Made by a program: the position numbers and the translations under genes. This document shows positions 1 to 64,000 of a DNA stretch of 64,000 nucleotides, piece after piece. A model generated the notes under the pieces. The model was not told the DNA's origin. It made no database searches and saw only the letters and a program-made list of their open reading frames with translations. Origin of the DNA: Moniliella sp. 'wahieum' (Eukaryota); the NCBI GenBank assembly GCA_003971905.1, contig RSEE01000052.1:310001-374000 (forward strand), read 5' to 3'. Numbering within the stretch: the stretch's first letter is position 1; the number at the start of each line of letters is the position of its first letter.

Positions 1-283
1 CCCTGGTTCGGGCATGGGCCGAACCATGCTGTACCAGCCGCCGATCGATGAATTCCGCGTGCTGCGGACGAGCCTGCCGGGCGTGCCGGAACGCCATGCG
101 CCAATTGCAGGTCCTTCGGTGGTACTCTGCACCCAAGGTTCGGTAACGATGGAATTTGAAGGCGGATCGCTCCATCTTCCCGATGGCGGGGTAGCGTTTG
201 TCGCGCCCGCGGTCGCCATCACGTTTACCCCCGACCAGGACGCGATTGTGTTTCGCGCATTTGTCGAGGTGCCGCCACTGTGA
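1..283 (+). CDS. PMI40: Mannose-6-phosphate isomerase (PMI type I), C-terminal fragment; gene starts upstream of the window
   Basis: LYQPPIDEFRVL...GPSVVLCTQG...GGVAFVAP...VFRAFVE matches the C-terminal cupin domain of eukaryotic PMI (YxPPxxEF; GPSIxL; YRAF); stop TGA at 281-283. Confidence 0.8.
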   Translation, partial: PGSGMGRTMLYQPPIDEFRVLRTSLPGVPERHAPIAGPSVVLCTQGSVTMEFEGGSLHLPDGGVAFVAPAVAITFTPDQDAIVFRAFVEVPPL

Positions 284-915
284 ACCAGGCCAACGGACCT
301 CCAAGTGCCTATTTTTTTTTCGTCGATTTTTGTCTGTGCGTAATGCAGTATGGGATGTTTTCTCTTGTGCTACTAGATCTGGGCGAATGCGGTTACGCTT
401 CACCACGAGCGGGGGACCGGGGGGGGGGGTGGAGGCAGGAACGCTACAGGGCCCGTCAACGACATGAAAGGGCAGGATATGATGCGAATGGGGGATTAGT
501 AGAAGCAATTCCCATGATTATCCCAGAGGGCGCTTCGCCTACACAACGCAAAAGGGAAGTTTTTTTTTCCTTTGTCTTCGAGGGCACAAAAGATGGGACT
601 GGTGCCACAGGGGGGGTAAACCCGTAGGCACGCTACTAAGACAGCGCTAGTAGGATGGTGGCCAACTCCAACGCCGCTCTTCTGCGTCTTCAACCCCATC
701 TCGCCGGTCCATGGTCCCAGGACCATCAACGACACTGTTTCCACCTGGGCCGATAGCGCAGTAGACACCGCACCGCAAATCTCTGCAGTAGACACCGCAC
801 CGCAGGACGCGGACTAGTGGCCTGCGGTCCCAATCCCAGCTCTTGTTCCCCAGCTCTCTCTGCCTTCCCTCACTCACCTCCTTACCCATGACAGCGAGGG
901 TGGCGCCAACGGTTT

Positions 916-945
916 GTCCAGGTCCAGGTCCAGGTCCAGGTCCAA
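916..945. repeat. (GTCCAG)n hexamer microsatellite
   Basis: gtccaggtccaggtccaggtccaggtcca read directly. Confidence 0.9.
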
Positions 946-996
946 CACACCACCGCGCACAAGCCTGATGTGCTTGTCTCCCCACTTTTTTTCCTC

Positions 997-1060
997 CCCT
1001 CTCCACTCTCCCACTCTCCACTCTCCACTCTCCACTCTCCACTCTCACTCTCCACTCTCT
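997..1060. repeat. (CTCTCCA)n heptamer tandem repeat, ~8 imperfect copies
   Basis: ctccactctcccactctccactctccactctccactctccactctcactctccactctct read directly. Confidence 0.9.
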
Positions 1061-1399
1061 GCCCTTCCCCTCGGCGGTGGTCCAAAACTGCAGTTTACCT
1101 CAGTTGGATGCAAGGTGGGGTCGTGGATACCATGGGTGGCGGTCGCGGGTACGCACTGCACTCTGCTGCCTTTAGCTTTTCCATGCCCCGGCACATGGAG
1201 CCCGCCCAGCCGGACGTGCCCTGGCCCCTCGACCCCAGCCAGCTCCTCAGCTACTTGTCCCTTGTGGAACCTAAATCGATCTACATTCCATCCAACGTTT
1301 TCCATGCAGATAGATAACGACCCGAGAAATCATGCGCGAGATCCAGTTGCGAAAAAATAGCGGGCTCAACGTTGAGTTCAAGCCCGACAGACATACACG

Positions 1400-3494
1400 A
1401 CCATGAGGGGGCCGACCGAGCTAAAATGGCGAACGAGAACGGCCAGAACGGGGACGAGACAGTGAGGCGTACGGAGACACATTGAGGAGGGAAAGGGGGG
1501 AGATGAAGAAGAGGGAGGCGGAGGAGCTGGGCGGGCGGAAGCAGAATGCTTAGCGGGACCCGAGATGGCGCGATGAATATCCAAATCCGACGGCAAATCG
1601 TCCGAACGGTCCCGATGCAAGCCTCCAAGGGAGAAGAGGGCGTAACCATCCGTCCACTGGCCACAGGGCGGTGGGCCGTGATGGGCGGGGTAAGCCCCGC
1701 GTCGGGTTCGAATCGAGTGGGAACGTGGGTACGAGAACGAGAACGAGTGTGGGCCGGGCAGCCGGTCCCAATCCACCGCTCTTCCCGCGGTGCATCCTGC
1801 GTCGCGCCACGCCACATCCATTCGGGCAACTGCCGTGCCACCTCGGTCGCAATCACGTTGCCCCCTCGCGAATGCTGGGTGTGGCCGAGGGGCGCTGGTC
1901 CACGACGTGCGAACCGAGTGGGGCTCCGGGGCAGACGTGCGCGCACGACGTGCGCGCTCCGCATGCTCGGCGGCACAGACGGCCGTTCACTTTCTCCTCT
2001 TGCGTGGGCACCGAAGGAGTCTCCTCCCGTTCCGAGATGGACGGGGTACGAAAGCGGGCATAGCGAGATACGGACGCGTCCCTGGCCCAGTCTGAACGAA
2101 CTGACGGCGTGGACACATATCGCGATCGCACCGGAGAAAAGCCGTCCGATTCGGCATGATGGAAAGGCCGGTTTGTACCCACGGGAAGACAGCGGCAACG
2201 ACGGTGAACGTTCACGTACCGGCGCGCCGACGTGGAGTGGTAGCTTCGCAACGTACTAAAAGAAGAGGATTTGCTGTGCCCCCCGGAAGCCATCGACGCG
2301 CGGTCGGCTTCCGGCCCGTTTGGCTCGTCGATTCTTCTTCCCACGCTTCAGACAGCGCCTGCGATCCGTCCTCCGACCCAATCCCAAGCGAGGCACGTTG
2401 CAGGCGTGCCGAAGGGGTCCAGGAGAAACTCATTTTGGTGCAGGTCGAAGGACGAGCAGTGGAGGAGGAATCGTCACTCCGTTCGCTCCTCGCACGGGGT
2501 GAACTGGACCGCCGCCTCTCAAAGCGGGTGGAGGAACGGAAGAGCGGACCACGGTTTCGCCCCTCGTCCCTCGTATCTACCTCCCGCCCATTCAAAGAGC
2601 CCCGAATGGCACGGTCAATCGAGCTGTCGGTGCCAGGGTCGGGAGGTAACAGGAGGCAGCAGGTCTCGGCCCGGCCGACTCGAGGCATACACTTCGGGTC
2701 CCGGCACCGGGGTATCTTCTCGCTCGCGTGTGCGTGAGCGCGGTCCCATGCCCTGTCTGCGGTCGGGCGTCCCACTGTCCCAATCCCGCAGGCGCGAGTG
2801 GGCCCGATCTCGGTCTCTGCTACCCTTCCACCACGTCCCGGATCAGACGGAGCGCGTCCATCCGTCCCGGCGGCGTAGGCGACCGCGTCGGTCCAACTGT
2901 CTCGGCCAACGACATTTGGGATTCGGGACCAGGATCGCGTGCGGTGCTAGGCGCAGCCCAGTCCATCCGATCCGTCACGGAAAGGATGGGGGAGAGGCGT
3001 CTTCGATGGCCGGGCGGAGGCGTGAAGCTGGTTTCGCTCGCGAGCCGGCGGCGGGGGGAATCGGTTCACCTCAAACTCGCGCACATCGACCGCGTCAGAA
3101 CGGTTGGTGTAGGCGGGTGTGGGCTGGCCCATTCCGGTCACAGCAGGCAGGGGCGGACGAGGGCCCGGGGTGGGGGTGGCCAGGCCACGAGAGGGCCGAG
3201 GCCAGGGCCCGGAGCCGCGCGGGAGGGTGCGATGGAGCGTGCGAGGATTGAAGGTTTCCTCACGGTCCTGGTCAGGGCCGCTGACCAGTGCACGCGGTAG
3301 ACGCCTTCCTCGGCCAGCTCGCCAAGGGTGCTGGCGTGGGCCTCTTTGGTCGTACGCGACGCAGTACGCGTTGCCCCCACAATCGCGGCGCGTGCCGAGG
3401 CGAGCAGGAGGTGCTCCATCTGGCGGATGGCGGCGCGCTCGCCGAGCGTAGGCGAGTAGATCTCGGACGCGACCGAGAGCGCGTCGTCGTCCAT
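1400..3494 (-). CDS. Hypothetical Ser/Arg/Pro-rich protein, frameshifted; 3' end uncertain
   Basis: Protein-like start MDDDALSVASEIYSPTLGERAAIRQMEHLLL at ~3494, followed by overlapping minus-strand fragments (2947-3141, 2212-2775, 1853-2344, 1378-1821) in GC-rich coding-like sequence. No domain recognised. Confidence 0.4.
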
Positions 3495-4103
3495 GGTGGG
3501 GTTGGGGGGGAGGGCGGAGGCGGAGGCGGAGGCGAGGGCGAGGCGAGGGCGCGGGCGAGGCGGATGGCGGATGGCGAGCCAGCGCTCAGCCTGAGCGCTC
3601 ACCCGTCCACAGCAGCCGGCAGCCGGGACCGTCGATGATTGCAATGCATGATTGCGCGCTGAATTATGCAGGCAGGGGGGCAGTCCAGGCGGAGCCGGCA
3701 GTGGCCGGCAGTGGCTCTGGGCTATCGCAGCGGCAGGGCGCCAGTGTGTGCTTGCCCCGCCAGGCAGCACACACGCGATCGCTGCAAATCGCAAGTGTCG
3801 ATGCGGGGCACCGCGGCTGTGTCGCACCGCCTGCACGGGCACCAGCCTATTCCGCCTGCAGGCGGAACGCCTAGCGAACAGCAGCTCCTTACCAGCTCCT
3901 AGTGGCTAGTTGCTACAGGCTAGCTACTTCCTAGCTACGCCACACAGCCGACGGCCCGCCTCGATTAAGCCCGTAGTATTACATCCGTCAGCATCAGCGG
4001 CCCGGTCGAGGGAACAGGCAGCCCGCCCCTTGCCCCAGCGGCAACTGCAACGCTGCCATAGCAAGGCCCGACCGCCCACATTCCCGCTCCACATGCCAGC
4101 ATC

Positions 4104-6198
4104 CTAATCCTCGTCCCGAATCCGGGTAGCCTCAAAGTACGAAGGAGGCAAGTCCAGCTGGGTGTGCAGCTCTTCCTCGTATACCTCAGCCAGCACAGGC
4201 GGCGCAGCGGTAGAAGGCCCGCAGCGGGCGGGGCAGGAGGTGGCGATGGCAGTGGCGCCGCCTCCGCCTGGGCCAGCCTCCGTTTTTCGTCCGCCGCCGA
4301 CACGACAGCCGACGGTTGGGCCCGCCGCTGGTGGCGGGGGCAGAGGCGGGGCGGCACTGCTAGCACCCGCCTGAAGGCGGTACGCTCGCCGTTTGGCCAT
4401 CTGCGCCAGGCCGAGACAGAGTAATCATCTTGGGTGCAGGGCACAGGACCTCAATCGGTACCGTGAGCACAAACTCCCCCATTGGGGATGGAGGGTGGGG
4501 GGTTTTGCCCTTGGAGGAGGATGAAGTGGAGGCCTGGTGCACCTCCTTGACGCCGAGGTAGTAGTGCACACCCACAATGTCAGTTGAAAACGATGGTCCG
4601 ACGCTGGCAGGCAAGTCGAGTACGCCCTGCCAGCGGTACGTAGCGTTGCCCTTGGCTTGGGACACGAGCACCGCAGGTTTCGGGGCGACCCTAGCCAATA
4701 CATCGTTCATCCACCGCCTCGGAATCTTTCTTCCGCCGCACCAGGTTCACCCTTCGGTAGAGGCCTACCGACAAAGGCGATCCCACTTGCTTTTGCGTTT
4801 GAGAGACATGGTAAATGGGATGGAGGCCTGCAGAGGGAAAACGGCCGGGGACGAGGGCAGTTCAAGCGACCATTCGCTGTCCACTCGACCCTTGGAGAAG
4901 AGAGCAGACAGACCTTTCTTCTTATGCTGCAGCTCGCTTGTGCGTGCCAATCTCAATGCTGTGCCAACTGGACGAGGGTTCGACCAACTGTGCAAAAGGG
5001 GTATTGACCCTCAGCTGCCGTGTCATCTCTCCCCGCTTGTCCAGCAATGAGATCATCTTGCCCGGAGGAGGCGGGAGGAACTGGAACGGCAGTAAGATCC
5101 GGTCGTTACTCTGCAAGCGCCCCGGCGCCCAATCGTAACTTTTGCGTACCATTTCACATTGGACCATTGATCTCGATCCGGGGCGGGAGCAACACCTTCT
5201 TTGAGGGTATGCAGCAGTCCGTACCCCTTGCCAAGCAGACCGGATTCGGAGTACTTCTTTACGTCCGCGCTGGCGATGGCGCCCGGGCATCGTCGTCAGC
5301 CATCAACACAAACGAGGGTGGCAACTCGGCTCCGGTCGCGGTTTCCGCGGGCAGGTCGACATTGAAACCAAACGCGGCCGTTGCCCCGTCCTCCAGGACC
5401 TCCCATGAGGCAGGTTGCCCACTGCCTGAACAGGATGGAAGATCTGTTGCGCACTTCACAGGTGAGTCCTTGTTGCCCACGGGGGCGCGGTACAGCACCT
5501 GCTCCAACTGCAGCAGCAGCATTTCCTTCTCGCTAAAGCGCTCCAACTCGGGGCTGCGCTGGCGCAGCGACGTGGCATAGGGTGCATTGGGGTTCATCGC
5601 TGGTACGCGCACCAGCGCAACACATTTGATTTTGAGAGTGATGTGCGATATGCGGTCGCCTGTGCGGGGCGAATAGAGCACCCGACCCTCGACGGCGCCG
5701 CGACGCGCGCGCGCGTGCCGCCCATGTAGGTAGGAACCACTTGGGGGGGAGTGAACAGTCTAAGGCAGGTCAGGCACCAAGTACAACAACAGAACGGTAC
5801 CAACGTACTCGGCTCGGGCACAGCCCCCGGCGCCATATAGACATGCACCGTCTTACCCCGTGCCATGTTGGTCTTGGACTTGGACCTCGGCGCGGCGCGC
5901 GGCCGCACGCGCCTCATCCACAGCTCGCTGGGCCTTGACAGAGGGGAGTGTACTGGCCCCAGGCGGGAGAGGAGGACCATAGTTGGTTCGGGTGTAGCCG
6001 GGCGGGCCATCGGCGCGGTTGGTGGCGCCGTCCACGTTGGCTGGGTGGCCATGGACGGGGGGCCAGGATGGTGGGGAGAGGGCCAAAACGCTGCTCCACG
6101 CGATCCGTAACCTGCTCGCCCATCTGCTCCACCCGGTCCGTGAGCATCTGCCGGCCCCGGGACAGGGAGGCGTAGAGGGTGTCTTTGCGAGAAGCCAT
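4104..6198 (-). CDS. Arrestin-like adaptor protein with C-terminal PPxY motif (frameshifted, probably intron-containing)
   Basis: Fragments ISHITLKIKCVAL, FGFNVDLP...ELPPSF, NDRILLPFQFLP, PSFSTDIVGVHYYLGV, FVLTVPIEV fit an arrestin-like beta-sandwich; ends ...LDLPPSYFEATRIRDED* at 4104. Start taken at MASRKDTLY. Confidence 0.6.
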
Positions 6199-7206
6199 GG
6201 GGGGGGGAGGTGGTAGCGCTCGGCGGGCGATGGCAAGGGAAGGAGGGCGTTGCGGGGGATGACGAGTGGCTGCGGATCGCTGGGGGCGAAGCACAGCCCT
6301 GCAACTTGAAACTGCGGGCCAGGCTGTGCTGCCACGCTGAGTCCAGTCAATGGTCCTAGTTATCGTCTGTCGATTATCAATTATCGATCATCGATCATCG
6401 ATCATCGATCCAAACACGTTCACCTGTGCACTCTCAGTTGAAAGGAGGCATGCCTTCCCCCCCACCAAAGCTTCCCTTTTATGCCTCATGCCTCATGTAC
6501 CTGCCGGCTTGGCTGGGCCCTGTCGTCCAACCTCATGATCACCATCCAGTATAACAAAACGACAGGAAGCAGACGAGAGGATATGGCGAAAAAGGGTGAT
6601 AAAACCGTAATTCTCAAGTCAACCCAATTATAACACAACGACAGCACAATACCTGGAACGGTGGACGATGGAACGGTAGACCATCGGTGGTTACCCTATC
6701 GCAACCGAGGCGGGCCGTAGCCGTGTGGTGGTCTTTTACTATACCACCCTTTGGACAAAGAATAGAGGCACAGCCAATTTGTGAGTGGGTTTTTAAACAG
6801 CTGAGAGCGCTCTGTTTTGAGTCTCAGCGGGGGGGTGATTACTACACGTCGTCTATACACTCTCGAAAGGCTGAAGGACATTTGTGGAAAGATAATCGAG
6901 TAGAAGCATGTGAAAAGGGAATGCCGCGCAGACATTTGATCTTCAAAAGAGGGGGAAACGCATGAGAGTGAAAGAGATCCAGTAGAAGCCATAACAACTG
7001 CCGATGACAGTGGATGCGATGATGGATGGTCTGGGGACGCAGTGGAACCGGTAGGGGAGGGGGCTGGTTGCGAGGAATGAGAAGGAGCAAAGGGAGTGCA
7101 CTGAGGGAAACCAAAAAGACCGTCTCATGAAAAAGCGTATGGTGAGGGATCCGTGGGGGGAGCAACAAGCACGGAAGGAAACGTGGGAAGAATGGGCTCT
7201 GTTTCA

Positions 7207-9866
7207 TCAGTTCGTCGACTCGGAAGCACTGCCACCGTCGATTGAGCCAGAAACACCGCCACTGACCGAACCAGAAGCACCGCCACTGACCGAACCAGAA
7301 GCGCCGCCGCTGACGGAACCAGAAGCACCGCCACTGACGGAACCAGAAGCGCCGCCGCTGACGGAACCAGAAGCGCCGCCCCCAATGGAGCCAGAAGCGC
7401 CAGCACCACCCTCAAAGCCGCCGGCGCCACCGATACCCCAACCGCCGGAAGCGCCAGCGCCAACAGACTTGGAGACACCACCGCTAGCTCCACCCGCTCC
7501 GCTAATGCCCCAACCAGCGCCACCCTCACCGCCAAAGCCAGCGGAAGCACCAACACCAATAGACTTGGAGAAGCCGCCACTGGCACCGCCTGCGCCACCA
7601 ATGCCCCAGCCAGCGCCGCCTTCACCGCCAAAGCCAGCGGAAGCACCAGCACCAATAGACTTGGAGAAGCCGCCACTGGCACCGCCTGCGCCACCAATGC
7701 CCCATCCGGCGCCACCTTGACCACCGATGCCACCCTCACCACCGATGCCCCAACCGCCCGAAGCACCGGCACCAATAGACTTGGAGATACCGCCGCTTGC
7801 ACCTCCCGCCCACCAATGCCCCAGCCAGCGCCGCCTTCACCGCCAAGACCAGCGGAAGCACCGGCGCCGATAGACTTGGAGGAGCCGCCACTGGCACCGC
7901 CCGCGCCACCAATGCCCCATCCGGCGTCACCTTGACCACCGATGCCACCCTCACCACCGATGCCCCAACCGCCCGAAGCACCGGCACCAATAGACTTGGA
8001 GAAGCCGCCACTGGCACCGCCTGCACCGCCAATGCCCCAACCAGCGCCACCTTGACCACCGATGCCACCCTCACCACCGATGCCCCAACCGCCCGAAGCA
8101 CCGGCACCAATAGACTTGGAGATACCGCCACTGGCACCGCCTGCACCGCCAATGCCCCAGCCAGCGCCGCCTTCACCGCCAAGACCAGCGGAAGCACCGG
8201 CGCCGATTGACTTGGAGAAGCCGCCACTGGCACCCGCCCGCGCCACCAATGCCCCAGCCAGCGCCCCCTTGACCACCGATGCCGCCCTCACCGCCAAAGC
8301 CAGCGGAAGCACCGGCACCGATAGACTTGGAGAAGCCGCCACTGGCACCCCGCCCGCGCCACCAATGCCCCAGCCAGCGCCCCCTTGACCACCGATGCCA
8401 CCCTCACCGCCAAAGCCAGCGGAGGCACCGGCACCAATAGACTTGGAGAAGCCGCCGCTGGCACCGCCTGCGCCACCAATGCCCCAGCCAGCGCCGCCTT
8501 CACCACCAAGGCCAGCAGAAGCACCGGCACCGAGAGACTTGGAGAAGCCGCCGCTGGCACCGCCTGCACCGCCAATGCCCCAGCCAGCGCCCCCTTGACC
8601 ACCGATGCCGCCCTCACCACCGATGCCCCAGCCGCCCGAAGCACCAGCACACAATAGACTTGGAGAAGCCGCCACTGGCACCGCCTGCGCCACCAATGCC
8701 CCAGCCAGCGCCGCCTTCACCACCAAGGCCAGCAGAAGCACCGGCACGAGAGACTTGGAGAAGCCGCCGCTGGCACCGCCTGCACCGCCAATGCCCCAGC
8801 CAGCGCCCCTTGACCACCGATGCCACCTCACCGCAAAGCAGCGGAGGCACCGGCACCGATAGACTTGGAGAAGCCGCCACTGGCACCGCCCGCTCCGCCA
8901 AGGCCCCAGCCAGCGCCCCTGACCACGATGCCACCCTCACCGCCAAGCCAGCGGAAGCACCCACCAATAGACTTGGAGAAGCCGCCGCTGGCACCGCTGC
9001 GCCACCAATGCCCCAGCCAGCGCCGCCTTCACCACCAAGGCCAGCAGAAGCACCGGCACCGAGAGACTTGGAGAAGCCGCCACTGGCACCGCCTGCGCCA
9101 CCAATGCCCCAGCCAGCGCCGCCTTCACCACCAAGGCCAGCAGAAGCACCGGCGCCGATTGACTTGGAGACACCGCCGCTTGCACCGCCTGCTCCGCCGA
9201 TGCCCCAGCCGCCCGAAGCACCAGCACCAACTGACTTGGAGAATCCACCGCTGAGACCTGCGGACTCGGAGAACCCAGCGCCGAATCCAGCAGATTTGGA
9301 GAAGCCGCCGCTAAACCCCCCGACGCACTTGCCCCGGCTGACGCGCCAACGCTTCCGCTCGCACCGTTGTAGCCACTCCATGACTGCTCGCACCCCCGCT
9401 GGCGCTCCATCCCCAGCTTTCGGAGGCATTCTCACCCACGGAAGCGCTCCATCCGACGGACTTGTACACGCTACCGCTAGCGCCACCGTGAGCTGAAGCA
9501 GTTAGTGTCGCAGCTTCGGAAACGCTGCCACTGATGCTCCCCGAGGCACCAACGGCCCCCGACGCGCTGCCACTGGCTGACGCGGAGATCCCTTCGGAAG
9601 CATGATGAGAGACCGAGACCGAGACGACGAGACCGAGGCGTCTTCCGAACCGTCGTCGTCCTCGTCGCCACTTGCGTCCCAGCTTGAATGTGCCGACTTG
9701 TTGGCATTAACGTCGCGCGGCTCATTCCATGAGCCACCGTGGATGTTAACATCGCGCTTGATGTGATGACGGCGACCGACAGCGGACGGTGGTTGAATGT
9801 GTGCGCCAACTGCAAACAGTGCTTAGAACACCGTGGCAAGAAGAGCAAAGTAGGTTGAAGTTGCAT
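7207..9866 (-). CDS. Secreted glycine-rich tandem-repeat protein (frameshifted in assembly)
   Basis: ATG at 9866 with hydrophobic leader (MQLQPTLLFL..), probable Kex2 site HHIKR|DVNIHG, Ser/Ala/Gly spacer, ~18 repeats of GGFSKSIGAGASAGLGGEGGAGWGIGGAGGAS-type units, (GGASGSVS)n tail, and TGA TGA stop at 7209-7204. Confidence 0.75.
7250..9310. repeat. Coding tandem repeat: 96-120 bp units, plus 24 bp units at 7250-7400
   Basis: Anchor gacttggag recurs at ~7465, 7561, 7657, 7777, 7872, 7992, 8112, 8208 and onward, with spacings mostly of 96 or 120 bp. Confidence 0.9.
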
Positions 9867-12800
9867 AGAGAAGAAAAGAGAGAGAGTTGTGAAAGAGTGT
9901 GTTTGGGTGAAGAAGAGAGAGATTGGAAGAGAGGGGATGTTTGGGAAGGGGGGGGGGGAGGGAGAGAAGGGAAAGATAGAGAACAGCAAACAGGTTCGAG
10001 AGAAGATGCGAGTATAATATAGCACCCCGCAAAAGAATGATATACTGAACCGATGTGCGCAAAGCCTCCTAGGCCAGGCCGCACGGCGTCGCTCGCGCGG
10101 AGCCATTCGGAAGGTTTGGGGGACGGTTCCTATGTACAACTTGACATGGACACGTCTGTCCGTCCTGGTCCGCTTAGTTGGCACCAAAAAAAACGATGGC
10201 AAGGGTCCCCCATCCTGCTCCAGCACACCCAGAGAAAAGCCTTTGGTAGCCAACTGTTGAGTCTTTGCCCTCCGCTGTCCAGACACAGACGATCAAGGAG
10301 GGATCCGTTGTCAGGTGCATGTCAGGCACATCACGGCACCCAAAGGGCACATCATCGACATCTGGCATCCCTCCCGCAGGCAAGTGTACATACACTACAC
10401 TCGCGCAGCTGCACCCTGGCTGGTCATACCCGGCACTCCGTTGTTCTTTCAAAGAAGCTTCAACGTTTCAATAGTTCACAGCTTCAAGCTTATAGACGTG
10501 TCGTACGCCTAGTCCTGCAGTCCTGCCAGGTCCACCAGCCACTATTAGCTTCAAGCTTTCAGATCACAGATCTCACTTCTCACTTCTCAGGTCTCAGATC
10601 TCACTTAACTAGCTTGACTACTAGCACTAGCCGTGTTAGCCCCTGCTGGAATATGTTACCGGCCTAAGGCTCTAAGCAACAGACGGCCAATTTTCTTGGT
10701 GTTAGTAGTACCTAGTGCGGTCGCCGTCATTGCGTCACAGACACACGTCAACAATATGAGAGCTAACCGACGAAAGCTTGATGTTGACCAGCCTTAATCC
10801 GGTTTCCTACAGTATTGCTGAAACCCTGACCTGAACGGGCTGGACCAGGGACCAGCATGGCCTGATGCATAACATCGATCTCAACACCCTACCCGTACTC
10901 CTCGATATGTAGTGTGTACTTCTGGGTTGTGTCAGATTGGACCTCTCTGAGGTCTATATAGACTCTTCTAGCCTCGGATGTTCGCTGTTCGCAGATCGAT
11001 GGTCCAATAACAAGACAGTAAACGGCATATGGTATCAATGAGATGGCCGACGTGTAAGTGCTAAGCTGCGGCCTCTGTGGAAGATGGAGAGAACGATGGC
11101 TGCCTGTGTTTGGCGCACACTATATTGAGAGTTATTACATGCCATGCGCACATGGAAAAGTATATTGACGGACGATGAGGCCTGAGGCTCAGGCCTCTCA
11201 GATCTCAAATCCCAGGCACGACCAACCAAAACGACCGCAAAATACAATTACGTCCACACACACAAAACTATTATGGTCCATGGAGGGCGACTGCGCTCGA
11301 ATGAGAGCTCAACGAACGTGCACATATATAAGATCCAAGCGTGAATGGCGTACACGCCAAGGACCATACTACATGTATGTCGTACAGAAATCGCTCTCGA
11401 TCGATGAAAGCTCGATCAATGCGCCCAATGATGTAGTTTGTTATAGTGCATCACAACAGATCATAACTATCGATAATCGATAATTCACGGTCGAAAACGA
11501 GATGACTGTTGCCACTACACTCCGTCGATGGGCGCAGCGCTGCGCAGCGCTGTTGGCACTGATCTGGTTGTGGGCGCAATATGAGCCTCTTTTTCCACAC
11601 GTAAACCACACATACACTCGCTTATGATGCTCCTTTACAAGCTTTATACATGTTACACGACTACTACTAGGCACGACATCGGTTGGTTATATATTCCTCC
11701 TGTTACATGTTACATGTTACAGGTTGTACCCTGCCATGCATGCCACATGTCACATGGTGGCATACGAAGTGTTGTATATGTTGAGACATGCCATATATGC
11801 ACTGCGAATGCGTCCCTTGCTATAGCCAACGAGCCGTTACGCGTTACACGCGGGAACCCACGCTCCTCCGTTCTTTTCAGCGCCTCAACAGCCCAGCTGC
11901 ACTAAGCGTTACATTAGGGCGCGACTCGCGAGCACTCTTAGGGACCTTATGGGATCGGTTGCGGAAGAGAAAAGCCTAATAGAGCCTAATACTTCAGATC
12001 TTCTTAGACAAGGGGAGAGAAGGCAGAATGGATGAGCCCGGTGACCGGTGAGCGCGCAGGTTGATCGGCAATAAGGCCTAAGGCCTACTAAGGCCTAAGG
12101 TCAAGGCTTCATGTTCTTCAAGCGCTTGTTGGGACACTAGTGTGTGCCAAAAGTGCACTGCTTTAGCACTCGCTTCTTACTCTCTTCCGCTCCCTCCTTC
12201 TCTCCTCAGCTGTATACTGCTCTACCGCCTCTCACCAGGATTCCATCCATCCTGATAATCGACAATCCGACCTCTTTGGCTCTTTTAATTGCCGTTTCGC
12301 CAGAGGCCTGAGACCTGACATCGGGATCGAGTCGTTTCGCATGTCAGAGAAAGGAAGGAAGCTAGAGACAAATGTGAATAGGGGAGCTGGGATCGACGAA
12401 ACGAGCAGGGGTATATACTCAGCTTGCGAACGGAACCCCCTCCCAAATTTTGTAAGCGAGCGCCACCGATCGTAACTAGTGCTCTCCTGTGGCACGGGTG
12501 CCCGATAGCACTATCCTCTCACAACACAAACATTGGAAGTCTGCACACGGCATAAAGAAAGCTTTCCCACAGGCTCTGCTATCACGACGTGTTACATTTT
12601 CCGGTCCCCGGGTTAACGTGTTACAAAAAACGCCTTGAAGCTTGAACATCACTTGATGCCCCTGTAGGTGCGTGGGCATCACCACCGCACCATTTGTGTG
12701 GCTGACATATATCATACGACATATGCATCATGCAAAACATGACACCCTCTCGAGAGTCGCCGTTCCTCCGGGCGTTGAGACCGATTATCGGACGAGTCGG

Positions 12801-15800
12801 CCTACGCGTTACGCGTTACGCCTATTAGGCCCTGAGGCCTAAGGGACTCCATGTCTTATAGATCTCATGCACATGGATCATCGCTTCCCTTTTTTCCCAC
12901 CCCCTACTGACATGTAAGATGCATGCCGAGAGCAGGCGTATTCGTTTGGTATCGGACTAAAGACGTAACTACTACTAAAGCTTGTCCCTAGTACTATACT
13001 ACGCCTTTTTAGGCCTCCTTTCGCATGCACATCTTCTTCTGAGAGATCTGAGATCTGAAGCGTCGTTCCCCCGATTCGCTTTCTTCCGCGTGTCACGTGG
13101 TACGACAAACGAAATACCGTGCAAAAAAAGTTCGCCCGTCTCGGAGATCTAAGAACACAATAGACGAAGCTGGTATATTTTCGCCCAAATTGCAAAGACC
13201 ACACATGGTCTCCACAGTCAGTAAGAGTGAAGTATATACTATGGTGCAGAAGAGGGAAGTTTTTGGATAGATATATGTCATGTAACACCCTTTTCATTCT
13301 TCCATTCTGGGATGGGGGAGACCTGGCAGTGGTGCTACGCTAGGTACACCCCATCCACAGGCTCAGTTGTAGCAGCGTCTATAGTATGAAAAAACGTCTG
13401 TATTCTTCCAACTGAGTCGGAGAAGACTGTATTATAAGCTTCCCTGCGTAGTATGTGTGTGCGCCCGTTCCCATTAGGCGTGATTTTAGAACTGCCAACA
13501 TATGTGGAAGACGAAGACAACGCAAGGGAGAGACGTGGAGGTCTATTTGCAATGGGAACGCCGAGAAGAGAAGGAGTGGAAAGAGCCGGCTTTTGGTGGA
13601 GGGTGGGCCTTGGTGTGGGCCAGGTGGGCCGGTGGTGGGCCGCGGCCTTAGGCCTTATACGTATCCGCTGCGCCGCTGCGCATCATGCATCAGTTCATTA
13701 GTAGTATCATCCATCAACACTGAGTATCCAGACTGAGTTCAGCACTCTTATCAGCCTCGGCAGGCCTCGGCTTCGTGTGGGGTGGCTTCTGGTGGCTAGA
13801 ATATAGCAGCTGCGCGTCGGGCTCCCGATGCGCGATGTCTGGGTGAGCGTGGGAACCGGGAACCGGAGGCCAGAGGTCGGGCACAGGCCATCTAGCCCCA
13901 CATGTCTCCCATCCTCAGGCCTCAGGCCGTCCACGCGCAGCAACTACTAACTAGCAAGGCCCAGGGGGCAGAACATAATGATCAAAGTCGAGTTCGACAT
14001 ATATAGATAGCCTTCGCCAGTCAGCGCCAAAGGTCAGCGGTGACCGGTGAGGTCCCCAGTCGAATGACCAAGTGATCGATGATCAGGCACATCTAGGAGC
14101 AGGGAGTGCCTAGGCCCTAGGAGAGGACCCTAGTGCTGCGCAGGGGGAATGTTTCACGAAGATCGAAAGCTGGCGGGCGTAGCCATAGCGCTTAGCGCTT
14201 ATATTTACTGCTGTCAGCCTCTTGGGAAATTCGCTCACGCTTGACGGGTGACGAGAATAAGCTACCGGGACCAGGGTCCAAGTGGTTAATGACTAATGAC
14301 GTTAGTGACTCACTCATGCGTCATTAACCACCGGTCACCGCATCATCGATCACGATCACTTCATCACCGATGATTGGATCATCGACCAATGGATCACCGA
14401 TTGCTAGCCTCACTATCAAATCACAGCCAAATCACAGGATCCAAAAAAGATTAGGGGTTCAATTAATGCATTTCTGAATAGAGCAGGCGCTCGCATTTGC
14501 GCAGCAGAACACCGGGGGTAAATCCAGCGCACCTTGACGCGCTCGACGACGACGACGGGAAGGGCGAGGGGGCAAGGAGCGCTGCAAGAGTTAGTGGTTG
14601 CCCCCAGCCAAACGAAAAACGAGTAAGCGAAACTTGGGCACGCCATGAGTGGAAAGTCGAAAGACTTCTGGGGCACAAGCGATGAAAGAGAGTTAGTACA
14701 CGATGGACAACAGCACAGGATGCCAAGAACGTACCAGTGTGCATGGCATTTGGAGCTGCAAGTGCACAGAGAGGGAAGACAAGTTAGCTGAAGAACAGGG
14801 GGTGCGTGGAATGGGGATGGTACCGGCCATGATGTTACGGATGGTCTCCAAGGTGTTGGCCACGGATGCTTGTGGGAGGTTGTGGGTAACACGCGTGGCT
14901 CAGGACGTGGTAGAAGCTCTTGATTCCCAGTTGGAGTGTCGATTTGGATCCGAGACGACGCTGGCGATGGGCTTGGAGATGCTCGCGGCGACATTGAGGA
15001 TGATCTTGACGCGACGGTCTCCCAACCTGGCAGAAGGGCAGGTAGACAGGGTGAGGTGTGTACTCAGTCCTGGGCTCGAGGGGATGCGCGAGACCACAGG
15101 TGGGGATAGGGGAAGGCACGTATCCCGAGGAAGGTTGGTTTTTGCTGGGAAGGATGGTGGTGGGAGGGGGACGGAAGCGAACCTGGGGGGGGCGGGCTTT
15201 ATATCCACGTTTCCCAGGAGCATTCAGGCATGTATATATTCAGGCTGCCGATCCCTGCGACGGAACGCTAGCGAAGGCCAGCAGCACGACACTGTCACAT
15301 TCATCTGGCGCTGAGCAGTGTTACTTTCCGCCATGCTCGAGCGGAATGCCCAGGGCAATGCCCTCTCGCGTCGCGTTCTGAAAGCTACAGAGTGCTCTCG
15401 ATGGTATCCGCACTCCTGCTCCAAAACGAAGTGGCATCCCCTTTGAAGCAGCAAACGCCTCCTTTGGCCCCAGTCTGGGGGCCCCAAACTCAGATTCACA
15501 ACTGATCAGCAACCACCCACACTTATGAAAAGAAGATGATATCAGACCCATAGCACTCCGGTATAGAAGTACTGCTCTTGCAGCAGCGTGTGTGTTGCGC
15601 ATTCTACTTGTTGGCACTAGATTACAGGAAGAGCTATCGCCTATAATAGTTTTTCGCGGAATCAGTAACGTCGATGGTATTGAACAGGGAGCCTGCTAGG
15701 GTGGTGTTGCATAGCCTCGATGAGCCATACGGAGATTGGTTTGATGGAGCCGAATCATAAGTCTTTTGCCCGTATGACCATAGTTGCTGTTGAAAGGAAA

Positions 15801-18800
15801 CACCATTATATAGTGAAAGATATGGGATGGTTGGTATATATTTACAAGGGATACCGTAGTATTACCAAGACTCTTCCTCCCTTTTCTGCTCTTCACTAAG
15901 AGCCATTATGTGTGAAGGCCTCGTATTCTTCCCAATAATTAATGGAAAGCATGAATCAGACCTCATATGGGCAAGCGCCTGCTTCCCAAGTAATATTGAC
16001 GCCCATGTCGACCAATGCCCTCCCCAATATATATGTGGTTGTGTGGAAAGCCTGAGCCCCCCACCCCTCCTGCACAACAGTCTGTTTGTGCATAGTGTAT
16101 GAAAGCTATCCATATGTTTGTGAAGCACTGTGTGCATGTAAATGTTCCCAAACATGATCCACTGAGTCTCGAAAAATGAAGAAGATGCAAGCTATTCAGA
16201 CTTCTTCATTGGCCATCTGCTTCCAACTGAATCCCAAGACTGAATATTGATTGTCTCGTCTCCCGTTGTGATGATGAGTCTCGGGCACTTAGTTTAAAGA
16301 TGCGTCTGCCTTTCACTCGCTATAGCTACTCACTCTGAACTTACAAAATGACACACCAGTTCTCTGTACAAACGTTGTATATATCATACACAGTTTTTGT
16401 GCCCTGGCACATGTTGATATCTCTTTTCTAGCTACACATGCGTGCGTCTCGCTAGTTTTTGTATCAAATATCTGCTTGTCGTAACTCACTACGAACATTG
16501 CCTCTAACATGGCCATGGTGTATATAGGAAACGGCATAGTACAGGAGGAAGCGTACACTTTGGCCATAAGTTGGTGACCGACATGGTGGTAAGAAGAGTC
16601 CGAGTCCCACTCGGCGTAGGCACGCCGTCGCATCCAGGGCCATCGACTTGGGTGTAGCACATGCCGGTATCGACTTGGATGTATTTGCTCCACTTGTGCT
16701 ATCTGCATGGGCACATCGCATGGACCTTGGCGCATTGCACGACTTGTGTGTTTTTTGTGCGTACTGCATAGGCTGCGCATATTGCACGGACTTGTGCGTA
16801 TCGCATCGACTTAGCGTACAGAGCCGCGCCCACGATGCGCAGCAGCAGCACCGGGCACATCACCCAAATGCTCACCGCATCCACCATGCAGCACCGGGCG
16901 CATCACCCATTGCTCACCGCATTCGCCAGGCCGGCGTTGTGCATCACCCAATGCTCACCGCATGCAGCTGCCCATCGTGTGTCTCAGATGCCCACGCGCG
17001 TACATATTTCGCAACGCCCCCCCCCAGCTGGGACACCCCCTCCCAGTGGGCCACTGTCCAGCCCTATCCCGTTCAATTTGGCCGACGTGGTTGGTGGACC
17101 CTGGATTTGGCACACTGTCCCCGTGCCCAGGCGTCACCCGTCAAGCGTGAGCGGATTTCCCCAAGAGTGTCAGCATGACAGAGGTACGCAAAGGTATGTA
17201 TGCATGGCACCTCGGTCCAAGAGCAGGAACAGCGACCACCGCCGGCTCCATCCGCCCTCTGAGGCTGTTGTTCCGTTTTCAGAAGATGAACATGGGGGTT
17301 CGGTCGTTCTCGCTTCGCCGAAGCCCCCCATCGACCATCGACCATCGACCATCGCGCCCCGCCAAAGCATATAATTCATTGTCACATCATGTGTCTCGCG
17401 CATTAGTAACGCGTTACTTATACATGCGTTTCACCTACTTCATGTTATGTGTCGCAGCTGGAAGTGTGGAGGATCGACTACCACAACGACCCCGCTTTTC
17501 TTCCGCCCCGCCGTTTCAGTTAAGTGACATTGGCTAGAACCGAGGCTAACTCATAGTATGTGAAAAACATATACGGCTGTGGGACTCTATCTCTTCATCC
17601 GCCGCAATTGTTTATTGGGCCGAGAGTTCCCAGCCTGCTTCTGTGGAAAAGGCGCGGCTGGGCAAATCTGCACAACAGCGGACACAGAGAGAATGATGTG
17701 AATTGCGTTAATGATGGGCAAAAAGGGTAGGAAAACTGAAAAGTCAGGATAGCATATATGTGTTGCTGTTGTATAACAACGTCCGTAGCCCCCCCCCGCC
17801 CCCCTAGAAAGAGCTATAGAGGTAACAAGAGTGATCAGCACCAAGACCTTTGCGAGAAAGAAATGCAATTATAGACCCAAAAGTTCCTTTTAAAATCAGA
17901 GGGAAAGGAGAGAGGGAGGAGCAAGAAAAGAGAAGCGAGCCTGAGCAAACAAGCGAGAGTGAGCATCAGTCTGTGCGCGTGAAACCAATCCGTCCAGCTA
18001 CGCGGGCGCCTCTGTTGATCAAGTGGGGAGAGTTCAGCAGAACCATGTATAGCACTACATACCCTCTCACACACACCACCTGGTGCCAGTACGCGCAGTG
18101 GAGATCACGTTCACTCTGAATTCATATTCATTCCTGTAATCGCGATAATCGGACTTCGCCAGGAAACAATGGTTGCTGGAACCAGTCAGTCCAAAGTTTT
18201 TGTGAATTTTGCGAGATGTGGATCGGCCTTTTCGCAATTGGCGAGAGTGAGCTCCTATCACAAGCGTCCAATGTCATTTACCCAAAAATACCCTTTCCCG
18301 ACTCTGTCCTTCTTCTCAAAAAGTGTAACAATAACAGCTCCTTTTGCTAGTGTGGAGGGTTGATCTGCTTGTTACGTTTTCTTCAATGGTATATCCAAAT
18401 CGAGATCTACCTATAACGCCTGAAAAGGGTTGTGTTTTGAGGCTGCTGGAGAGGAGGGGGATGGGACATCTAGAGCTGACTGTCCTCACTATAGTATTTA
18501 GTGACCCTGACAATCTGGGAAGACTGTATCAAGGAGAAAGAGACTTGAACCTGAGAGAGGGGCTGTATGTGAAAGCATCAGCTCGCTTTTGTTAAACCGC
18601 ATTTTGTTCTCCTCTGACCCCACACAGAGTCATATATGCATTATTCCTCTCTTCCCTCTGCATCCCCCAGGCTACCATCTCCCTCCATGAAACTACCTGC
18701 CTGATCCGCACCACAGGACGCATCAACCTACTCCAAAACTACTGTTGTACGTATACATCAGATCCCTGCTGGATTTCATAGGTATTTGATCCCACAACGT

Positions 18801-20469
18801 GTAGCGTCAAGGCAGACCGTGACCATGATCAACATGTACTGATGGAGGAATAACTTCCGTCTGTGTGTGCTGTGAGCTTCGACCCGGTGTTCTTCGACTC
18901 GGGGGGTGCCATTCCTTGTTGGCCGATCCTTTAACCCCAAAAAGGCTTGCTACAATTAGCATGACAACATATACCCGTGGTTGTGAGTGAGGTCACGCGA
19001 TAGCAAGCAACGGTTCTCCTACGTTTTGGGTTTGCTGCTTCTGTTGATGTGTTCCTCACACGCCCTCCTCCCGTGACTAGCCTCCTCCGTTCTCCGCTGC
19101 TTCACGATAGAACACATTATTCCATATTGACCAACCTTCAACTATTGCGCCACCCACTCTCTCCACCTACTGTACGCTATACCCGCTTCTTCTCGCCCTG
19201 TAACGCTTCACCACAGGCACCACCAACAGACCTGTTCGTGTCGTCTCCTCATCGTCACCAATGGCCCTTATCCAACGGCTTGTCCAGTATGCAATCTGGC
19301 CAGCTTGGACCCAGACGTTCACTCGACCCACACCTCTATCTTCTGGGCGGTGTGTACGGTTATGCATCATGCCCGGTTATGCTGCTTTGCAACTGGTGAC
19401 AATCACAAGCGGTGGGTTATGGAAGGCTGGAGGATATATAAGCGCCGCGCGGTACAGTTACACTACCAAAAGGGTTTCTTTATATATAGGGCTAGCACAC
19501 CCAGATGAAAATCGCGCTGAGCTTCTCAATGGCACACCTGTTCTTGAGGAGTCCTTATTTGCTAGAGTGGAACTTGGGAGGACTCGCGAACCTATGTACC
19601 AGCTGCAAAGCAGCCTTCCAACAAGGCGGGAAGGGGCAAACTGGTGAGCCACAAGTCTTCAAGCAACGTCCGAAGGAAATGAGAGAGAGGAGAGAGAGGA
19701 GGCAACAGATGGAACGAATAGGCCGGTGCGCAGTCTGCCCGAGCGCAATCCTTCCAACCGACTAGGCGAGCGTCTTCGTTGATACTATCAACCGAGGGCC
19801 GTGCAGGGGAACCCTATAGCACTACCCTCCAACAATTTGGAGGTCTGCGGACCACCATGCAGTTGTGACAAAACATCCTTGTATTCTTCGTGAGCGATTT
19901 ATCAAAAGTGGCAACTGTGGTTGTTTTGTATCGAGTTCTTTTTATCGGGATTGGGGGAGTCGGGCAAACCTCTAGTTGAGACTGTCAGAGCTCGCCTCGA
20001 GAAAAGTTCCATCTCATAGCCAGTAGGGGGGAATGGTCGATGATAGAGCCTAGGGAAAAGGAGAGAAACAGGAAGGAAGACCAGAGCTCTTCTACGTATA
20101 TAATGATGATGTCGCATAGACCGAGAAAAACATGGGGAGAGTCGTGTATAAAACAGAAGGAATATGATCAGGGCATAGGAACAAACAAGACAGAGGAACA
20201 GCAGAAGCGCCTTCCCTGACATCGGAGGTGGATGGGAAAGCACTGTGATAAGGGTGAATGGGGGTAGACCCAACCAAGCCATGGTCTCAGGGGGTCAAAC
20301 AAAAGGAGAAGAGACGGGAAAACGAGATCTGTCCAAACAGAAATGCAATGCCAGAAGATGGTATCCAGATGCGCGTACCCTCTGTTGCGTGACGCCACAT
20401 ACTTCTTGTGCCTTGTGGAGCTGGCACACCAAGCGGTCCACCTGGACAAATTCCATAGGGTGTGGAGTG

Positions 20470-23031
20470 CTACATCTGCACGGGACTCACCAGGCTCTTC
20501 ATAAACGAGTGCAAGGTCCGTCCGGCGTCGGGGCCCCACTGCGGCGACAAGGTTAGTTCTCGTTTGGCCAAGCCAAAAGTTAAGGTCGGAGGGAGCAGCA
20601 CGTACCTCACCCTGCGACACCTCGTCACAGCACCGTTCAAACTCGCGCGACTCGGCGACAGCGGGCCAATTGTCGTACACAAACCGTTTAACCCATCATG
20701 CAGCGAGGCAAAGAAGCGCGTGGCCAAGAATACGCGGAATGCTGTGCTGGGCGTAAGGTGGTGCAGTACATGTTGCTCGGCGGCGGAGAGCAAACGCGCT
20801 TCCCCATACCGATGCGCCAGGCGGTACATTGTCAGTGCCGAAGCAGGCGGCGGCAGAGGAGGCGCACACGGATGGGCATGAGGGTCCGCTTGCCTTCCGG
20901 TTCCTATGACCGAGGCTGACCCGCCCCACTCTGGCTCCGGCGTCCAGCGGCACTCCTCTTCCGATGGCCCATCCAGGTCACTCGCCGTGGGAGGGGAAGA
21001 CACTTCCCACTCGTAGGGCATGGCATCAGTATACTTGCTCACCCACTCCAGTGCTTCAACCGGGGTCCAATCTACCAGGAAGCTGCCTTGCGCCCCGTCC
21101 AGCGCAGGTCCTAGCGCCAGGCAGTGATCCACGTTGCCACAATCCTTGGCCTCTTCCGTAGGGGTAAACTCGACGTGTTCGACGTACAAGTAGCGCAAAA
21201 GCCAGTACATGGTCGCATAGTCGGCATCCACCACATGCAGCTCGTGCACCCCACGGCTGCCACCTTCGCCTTCGGCAAATGCACTGTCCAACATGGTCGC
21301 AAAGTACTTGGAGCGAGCTTTGAGGATGGCGCTGTGGGCCCAGATCACCCGGTCCCGCACCACCAGTACCGCTTCAGCTTCTCCCTCCATCGGAGCAGCG
21401 GGGCGCTCGTTGCCGAGAGGATAGGGAAGAACTACAGTCTCCTCCACCTTGGGCAGAGGGAGCTGGGCGGACCATTCCTGGGGCACCGTGTCGGTCTCGT
21501 CCGCCGGGTAGGAGGGTTCGGAAGGTTCGGCGGCCGCTTTGGCGCGCTGCCGGACCTCCGTCTGTAAGCGCGCACTTTGTCGTGCACTCCATCCCAGGGG
21601 GAGGTAGGCGACACCGCGCTCGCGCGTGCGGATGCACACGTCGCCCGAACGCGGACAATCTAGCAGACTGCCCAGCGCATCCAGAATGGTTGGCGCGACA
21701 TAGCGCGTGTCGGGTTGCGGGAACAGCACTGCGCCCGGGCCATGCTCCGGCGGGCGCCGCACCGGCACCCGTGACGATATTGATGGTGAGTGCCACAGCG
21801 TCTTGGCGTCGCACGTCGGGATGCTCCAACAGTTTCGACAGCGGCGGGATTTCGTGGCAGGCAAAGTACTCGGCCTCGTGACTAAAGGTGAAGGTGTGAA
21901 ACGATTGGTGCAGGTAAGGCGAGGGATCGAGGACGCCGCTCCGCCGCTCTGGGAGGGCAGCGCCGACAGCGGCCGGACCCCACCATGATGGATGCTGTCA
22001 CCGGACCAACGGGCCGGGTGGGGACGGGAACGGTGGAGGGCTTGCGTTTGAGTGCAGGAAGAGGCTTTTCCAAGTCGCAGTTGGTCAGGTAGACGCTCAG
22101 CGTGGTGACTGTCTTGCGCTTTGGTGCTTGGTGGGGGATCGTTTGGGTCGGAACGCGCTGGCGCTCATGAACCCGGGCGCAGGGATGGGAATGGAACTGT
22201 GAGTGTCGTGCCCGCGTGGCTCAGAGATGACCGTCTGACGCCGCACCAGCTCCAGCTTCCACTGTCCATCACCAAAGACGGGCTCGGTGGACCAGACTTC
22301 GCTCCGCCCGGCTCCAGCCGACACAGATCGGGTGATGCCATCGGCATCGTGCTCGGACGACAGCGCTGACGGGCCGTCGCCCTCCTCCTCTGACTCGACC
22401 GAAGGCGACGAGCTGGAGGGCGTCGCATCGACCCCGGCCCCCGGGGCGGAAGAATGCTACCTCGTCCCGCAACAGCGCCACATCACTGATCACCCACGTA
22501 AACGACACTGCCTTGGTCTCTTCAAATTTGGTGGCCCGCTGCCCGGGGGCAGCAGGCGCGTGTTCGGGTGTTGGGTTGGGGGCAGCTCGTGCCATGCTCA
22601 GACTCGAGTGGCGCGAGTGACGCAGCGCGCTGGGTGGCACGGGGACGGGGGGAAGTCCCAGGGGGCAAAGCTAGATGCTGAGCTGGCCCGCGACGGGCCA
22701 GGGGGGGAAGCGGACGCATTGAACCCCGAGACGGATTGCGGGCGAAGCGACGAGCCTGGCCAGCGGCGCGGACTGCCGACGGAGCCGAGGGGGTTGGAAC
22801 GGCTGTATAACGGACGTGCGGAATGGGGAGTCGGCGTGGCTCCTCGTCCGGGAGAGACTGTCGACGGTTGGGCAGGGGCAGGGGCGGTGGCCAAGGCAGG
22901 GGAGCCCAGGGTGGCGGGCCAGACGCAGGTGCGGAGGAGGGAGGGACGGGAGTGCTGGGCGGGTGGGCAGTGGAGGAGGAGGAGGGCGTGGGCGTGGAGG
23001 CGGAAGTGCTGGACGACGGGACGGCGCTCAT
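20470..23031 (-). CDS. MATH-like + BTB/POZ domain protein (SPOP-like Cul3 adaptor architecture), frameshifted with at least one intron
   Basis: FEETKAVSFTWVISDV, PVFGDGQWKLEL, TLSVYL (MATH-like); SGDVCIR...IWAHSAILKARSKYFATMLDSAFAEG...VDADYATMYWLLRYLY (BTB); ASALTMYRLAHRYG...LTPSTAF (BACK-like). Confidence 0.8.
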
Positions 23032-23667
23032 GGTGGGTTGGGGGGCGGTGGGGGGGTGGAGGCGCGGCGGTTGGTGGATGGAGCGACGGGCTGATTAAAT
23101 GTTAATCAGCCCTGCTGTGACGGTGGGCAGAGGCAGTGAGGCAGTGTGCACGTCATGTCGTCACCACCCGATATCGATAACATCTACCCACCCGCCCCAT
23201 CTCGATTGCAACATTGCACCCGCGTGCCTTCGTATATATACCAAGCGCATATGAATACTCTTCGCGGCGGCAAAGAGAGGGCGGCTCGGGTGCATTGTTA
23301 GGGCTGCCTCTCGTCCCAGCGGGGCCCAGGGGAAGGCGTACGGTATAGGCAACGTCCACAAGGGGCAACAGCACCTGCGCCAGCGATCTCGGCAGAAGCG
23401 CGCAAAAAACACAGCAGCAACAGTCCATTTCCCATGAAATCACCAGCGCGCGGGTAGGCTCTAGTCCAGTCCTGTTGGTGAATAGAGCCCGTCAGTATTT
23501 GCTGGCAACAACGGCGCAAGTGCCTGGACACAGTGGGCAGTCTCCCCACATCATTATTGATGGAAATCGCGGGCAACACACAACATCTGGACCAAGGAAC
23601 CCTGTAGCACCGTTTATAACTTCTCTCCGTTTTGTCTGCTGAAACGGGGCAACAATCTCACCCCAAT

Positions 23668-23763
23668 GGCATCGTGGTGTAGTTGGTTTATCACGTATCC
23701 TTAACATTGGCCCTTGGCTCATGCTAACGGATAAGGTCCCCGGTTCGAGCCCGGGCGAAGTCA
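23668..23763 (+). tRNA. tRNA-Val: tRNA-Val(AAC) with 21-nt intron (23707-23727)
   Basis: Acceptor GGCATCG/CGAAGTC-A, A-box TGGTGTAGTTGG, anticodon stem TATCC/GGATA with loop TT-AAC-A[intron]C, T-arm CCCGG-TTCGAGC-CCGGG, followed by a TTTTTTT Pol III terminator. Confidence 0.93.
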
Positions 23764-24579
23764 CTTTTTGTTATTTTTCGACGACTAATTTATTCCCGCC
23801 CTGTATTGGGATCCTTTGAGACTCACCCGAGGGGTATGTGTGGCTGACGGCTAAGATATTATAGAACCGTTCGGAGGTGCTGGCTCCTGTGCCAGCCCCA
23901 CACTGTGCAAGAAGAAAGCAAGCACTCCGCACGAGAGAAGGGTAGGCGGCATCCATTACACATTATGCATTACACGCACACGCCTTGGCATCACGGACCT
24001 CTGCACAAGTATACTCATCATACACCCTTCCCGCCAGCTACTCAGATAGTATGTCGACCGGTCTGACAGCCTTTAATCGGTCACGAGCCATTCCCAGGGA
24101 TCGTCTACTACGGATGAGGTTCAAACTCAGACCCAAGCTCAAGCTCAGCTCAAGCTTAAGCGCCAGCACCTTGAAGCTCACCTTGCTGACGCGCTGACGA
24201 ATAGACCAGGCCGCCTTGACATGAAGCTTGCAACTTCGCTTTTGAATACCCGTGACCGGTGACCGACTTATCCAGTAGCTCTTTGCCTTTTCCCGCTCTG
24301 CCGTGGTCAGCAAGTCACCTCGTTGGTCCATTTTCCCGTTCCTTCCGCCTGCCTATTATTATTCAACACAGAAGACAATGACATTAATGACAGGCACAAG
24401 AGTAACCCGTGGGCAAGTGGCCCGGTGCGCTGGACTGAGCACAGGAAAAGCGCATGGGCACACCTTGGAGGCGGAGAGAATGACAGGGGGTGAAGCTTGA
24501 AGCTTGAAGGTGGTGTGTGTGTGTTGACGAGCTGGCAAATGGGCATGCCGCGGAACCCGAACCAGGCACGGCACAGAGG

Positions 24580-25547
24580 CTACAGAGGAGCAAGCGGAGC
24601 GTAGGCCTGCGCATCTGGAAAGTCGGGCAATTGGTCGACCTTGACTTGAATGCCCGATTGGACTGTCCCATCGGCCAACTTGATGGTCACTGTCCCGTCT
24701 TCGCTGCCAAAGTAGGCTGCCTTGCATGACCCCACAAACAGCCCCACCTCCACCACACCCGTCATGGCTTTGAGTTGGTGAAGCAGCGCGCCAGGTTCGG
24801 CCATCCGTTCCCGCGGGAAGGGGGCGTCGATGATCAAGTTGCTGGTAAATAAGTTAGTCGACAAGAAAAAAAACGAGTAAGAGACAGGGTTGGGGCGCGG
24901 GTGCAGCGGCGGGGAGGGACGTACCCATTGTCCGACACGACAGGGCCAGCCTTCATCTTGGCCATGCGCAGGGCAGGTTCAATAGAACCTGCTGCGACGA
25001 GTTGGGTCATGACCAAGCTCAGGGCAAACGGAACCACCTCGATTGGTACGCCGCGAACCCAATTGGTGCCGAGCACCTCGGCGTTCTTGCGGCTGTCGGC
25101 AACGACCACAAACGTATCTGCCATTTCCGCCAGCACTTTTTCTCGCAACTGACACGCTCCGCCGCCCTTGATGCAATTCAGCTGGTGGTCGCACTCGTCT
25201 GCGCCGTCAATGTCCACGTCGAGGCGGGTGACAGCGTCTGGGTCGGAGAGGGAGAGACCGGCAGCAAGGATGAGACGCTTGGACTGGAAGCCGGTCGGAA
25301 TAAAAATACGGCGGCGGTTGACGCTGGGGCCCTGCTGGAGAATGCGCTCCACGACGTAGGGTACGGTAGAGCCACTGCCGATACCAATGGCGCGGTGATG
25401 GGGCAGGATTTGGGCATCGACAGCGGCATAGGCAGCGGCACGCTTGGCAGCCTCGACGGCGGACAGGACGGGGAGCTCTTGGGGCTGCCTCTCCTCGGGG
25501 GAGGTGGGGGAGGTGGGGATGGTGGTGAAGGAGGGCGAGCTGCTCAT
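24580..25547 (-). CDS. RKI1: Ribose-5-phosphate isomerase A; intron 24842-24924
   Basis: IGIGSGSTV, PTGFQS, DIDGADE, IKGGGACQLREK, GPVVSDNG|NLIID, GVVEVGLF motifs; a GTACGT...TTACCAG intron restores the frame. Confidence 0.95.
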
Positions 25548-26431
25548 TGTGGGGGGGGGGTGTGGGGGCAGCGACAGCGTGGGTGTGCTGTCGGGCGGTT
25601 GGGTCTGGGGTCGGACGGGGGCGCGGGGGTGGGGGCGATGGAGTGGGTGGATGGCGGAGTGGCGGGGTGTGGGGCGGTTGGGGGGCGGTTGGGGGCGGGG
25701 CTCAGCGAGGTGCAAGGCCCAAGGGAGCGTCGTGCTGCGTGGACGTGCGCGGGTGTGTCGTTGGGCGAGGCGAGCCAATGGCAGCCAGGCGGGCCGCATC
25801 GGCCTTAATCATCGGCCTCATCGGCACCCATCAGCGGCCGCATCGGCCTCATCCATCGCACACAGCGCGCGGATGCCTGTGTGGATGCCGCCCCACGCAT
25901 CGGTGACTGGTGATCGCTGTCATCGACCATCGGTCATCGATCATCGGTCATCCATCCCGGGCCTTGGGGGTTCCGCACCCCCCCCGCCAGCAAGCAGCAT
26001 GCATCCATCCATCCGCCAAGGCTGCAAGGGCATCCACATAACCCACCCATATGCATAACCCGTCATGCATCACCCATCCCGCACGCTACCTCCTCGCTCC
26101 CCCTGACAGCGGACATCTCGGTTCCTTGCTGCCCAACGCGCACAGAGCCAAGCACTCGCCACCCGAGGTGACGTCATCTGTTCCTGCTTCCAGTGCTGTA
26201 GCGACAGCCGCAGCCAGCGGCGCCATATGCCTTCGTTGCAGCCCGCGGAAGCGGTATGTACCCCACCGCGGAATTACCCCCCTTCCCAGGTCACGTGCCC
26301 GGAACTGCTTTTGCCCATTTCAGTTTTCTGCCCATCGTCCCACCTCATCCCATCCCAGCCCAGCCCACCCATCCCATCTCCCCAACGCCACTCACTGGCC
26401 GCAGCCCTGGCCCACCCCACCCGCCCACGCC

Positions 26432-26784
26432 ATGGCCACCAACGCCGAGATCCGCAAGCTGCGCGCGTGTCTGCGCTGCCAGTTCGTTCAGATGGGCCGC
26501 GACTACCATGCGCGCGGCTGCCCCAACTGCGAGGGGGTCCTGTCCATGCAGGGCTCCTGGGACACGGTGGGCGAGACCACCACGACCAACTACGATGGTC
26601 TGATTGCCATGGCCAACCCGGAGCAGAGCTGGGTGGCCAAGTGGCAGCATATTGGTGCGTCGCCGATCGGTCTGCGCTAAGGCGGCCACGAGCGCATACT
26701 GACATGCACCTCCCAGAGAAACGCGTGCCGGGATTGTATGCGGTCAAGGTGAATGGCCGCTTGCCCGAAGAGTACACAAGCTAG
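26432..26784 (+). CDS. SPT4: Transcription elongation factor Spt4; intron 26655-26716
   Basis: LRACLRC...GCPNCE zinc finger, SWVAKWQHI|EKRVPGLYAVKVNGRLP; GTGCGT donor, CTGAC branch, CCCAG acceptor. Confidence 0.95.
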
Positions 26785-27451
26785 CATACCGCCCATTGAC
26801 ACTCAGCACACGGGCACACACGCAACACGCACACACGGATCGCTGCGCACTTGCCTTGCCGGCATCCTGTTCCTTCATGTTCTCTGCCCGAGATGGACTA
26901 CGAGGCAACGTGCGCAGCGTCGTAGAGTGAGGCGCAGCATTGGGATGGATTTTGAGGGTGTGTACGAGGCCTGGTCGGCCGACCAGCGCACTATGGAGGT
27001 GGCGATGGCGGTGGCGGTGTGGTGGTGGCTGTGTAGGGAGGATTCGGTCTGGGGTTGAGCTCTGGGCCCAGCCAGGGCCAGTCTGGGTGCTCGCAGGTCC
27101 GAGTGGGTGTGAGTGGATGGGAGTGGGTGCGAGTGGATACGAGTGGATGGATACACGCGAATGTAGGCCGTCACATGAAGCTTGACAGACAGAAGCGACG
27201 CGTCGTACGAGCTTCTACCGCTGCCAAGAAACGGCTGGGCCATCACTTATACTCATCGCAGTTGGCCGCCCAGCTCGATGCTGATGTAATCACCCCGTCT
27301 CTCCCGATCGGCAGCACGCCCTTTCAACCGGCCTTGGCAGGCCCAGGCTGGCCCACTTAGGGGGTGCCTCCTATCCTACCCTTCTCACCACCTTCTCTTG
27401 TCTTGCTCTCGCCCGTCTCATCCTCCGTTCCTCGGTCCTCTCTGCGCCGCC

Positions 27452-28886
27452 ATGCCGCCCAAGGAAAAGCAGGGCGCCATTGGCGCCACGTCGGCTGCGC
27501 TCCGCAAACAGCTCAACGCGTTCACCACCAAAAAGGAGAAACCGCCTCCGCTCTCGGTCGACGACGGGCCGACCGACTTTCCCAAGCTTAAAAACGATCT
27601 CCTCATCCGTGCTGCCCGTGGAGAGCGGACAGAGCGGCCGCCTGTGTGGGTGATGCGGCAGGCGGGACGCTACCTGCCCGAGTTTCGCGAGCTGCGGGAA
27701 CGCCATGATTTCTTCGAGTGCTGTCGCACCCCCTCGTTGGCGGCCGAGATTACGCTGCAGCCCTTGCGGCGGTACCACGACCTGCTCGATGCCGCCATTA
27801 TCTTTTCCGACATTCTCGTCGTGCCTCAGGCAATGGGGATGGAGTTGGAGATGGTACCGGGAAAAGGCCTCTGTTCCCCGAGCCGCTCCTGGTCCCGGCC
27901 GACATGGAGCGGCTGCGGAAAAAAGTAGATGTGCGCAAGGAACTGGGCTACGTGCTGGAGACGATCACCTTGGTGCGCAAAAAGCTCGAAGGCCGCGTGC
28001 CGCTGATCGGGGTGTGGCGCGCCCTGGACCTTGATGACGTACATGATCGAGGGCGGCGGAGCGAAAGAATTTGACCGGGCCAAGCGCTGGATCTGGGCTC
28101 ACCCCGAAGAAAGCAAAGCGCTGCTGGAACGAATTACCGATGTCTGCATCGACTTTTTGGTGGAACAAGTGCGCGCGGGTGCGCAGGTGCTGCAAGTGTT
28201 TGATTCTTGGGCCGGTACACTGACTCCCTCGGATTTCCGCACGTTTAGCCTCCCCTATCTCCGCGCCATTGCGGCCGGGGTGAAAGATGCGCTTTCGCTC
28301 GAGTCGCGCCGGGCCATCCCCATGATTCTCTACACCAAGGGCGCCGGGAACCACTCGTTGCCCGAAATGGCCAAGTCGGGCTTTGACGTGCTCAGTCTCG
28401 ATTGGACGGTGCAGCCGGGCGTGGCACGAAACATTGTGGACCTCACAACGCTGGGACCGGCCGCGGGGTCGGACGGCGGCGTCGGCCGTAGCAGGCGCAA
28501 CGCGCAGCGTCTTGCACCGTGGTGGTTCCCCCCGTTTATCGGACAAACCATCGGGAAGTGGGACGCCAGTCTCGGAGCAAGCAGCCGGCGTGCCCTCGGG
28601 CATCGGTAAGGAGAATGTGCTCTCGATGGAGGCGACCAGTGGTCACCGGATTGCCCTCCAGGGTAACTTGGATCCCAGTGTTCTCTTTGCGGGCAAACAC
28701 GCCATCCGGGACCAAGTGGACAAGATGCTGCGGGCCAAACGCGGAGGCTTTGGTGGTTCGGGCGCTTACATTGCTAATCTCGGGCACGGGATCACCCCCG
28801 GTGTGGACCCAGAAGACTTGCGGTACTTTCTCAAGTGCGTTCATGAGTTGGGAAGGGAGATCTATGCCACCAATGGGGAAGAGTAG
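27452..28886 (+). CDS. HEM12: Uroporphyrinogen decarboxylase (apparent frameshifts near 27870, 28015 and 28500-28570)
   Basis: [64 protein letters not shown]. Confidence 0.93.
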
Positions 28887-29052
28887 CTGTTTCTTTTTGT
28901 CTCTTGCTTTTTCTAATTCAACGGCTCGACGTTTCAACTCACGTCGGCTCCATTGCTTCAATCAACAAGTACTTTACTGGGAATCATCGATAAAACAGGC
29001 TGAATCTCTGGCCATGGCAGTTTTGGGAGTAAGGAAAGGGTAGGCTAGACGA

Positions 29053-31423
29053 CTAGGCCTTGGGCCAGGAAGAGTAGATGACAGCGCTGAACGCCCGCAG
29101 CTCTTTCACCCCCGTCACGGCTTCCACATACTCGTTGGGGGTGCCCTGAAATGCAAGCTTGCTCAGCTTGGCCACGACGGGGAAAAGAGCGGCGAGCTTG
29201 ACGCGCTTGCCTGCGCCCGTGGTGAAGAACATGCTCTCTTCCTCGGGGGTAAGTTCATGGAAGCGGCGATTCGAGTCGAGCGGGAGCGGCGGCTCCATCC
29301 CGTCCTCCGTCAGCGGAGGAAGACCGAACGTGCCCCGGGTCCCGTTGCGCAAGACAGTAAAGGCAGCGTCAAGAGCCAAGCGCTGGACCAATCGGAAGTC
29401 AGGAGATTCTACGAGATCCTTGCTCTCGTTGAGCAGCGCGTGCAACGCCGGGTCTGCGAGGAGCACCCGCTCCGCTTCCGCGGAAGGGTAACCCGCACCC
29501 TCAGTCACCACCTCCGTCTCTTCCGCTACAGTGGTTGGGAAGAGCACATCGAGAAACCTACATCCCACCCCAGTGGTTAGTGTACTGCTCACCCGCATCT
29601 CAGAAAGACAACGTACGTTCTCCTCTTGGCCAGGAGCCGGCGAGAGCCGCGGGTGGTACCCGAAACCTCGGACAGAGCGGAGGAGTGCAAATCTTCCCCC
29701 CATGCGGATAGGCCAGAGGCATATGCCTCTTGCTCCAGCGGGGGCAGAACATCGTACTCCACTTTCCTTCGCACCGACCGGAGCATGCGGTCAAACTCAT
29801 GCCACGACATTTGGTTCATGATGGAGAGTTGGCCAAACGTGCTTTCCACCGCGGTGCGTACCCGGTCCGCCATGCGATGCCAGCCACGATGGAGGAGCCA
29901 CCAGGAAAAAGTAAGATAAATCCGTTCCGTGTGTGGGTTATGCCGACCGATGCTTCGTCGGAAGGAGCCATCTGACGCTCTGCTGTTCCAAACGCCGCTT
30001 GCAACGCTTCGTCCTCCATGTCATCCGCATCCTGCGGGGGGTTCTCGCCCATGGCCACAACCGAGGCGAGGTAAGAGTATCGTCCAATCAAGTTGAGCAT
30101 GATGTGGGTCTGAAGCGTCAGCAGCACAATCCCATACACACTCGTCACCGCCTGACTGAGCGAGACCACCTTCAATTCGTTCCAAGAGCGAGGGTTTCTT
30201 GTCGTTCTTTAAGCTTGGCTGCTTCGGCTGCTTCCCGCTCCGCCTCAGCTTCTGCTCGGGCAGCAGCTTCAGCGCGTGCCTTCTCCTCTTCATCCAGCCC
30301 TGGATCAGATTCAACGGGCACTTCGCTGGCCCCTTGATCGGGGGCATTTGATGTTTCTTCTGGAGCCTTTTCGTGCTCGGTGGAAGTCTTCTCCTCAGAA
30401 TCAGCATGGCCGTTGGCTCTTTCCACGGGCCCCCTCGCCCTCATGATTGGGAAGGGTGGACGTTGGCTCTGAGGCGCTAGAAGCTTCCGGACCGGTGGGT
30501 ACCTCCGTAAGCAAGGGTTCTTGTGCATCAGGCCTTTCGTTTCAGGGCCCGAGGTATCCAATGCCTTGGTCCCAAGATCTTCGGCAACCAGCGGCTTCGT
30601 TTCCTGATCCTCGGTAGCAGGCTCCTTCCGATCCGACTCCTCGGCAACCGGCTCCCTCGTTTCAGGATCATCAGCAACGGGATCCCCCGCCTCCTCGGTG
30701 GCAGGCTCCTTCGTCACATGCTTCTCGGTTTCGTTGGCCGGGGAATGGTCAGTGGATAGCGCGGTAGGGTCAGATTCCTGGAGAGCACGCTCTGCTGTCG
30801 TTTCATCCTCCACGAGTTCCTTTGCGGCAGCTTTTACGGGAAGAGGATCCAGGACCGTCTTGTCCGGGGAAGGCGTTTTTTCTTCAGAAACAGACTCAGC
30901 CGGTGCAGGCGTCTCATTGGCCGTGCTGTCATCTACCTTGGCTTTGACATCGTCCGAGACGGAGGCAGGAGTCTGTGCCGCAAGCGGCACGTCAGAGGCG
31001 GCCGCTTCCTCCGTCACAGTACGGGGGGGGCCTCCTTGTGATCGGGGAGGGAGGGAGGAGGAGGCTGTTGGCCGGCGGGCAGGGTGCCATTTTGTGGGGC
31101 CGAGACGGGGGGACGAGTCTTTTTGCGCTGCAAGGCCGAGGTGATGGCCTCGACGTTGAGCGACGCGAACACCTGTGCGGCCAGGGCGGGGAGCAGGGCC
31201 AAGGCAGTAAAGTAAAGGTGCAGTCGTCCTGGTTCTGGGCAAAGCGGCGGCGCAGGTTCTCCTTGTCGCGCCGCTCGGCGACGAGACGCTGCTGGGCATC
31301 GCGCACCCGGTCCAGCGCGTACTTGCCCACCACATACACGCCGCCCACCACACTGGTGGTGAAGAAAAGGGCGCGTCGCCGGCGCTGGACGAAGCCAGCG
31401 AGGGAGCTGAGGACCCACGACAT
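29053..31423 (-). CDS. PEX3: Peroxin-3 peroxisomal membrane biogenesis factor (frameshifted)
   Basis: N-terminal RRRRALFFTTSVVGGVYVVGKY, KENLRRRFAQNQDDCTFT, ELKVVSLSQAVTSVY...HIMLNLIGRYSYL, LLNESKDLVESPDF, NEYVEAV...ELRAFSAVIYSSW. Confidence 0.9.
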
Positions 31424-31725
31424 GGGGGAGGCGGGGAAGAAGGCGCTGGATGGTTGCGGGGCTGCACTGCTCGGCTCTGAGTCTGAGTGAGGCCGGGCGC
31501 GCATGAAAGCCGAGATGGGGGCGGGGCGGAATGGCGCGGCGGACGGCGGCCCGGGGGCGAGCAGAGCGGCGCATTTGAAAGTTGCATCTGACGTGGAAAG
31601 TAAAAGTCAAACGTCAACGTTTCGTTCGTTTTGTTTCGTTTCTGAGTTTGTCCCGCTCACCCGTCGCTCACCGCCGCCCACGCCGTCCCAGCGGCACCAC
31701 CACCGCCTCCTTCTCGTCCGCAGCG

Positions 31726-32729
31726 ATGGCCGATGCTGCGCTCGCCCCGGCTGCAGCCTCCCCGCTCGATGGCGCCGAGTGGGTCTCCCTCGCCGCGCGC
31801 CTTGGCCAGACCTGGTCCAACGACCCACGCGCCGTCTGGAGCAGCTTGTCATGATCATCGTACGCCGTCTCCGCCGCTTTCCCTGGGCCCTCCCCCTGAC
31901 CTGACCTCCCCCCCCCCCCCCAGTTTTCCGAGATTGGCGACAAGACCTTTCTGATTGCTGCCATTCTCGCCATGCGCCGTGCGCCCTGGGTTGTCTTTTC
32001 TGGTGCATTCACCGCCTTGGCACTCATGTCGATCCTGTCGGCCGTGATGGGTGCTGCCTTCCCTGCGCTGCTGCCCAAGTCGGCTACGACATTCTGGCCT
32101 CGCTGCTGTTCTTTGTGTTTGGGCTCAAGATGGTGCGGGAGGCACGTGAGATGGACGGATCGGAGTTGGCCGAGGAATGGAAAGAGACGGCGCGGGAGCT
32201 CGACACGGATTCGGTCGAAGCGGTAGGCATGCACGATTTGGAGGAAGGTCAGGCACGTGTCTCTCGTCCTGCTTCGCCTTCCCGACGTGCGCCACCTACG
32301 TTGACCGGGCGTGTGCGCGCACTGCTTGCGCTCGTGTCGAGCCCGACTTATGCCCAGGCACTCGTGCTCACCTTCCTTGGCGAGTGGGGGGACCGCAGCC
32401 AGATCGCCACCATCGCCCTCGCCGCCGCCCACAACGTCATCCTCGTCTCGATCGGCACCATTGCTGGACACTGCGTCTGCACCATGGCAGCCGTTACCAT
32501 GGGCAGCTGGCTAGCGGCGAGGATCAGTGTGCGCCACGTGACACTCGGAGGCGCAGGGCTGTTTTTGCTCTTTGGCTGCATCTATCTCTACGAGTCCTGG
32601 TCAGAGTTCAATGCGTCGACGGCCATGACACCACCTACGAGCGCACCGGCGTTCGATCACCCTTTGCCCACCGCCACCGTGACGGCCACCGTGACTGTAA
32701 CCAAATACCTCACTCAACTCGCCGCATAG
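31726..32729 (+). CDS. GDT1: GDT1/TMEM165 (UPF0016) Ca2+/Mn2+ transporter; intron 31860-31923
   Basis: Two signature motifs SEIGDKTF and GEWGDRSQ; GTACGC...CCCAG intron; one frameshift near 32095. Confidence 0.92.
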
Positions 32730-33060
32730 CATCGGACCAGATCGTCCAGTCGTCCCGCCCTTAAGGGCAGTGATATGCATTTTTGGAGTGGTCCATGGCG
32801 GGGCGGAGATACACCAGGACGGAGTGGTAGTCTAAGTAGAAGTACGAGGGGAGAAAGAGGGAGGGTAACAACTCGAATCCATTGGGGCCAAGGGTAAGGT
32901 GGCCAAAGAAAAAAAGAAAGGTACCGAATGAGGGGGCCCAGGCCGGAGCAAGGCCCGCCAAAACACGACAGAAAAGCAGAGGGATTTTGAAGGGGGAAAA
33001 TGGGATCATGATCGAGGTAGGGAAAAGGACAAATGCAAAAAGGGTCACCACCGCACAAGG

Positions 33061-35883
33061 TCACGCGCGAGTCAGGTATGTCCCCCTGATGGTCACATGT
33101 GCAGGATCAGTCCAAGATGGTGCACGCTACAGAGGGCCCCAACGAACCCAGCCAAACAGTTGACACCTAGCCAACACTCTCACGCCGTACTCGCCTCGCT
33201 GCTTCCGTCCTCAACTTCAAGGGAGGTGCTGGCCAGGGTGGGCAGGCCATGCACAAAGCCATCCAGGACAAGGCGAGGAGGTCCGCTGGCTCTGGGCGAG
33301 GGTTTGGAGCTCGTACTGTTCCTGTGCGTGAGCTTGGAAATCAAGCTGCGCAGGGTTGGACGAAGAAAGAGGATAGGAGGTATGGGCCGCTCCACCAGCC
33401 TGATAGCCCGCGACGTTGCTCTCGCCCTCCGACGTAGCCGATCGATTCGACTTCGAGCGTGGGGCCAGGCGGGTTGGTTGCCCTGGGCCCAGTCCCCGTA
33501 CCGGATGGGAGACGTGCATGGGCGCCGCTGCGTCGGGGCGGGAAGGCTCCTGGGGCCCACCCATGCACAGGCACATACTCCTTATCCAACGTACAGTCGA
33601 GCTGGGCCAGCGCTGTTGTAGGAACGTTATCTGCGCCTCCTGGGACGCAGGGACGGTCGGGCCAAAACAGAGCCGGCGCAAGAGTACGGGCCAACTGGGC
33701 GGGAGAGACACCAGACAAACGGATTGCGTCCTGAAGTGTGAAGAGTTGAAGGAAGCTGATGAGGAAGAGCAAAACTCTTCGTGACAAGGTCGGCAAGGAT
33801 GCCACGACGCGGTTCAAGACGCGGGGAAGAGGTAACTTGCTCCGTCATCCGGTGGAAGCAAGGCGGGTGTCAGCTCAGCCAGATAGGCAAGCAGCACAGC
33901 TCCCGGCAGGCGCGGGTCAGATGGCAAGCCAGCCAAAGTACGTCCCCCGATCGATGCGGACCGCAACTCCACTTGCTCTTGGGGCGGGGGCCGGGCCACA
34001 TACCTTTGGGTGCGGGGCATCGAGAGCAAGCATAGCGTCAGCACAGAAGGAGAGCACAACAGGGACCTGTGCCCTCGGGTAGATTGTGCTTGGGTCATGG
34101 CTGCCTCAAGGCTGAGCCCAAAGACACAAGGGTTAAAGGGGCTTTCCAAGGCAGCGACAATTGCGTCCATACTGGGGGCGTGGGCTCGGGGGCCATGGTA
34201 GGCGCGGCGGCCAGGCGCGCTTACAGGCACTCATTACGGTCCGCATTGCTGTTCCTTCGAGGGGGGGGGGAGGCTGCTCACCTGTCCCTCAATCCACACT
34301 TCCATCGGACGCTGTAACGCGGCAGAAGGCGGGAAACCAGTGATCAGCAACACATTGAGCATCTGCCATGCCCGGAAGGCAGAATCGGTGGAAGGATTGT
34401 GAGTGAGCTGCTTGATGAGTTGGACAAACTACCCAGCAAAGTTAGAAGGGCCTTAAACATAGCAACGCAAGGGGCAGAGGGCGTACCACTTCGTCTCTCA
34501 ACCCTTTGTTGGCAAGGCGGTCTCCACCAACCAACAGAGCTCATCGAGGAGGCTAGCCTGGGCGCCGAGCACGCCTGCGGTTCGGTCCCCGCAGACGCGC
34601 AGAATAATCTTAAACATGGTGTTCGCCTCGCGAACTTGGTGTCGGGGTGTAGACTCCAACAGCGGGGCAACAATGGGCTCGCGCTGCCACGCTCTAAGCT
34701 GGTCCAGCGGGATCTTACGACGCAAGCGGAAGAGACCAGACGCTGTTCTGAAAACGTTTGAGCTGCATAGACCGCCCAGGGAGTAGGGGTCGTAGAAAGA
34801 GAAGGTGAGGACCGCGCCGGGACAGGCGAGGTACCTTGCTGGGTGCGCGGAGCATCGCACTGGTGATCTGAGCAGCAAAGCTGATGGGTTCGATGGAGGC
34901 GCTCGGGGCTCCCGAATGCGAGGCGGGGTGAGTACGCGCGGGAGCGGACGCTCGAGGCCGGTTCTTAGTTCGGCGCCCTTGTGGAGGGCCCGGAGGGGAG
35001 GTGGACCGGTGCGAGTGGGGTCGGGCGGGCAACCCGCTCGGCCGAGGCAGGAAAGAGGAAGGCTGGGAGGAAGAGAGCGTCGAAGGCGGTTGCACACTGT
35101 CCGACCTGGGGACCAGCAACGACGTATGCGAGTCCACCACCAGATGGTCAGGCAGGTGGGCAACTTCCTGAATAGCAGTCATTGGGATGACCAGGCCCCT
35201 GGGCCGGTCCCACTGCGTCACGCTCGACTCGGAGTTGTGGTAGTACGGCCGGCCGCGGTGGGGGTCAAAGAATTCAAGCCAGGCACCGTCCGGCGGTGGG
35301 GGCAGGACAAGTGTGCCACTCGGCACTTCCCAGCGGCACTCACCCGTGTGTGGGTTGGCAAAGAAGGGTTCTCCCGTGGTTGGATCAGTGATGACCGCCC
35401 AAAAATAGGCCCCCCAGGCCATGGGCTGTGGCGACCCGTGTGGGTCCCGGACATGCAAAGGCGTACGACCAGAGGGGCACAATCGGGCTTGTCAGCATCG
35501 GCAGGTTCAGCAGGCTCGGCAGGCCGGCGGGCAGAAGACGAGGGCTGGCTCTGGCTGCGGCGGGGAGGGGAGGAGCGCTCTGCGCCCTGGACCCTATCCG
35601 ACAGGAGAGAGGAGCGGGAGACACGGGCGGCATAGGCGAAGGTGAACGGTTCGTCATCCGACGTGGTGGGATAAGGGAGATGATGGAGGCCAGAGGAGGC
35701 AGTGCGCGTGCCGGTGCGGTGGCCAGTACTCTCTGTGCCCAGGTCGAAGAGGAAGGTACCGGCACTGGTGCCGGTGCTGGTGAGGCTGCTGCGCGGGCGA
35801 TCGGAGCGGCTGGAGGGGGAGCCTCCGGACGCGGGGCTGGGGGGGCTGGTCCACTCGACGTGGTCCGAGGCGGAGGAGGGCAT
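33061..35883 (-). CDS. WW-WW / MyTH4 / RhoGAP protein (ARHGAP39-like), frameshifted with introns
   Basis: FWAVITDPTTGEPFFANPHTGECRWEVP and WLEFFDPHRGRPYYHNSESSVTQWDRP (WW); WQREPIVAPLL...FKIILRVCGDR (MyTH4); VFGLSLE...LPTLSRRVLLFLISFL...LARTLAPALF (RhoGAP). Confidence 0.8.
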
Positions 35884-36877
35884 GTCCGGGGCGGGCAGAC
35901 CGGCGGGCAGGCGTTGGTCCAAGTCCACCGCGCTCCCGGCTGGCAGCAGGTGGCGGTGAGGCGGCCAGGCGTTGAAAAAGCTTCTGAGCGGAGTGTGAAT
36001 TGATCCGCGCTGAGCGCGCTGAGCCTACCGCAAAGTGTTGAACTTGAACTTGATAACTTGAACGTTCACGCGTTCCCGCGACGCTTCCAACGCTCATCAT
36101 GCATCACACGATCCGTCTGGCGGCGGTGGCGCATCTGCAGAGTCGCGCTTTTCTATACAGAAGCGTAGCCGGCGCAACCGTAACCACTGCCGGCCTCTCA
36201 CTCTCATACTCTTACACCTCACAAGCCAAAATACTCACGAATTGGGTCACCGACCGCCTGCCAGTTGTAACCTTTTCGCCCTTGTGTTCATACGTTGACC
36301 GTACTAATAACTGTCAGAGCCTGGGAACTAGCGCAGGAGTCACCGGACGGAAGCATCTCCCTTGATATGTTGACATGTTGACACTGCTGCCTGCCCCCAG
36401 CTGCTGCTCGCCCTGACAATGTCGTGGAATGCAACGAGATGCCTCTCTAGCAGGTCCCGGTGAGGAGGCTTCCTGCTGGAAAAAAACGCGAATTGCAGCT
36501 GATGGTATTAACGGTAGGTGCACAAGGGCAAAAGGCACGCAAACAGAAAAGACAGAAGAGAGCACAGGCTAGTATGTAGGGGGTACAGACGGAGGAGACT
36601 CCTCTCCACACAACCAATACCCTGCTGAGCCAAGGAACGGATTGTGGAAGAGAGGGGTACCTGTTGTCGCCGCAAGTGCAAAGAGACGCAGAGGATGTAT
36701 AAGGAGAATAAGGAGAAAAGAGGGAGAGGAAAAGTTCCTGTGATGTCAGGAGAGAGACGGTATGCTTGTGCTGTGCCAAACAAATCAAGGCCTGAAGAGG
36801 GGAGGGGAGGGGTAAGTGGAGGGCAGTTTTTGAACGGGATTTGGCAATCTGTGAGAGATGTGTACACCGTTGAAAAA

Positions 36878-39800
36878 CTACTGGGAGCGCGGGGAGGGGA
36901 GGAGAGGATCAAAGGTGGTGCGGGTGTGGGTGGAAGAAGAGTCGCACGGAAGTGGATCAGAACTGACGCTGGCGAGCATTGAAAACCCGTCCATCTTGGT
37001 TGCGTCCCTCTCTTCGTCCCATGTGCCTGCGTGAAGGTCGTTTCGCCCTCGCTTGATTATCGGGTCCTCCTCCTCGGCGAGCGAAGTGGCAACAGGAAGG
37101 GTCATCAACAGCTCTTGCAGATCCTCCTCTTCCAGTGGGGCAGGAGAAGAGGCTTTCTCCTGGTTCTCAGCCCAAATCGGTAAGGTCTTGAGCCGGCGCG
37201 AATACGTCGTCTGCACCTCTTGCCGCAGCTTCTTGTTCAGCAAACGGAGCCGTTGGAGTTCATATGGCCAGCTGGAAGAGCAATGTGGATCAAACTCGGG
37301 TAGCACATTCGAAGGCAGCTCCGTACCTGTAGGAAGTGGAAGGGCGTGGTATTGAACACACTGCTGTCCTCACTCAAGCCGAGTCGGGGTGGGAACCACG
37401 AATGTGAACCCAGACGCTCGTTGCGCCCGCAGAGGGGTAGACTTGCGACAGTACGGTCACCTTCCGCCCCAGTCGATCGAGCAGGCCGTGCTGAACCACC
37501 GACTGCTCTCCATGTTGGAGGGCGGCGAGGAGCCCAGCCCTGGGGCCGGGAACCAGGTCCTTGACCGACTTGCCCATCAATTGACCGGACTCAGTCTCAG
37601 AAAATGTATCACCGGAGCAGTTACAGCCAAGAGGAGGCCGGTTTGTTTGGACAGGCGCATCCAGAACCCTGGCTCGGAGGAGGAAGTGACCCGACTCAAT
37701 GCCTGAGGTGGTACATGCTCAATCTCCCGTGGTCGACCGGAGAGAATGACGACTTTCATTTTGCCCGTCTCCATGTGAACTCGGCCGACAGACTCGATCC
37801 ACTTAAAGTCCGACTCTCCGTACTTTCATTCGGAATAGCAAATGGACTTCCTTGGAAGTCATGCTCGAAGATGTGGCGTCCTTTAGCTGGCGAAAGACCG
37901 GAACCACATCGGCGGGGTGCATATAGTTTCCGATCGACTTGCCGCTCAGTTCCACGTGGCTCCATCCCGTCTGACGCTCGATGCGTGGGGAGAGGTAGAA
38001 GAAGAATGCCTTTGATTGAAAGGACAAAAAGAACGTCTGGCGTGTTCTCCACCACCACGCGAGACCAATGTTCCTGCTTGACCGAGGGGAGTGCCTCTTC
38101 TTCTGGATACAGCATCTGCACCACCGAGCGACCGTTGATCACCGCCCATGGGTCCACTAGTTGACTTGCCCATTCAAACGGGTTTACTTCCGTTGGCCGC
38201 ACAACGCTCGCCACCGATTGGGGCTCTGTTTGAGAGGGAGAGGCGCCTCTCAAGCAAGGGTGCGAGGGAAGATGCGAGAGAGTACTGGCTTCCTTGCTCT
38301 CTAGTATGCCATTCTCCCCTTGAGCCAAGAGAGGGACTTGGAAGCCTACCACGTATTTGACCCCGGTACCCCCCTCCCATGGGATGGGGACAGCGTGACC
38401 AAATTGAGAAACGGAGCACCGCCTTTACGGTAGTTGATCAAACTTGCTGGCACTCCTCCAGCTTCATCAGGTGGTGGGAGAGATGGACGACAGCACAGGG
38501 GTCGGTGGTGGTGCGGACCTCGCCCTTGTTCATCAGCCCATTGGGTGCCTGGAGGAAGCGCGCATTCTTCCCGATCACTTCGTGACGCTCGTAGCCCGTC
38601 AAGTGGAGGAAGGAGTCGCTGCAATACACAATTGGATGGTCTGGCAGCGTCACGTCCGCCACCGTAAACGCCGCTGAAAGACGGACGGGACCCAAGTCGA
38701 TCACCGGATGGCGGCGAGAGGCGACCTCTAACAGTGCGTTCAACGGATCGAATGCACCGCTCCCGCCTCCACCCTCAGTCCCATTTGCAATTCCAGCTTC
38801 CTGCTTGGGCCCCGTCTCCATTCCCATTCTCATCCCCATCTTCGGATCTGTATCCGTCTCGATCTCCGCCCCTTTCCATTCCCAGTCCCCGGCAGAGTTC
38901 CTATACCACGAGGCAACGAGTATGCCTCGGTCGGTACACCTTTCCTGGTCAACCCACCGTTAAAGAGGGGCGGGCGAATGGAGACGTAATCCGACGGAGT
39001 GGGGATCAAGGTACTGTGTGCCGAACTTGCTCCGTCAGTAAGAGACCAGACGTTGGTGGTGCTGGAACTGGACGCGCGGCTGAGGTACGGCCGCCGGAAG
39101 GAGGTCCAGGTACTGTGCAAGTCAAAGTTCGTCCATCGATCGGAGGTTCATTCGTCGGGCGGAACGGGGCGCTCGCTCTGCCATCCAGGCGAAGGGGGTG
39201 GGTACTTGAGAGGCGCAATGGACGGATTGGTAGATCCGAACGAACTGGACAGTGGATGGGGAATGCCCCGCGGCCGAGCCTCCTGGTCGTTACTTGAGGT
39301 GCGGGTTTGGAGAGAATGCCGGAGATTGCCCCGTGCCTCGCGCAGACGTGCCATCCTCCGTCGTTCTTGCAGTGTCATCTTGGGAGCAGCATCGCTTGTA
39401 AGGAGAGGCAGCATGTCGTCGAGGCTAGGATCCCGGTTGGAGGACGAGGAGGACGAGGAGGGCAATGTCCAGCTGATGGTTGGCTCGCTCATAGGAGCAC
39501 AATCACCGAGCAAGGCGCCCACCCTATCTTTCTTCTGGTTGCGCCCGTCGTGTGAGTTGAGGTGGGACATGTGGTGTGCAAAAATTTGGGCGTGGTAGCC
39601 TGCTTCTCTCTGGGGGGAGGTGGAGCCGGAGACGCGAACAGGGGAGGCGGCAAATGGAGCAGACGAACTGGCTAGTGTGCCAGTGGGATTGGCAGTGTTA
39701 GGTACAAGATTATCGGTGGGATGAAGTACGGGGAAAAGCATGCTGGCATTGGCTCTGTTGGGTGCTGGTTCGAGTGGTTCGAGTGGTTCGAGTGGAACAG

Positions 39801-40014
39801 GTAACAGGGATGTGGGATCGAATGAGTTTGTTCGGCTGGGTCCGGGCAGGGGCAGCACAGCAGGCTGATGAATAGAAAATGGGTCGCAGTTGGTGGAATC
39901 AAACGGAAGAGCGTCGTCAGCATAGTCTGTAGCTGCGAGAAGGGACTGGATCTCGTCGGAGTTGAGCAGCTGCGACAACAGCTCACCCTCTTCGGCGGGG
40001 GCGATGGATGCCAT
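36878..40014 (-). CDS. WC-1: White Collar-1-like blue-light receptor (LOV + PAS; no GATA zinc finger seen), frameshifted
   Basis: GAFDPLNALLEVASRRHPVIDLGPV..., PIVYCSDSFLHLTGYERHEVIGKNARFLQAP, SLINYRKGGAPFLNLVT (LOV); VENTPDVLFVLSIKG...YMHPADVVPVFRQLKD (PAS); SSWPYELQRLRLLNKKLRQE (basidiomycete WC-1-type C-terminus). Confidence 0.9.
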
Positions 40015-43000
40015 AATATGAGGCACAGGTGGTATGGCGGGGCTGCAACAGAGGAGCAGCCAATGTGTCGAGTGCGTTTAGAGGAGGAAGCGGAGGGGGC
40101 GCTCCTTTGTGGTTATAATCAGCATCCATGGAAGTTAGTATGCTGGTTTGCAAGCCCCTTGGTCACCGGAGATGAAAGGGAAGAGGAACCGCACGTACTG
40201 TAGCAATCACGAGCTGGGGTGATTAATGGCCGATGGAAGAGCTGGCCCATTCAAGGGAGGGGGGAGGAGGGGAAGTAAATGAAGATCGTGGGCTGCCCAG
40301 GCGACCGAGAGCTCGTTGGAGATGCAGACAGGTAGCAGAGAGTTGATACGAAGAGTTGGGGGATGTTACAGCCGAGGACAGGGGGCGCTCCGGTCAGGAA
40401 TGCAGGGCAGTGTATAGGCTCCGATCGGACAGGACGGGGGTGAGACCGGGTGAGAGATTGAAGACAGGTGGTGGAAGGCAAGGGAATGAGAGGGAAGGGA
40501 GAATGCGCATGCGGAACCATCCGTTGCACTGTTCGGAAAGGAGCTGGGGTGCGGGGCGGGGAGGGACAAGTGCGGCACTAGCGCAGCCACATAAACGCCA
40601 GTGGGGTGCGGTTACTCGAGTGTTACATGATACTCGTGATGGGCTGGGATGGCTCGGATGTCGCAAGGGAGAAAGGGGGTTCACAGAGAGTGTGTTGAAG
40701 TGATCGTGCTGGGGGGATGTTTTAATTGGCTAGTATGGCCGTTGCGGGCGCGTGGCGGGAAACGAGGGGCGCGAGATCGCGTATGCTGGCGAATGATGCA
40801 GTGTAGTATAGTGGTATGCCAGACTGACCGTATAACTGTGGCAAGTAGAAGAGAATACGCGTGGGGGGAGTATAGGGGGTGTGGCTGAGTGAGCGCCCAA
40901 GCTGATCGTTGAAGCTCAGCGGCTCAACGTTGTTCAACGCTGACGCGCTAATGGGGCTTGAGGCCGGGGTGCCATCGGAGAATACGCTGGTGGATGCAAC
41001 TCAGTACGTCAGTGCCAGCACGCAGTCTGAGTACAAAAGCCGAAAAACGGCCACCTGGATGAGCGCTCAGACAAAGCGCTGAGCAGGAGCGACCACGCTG
41101 CATGATGGATGCGGGGCGAACGGGGAGCGGCAGAGGGGCTACAGGACGCTCGTCTCTCTTCTGGCTATCGCAGACGATGGCAGGCGATGGCCAGCGCCAA
41201 ACCGAATGCTGTGAGAGGACGGGGGCGGATGATCGATACCTAGATACCTGACGATTCTATCGATGATCCAGTCTATGAATCATCCTGGCCATCGATCGAG
41301 CACGTCCCTGTACTGCGCAGTGCACCCGCGTGTTTGTCCCAGCGCCAGCCCTTCCAGACCCTTCCCAGCCTGATGGCGGCCACGGCTTACGGATCGGATG
41401 TTTCAAGGGTTGGATTCGCATGAGCAATCGATTACTCTTCCTGCAGCCGCACCCTTGCCACGCTGGCCCAGCCAAGCCCCCGCCTGGGCAAACGCAGGGC
41501 CCACAGGTGGCGAGGAGCCGTAGGAGGCGGCAGGCCACCGCAGACCATCGACCATCGCTGCTAGTCCGCCGCCACCTTGAGTGTGCTGCCCTTGCGCTCC
41601 CCCTGCTCTCTGATCCCCACGTTGCCGGCAAAATATGCAGAAGAGGAACCGGTGCCGGGGTCCAGTAGGGTCCAGTTGCCATGTATCATCGGCATCAAAT
41701 ATCACCGGCCGCCATAGCCGTGTAACGCGGAACCGACGTAACCGCGTATCCGGTAACCGGTAACCGGCAGCCACACAAGTGCCACCAGTGTCTGTCTCCC
41801 TTCTACGAGCACCTCCTGGCACACTCCATCCTTGCTAGAAGCTCCCAAAGGTATATCGTTTCTCAAAGCGAGTCCACGTGACCGTTCGCACGTTGCTTTT
41901 CTTCAGGTGACCCTCTCCTTCCGACCTTTTGGTTACTGGTGTCTTAATTCGTCTGGTTCGCTTTCGGTGAGAAGCAGTTTCCTGAATATGCCAGTGCGTT
42001 CCACCTTTCTCGTCACAGCCTCTCCCACCCTTAAAATCATTCTGGACTGGGATCTTAGATCTTATCGGTTATCCAGCACAGCTGTGAGGCCTATGGGTAC
42101 TCCAGCGAAGGCAGCAGGTTGCGAATAAAGTACGCGCTTACTGTACTAGGCTCACTCATCCGGCGTGTAACAGGCTTAGCCAGGCTTAGCTCGTGTGCCA
42201 CCTTCCGGTACGCAAGAATTACCTCTCCTTTCTGTCCCAATCCTTCAAAGTGTGGTTGGTCCCTTCCATTTCTATCCTCCAAACGTGCTTGGTCCCATCA
42301 TTCATCGGTAGTCCGTGCACCTTGCCTTCCTCCTCTCTCACGCCTCGTACGGTCCACATTCGCCCCAACACAGGCGACTGATTGAAGAACATGGGTGTCC
42401 GATCAGCTTCCGCACAGCCTCTCGTGTGGCAACCCGCCACACTTGCGGATCTTGTGGGGGTGTGCAAGCCAATAAGATGCGCTGTACAGGGTACGGGACT
42501 GAATACTAACCAATCCGATTCAGCTTGCCGTAGCAGTGCATTGTGAGCATCCGCCTCGTTGAGTTGTGTTTGAATAAGTCCTGTAGCCGACTCTTTTCCC
42601 ACATCTTCCTACAGTGGTGTCGCCCTGTCGTCAAAACACGTTCACGTATACACGGGAGAATGAGGTCGCCGCAAAAGTGTGGTGATAAGATAGTCGTTGA
42701 TCTCTTTGGCTGCAGGACGTGCGTGGGGCACAATGAGCGAGTACAGACTTGGCACAACCACATCCTCTCATCTGGGATCTGGAGAGGCAAATCCATGACA
42801 TTATATCAAAGTGATCGCCCTTCCTATAGTCCCCGAGGGGTTCTGATTCCTACAAGCGTCAATTCTGATGGCCAGCACATTGTCGTCCAGCTCGCCCTCT
42901 CAATTACATATGGACCGAAGCCAGCGGCGAAGCTTGGTGCCGAAGTACAGTACCTCCATAGTAAGGAGCGTACCTGAAGGGCAAAATGCCATATCAAACT

Positions 43001-43684
43001 TAGGATTGGCAAAATTAGGTACATATTATTCTGCCTCAGTTGGTCGTGCACCTTATTGTCAAACTACGACCGGCGACAATCCTCATCGATCATCACAGTA
43101 GTCTAGCACATAGTGAAATCCCAGTCGCGACTTTCCCGCAGACGTAATGAGGCGACTCGGTGTGTATATATGGCCACCGTCACAGTAAGGAAGGGAGAAG
43201 ACCATGTCGACAGTGATGGTCCGATTCGGAGTGAGGAGCCCGGAAGAGGTAGGACAGTGCCTCCCTGCTACTATCTGTAGTGAGGTTCAGGCATTCCGTT
43301 CAGGCTGGATTAGCTGGTTAGGTGAAGATGGAAGGAAGGGCGAACGTGTTGAACGTTTTGAACGGGCCATGGGCACCGGCCAATGCACCGACGCACTCAG
43401 CTCAGGCGTAGGAATTCACTACGTCATCGATTCATGGGGTCATGATTATTGCTTGCAATAATTCGATTGGTATTTAAACTTGCTGCTTGAAGCTTGACAC
43501 GGCCGCTGTCGTATGGCATGTGGCATGTGCATGTGACTGCTGGTGACGGGGCCTCTGCCCTCGGTTAGCTTATCTCTTCGCTCTCCCCGCCGCAGACCAC
43601 AAGGCAAACCATTTTGCATTGGTCAAATTGATCCGACACGCTGGAATTGGCTCCATCCCCCCCCCACCACTTGCGTCTATCACC

Positions 43685-46484
43685 ATGTACGCTGCTGTCC
43701 TTTCGGGCGATGCAACGCCAGGCGACGTGACCCCCACGCGAGAAACGCCATCGGCCCCGTGGACCATGCCAGGTGCTGCATCCCCACCCGATGAGGACAG
43801 TTTCCCTGAGCTGTCCAGCTCCGCCGCAAGCGCCCATTCTCATGCAGCCATGATGCTGTCTCACCTGTCCCCTCAGGAGAGAAACCGAGACTTGGAGATG
43901 AGTGTCGAAGGCCCTGTTCCGGCCCCTCACTTGTTTGGCCATCAAAGCGCCCCCACCCGCCACCTGTTGGAAGAAGAACTCGCCGAGAATAACTACGACA
44001 ACGAGGTGGCAGACGAACATTGGGGCATGAGTCGCTCGTCGTATTCCCTTGTCGGGGGTGAGAAGGACGAAGAAGGGGACAATTATGAACCTTCTGTCAG
44101 TTCCTCTAAAGACGGGAAAGGCGAGTTTGCAGCGTCTCCTGCGGATGCGGCTGCTCGCCTAGCCAGCTTAGGCACAGGCGCGGCCGACGGCCACTCCTCC
44201 GTCCCTGCCCCTATTTCGTCGGAACTGGCGGAGCTCTACACCAGCTTACAACAGTGCCTCGAGCTTCGGGACAAGTATATGCTGGCTTCTCATCAGGCTC
44301 ACTGGGAGGAGAATCCAAAGAATTGGGACGCTGAATATGTGGAGGAATTCAATGCCCAGCCAGGGGCGGGCAAGGCCAACCAGGACTACAAGAAGGAGAA
44401 AGAAGTATATGTTGATGGTTGTTCTCTTGCGTACTCGCCCGATGACGATTATTGGTCCGACGGCTCCGGGGACAAGCCCGCTCTCAAACCGTGGAGAATC
44501 TATCCCGCCCCACCCCGACCTCACTGGGAAAACTTCCACCCTGCTCCAGCTTCCTCCTTTGTTGTTCGTCCCACAGCGGTCAATCCCCTTCCTCCCGCCA
44601 TCGCTCCCGCTTCCCCGGCCAACGCCAACGCCGCGAGCCAGCTACTCACTGCCACTGGTAGCGTACCTGGCAAGTTCGACATGAAGTTCATGCGCTTCCC
44701 TACCAAGCACACCCGCCAAGGAAGGCCGATTACATTCCGAAGGGTGGACGGGGTATTCCAGGTGTTTGATGAACAGGCTCCCGAGTCGGTCGGCAAGGAG
44801 GCCAAACCACTTTTTGCAGCGATCACCATGCGGCAATACTACAAGGATCTGGATTTTCTCTTAAACATTGTTGCGGATGGTCCAACCCGCTCTTTTGCTT
44901 GGCGCAGGCTCAAGTACCTTGAAGCCAAGTGGAACTTGTACACTCTCTTGAACGAGTATCGCGAGTTGGATGGGATGAAGAAAGTTCCCCACCGTGACTT
45001 CTACAATGTGCGCAAGGTCGACACGCATATTCACCACTCAGCCTCGATGAACCAGAAGCACCTACTCCGGTTCATCAAAGCCAAGATCAAGCGTCATCCG
45101 GACGATGTGGTCATCTTCCGTGATGGTCACAAACTCACTTTGGAACAAGTGTTCGAGTCGCTTGGTCTGACGGCGTACGATCTTTCGATTGACACTTTGG
45201 ACATGCATGCCCACCAGGACGCTTTCCACCGCTTTGACAAATTCAACCTCAAGTACAACCCCCTCGGCGAGTCGCGTCTTCGTGAGATCTTTCTCAAAAC
45301 CGACAACTTGATTCATGGCCGCTACCTTGCGGAGATCACCAAGGAGCTAATGGCGGATCTCGAGGCCTCCAAGTATCAGATGACAGAATACCGCCTCTCC
45401 ATTTATGGCCGCAACAAGGAGGAATGGAACAAACTTGCTGCCTGGGTTGTGGACAATGATCTGTTTTCCCCAAATGTGCGTTGGCTAATCCAAGTCCCAC
45501 GCTTGTATGATGTCTACAAGGCCAACGGGACGGTGGACAACTTTGATGATGTGATCGACAGTATGTGCCCATCTGAATTCTTGGGAACGTTCACGAAACC
45601 TGACTGGGATTTCTACAGATGTCTTTGGGCCGCTTTGAGGCGACACATGACCCCTCTGCTTACCCCAAGTTGCATGTCTTTCTCCAACGTGTGGTCGGGT
45701 TTGATTTGGTTGATGATGAGTCCAAGCCGGAGCGCAGGGTCCATAACAAGTTCCCCGTCCGTCGGAGTGGGACGGACTGTCCTCTCCGCCATACTCCTAC
45801 TGGGCCTACTTTATGTACGCCAACATCTCCACCCTCAACCAGTGGCGCCACATGCGTGGGTATAGTACGTTTTGCGTTCCCCTTTTTTGCGTCGACCGTG
45901 TCAAGTACTGACGGCGAGCAGATACGTTTGTACTGCGCCCCCATGCTGGGGAGGCGGGCGACCCGGACCACTTGGCCGCGACCTTCCTGACCTCACAATC
46001 GATTTCGCATGGCATCCAGCTGCGCAAGGTACCGACGCTACAGTACCTCTACTACCTCAAGCAAATTGGGTTGGCCATGTCGCCGCTGTCGAACAATGCG
46101 TTGTTCCTCTCGTACGAACGGAACCCGTTCCCCACTTTCCTCAAGCTGGGGATGAACGTGTCCCTGTCGACGGACGACCCATTGCAGTTCCATCTATCCA
46201 AAGAGCCGTTGCTGGAAGAGTACAGCGTCGCAACGCAGATTTACAAACTGCGTGCGTCGGACATGTGCGAGTTGGCGCGCAACTCAGTGCTGCAGTCGGG
46301 CTGGGAGATGGAGATCAAACGTCATTGGTTGGGCAACAAGTTTTACCTCCCAGGCCCACGCGGGAACGTGGTGTCCAAATCCAACATCCCATCCATTCGC
46401 CTCCGCTTCCGCGAACAAACGTTGCGCGAGGAACTGGATTTGGTCTGGTCGTCGGGACACGACGTTACCCAAGCCCGGCACTAA
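43685..46484 (+). CDS. AMD1: AMP deaminase; introns 45561-45618 and 45865-45921
   Basis: [81 protein letters not shown]. Confidence 0.96.
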
Positions 46485-47968
46485 AGCTTGGTCAGAGATG
46501 CCCCAGGCTGCTTCGATACTGTGTTCACTGCACTCCTGTAGCGTATCGGTACACCTTCGATCTCTGAAAATAAGCCATCGTCGATACTATGGTGGCGAAC
46601 AACACCATGGGGAATTAATGTTTGTCGTGTACTCCCATTAAACTACCTAGGTAATAAGCCAACTAAACAGTACACCGACAGCTCCTGTGCGTGCACTCCT
46701 TTGCTTCTACCAAAATAGATGTACAGCCCTCCTTTTGGCGCCCCGCTCTGCGCCATCCGATAGTGGAGGGGGGGTTGGAGTTTTTAGTTCCGCGTGCGCT
46801 CTGACGGGTTGGAGGGAGGCATAATGGAGGTTAATAAGAACAAAGGAATGCAGAGCCTGAGTCTAGGCCAGTGCTACCGCGGGTCGTACACCTCCTCTTC
46901 TCCCAACTTTGGGTCGCGGGCATGGAACTGGGGATGGGGACACGTCGAGGAAGTGAATCAAATTTCAAACCTGAGTTTGACTGGTGTTGAACGTTCAAGT
47001 TTCAAGTTGAACGTTGAAGTTCAACGTCCAAGGACAGTTAAGCTGCGCGTCGACGCGGCACATGGCTGGCTGGGGCGTACGATGGTTCGACGTTCGAAGA
47101 TATGGATGACAATTGACTGACTGCTTTGCGCCATCGGAAAGAGGAGCGAGGCCATCCATGTCATCAGCGTCGACAGTACGATGCTCATGCACATGCGAGC
47201 TGTGTGTGTGACTTACTGTGCGTCTCAAGGCTATCTATGCACTATGCTTGAAGGTGGCGGGCAGGGCGAGGATGATCGATGACGTAGTATGCTTTTTTGA
47301 GCGAGGGCGAACCACCACTGGAGACTAGTAGAGTTCTGGCCCCAGAAGGTGCATCTTATGATTGGACAGAGAGCCATGGCCGTCCACTGTTGCTGTGGTG
47401 ACAGTGTGGTGGTGAGTAGGCATTGCATCCAATATTCGCCAGGTGCGCTTCTCCAAGTAAACGTGTGTCATGTGCGGCGGCCTGGCTAGTTTACTCGGAG
47501 ACGAGCTGGGGCAAGAGTGCTGTGGAATTGCCCTATCCCGGAGTCAATCACATTGAAGAGCCAACTGTGGGGGCGACGCGGCGACGGACCGACACAGGAG
47601 TGTTGGAAGAGCTAAAGCCCGCAAGCCACAGACCCTCAACAAGGGGCTACTCAAAGTAGCCGTGAGACGCCGAGAGCTTGGTCCTACGCGACGCCGCGCT
47701 GAGGCAGAACTCAGCGTGCGCAGCTCAGCTGACCACTCCGCTTGCAAGATGTGTAACATGACGTACCCGCAGCTGCCAGCCCTGGGCTGATGAACAATTG
47801 TGACAGAGTGAGGTGGCCGCCGATTAATTCCCCCGCCCACTCGTCCTTGTCCCTTCCTCCACCTGGACGATGGCAGGCGAGTCCCCCAACAAGCGCGGCG
47901 TCCGCACCCTCTGGCGCCGGCTCAGCGTCAAGCCCTCGCGCGAAAAGGGGCTGGACGTGCCCGCGTCG

Positions 47969-50900
47969 ATGCTCAGCTCCCCGCCCTCTCTCTCGTCAGC
48001 ACCCCCGCCAGCACTCCGGCCCCGCTGACCCCGTCGCCGCTGTCCCCGTCGCCCCTCTCCCCGCCACAGCCGCAGGCCGCCTCCTCGCCTGCATCCATCC
48101 GCCATAGCCGGGTCTCCTCTGCAGACCACCGCACCCCAGCTCCCGCCCCCATCCAAGCCCCCTTGCTGAGCTGGAGCCTGAGCTGAAGCCTGAGCTGAAG
48201 CCTGAGCTGGAGCCGGAGCCGGAGCCTCAGCCTCAGCTACCCCCTTTGGTCGCGTCTCCGCTCGCACCTGCACAGGGCCGGCGCTCGAGTGCGCTCGTCT
48301 CGCCCTCTCGCACTGTGTCTCCCCCGCCCTCTCGGCACAGCGGCGGCTGGACTACAAGAAGCAAGCCCAAGAGGAGTTCAATGCGCTTCGCCGCCGCCCA
48401 CCCCGGTCTACGCCTCCCCCCAGTAATATCGAGCCAGCCGGAGCAGCACCAGCATCGGCACCGGCACCGGCACCGGCACCCGCCTCCCTCCCGCCTCCCT
48501 CCCGCCTCCCCTCCCGCCTCCCCTCCCGCCTCCCCTCCCGCCTCCCCTCCCGCCCACATCCCTCGTTCCAGCACCGGCGCTAGCTCCCTCTCCAAGGCGA
48601 CAGCTTCTACTCTGCGTCTTCTTCACCCCCCAGACTTGCTCGGCGAGCTGTGCCGGCTGTGCCGGCTCCCCAATCCACCCTCCCCCCCACAGCTGAGTTT
48701 ATCCCGCTCGGCAGCGCTATTGCGCCCCGTTCCTCCTCCCTGCCCCGATGCAGGAGATGGAGGCGCACGATGACCCACTCCAAGGGCTGTCTCTCCGCAA
48801 CGGCTGCCTTCTTCCCCCAAGCGGTACTCTGCACGGGTTTCCTCACCCACCAGGTCAGATGAGAAGGAGCACCATACCACCGCGCACCATGCCAAGGAGC
48901 ACCATGTCCACGCCAAGCTTCATGCACGACACGAGCGCGCGCGTGCGCAGGCGGCGTATGCACGAGGCAAGGCGAAACGGGTGCAGCAGCTGAGCGCTGA
49001 GAAAGTGATGCAGTCCGATGCCGAGCTGCGAGAAGACATCCGCCTCGTCCGCCACGCCCTCAGCTTGTTTTTCAATTCAGAGTTGATGAGTCGGAACGCA
49101 TCCTCCAGTCCCAAGCAGACCAGAAGATGTACTTTGGCCTGGGAGAAGCGTTTGTCGTTTTCCTCAAGGGTGTATGGTACGTATTCTATCTACCCCCACT
49201 TCTCCCCCTCCCTCGGATTGTGAATGAGGAAAAACGGAGAGGACGCGATGTTGATTCGAAGGTAGGGATTTGAGGAGGAGGATGTACAGGAAGCATTATC
49301 ACATGTAAGGACACAATGCATATTGTTCAGCTCGTGCGCCGCGGCACCTCGCATCAAGGTGTGACGGGGAGCGTGACCGGTGGCCTAACGTCGAGGCAGG
49401 TTTGTGTTGAACGGGGGCAGTGGCGTGCGTGCCAGCTCGCTGAAGCATATGAGCCAGGTGCAACGGCATGCTGAGCTGATTCATGCCGAGATTCTGCTTG
49501 CGCTCGGTGCTCTCGATCCTCAGCTCGGGGGACGTGGGGCCTGATGAGCGAAACACTGAATCTTCGGTCGGTGTACGCGAGCTACCGGTCGCTGCTCAAG
49601 TTCCTTGAGCAAGCAGATGAAGCGGCAAAGCACGGACACGGGACGCGGGCGGAGCGAACCGGGGTAGACGAAGATTTCCGCTCGGGGGTCTACCTCGGCA
49701 ACGGTCTGTTAAGCATGCTCCTCGGCATGCTACCAGGCAAAGTGCTCAAGGCCATGGAGGTGGTGGGGTACACGGGGGATTGCCTTGAAGGTCTTCGCCT
49801 GCTTGGCCTTGCCGGCGGCTGGAAATCCACACCGGAGGATTCGGCTCAGAGTGTGAACTGGGACCTGAGTACATTGGACCCCAAAGCTGGCATTTCCGCT
49901 GAAGACGACGGGATTCGGCGCATGTTGACGGATCAGCTGCTGTGTGCGTATCACCTGATTTTCTCCAACTATGCGCCCTTGCCTGGGCTGGACTTGCCTT
50001 TGGCTCGCCGTATCGTTGCGTTCAACCTGCAGCGCTTCCCCTACGGGTTTTTCCCGCGCTACTTTGTCGCGCGCCTGCGCTTGGCCCAGGCCCAGCCTAA
50101 GCAAGCCATCGGGGCTTTGCAAAGTACATTGGAGGTGCAAGATCGGTACAGTTCCAGCACATGATCCTGTGGGACCTATGTCTTTCCCACCTTTGTCTGG
50201 CCGAATGGGACGAAGCGCTGCCGATTTTCAAGCAGCTGCGTTCCCAGACCAACTGGTCCAAGGCAGGCTACAACTACTCAGTCGCAGTGTGCATGTACGA
50301 GTCCTTCACTGCCTCCCACCCGGACGAAGCGACAAGCGACAACATCTCAAGGTCATGGCGGCTACACCCGACTACAGCAAGAAATTGGCGGGCAAGTCGG
50401 TACCGCTGGATAAGTTTGTGGTGCGCAAGGCAGAGCAGTTTGTGCGGCGCGGGGGGCAGTTGCTCTTGCCTGGGATGGAACTGCAGTACATTTGCAAACC
50501 TTCAAGCACACGCCTGTTGCGACGTTCCAAGAGTACACCTTCCCGTCCTCGACCGTGCGATGGCCCATGTGCAGGCGCACCAGAACGACCCGTCGCGCTA
50601 CCCTGGGGTGGCACCGAATCACCCGAACAAGCGCACCTGGACGATCTGGCGCTGGTGTTGTTCCTGCGTGGGGTGAGTCTAAGCATGACCTCTGGCCGCT
50701 GCCCGGGACGGTGGTGGAAGCTTCAGAGCCAGCCCGGTTCCCCTTTCGCTCCGAGGCGGAGGAGATGCGTGCGGGGGACGAGTGGAGTCGCTGTTGCAGC
50801 GTGTGGTGGCGCTGGGACCAAGCTTGACGATCCGTACCTGATGTACTATGCGACGTTTGAGCTGGGCAATATGTATGCGGCGCAGGGTCTGCTGGACCAG

Positions 50901-51034
50901 GCGGGGAGCAGTTCGACTTGGTGATCAGCGGCAAGAATTTGGGCGACAAGCGAAGGGGCAAGTACTCGCTCCAGACCAGCTGCATGGTCCGTTCTAATGG
51001 CGCGCTGAGCCAGCTCAAGCAACGCCAAAAGTAA
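47969..51034 (+). CDS. IML2/TTC39 family TPR protein with Pro-rich N-terminal region; start uncertain, frameshifted
   Basis: ALSLFFNSE, LNLRSVYASY, DEDFRSGVYLGNGL...GYTGD, WDLCLSHL, WSKAGYNY, AGKSVPLDKFVVRKA, GKYSLQ; intron ~49179-49265. Confidence 0.75.
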
Positions 51035-51744
51035 CCTTAGCCGCCGTCCCGGCGCTCGTGTCGTTGGCACTCCTTGCACCCGCCCGCCTGTTCATGGCAT
51101 TCTCTGTCCTCTCATCGATCCTCAGTCTCGCATCCAGTGCCCTCTCACCCCGATTGCCCGTGGCCATGGGCACGGCAATCCAACGTACACTATTGTCCAA
51201 ACAGCGTCTGCGACAGACAGGATGACAGGAGAGAAGGTGGAGTAGATGCCTGTCAGTATACTAGCACGCACATTCGATCTGTGGACTGCGGCTCAGCGTC
51301 AACCAACCTTCAACGCGAACGGCAGTTGCAAGTCTACCACAGGCACCTCGTAGATCCGTAAACGACGCTTCAATGGACTTCCAGGTTTCCACTCCCGGCA
51401 GACGACTCAGTGCTCAATACCAATGCTTGGTCTGCGCGTTGACGACGCTTGCTATATCACACATGTGTCCTTTTTTCGCCTGGCATCTTCCCCCACGCGA
51501 TGTTGCCCCTTCTGTTGGTAACCGACCGAGATGGGCAATATCCAAGTAACCACATAACCCCAAATTTTGGTGTGGTCGGCACGGGAAGGCGCCTTGAGCA
51601 CCTATGTGTCTGTCCAACGTACTCACGCTGCCTCCCCCTTTTGGCTCCAAAGCAATGCCATTAAAAAAGGACATGAGGGCGGAAGAAACGATAGGGAGGG
51701 AACGGAAAAAATAAGACAGAGATGCTCGACAGGACGCTTACGCG

Positions 51745-53080
51745 TTACGGGACAAAGTTGCTTTGGAACAGCAGTTGAACCAGATCCGGCTCGTGCTCAT
51801 AAAAGTCCAGGACAAAAGTGGCCATCAGCCGAGGCAATGTCGCCTGGTGGTGTGTTTTGCCACCGGTGGCCTGGGACAAATGCAAGTCCGCCACATAGTC
51901 CCGCAGACGCGCATTGAGGCCTTGTACCACATGGCCCCGTTGGCTGCGTAGGGAGGCAAGGCGAGCGGTAGGGAAGCTACTGATACAAAGTTCAACCCCA
52001 GTGTGGCGGGGTCCGAGCCAACCTGGTTCAAGAGGGACTTGATCAACTCAAACTTTTCACCCAACCCACCCATGGTGCCGATCCATACCAGTCCTGGGTG
52101 ACCACCTTCTGCCCACTGGGAAGATCGTAGGAGAAGATTTCTTTGGACGAGTTGGGCCAAATGAGGGGATGGATCCACCCGGTTGGTCGCCGACGATCCA
52201 TACCGAGAAATGAGGATCAGTTTGCCCCGTGCTTCGCCCAGGGTGGGTACCTTGGTCTCTAAGAACCACTTGGACTTGTTGGGCGCCAGGTACACCTGTT
52301 CAAAACACTCTTGCATCACCCGCGCATCCGCCTCGGGTTTCATCGAACAAAAACGCACTCCCCCTTGCCCGGTCCAGCAAGGAACGCATACCCTTCTCCA
52401 GCGCCTCGCCCAGTTCAATCTTTGATCCTGGATTCCGTGGTAGGCATGAGCTTCTGTTCCTTGGGGGCGACCTGCGCGTCATCACCGCCCCCGGGCGGTT
52501 TCGCAGTCACACGCACGTCGAGGAAGCGGATACCGTCCTGGAGCTGCTTGGTCACCGTCGCTCCGGACGACTGGCAAGCGGAGATGGGGTAGCCAACACG
52601 CGAAAGAGACTCGTGGGTGCCCGGAAGGCAGAGCGCACTAAGCGGCGTCGCGTCGGGCAGCTGTGCCATCCAAGCGGCGGAATGGACCTGGTTAAAAAGG
52701 AGGACGTGCACCTCGAGGGACTCGCCAAGCCCGGGACGCGTCTGCACCGCAAACACTTGGGGCGTCGCCGTCTTGGTCTCGACTTGCATCCATTCATGTT
52801 GGCCGTTGGCAGGGGCCGCATTGTTGAACCACTTGGCCTGCGCCTTGGTCTCCAGCTGCAGCACCGTCACCCCATGCGGGCCTGAGACGGAGACCTCGGC
52901 CACCACCCCCTCGGCAGCCTTGGAGTCGGGGCTGAGCTCGATCTGGGAGGTGGCAGGCGAGCGAGGCGGCGGGCTGGCCGGCGCCAGCAAGGGTGACGAT
53001 GAGCGGGTGGGCGGTGCGGTTGTGGAAGACGAGCGGGATGGCGTGCGGGTGGGAGTCGGCGGGGCGGGCGTGGAAGGCAT
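51745..53080 (-). CDS. Phosphatidylinositol-specific phospholipase C, X-domain (bacterial-type PI-PLC), frameshifted
   Basis: WMAQLPDATPLSALCLPGTHES, CQS...QLQDGIRFLDVR, PTLGEARGKLILISR, LGLNFVS, FVLDFYE...LVQLLFQSNF*. Confidence 0.85.
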
Positions 53081-53569
53081 GGCCGGAGCCAGAGCCGGTG
53101 TCGGAGTGGACGGAGCCAATGCCGCCAGGGATGGTGCTCGACATGGAGGGCGGTGGGGGTGGGGGTGGGGGGGGCGGCGCACGGGCCGGTGGGGGGGGAT
53201 GTGCACCCGGAGGCTGTGTGCGTGGTCCGTGCGCCGGGCACTAACGTGCGGGACGGCTCTGGGCGGGAGGCTTTGTGGCTGCTGGCGTTACTAGTTACTG
53301 GCCGTCGCGAGTAAGCGCTTACCCTAACGCCCAGTTGAAACATTCAGTCTGCCAGTTGAACGTTGCAAGGGGCAGCCCTGAAATTTCAGGGCCACGTCGA
53401 GGCGCCGGCCAGACAAAGCAGCGCCGCTGGCCTCGTCCGCTGCCAGCCTCACCAGTCACTAGTCACACGCCGCATCGGCCTCATCGTCGCGCCGGCGGAG
53501 CATGCAGGCTGGCCGCCGATCGCTGATCCCGCCAACCGCCTCCCGCGCTGCTCCGCCATCCCCCCGGCG

Positions 53570-56500
53570 ATGGAGCCCATGCTCGCTGTGTCCGCCAGCG
53601 GCTCGGCCTGCTCTTCCGCGTGCGCGCCGCACAGGCCCTCCTGCTGCTCGCCACCGTCTTCGCCACGTGTGTGCGCGTGCCCCTGCGGCGGTTGGCACAT
53701 GCTGTATGTGCATCCTGCCTCACCCGCTTCGCCAGCGTTCCCGTCCCTGTTGACGCCGAGTCTCATGCCCAGATCGCAGCTTCTGTCTCCCGGAGAGCTC
53801 CCAATCCGCCCTGGCCTCCTCCTCCTCCGCCGCTGCTGCCCCCCCGCCGGCACTGGTCTCGACGCCGCCCCAGGCCCGATCCCGGTCATTGTCCTCGTTC
53901 GCAGCCGCCGCCGAGTCTGGACGCTGGTCGCCCTTCTCGTTGTGGCCACAAGCTATGTCAATCAGGCGCCCTTGTGGTGCTCCGTGCCATTTTCCCCTTT
54001 GGCAACACGCGGGTCTGGCAGCCGGACTTGCCTCTGTGGCATGCGCTCGACCTCCAAGCATGGGGGGGCGCCTTGGCCTCAGTCACCACGGCACTGGCCA
54101 TTCTTTTCGAGGAGCGTACTCGTCACTGCCAAGGGGATTATGGGCGCGGCAAAGTCGTCGTTGGGGCGTTGGGGGCATGGTAACTGACGCGATCCTCTTC
54201 ATTGCCCTTCTCTCCGCTCGTGCATCCCCCAGCGACCCAAAGGACCCCGAAGACACGTTGGAGTGGGCTGTCCCCCAATTGGTCCTGCTTGCCATCCGCT
54301 TCCTGCTCGTCTACCCTATGTATTGCTTCTTGTCGCGTGACAGAGTCGACTTTGTGCCTGCAGCTGAAGCCGCTGCCAACGCAGACATTGAGGAGCCCAC
54401 CGAGGGCGATGTTTTTACCACCCCAGGCTTTAAATCCAGGGTACGGGGCGGCTGGTTCTTCGTCCCAAGTCCCAGACAACAAGGCCGACGCTGCACCTCC
54501 CCTCAACTTTCCTCCAAGCCACCTTCCTCACACGTATTTTCAAACGGCTCTGGAAACTATTTCCGTATCTGTGGCCCAAGGAGCTGCGGTTGCAACTCTA
54601 TGTCGGTCTCTCGATCCTCATGCTTCTCTTCAACCGAGTAATCAACTTCTACACTCCCCTTGCGTATTGTGGGAGAACTGAGTGGGGCGACATCAATCCC
54701 ATGGACTGCTATCACCACCTATGTGGCATTGCGCCTGACCCAGTCGACCATGCTGTTTGTCCAGCGGATCCCCTGGTTTAGTCTTGGGGTTCACACCTCC
54801 TATCAACTCGGTATCCTTGCTTTTGATCACATTATGCAGCTCCCCATGAGCTTTCATGCGCACCGCAATACGGGCGAACTGCTCCGTGTGCTTGATCGTG
54901 GATCGGCTATTGATGATCTCTTCCGAAGACTGATGTACGATGGTGTCCCGATCATCCTAGATATCGGGGTCGCGGTGGCGTGGTGCGCTCACGTTTACTC
55001 TATTGGCGTCAGTGCTGTTTTGCTTCTTGTCACGGCGTGCAACATTATTGTCAGTGTCAAGATGTCGTCCTGGCGCGCTGGGCTACGACGCGAGATGAAC
55101 AGCCTCGACAGCAAAGCTCGTTCAATCCACACCGACGCACTTCTCTGCTGGCACACGGTAGCCACCTTTGCCAACGAACCGTATGAATCGCGTCGATATG
55201 GCTCAGCATTGTCGCTACCTCCAATCACAGCGGATCGTGACCTTGTCCCTCGGCCTCCTCAACTGGGTCCAGCAGTGCATTCTCTGCTCTGGCATGTTGA
55301 TTACCTACCTCATTGTCGCCCACACTGTTGTGCAAGGTAAAGCGACCCCAGCCCAGTTTGTCCAGTTCACGGCGTACCTCGTTCAACTCTATACACCAAT
55401 TACCTCCTCCATGGCCTACTATACGGCGGCGCAGCAAAACATGACCGATTCGGAAAAGCTGTTGGATCTGTTGGCGCTGAACTCGGATGTGGGGGACGTA
55501 CCGGGGGCCAAGGATCTGGTCGTGACAGACGGGGTGATTGAATTTCGTGATGTGTACTTCACCTATCCACGCCCCCTGGGTCTGACGAGAGTCACGTTGA
55601 ACAAATCTATGCCTTGGAAGGGCTCAACTTGACCCTTCCCGCCCACTCTGCTTGCGGGCTTGCGGGGCCATCGGGTTCGGGAAAGTCGACAATCATGCGT
55701 TTGCTTCTACGTTTCTATCACCCTCAACGTGGCCAAATCTTGATTGATGGTCAGGACATCCGCAACGTCACTCTTCGCTCGCTCCGTCAAGCCTGGGGTG
55801 TGGTGCAACAAGACCCGTCTCTGTTCAACGCGACCATCCTGCAGAACATTTCCTACGGCCGGCCAGGGGCCTCGGTCGAGGAGGTGATCGCAGCTGCTCG
55901 GCACGCGCAGATCTGGGATCGAATCGCGCGTTTCCCCGCTGGGCTCGATACGGTCGTTGGGGAGCGGGGAGTTCGATTGTCCGGAGGCGAGATTCAACGA
56001 GTCGCATTGGCTCGTGCTTTCTTACGGAATGCGCCCCTTCTTATGCTGGATGAAGCATCCAGTTCGCTCGACTCTGCGACGGAGAAGCAACTGCAATATG
56101 CACTGCACACTTTACTGCAGGGCCGCACTTCCTTTCTATTGCCCACCGTCTGTCAACAACGATCAACTCGAACGTGATCTTCTTCATTAAGGATGGCCGC
56201 AAGGTCGAGCAAGGCTCGCATGAGGAACTGCTGGCTATGGAAGACGGGGAATACAGACGCATGTGGCTCAAGCAAGTCCTCACTGAGCGACAACAACAAG
56301 ATTTGGACCAAAAGAGCAAGGGCAAATCTTCGACTCGATCAGAACAGAGTTTGATTCCTTCGGACCCAGGCTCTTCGCCCCCGGCTTCATCTGCCCTTGC
56401 CCAAGGTCCGTCTTCACCAGTACCTTTACCCCTCGCTAGGGCTGCAGAGATGTCCTCTTCGCCTGGGGCACGGCAAGTTCGCCCCTGGAAGGTCCGGAGG

Positions 56501-56659
56501 CGGGAGTGGTGGCCCCAGTTGCCCAACTCGCCCGCTGCTGCTGGTCTGGATGCTGCCCCGCTCGATCGTTCTTCACCGGAAGAGCCTGCTCCTGCTGACC
56601 GCCATCTTCCCCCTCGGAACCAGAGCTGGAGGTCAAGGCCCGGCATAGCAAGGTCGTAG
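53570..56659 (+). CDS. ABC half-transporter, HMT1/ABCB6-like (heavy-metal tolerance type), frameshifted
   Basis: N-terminal extra TM region; FHAHRNTGELLRVLDRGSAI; Walker A GPSGSGKST; signature LSGGEIQR; Walker B LMLDEASSSLD. Confidence 0.85.
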
Positions 56660-57051
56660 GCTCCCTCTCTCGGGGAAGGAATGACAGCAAGAAAGGAAAA
56701 CGAGTAAGTCAACGCACCCACTCTCCTTTTCAATGCTGTTGTCTAATTTCTGACTCTTCCATTTAGCATTCTCGGAAAAAGTAACGTTTCGCCCAGTGTT
56801 CGTTTTGCAAAGTGCTTTCTTTGGATTGATCGATTATCTTGTTTCTCGTCGAAGCCCCCGCCTCTGGCTCATACCCTCAACTTTACATTTGTTCGGCTTG
56901 CTACTTGTCGACAACTTCACGCATGAACCTTTTGTGATCGCTCTACATTGTCAACTGCACACTGGACCTGTTATCCAAGCTTCAATCTCAGATATTGGGA
57001 TCGATAGGGTAGATCAGAGGTGTATTAGTAGTCTGACTCCTAGGAATGGCT

Positions 57052-59025
57052 TCACCCAAACCGTGCTAGGCGCCGCCGGCGCATTTCTTCAGGAGAAACG
57101 TCTTCCTCATCCTCTTCCGTACCCGAGGCCGTCTGGCTTGCCTCTTCCGCCTTGGCCGGCAAACTGGGCTGGGATAGATGCCTCCCCAGCTGCCTCGCGT
57201 GAACTGCAGCTGCTGCTTCTGCCCTCATCTGGGCGATGCGCAACACATCCGCCGGAGCCTGACCCGAGACGGAACCAGTGGCTGGACTGCCGGATCCACT
57301 GCCAGCTTCCGAAGCACGTAGGCTGGTGGCAAATCGGTCTTGCTGGCTGACCAGCGCGGCGTGAGATGGATCGGTCTGCAAACGCTCCAGAGCACTGTAT
57401 CGCCCATACTAGCGGCCAAAGCGGCTTGGAGAGCGGCATCTTCGTCATCGTATGTCCGATCATTGGAGGTGCTGAACGAGGTTTCAGGGACTAGGGACCG
57501 ATCCGCCCCACTTTCCGCTCCATACGCTCGGTCGGCCGCTGCAAACTGGGCAGCGACACGGTCCCACATGGCCTGTTGCATCCGCAAACGTGTCGTTCGC
57601 ATCCTCGAGGTCATCAAATCAACGTCATCGTACCCTGCTGCCATCTGCTGAGCCGTATCTTGCTCCTCGAACAGATCCCGAGCCCTCTCGCCCCGTCCAT
57701 TGCGTCTTCGTTGACGGAGCCGACGTTGGTCATGCTTGACGAGCCCACAGGGGCCGAACCGGTTGGCTCCCCAGACCTTTCCTCTGAACGAGCAGTGGTA
57801 CTCAGGTTCACATACTCCACGTCCCGAGTCGCTCTCCCGCCCTGCACCGTCCTCCGCACCGCGGGGTGAGCAAAGGGAGACCGGGCAGAGCTGGACAAGA
57901 GATCCCCAACCGATCCTTCCCTCTCTACGCTCTGCCCCAGATCCATCCCGGTGCCCCTTCGAGACGCAGAGTAGATGAGAGGGAGGTACCGGCACCCATG
58001 CTGGTGGATGCCTCGGAGAGAAGACAAGCTCAGCACCTGTCGCGCTGAGCTCCGAAGCCGGTTCATCGAAATCGGTCGGATCGAGCTGGGCATCATGGCA
58101 TCCTCATCTCCACCCGGTCATCCGAGTCGGGGAGGTCAGTGCTGCTGCGTCGGCGGTTGCGCCGTCTCCGGCGCCGCCGTTGGGCCCGAGGAGGGAGGTG
58201 GGATGCCTTTCTGCCGTAGGACCACTGGAGGAGTAGCACAGCAGCGGGAATCGGTCCAGTACCTACATCGGAACCACGATGGGGAAACCTGGGCGTCGGC
58301 CAAACTAGCTTGGAGCGCAGCCTGCAGTTCCAGTCTTCCTGGTCCGACCCAGTCAGATCGATGGGACTAGCACCACCCGAGGGGTTGGTAGATCGTTGTG
58401 ATGGTCCGGCATGCGCCACCGATTCAGCTGGCTGTCCCGGTGGTTGGAATAGATCCGCCAGCTCATCGGCCGTAGTGTGGTGGAAGGCATGTGCGGCCTC
58501 GTCCGAGTCGGGAATGACGACAAAAACGGTATATCGCTCGGCCTCGGAACACGCAGCAGTTCCGAGAGGTAGAGTGGCCCGATGGGCTGGGGGAGGGGAG
58601 AAGGAGTTGAGGTTGAACCAGAACTGGTTGGCTGATCCAAAGGAGCGGTAGGTGAACCAGTGGGACTCGAGGTTGAGCAAGAAGGCCAGCTGCAGCTGGG
58701 GCTCGGTACGGACATGGGCCATGGAAGGCGCAGCGAGGCGCTCGAGACGCAGCCCCACGCCTGAAGCGCAGTCTCAATCACAGCGACAGAAAAGAAGCCT
58801 GTGTCGTCCATGTTGGCAGTTCGGGGGTCAGCAGCACGTGCGGCGCTGCAACAGCCTCAGCGCCCAGCTCCTCCTCGTGGGCGTCGAGCACTTGGGCAAT
58901 GGAGGCAAGCTGGCTGGCATCCATGGCGGGGTGCTGAACCAGATTGTTAATGGCATGCTGAGCGCACAGCATCGACCCAGGCTCTTGCCGCTCGTGTATA
59001 CATTGGCGGCCAGGTGGGAGGCCAT
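57052..59025 (-). CDS. Ataxin-3-like deubiquitinase (Josephin + UIM + C-terminal VCP-binding motif), frameshifted
   Basis: HERQEPGSMLCAQHAINNL (catalytic Cys), MDDTGFFSV, SHWFTYR (His), WFNLNS (Asn); UIM DEDAALQAALAASM; C-terminal EEMRRRRLARFG*. Confidence 0.88.
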
Positions 59026-59050
59026 CGTGGGCGGAAGCAGCGACGGACGC

Positions 59051-59092
59051 GGTGGTGGTGGTGGTGGTGGTGGTGGTGGCGGCGGCGGCGGC
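59051..59092. repeat. (GGT)n(GGC)n trinucleotide repeat just upstream of the ataxin-3 start
   Basis: ggtggtggtggtggtggtggtggtggtggcggcggcggcggc read directly. Confidence 0.9.
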
Positions 59093-59309
59093 GCTGGCCC
59101 CGAGAGGCAAGAAGGGAGGACTTGGAGGATCGATTGCGGACTGCGGCACGTGGTGTTGACGCGTTCATGCTCCGGGTCCATCCGGCCGCGGCCACGTTGC
59201 TGCCCATGAATGATTAATGACGCAATGACGTAATGCCCCGCTCCTGACCGAACCCACTCGAACGCCCGTCCGAGGGGTGGAGCACTAGGGTTGCGTCCAT
59301 TCAATCTTA

Positions 59310-59378
59310 TTCAATGTTCAACGTCCAATGTTCAATGTTCAATGTTCAATGTTCAATGTTCAATGTTCAATGTTCAAC
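59310..59378. repeat. (TTCAATG)n heptamer tandem repeat
   Basis: ttcaatgttcaacgtccaatgttcaatgttcaatgttcaatgttcaatgttcaatgttcaatgttcaac. Confidence 0.92.
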
Positions 59379-59762
59379 ATTCGATTTCGAATCGCTCATT
59401 CATCATTGGCAAACTGCAGCGCCTACAGCCCTTCAAGCTTCAACCTTCAACGTTCACATGTAACACAGACTTCTTGATACAGACACAGCGCCAAGCCCAC
59501 CGCCATGTTTGGGTCTTGGCAACGTGTCCGCCGATATCCAATGGTCCATGATATGGTTCCACTGCTTTGGCACAAAACATTCTTGTTGCAAGGTTATGAT
59601 GCGCCATGTCACGGTCATGTGCTCATTAATACTTGTAGGCCCCACTCAATATACTGTCACCATGTCACCCCATCTCATACATCATCTCATGGTCACTATT
59701 ATACTCATCATTGAGCTGCTGGTGACCGACGGTGTTAGTCGACACGCGTTGACAAAAAGTGA

Positions 59763-61193
59763 GTATCAAACTGGGCATTGAGGAAGTGTGCGCGTTTGAG
59801 GCCCTTCTGCGCCAAGTCCAGTACGTCTCTGTTAAGCCGTCGCATATATCGCCGCGGACCGGCATTTCTGCCACTCAGGATCTGGGGCAAGACAGGTTTC
59901 AAGAGGGTCGACGGGGTCGCGGATCGGCCGATTGTTCTCATCCCCCTTGTTCACGCAGTTATAGAGGCAGCGGACAACCCAGCTGGAAACCACACCTCGG
60001 TGCCGACTGTGGCCCTCAGTCCAATATCCCCCTTCTGTGGTGCCGTATATGTTGCGGGGCCGATTTCCAAAACCGCAACCATGCCGAACAGAATTTGTGT
60101 GTGCTCTCAGGAGGTGTGAAACAAAGCAAATAGCAGATCCAAACACACCTCGAGGGGCAGGTGGATCACGCTATCCAGGGTAACAATGCTGCATACGACC
60201 GGGAACGTGCCGCGACGGGCAACAGGGACCCCAGCTTCCAATGACTTTAATGACTCTGCTGCTCCTCTCATCAAGTGTCGCCGACAGACATGTTCGACAA
60301 TAAGGGTGAGAAGCCGCCCGTCTCCACACTCGTTCGTCGTCCCGGAAGGAATTTGCTTTACCGAACTGACAAAAAGGGCCGGGGTCATCGAGCTGAACCC
60401 ATTCATCGAGACAGACCATCTGAGTATAATACTAGGAAGATCTTTTTATGTGCCCCGCGCTGTCCCTGCCGCAGGTTGAGTAGCCAAGGACCAAAAATGG
60501 GTGTGGTATAATGAGCTCACGGTCGAGGATCTGGGCCGTTTCCAGCGGACGAACTGTGTCAAGGTGCGGGCACAGTACCTGGTGGACAAGGCGACTGTTA
60601 TCGCCACAAGCGAGATGATCGATGTGGATGAACTTGACTATCGAGCAGAACTGTCAGCCGAGTACAGCGCCTCTCCGCTGACTTTGTTAGGTCCTTGGGA
60701 CTGGGCAGAACCCGTGGGATGAGAAGGCTGCCTGGGTCGGGCACGGGCCGTACATCGGCACGGGCAACACGCATCGCTCGGGCTGTCGCATTTTGCCCGC
60801 GAGATCGATGACGGTGATGCGCCTGAAGAGTTTGCCCTACTCACGGCGAGTACGGATGAGTACTAAATCCGGCTGCGGTACAATTGCTCATCAAGTACTG
60901 ACACTGGGGGGACATTGACCACAGGATGTTGGCAGTGAGGCGCCTCTTCAGCACGCCTGCACCAAGAAGTGCATGATGGAGCAAGACGGCCAGAAAATAC
61001 TGGTGCACAACTACGAGAAGAACCCAGTCACGGGGGAGAACGAAACGATAGAGTATACTTCATTCCAGGGGCATCTCACGCTAAGGCCAAGAATGAAAAA
61101 GTGGCTGTGGTATTGAAGGCATACGCTATGCGAAGCCCACCCCACCACCAGTCGCACAGGGACTTGAGGATCAGCTGGAAGTTCCCCAACTGA
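59763..61193 (+). pseudogene. Decayed long reading frame of unknown family
   Basis: ORFs 59778, 60186, 60501 and 60969 share one frame and are joined by open sequence broken only by isolated stops (TGA 60117, 60477, 60720; TAA 60864; TGA ~60936). Confidence 0.4.
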
Positions 61194-64000
61194 GCGCCAA
61201 GGCGTGGAGCAAAGACATGGCCCAGAGGATTGCAACGAACGATATGCCATGCACCTGTGGGACAAGCGGGTCAAGAAAAGAAAACACCTGCCGTGGTCAT
61301 GGTCGGAGGAGAGAGGGTCAACACAGCTACGACTCGGACAGTGGCTAGTGACTAGTGACAGTGATTGAAGCGAGTAGCCAATGGACATGCATTGCGTGGT
61401 GTCGATGAGGATGGATAGGTTTGGTATCAGTCGTCAGTCGTCAGTAGTAGTTGCCAGGACAACAAAGGGAGGTGTACAATCCCGAGATCCGTCAGCCCGA
61501 ACTGCGGCTCTCATCGAAGAGACATGTGGAGATTGGGCCGTGGGCGACGCTTTGCTGATCATCCGCATAATGTGCGTGTGCACCTAGGCTTCTACTTGCC
61601 GGAAAATGGAGCCAGATGAAGATGACTGTCCTGCGTCCCACACTCCTCGGGGCGGAGCCGAAGGGTACCGGCGATTATCCCGTAAATTTTAAAAGGCCGG
61701 ACGATGAGGCGTAGGTTTCAGCGCAACACCTCTGTCGCGACAAGCCTCCGAGGGTCTCTGGCACGTGCCTCCCCAGCGCCTCTCCGCTGACCCAGCTGAT
61801 CAACTCGATCAACTTGATCGATCAACGCGGATCAACGTCAGATGTTTCAACCCCACATTTATCCAATTTATCCACATAGTTCAATTTTTATGGCCCGCCT
61901 GTGTCCTCTATCCTGACTTTCCCCGGGGCCAGCTCTAAGCGGCTTGCTCCTGCACCACGTCACTGCTGTTGGATCTGAATAATACTTGGTCGACAATGGT
62001 GCTTCATCATGCAGACACCACCCACGGAGGTGAGCATAGCGCCTATACGAAGAGCATTACAACAGCAAGAATCCCGCTCAGGCAGCGCCAAAAGCTGTGT
62101 AGAGTAAAAGGCGTTGAGGATGCTATTTCTAAGCAGCCTGTGGCATTGAGAGACCCCTGAGGCTCAGGCCTGAGGATATACTCATAACTCAGGCAACTCT
62201 CCAGTTATATCATTACTCAGTTTCCGTCGTAGTGTTCATAATACCCTTTCCAGAGCTTAAGGATTGATACCTGAACAAAGAAACGCTGCAGTGCCTATAT
62301 CAATCCGAACACTACTTTCCCTTTCTCTGGTCGAAATGCCACATGATATCGATTCCACGTACTCAAAGTTCCAGCTAGATCAGTCGAAACCTCGTTAGGG
62401 AGCTAGGGCTTCTAAAAAATGGGCTGTCACATTTGCTAGACACATCCGATAATAGGGCCCGGTGTCACTTCTTATCGCGTTTGGGACCTGAGAGATCAAT
62501 GGGGCCCCAGGCGGCCGAAAGTAAGTGCTGATCGGATCGTTGTATGCGTCCTACTATAACAGTTCTATCTATGCGGTTGTTCTTCTGCCTAAAAGGTGTC
62601 AGGACTGTGGTGGAACCCGCGGTGAATGGGCGAAACTCATGTTGATATCCGTCGTAGGACCGCAGAGGCTCCCACAGTCACTTGTGAGTCAGCTCATTTT
62701 TTTCCGCTCCTTCATAGTTCATATCTGTTTTTTTCCGGACTCTTCAAGCGCAGATGCCCCTGCTCTTCGTCCTTAATACCGTCGTTCAGTATACTAGTAG
62801 TGTAGGAAGACCGGAACCACTGATTGAAGCTTGAGGAGCTGTGACATGTGAGGGTTCCTCTGGCATGTGGCTTATATTCCCAGGATACGATAATGAATGG
62901 TCGGGGCTTGGCTTTTGAAGCACAAGGGTACTAGTAGTAGTAGTTAGAGAGAGGACTGTCCACATATTGCAGCGTTTCGATGCTAAACACTTTGTTGGAT
63001 GAGTACTGAGTACTGAGTATATAATATGGGATGCATATGTGTGTGATATTATATGCGAAAAAGAGGCAAAAGGAGACGTGTACTATCGAAGAACTCCAGT
63101 TGGCTCAGCCAGAGTATGTGTGTTGACCTATAACGAGCCGTCGGAATTGATGAATTTTAACCAGAGTACTTACTAGTTAGGTCTGGGGGCATCGGCATAC
63201 CTAATATATGGGAGGTCGAAGGATAGGCACACAGGCCACACACAGTGAGTGCACAGGAGAGAAAGGAGGGAGCAGGGGGTGTAGGCATGCTGGCACGATA
63301 CCCGCAGCGGGGAATCCGGTGGAAGCGGAAGGACCCTGATCTTATCGGCTGCCAAGATTGTTTTGGACGACTACGGTGCGGGGTGGTTGGGTTGCATGTT
63401 GAAGGCGAAGAGCGGAGAAGAAGTGAGACGCATGCCAACCATGGCTCCCAGGAGAGAGTGCATGTGTGGGCACGTATATTGTGTGAGACTCATCTCATTA
63501 CCTTGGGTTGATGCGCTGTTGGAGCGACGAGCGATAGGGAGTATCTGGACTCAGACTAGTGTGTGTAGAGGACCGAGCGAAGACTCGGGACGTCTGTAGT
63601 AGGCCCAGTGGCATGTCTCTAGTTCCTGGTCACTGCATGTACCTGCCCCCCCCTGCCGTGTGCACCTGGGCAGTGTCATCGGCACCTGTCACCGGTCACC
63701 GGTCACCTGTCAGCCGTGCCAGCGTGGGGTGGCATGCCGTCTGTGTCACATGTCATGCACCATTGATCATCCATGTTCCACCTGCACACAGGCGCACTGC
63801 GCTAACCCCGCCTTGTGGGTGCGTGTCACATGTCACATGTCATGCATCATGCATCATGAACCACTAGCGTACTGCGGCCTGAGAATTACTCACAGTCTCA
63901 GTACTCGGGACGGAGCTACGACTTGTTACATGTTACAGCTTGCCGCGCCAGACAGACGGGCAAGCAGTATGCGGGGCAGCTGGTGTGTTCCTCTCTGCTT

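What the first reader, a model, noticed from the sequence alone, without database searches (positions are those of the whole stretch)
38380..38760. WC-1-like LOV domain lacks the photoactive cysteine (GKNARFLQ instead of GxNCRFLQ)
Seen: the minus-strand codons read GGG AAG AAT GCG CGC TTC CTC CAG, so the adduct-forming Cys position is Ala (GCG, 38561-38563) within an otherwise open, well-conserved LOV frame. Established: in Neurospora WC-1, VVD and phototropin LOV domains this Cys forms the flavin C4a adduct, and Cys-less LOV proteins can signal through flavin photoreduction to the semiquinone. Inference: this may be a natural fungal WC-1 that is light-blind, redox-sensing or semiquinone-signalling. 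Caveat: in this indel-rich assembly, a compensating pair of errors (AATTGCCGC to AATGCGCGC) could produce the same sequence.
Basis: partly seen in the sequence, partly recalled or inferred. Interest (0 to 1): 0.85.

Follow-up and report, generated by a model that had tools for sequence, protein, structure and literature searches.

The report
Fungal blue-light receptor missing key cysteine
A fungus related to the smuts appears to encode its main blue-light receptor (White Collar 1) with alanine in place of the one cysteine that normally reacts with the light-excited flavin; this is probably real, but the assembly is full of errors and the codon needs resequencing.

Summary
The codons are as described: GGG AAG AAT GCG CGC TTC CTC CAG on the minus strand, with Ala (GCG) at 38561-38563. 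The gene (about 40014-36878, minus) is the Wco1/WC-1 orthologue of a member of the Ustilaginomycotina, with the order LOV, PAS, PAS and no GATA finger found.

The stated frame is not fully open. The LOV domain is spread over three frames, and the gene has at least 5 frame breaks. Equal or similar breaks occur in essential neighbours (URO-D, a mitochondrial-type ABC transporter, AMP deaminase) at homopolymers and short repeats. They are therefore assembly errors, not decay of this gene.

The Cys is the only one of 37 highly conserved LOV columns that the window has changed. The nearest orthologue (69% identical) and 145 of 150 closest representatives carry Cys, and 4 LOV proteins among the other 5 naturally lack it.

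The proposed error pair needs a deletion plus a non-homopolymer insertion two bases apart, which is unlike the errors inferred here. AMP deaminase shows no radical changes at 175 conserved columns.

I rate a real Cys-less receptor at about 0.55, an artefact at about 0.17, a paralogue at about 0.1 and a pseudogene at about 0.08. No reads, genome or same-species sequence could be obtained. Function is inferred only: flavin bound, no adduct, signalling by flavin reduction or none.

The parts
36878..40014 (-). Wco1/WC-1 orthologue, approximate gene span. The ATG of MASIAP... is at 40014. The first stop in the last matched frame is at 36878-36880. As assembled, the reading frame is broken several times.
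   Evidence: the N-terminus and a basic motif also match orthologue P0145
39310..39384 (-). Conserved N-terminal basic motif (frame -2), shared with P0145 residues 697-721
   Evidence: tblastn 68% identity over 25 residues
38299..38755 (-). LOV domain of the FAD-binding VVD/WC-1 type, with N-cap and loop insertion. It is encoded in three frames: 38755-38447 (-1), 38444-38385 (-3) and 38391-38299 (-2).
38549..38572 (-). Motif GKNARFLQ. U. maydis Wco1 has GKNCRFLQ and most relatives have GRNCRFLQ.
   Evidence: PMC4831468 section 16
38561..38563 (-). [quoted passage not shown]
38338..38340 (-). CAA, the conserved Gln of GFQ (equivalent to VVD Gln182), kept
   Evidence: role of Gln182 from PMC4682037
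38445..38447 (-). Frame break 1 (-1 to -3) inside ECQ|SLINY. It fits one G lost from GG.
38385..38391 (-). Frame break 2 (-3 to -2) inside NLVTL|PIPW, next to a CCCC run
37984..38012 (-). Frame break 3 (-2 to -3) in PAS-B, inside a TTCTTCTTC repeat
37801..37807 (-). Frame break 4 (-3 to -1), next to an AAA run
37585..37589 (-). Probable frame break 5 (-1 to -3) between PAS-B and PAS-C
   Evidence: overlapping HSPs to P0145 in two frames; translations
37589..38033 (-). PAS-B (Pfam PAS/PAS_3) and the segment after it, 50-55% identical to P0145
37374..37585 (-). PAS-C region (frame -3)
   Evidence: weak, 29% identity over a long HSP
37193..37309 (-). Conserved C-terminal helical motif (SWPYELQRL...KKLRQEV) shared with WC-1 relatives

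Best explanation
The genome really encodes its Wco1/WC-1 orthologue with Ala at the adduct position, and the gene is intact; its frame breaks are consensus errors of the assembly. The LOV domain keeps the VVD/WC-1-type fold. It keeps the FAD loop, every other highly conserved flavin-pocket residue and the signalling Gln, so it most likely still binds flavin. It cannot form the Cys-C4a adduct. My committed mechanism is inferred, not shown. Blue light (or cellular reductants) reduces the flavin to the neutral semiquinone, and protonated N5 is read by the conserved Gln as in adduct-forming LOVs. This would give a weaker or slower response that depends on the redox state. The protein would also keep light-independent work as partner of the GATA factor Wco2. 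Within this explanation I put reduction-based signalling at about 55% and a purely structural, light-blind flavoprotein at about 45%.
For: Codon and motif read directly. It is the orthologue: it has the LOV, PAS, PAS order, N- and C-terminal motifs shared with P0145, and it is sister to P0145 (SH-aLRT 93) in a 20-row clade (96) with Ceraceosorus (quick tree). The Lys in GKN is normal for the subphylum (U. maydis GKNCRFLQ, PMC4831468). The loss is confined to one residue: 28 of 29 columns at least 90% conserved in the N part and 8 of 8 in the middle piece are kept. Of the 32 differences from P0145 over 102 positions, only the Cys falls in a conserved column (9.1 expected, P 4e-5). GC3 is 0.77 and GCG is a common Ala codon. 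Frame breaks are not specific to this gene: URO-D has 2 (CCC and GTGTG contexts), the ABC transporter has 6 or more in 2.8 kb, AMP deaminase has 1, and peroxin-3 and Iml2 have at least 1 each. In-frame garbling is rare. AMP deaminase differs at 4 of 175 conserved columns, all conservative, and it shows no excess of window-unique changes. It also shows 0 alternate-frame rescues in 18 and 16 mismatch runs. The artefact needs a deletion plus insertion of a base between two Gs, two bases apart, whereas the indels inferred here lie in homopolymers or short repeats. Natural precedents exist: 4 of 150 representatives are LOV proteins without the Cys, including WC-1-architecture proteins with Ala (P0270, with its 100%-identical cluster member P0293, on 3 contigs) and Gly (P0276, with GATA). 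For the mechanism, VVD C108A:M135I:M165I photoreduces to the semiquinone and forms the normal light-state dimer, and this needs Gln182 (PMC4682037). By alignment through P0145, the window has Ala, Leu, Leu and Gln at these four positions.
Against: No reads, no whole genome and no same-species sequence were available, so the codon rests on one error-prone consensus. Two frame breaks lie 115-175 nt downstream, so local quality is poor. Errors in this assembly are patchy (ABC gene 54.3-54.7 kb). The nearest orthologue and 145 of 150 representatives have Cys. Substitution-type consensus errors could not be measured. Leu at the two Met positions is common among relatives (78 of 133, and 18 of 58), so it is not a specific adaptation. 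Nothing here shows flavin binding, expression or any light response.
Confidence: 0.55

Rival explanations
1. Assembly artefact: the true sequence is AAT TGC CGC (a normal GKNCRFLQ, as in U. maydis). The consensus lost one T and gained one G two bases later, which keeps the frame and changes only this codon.
For: The assembly clearly carries indel errors of both signs in essential genes. Two lie within 180 nt of this codon. Errors cluster locally, and a compensating pair about 160 nt apart exists in the ABC gene. The artefact needs only two events and would restore the motif reported for U. maydis. The LOV segment shows more window-unique changes than its sister (9-13 against 2-5; nominal P<0.05 with 3 of 9 outgroups), and part of that could be error.
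Against: The 309-nt stretch that holds the codon has no frame break and matches 28 of 29 conserved columns. The required insertion puts a new base between two Gs, unlike the homopolymer and short-repeat indels inferred here. My own rough estimate, not a tool result, starts from 1-4 indels per kb. Two independent indels inside the same 4 bases of one given codon then come to about 1e-5 to 1e-4. By comparison, 4 of 150 relatives are natural non-Cys LOVs. The AMP deaminase control shows no radical change in 175 conserved columns and no alternate-frame rescues.
Confidence: 0.17
2. Cys-less paralogue: the lineage has a second, canonical Wco1 elsewhere. This copy is a duplicate freed from photochemistry, and the organism senses blue light normally.
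For: U. maydis is reported to have a second wc-1-like gene without LOV hallmarks (um02052; PMC4831468). Mucorales carry several wc-1 genes (names seen). The window's LOV branch is long (0.54 against 0.11).
Against: The gene pairs with a single Cys-bearing orthologue along its whole length, including the N- and C-terminal motifs. Apart from the Cys it keeps all LOV hallmarks, unlike the description of um02052. No second copy is visible, but only this 64-kb window could be searched.
Confidence: 0.1
3. Decaying pseudogene: some or all of the frame breaks are real, and the Cys loss is part of the decay of a light-sensing pathway that is no longer used.
For: The gene has 5 frame breaks in about 1.3 kb (3.8 per kb). 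Nine breaks in about 6.9 kb were pooled from URO-D, the ABC transporter and AMP deaminase. A Poisson calculation done by hand gives P of about 0.03-0.04. The LOV segment is modestly accelerated.
Against: The breaks lie in the same sequence contexts as those in essential genes. The ABC gene reaches a similar or higher density locally. No stop codon occurs inside any aligned segment. All conserved columns but one are kept. GC3 is 0.77. The PAS-C piece shows no acceleration (11 against 10).
Confidence: 0.08

Closest known systems
Ustilago maydis Wco1 (um03180), basidiomycete White Collar 1
   Same: Same subphylum. It has the LOV-PAS-PAS order without a zinc finger, and its motif begins GKN (PMC4831468 section 16, passages read). 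It works with the GATA factor Wco2 and drives blue-light induction of photolyases.
   Different: Wco1 has GKNCRFLQ and the window has GKNARFLQ. The U. maydis sequence itself was not available to align. The partner and the light response of the window's protein are unknown.
Neurospora VVD and Trichoderma ENVOY (solved structures 2pd8, 3hjk, 3rh8, 4wuj); Neurospora WC-1 LOV
   Same: These are the best solved-structure matches (E 8e-19). The alignment runs without gaps through the N-cap and the FAD-type loop after FLQ.P.
   Different: They have Cys108, and VVD has Met at 135 and 165. The window has Ala, Leu and Leu. The window and P0145 also have Ala at the position of VVD Cys71 in the hinge.
Engineered VVD-III (C108A:M135I:M165I) of Yee et al. 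2015
   Same: It has the same residue class at all three positions. It photoreduces to the neutral semiquinone and forms the light-state dimer through Gln182, which the window keeps (PMC4682037, sections 5 and 7 and passages).
   Different: It is an engineered short LOV protein studied in vitro. The window's protein is a natural, large transcription-factor subunit. No spectroscopy exists for it.
Natural Cys-less LOV-like proteins (about 70 GenBank entries; halobacterial BAT-LOV*)
   Same: All strictly conserved LOV residues are present except the Cys, which is replaced by Ala, His or Pro (PMC4682037 section 7).
   Different: BAT-LOV* lacks the FAD loop and is archaeal. The supplement text held here contains no fungal or white-collar term, though this may not be the full list.
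Unnamed or partial fungal WC-1/VVD-like proteins without the Cys in public assemblies (P0270/P0293 Ala; P0276 Gly; P0234 Pro, Staphylotrichum tortipilum)
   Same: They have WC-1 architecture (LOV+PAS+PAS, and P0276 also has GATA) with a non-Cys residue in G.N.RF.Q.
   Different: They are distant from the window (42-50% identity in the LOV). P0270 does not show the NYRK..F.N and GFQ motifs by simple pattern search, so it may be more degenerate. None is described in the papers I searched.

Membership tests
LOV domain (flavin-binding PAS subgroup) | PAS fold recognised by profile | tested here: met
   Pfam PAS_9 at 32 bits (cut-off 27) on the N part alone. VVD and ENVOY match at E about 1e-18.
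LOV domain (flavin-binding PAS subgroup) | Adduct-forming Cys in G-X-N-C-R-F-L-Q | tested here: not met
   Ala (GCG, 38561-38563). This is subject to confirmation of the codon by reads.
LOV domain (flavin-binding PAS subgroup) | Other conserved flavin-pocket residues (N and R-F-L-Q of the motif, N-Y-R-K-G..F.N, Gln of G-F-Q) | tested here: met
   28 of 29 and 8 of 8 conserved columns are kept. GFQ was read at 38346-38338 and aligned to VVD Gln182 through P0145.
LOV domain (flavin-binding PAS subgroup) | Binds FMN or FAD and shows a photocycle | not testable with these tools
   This needs expressed protein and dark and light spectra.
White Collar 1 / Wco1, basidiomycete type | Order LOV, PAS-B, PAS-C with the conserved C-terminal helix | tested here: met
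   PAS-C is only weakly matched
White Collar 1 / Wco1, basidiomycete type | FAD-type loop insertion between the motif helix and the next helix, as in VVD and WC-1 | tested here: met
   Ungapped alignment to VVD across the loop.
White Collar 1 / Wco1, basidiomycete type | No GATA zinc finger (stated for basidiomycetes in PMC4831468) | tested here: inconclusive
   No GATA hit appeared in the 8 gene ORFs or in 232 of the 243 window ORFs of 110 aa or more. Six of the 243 and all shorter ORFs were not scanned. Orthologue P0145 has none.
White Collar 1 / Wco1, basidiomycete type | Orthology by tree | tested here: met
   Sister to P0145 (93) within a 20-row clade (96) that holds Ceraceosorus. This is a quick tree on 103 columns, and the careful search did not finish.
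White Collar 1 / Wco1, basidiomycete type | Partner WC-2/Wco2 present, and blue-light-dependent gene induction | not testable with these tools
   No genome is held and no runs were listed.
Natural Cys-less LOV* (Yee et al. 2015) | All strictly conserved LOV residues present except the Cys | tested here: met
Natural Cys-less LOV* (Yee et al. 2015) | Flavin reduction coupled to a conformational change | not testable with these tools
   Inferred only from VVD-III and BAT-LOV*.

The most novel reading that the evidence does not exclude
This is a natural White Collar 1 that has dispensed with the cysteinyl adduct. [quoted passage not shown] That would make it the first eukaryotic transcription-factor photoreceptor known to use in nature the route that Yee et al. 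demonstrated only in engineered proteins.
Probability: 0.28. Interest if true: 0.8.

Novelty: new variant of a known kind. Interest (0 to 1): 0.5.

Why it matters
Whether LOV receptors can work in living cells without the adduct cysteine has so far been argued mainly from engineered variants and one archaeal domain. A natural WC-1 that lost only this residue, and kept the flavin pocket and the signalling glutamine under purifying selection, would be a ready-made test case. The tests would ask whether the fungus still induces photolyase-type genes in blue light, with what sensitivity, and whether the response depends on redox state. It would also bear on the proposal that LOV receptors arose from redox-sensing flavoproteins. 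If the codon turns out to be an assembly error, the finding is ordinary.

Tried and rejected
Sequencing runs: none was listed for 36500-40500, and no RNA holder was listed, so read laying could not be used.

Whole genome: none is held for this window, so I could not search for a second WC-1 or for Wco2.

Earlier scan notes: none by place or by sequence.

Metagenome contigs: 11 loci were found, all distant (44-60% identity over partial matches), so no codon-level comparison was possible.

The first word-based protein search (176-2000 aa only) missed the closest orthologue because it is 2037 aa long. The exhaustive HMMER search found it.

Literature: four searches and passages of PMC10056346 gave no report of a natural Cys-less fungal WC-1. 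Subscription journals are not covered.

The supplement text of PMC4682037 held here (2 files, 10,964 characters) has no fungal term.

The careful tree did not finish in 300 s, so the quick tree is reported.

The first residues of the PAS-B relative-rate piece lie upstream of a frame break, so that row overstates window-unique changes and I did not rely on it.

I considered that the window-specific Cys at 38495-38497 could serve as a relocated adduct Cys. I rejected this as unsupported. By helix periodicity it should not face the flavin, but that is recalled structural reasoning and was not tested.

No structure prediction was run, because the domain cannot be given as one unbroken translation of the window.
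Full report
THE OBSERVATION

On the minus strand the window reads GGG AAG AAT GCG CGC TTC CTC CAG at 38572-38549, with GCG at 38563-38561. The codon lies in a 103-residue stretch (38755-38447, frame -1). That stretch scores as a PAS/LOV domain (Pfam PAS_9, 32 bits against a cut-off of 27). It matches fungal WC-1 proteins at E 1e-27 and solved VVD and ENVOY structures at E about 1e-18.

All 8 relatives that I aligned have GRNCRFLQAP where the window has GKNARFLQAP. The frame ends at TGA 38440-38438, and the domain continues in frame -3 (38444-38385) and then frame -2 (38391-38299).

WHAT THE GENE IS

The best named matches of the AMP deaminase encoded in the same window are Tilletiaria (72%), Pseudozyma flocculosa (85% over 84% of the query) and Tilletia species (81% over 85%). 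An unnamed Logan contig reaches 87%. The window therefore comes from a member of the Ustilaginomycotina that has no close annotated relative.

An exhaustive HMMER search with the LOV segment gave 5499 hits at E up to 0.001. The closest hit, P0145 (Logan contig, 2037 aa), is 69% identical across the segment. P0145 also matches several other parts of the window's gene:
- the N-terminus;
- a basic motif at 39384-39310;
- PAS-B;
- the following segment;
- the C-terminal helix at 37309-37193.

Its Pfam content is LOV plus PAS with no GATA finger.

In a quick maximum-likelihood tree of 131 LOV segments the window is sister to P0145 (SH-aLRT 93). Both lie inside a 20-row clade (96) that includes the two Ceraceosorus proteins. 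The paper on U. maydis Wco1 states that basidiomycete WC-1 lacks the zinc finger and that Wco1 carries GKNCRFLQ (PMC4831468, passages). The Lys in the window's motif is therefore normal for the group, and only the Cys-to-Ala change is unusual. The gene runs from an ATG at 40014 to about 36878.

THE FRAME BREAKS ARE ASSEMBLY ERRORS

Mapping relatives by tblastn shows the frame order -1, -3, -2, -3, -1, -3 between 38752 and 37428 at contiguous protein coordinates. That gives four firm breaks and one probable break. They sit at a GG pair, beside a CCCC run, in a TTC repeat and beside an AAA run.

The same thing happens in genes that cannot be dispensable:
- Uroporphyrinogen decarboxylase is split at a CCC run and at a GTGTG repeat.
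- A mitochondrial-type ABC transporter, mapped with an 87%-identical relative, changes frame 6 times in 2.8 kb. One of these is a compensating pair about 160 nt apart, and alternate-frame rescues suggest at least one more break.
- AMP deaminase has one break at about 45750.
- Peroxin-3 and Iml2 have at least one break each.

The density in WC-1 (5 in about 1.3 kb) is nominally above the pooled control rate of 9 in about 6.9 kb. A Poisson calculation done by hand gives P of about 0.03-0.04. However, errors are patchy, and the ABC gene is as bad locally at 54.3-54.7 kb. No stop codon lies inside any aligned segment of WC-1.

Pfam coverage of the window: I scanned 232 of the 243 ORFs of 110 aa or more. 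Five of the remaining 11 were scanned under slightly different coordinates, and six were never scanned.

IS THE ALA REAL?

Direct proof was not obtainable. No run was listed, no genome is held, and the metagenome contigs hold only distant relatives. The indirect evidence favours a real codon.

1. The loss is confined to one residue. Of 29 columns at least 90% conserved among the 150 best representatives, the window keeps 28, and the exception is the Cys. The middle piece keeps 8 of 8, and the GFQ glutamine is present. The window and P0145 differ at 32 of 102 positions, yet only the Cys falls in a conserved column. Random placement would put 9.1 there (P 4e-5).

2. The assembly does not garble residues in frame at a measurable rate. 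AMP deaminase differs at 4 of 175 conserved columns, and all four are conservative (E/D, I/V, R/K, N/D). It has no excess of window-unique changes against its sister (for example 8 against 8, and 10 against 20). It also shows no alternate-frame rescues in 18 and 16 mismatch runs.

3. On the plus strand that is an A lost from AA and a C placed between two Gs. The indels I could infer here are contractions or expansions of homopolymers and short repeats. By my own rough estimate, two independent indels in the same four bases of one given codon have a chance of 1e-5 to 1e-4, even at the local error density.

4. Natural loss is not that rare. Among the 150 representatives the aligned residue is C in 145, A in 2, and P, G and H in 1 each. 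The His row is a weak match to a non-LOV PAS domain. The others are:
   - a WC-1-like LOV+PAS+PAS protein with Ala (P0270, whose cluster has two members, 100% identical over the shared 605 residues, seen on three contigs);
   - a LOV+PAS+PAS+GATA protein with Gly (P0276);
   - a partial Staphylotrichum protein with Pro (P0234);
   - a Gnetum LOV protein with Ala (P0239).

Evidence on the other side:
- The codon rests on one poor consensus, with two breaks within 180 nt.
- The nearest orthologue has Cys.
- TGC or TGT to GCG needs three base changes.
- Substitution-type consensus errors could not be measured.

A SIDE OBSERVATION THAT FITS A REAL CHANGE

The window's LOV branch is long (0.54 against 0.11 for P0145). 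Relative-rate counts give 9-13 window-unique changes against 2-5 sister-unique changes with in-clade outgroups. This reaches nominal P<0.05 with 3 of 9 outgroups, and with Agaricus as outgroup the counts are 9 against 12. The PAS-C piece (11 against 10) and AMP deaminase show no such excess. This is weak evidence for altered constraint on the LOV domain alone, and it could partly reflect error.

HOW IT PROBABLY WORKS (INFERENCE)

Yee et al. 2015 showed that VVD with C108A, in the M135I:M165I background, is photoreduced to the neutral semiquinone. It then forms the same dimer as the adduct state, and this needs Gln182. They also found about 70 natural Cys-less LOV-like entries with Ala, His or Pro at the position. 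I read the abstract, section 7 in full and passages of sections 5, 6 and 8 of PMC4682037.

I aligned the intact orthologue P0145 to VVD chain 3hjk_A and carried the mapping over to the window. This puts Ala at the position of Cys108, Leu at Met135, Leu at Met165 and Gln at Gln182. Leu at the two Met positions is common among relatives (78 of 133, and 18 of 58), so it permits photoreduction rather than being an adaptation to it.

The most likely picture is a flavin-binding Wco1 that cannot form the adduct. It would either respond to light or redox state through flavin reduction, or serve only as the light-independent partner of Wco2. From memory, not from any call, Neurospora WC-1 lacking its LOV domain still supports clock function in the dark.

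NOVELTY AND VERDICT

Cys-less LOV-like proteins are known, and unnamed Cys-less WC-1-like proteins exist in public assemblies. Four literature searches found no description of a natural Cys-less WC-1. I file this as a new variant of a known kind.

Probabilities:
- real Cys-less, intact Wco1: about 0.55;
- artefact: about 0.17;
- Cys-less paralogue beside a normal copy: about 0.10;
- pseudogene: about 0.08;
- remainder: unassigned.

Interest is 0.5, and resequencing one codon would settle the question.

Noticed in passing
window 27290-28883 (+): Uroporphyrinogen decarboxylase is split over overlapping frames at about 27865 (a CCC run read as CC) and about 28010 (a GTGTG repeat, two bases short). 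This is clear evidence of consensus indels in an essential gene.
   Followed up: yes
window 53608-56422 (+): A mitochondrial-type half-size ABC transporter changes frame at about 54172, 54500, 54661, 55214, 55578 and 56133. Alternate-frame rescues at 54315-54329 and 54435-54458 suggest further errors clustered in 54.3-54.7 kb.
   Followed up: partly
window 43547-46457 (+): The AMP deaminase gene has a 772-codon unbroken frame. A probable short intron lies at about 45565-45634, and one frame break lies at about 45750. Error density therefore varies about tenfold along the window.
   Followed up: partly
window 38495-38497 (-): A window-specific Cys (TGT) sits in the helix after the FAD loop, where none of the eight commonest residues among relatives is Cys (E, D, A, Q, G, S, R, K) and P0145 has Gly. 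It is probably not facing the flavin, but this was not tested.
   Followed up: no
window 38672-38674 (-): The position of VVD hinge Cys71 is Ala in both the window and P0145. It is Cys in 107 of the 139 counts shown for this column and Ala in 10. This looks like a clade feature of the N-cap hinge.
   Followed up: no
P0145 (Logan contig), whole protein: The closest orthologue is 2037 aa, about twice the window's protein, because of long low-complexity Ser/Gly/His/Pro-rich stretches on both sides of the PAS core.
   Followed up: no
P0270/P0293, P0276, P0234: Public assemblies hold WC-1-architecture or VVD-like fungal proteins with Ala, Gly or Pro at the adduct position. I found no paper that describes them.
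   Followed up: partly
window 38959-39148 (-) and about 37370 (-): Two further frame changes in the WC-1 gene (-2 to -1, possibly through -3, and -3 to -1) lie in poorly conserved sequence. They could be introns or more indel errors.
   Followed up: no
window 20473-35491: Other neighbouring genes by Pfam are a BTB protein (20473-22164, -), ribose-5-phosphate isomerase (24583-25808, -) and Spt4 (26042-26677, +). Further along are peroxin-3 (29056-31613, -; at least one frame break near 31210), GDT1 (31905-32726, +) and a WW-domain protein (34718-35491, -).
   Followed up: no
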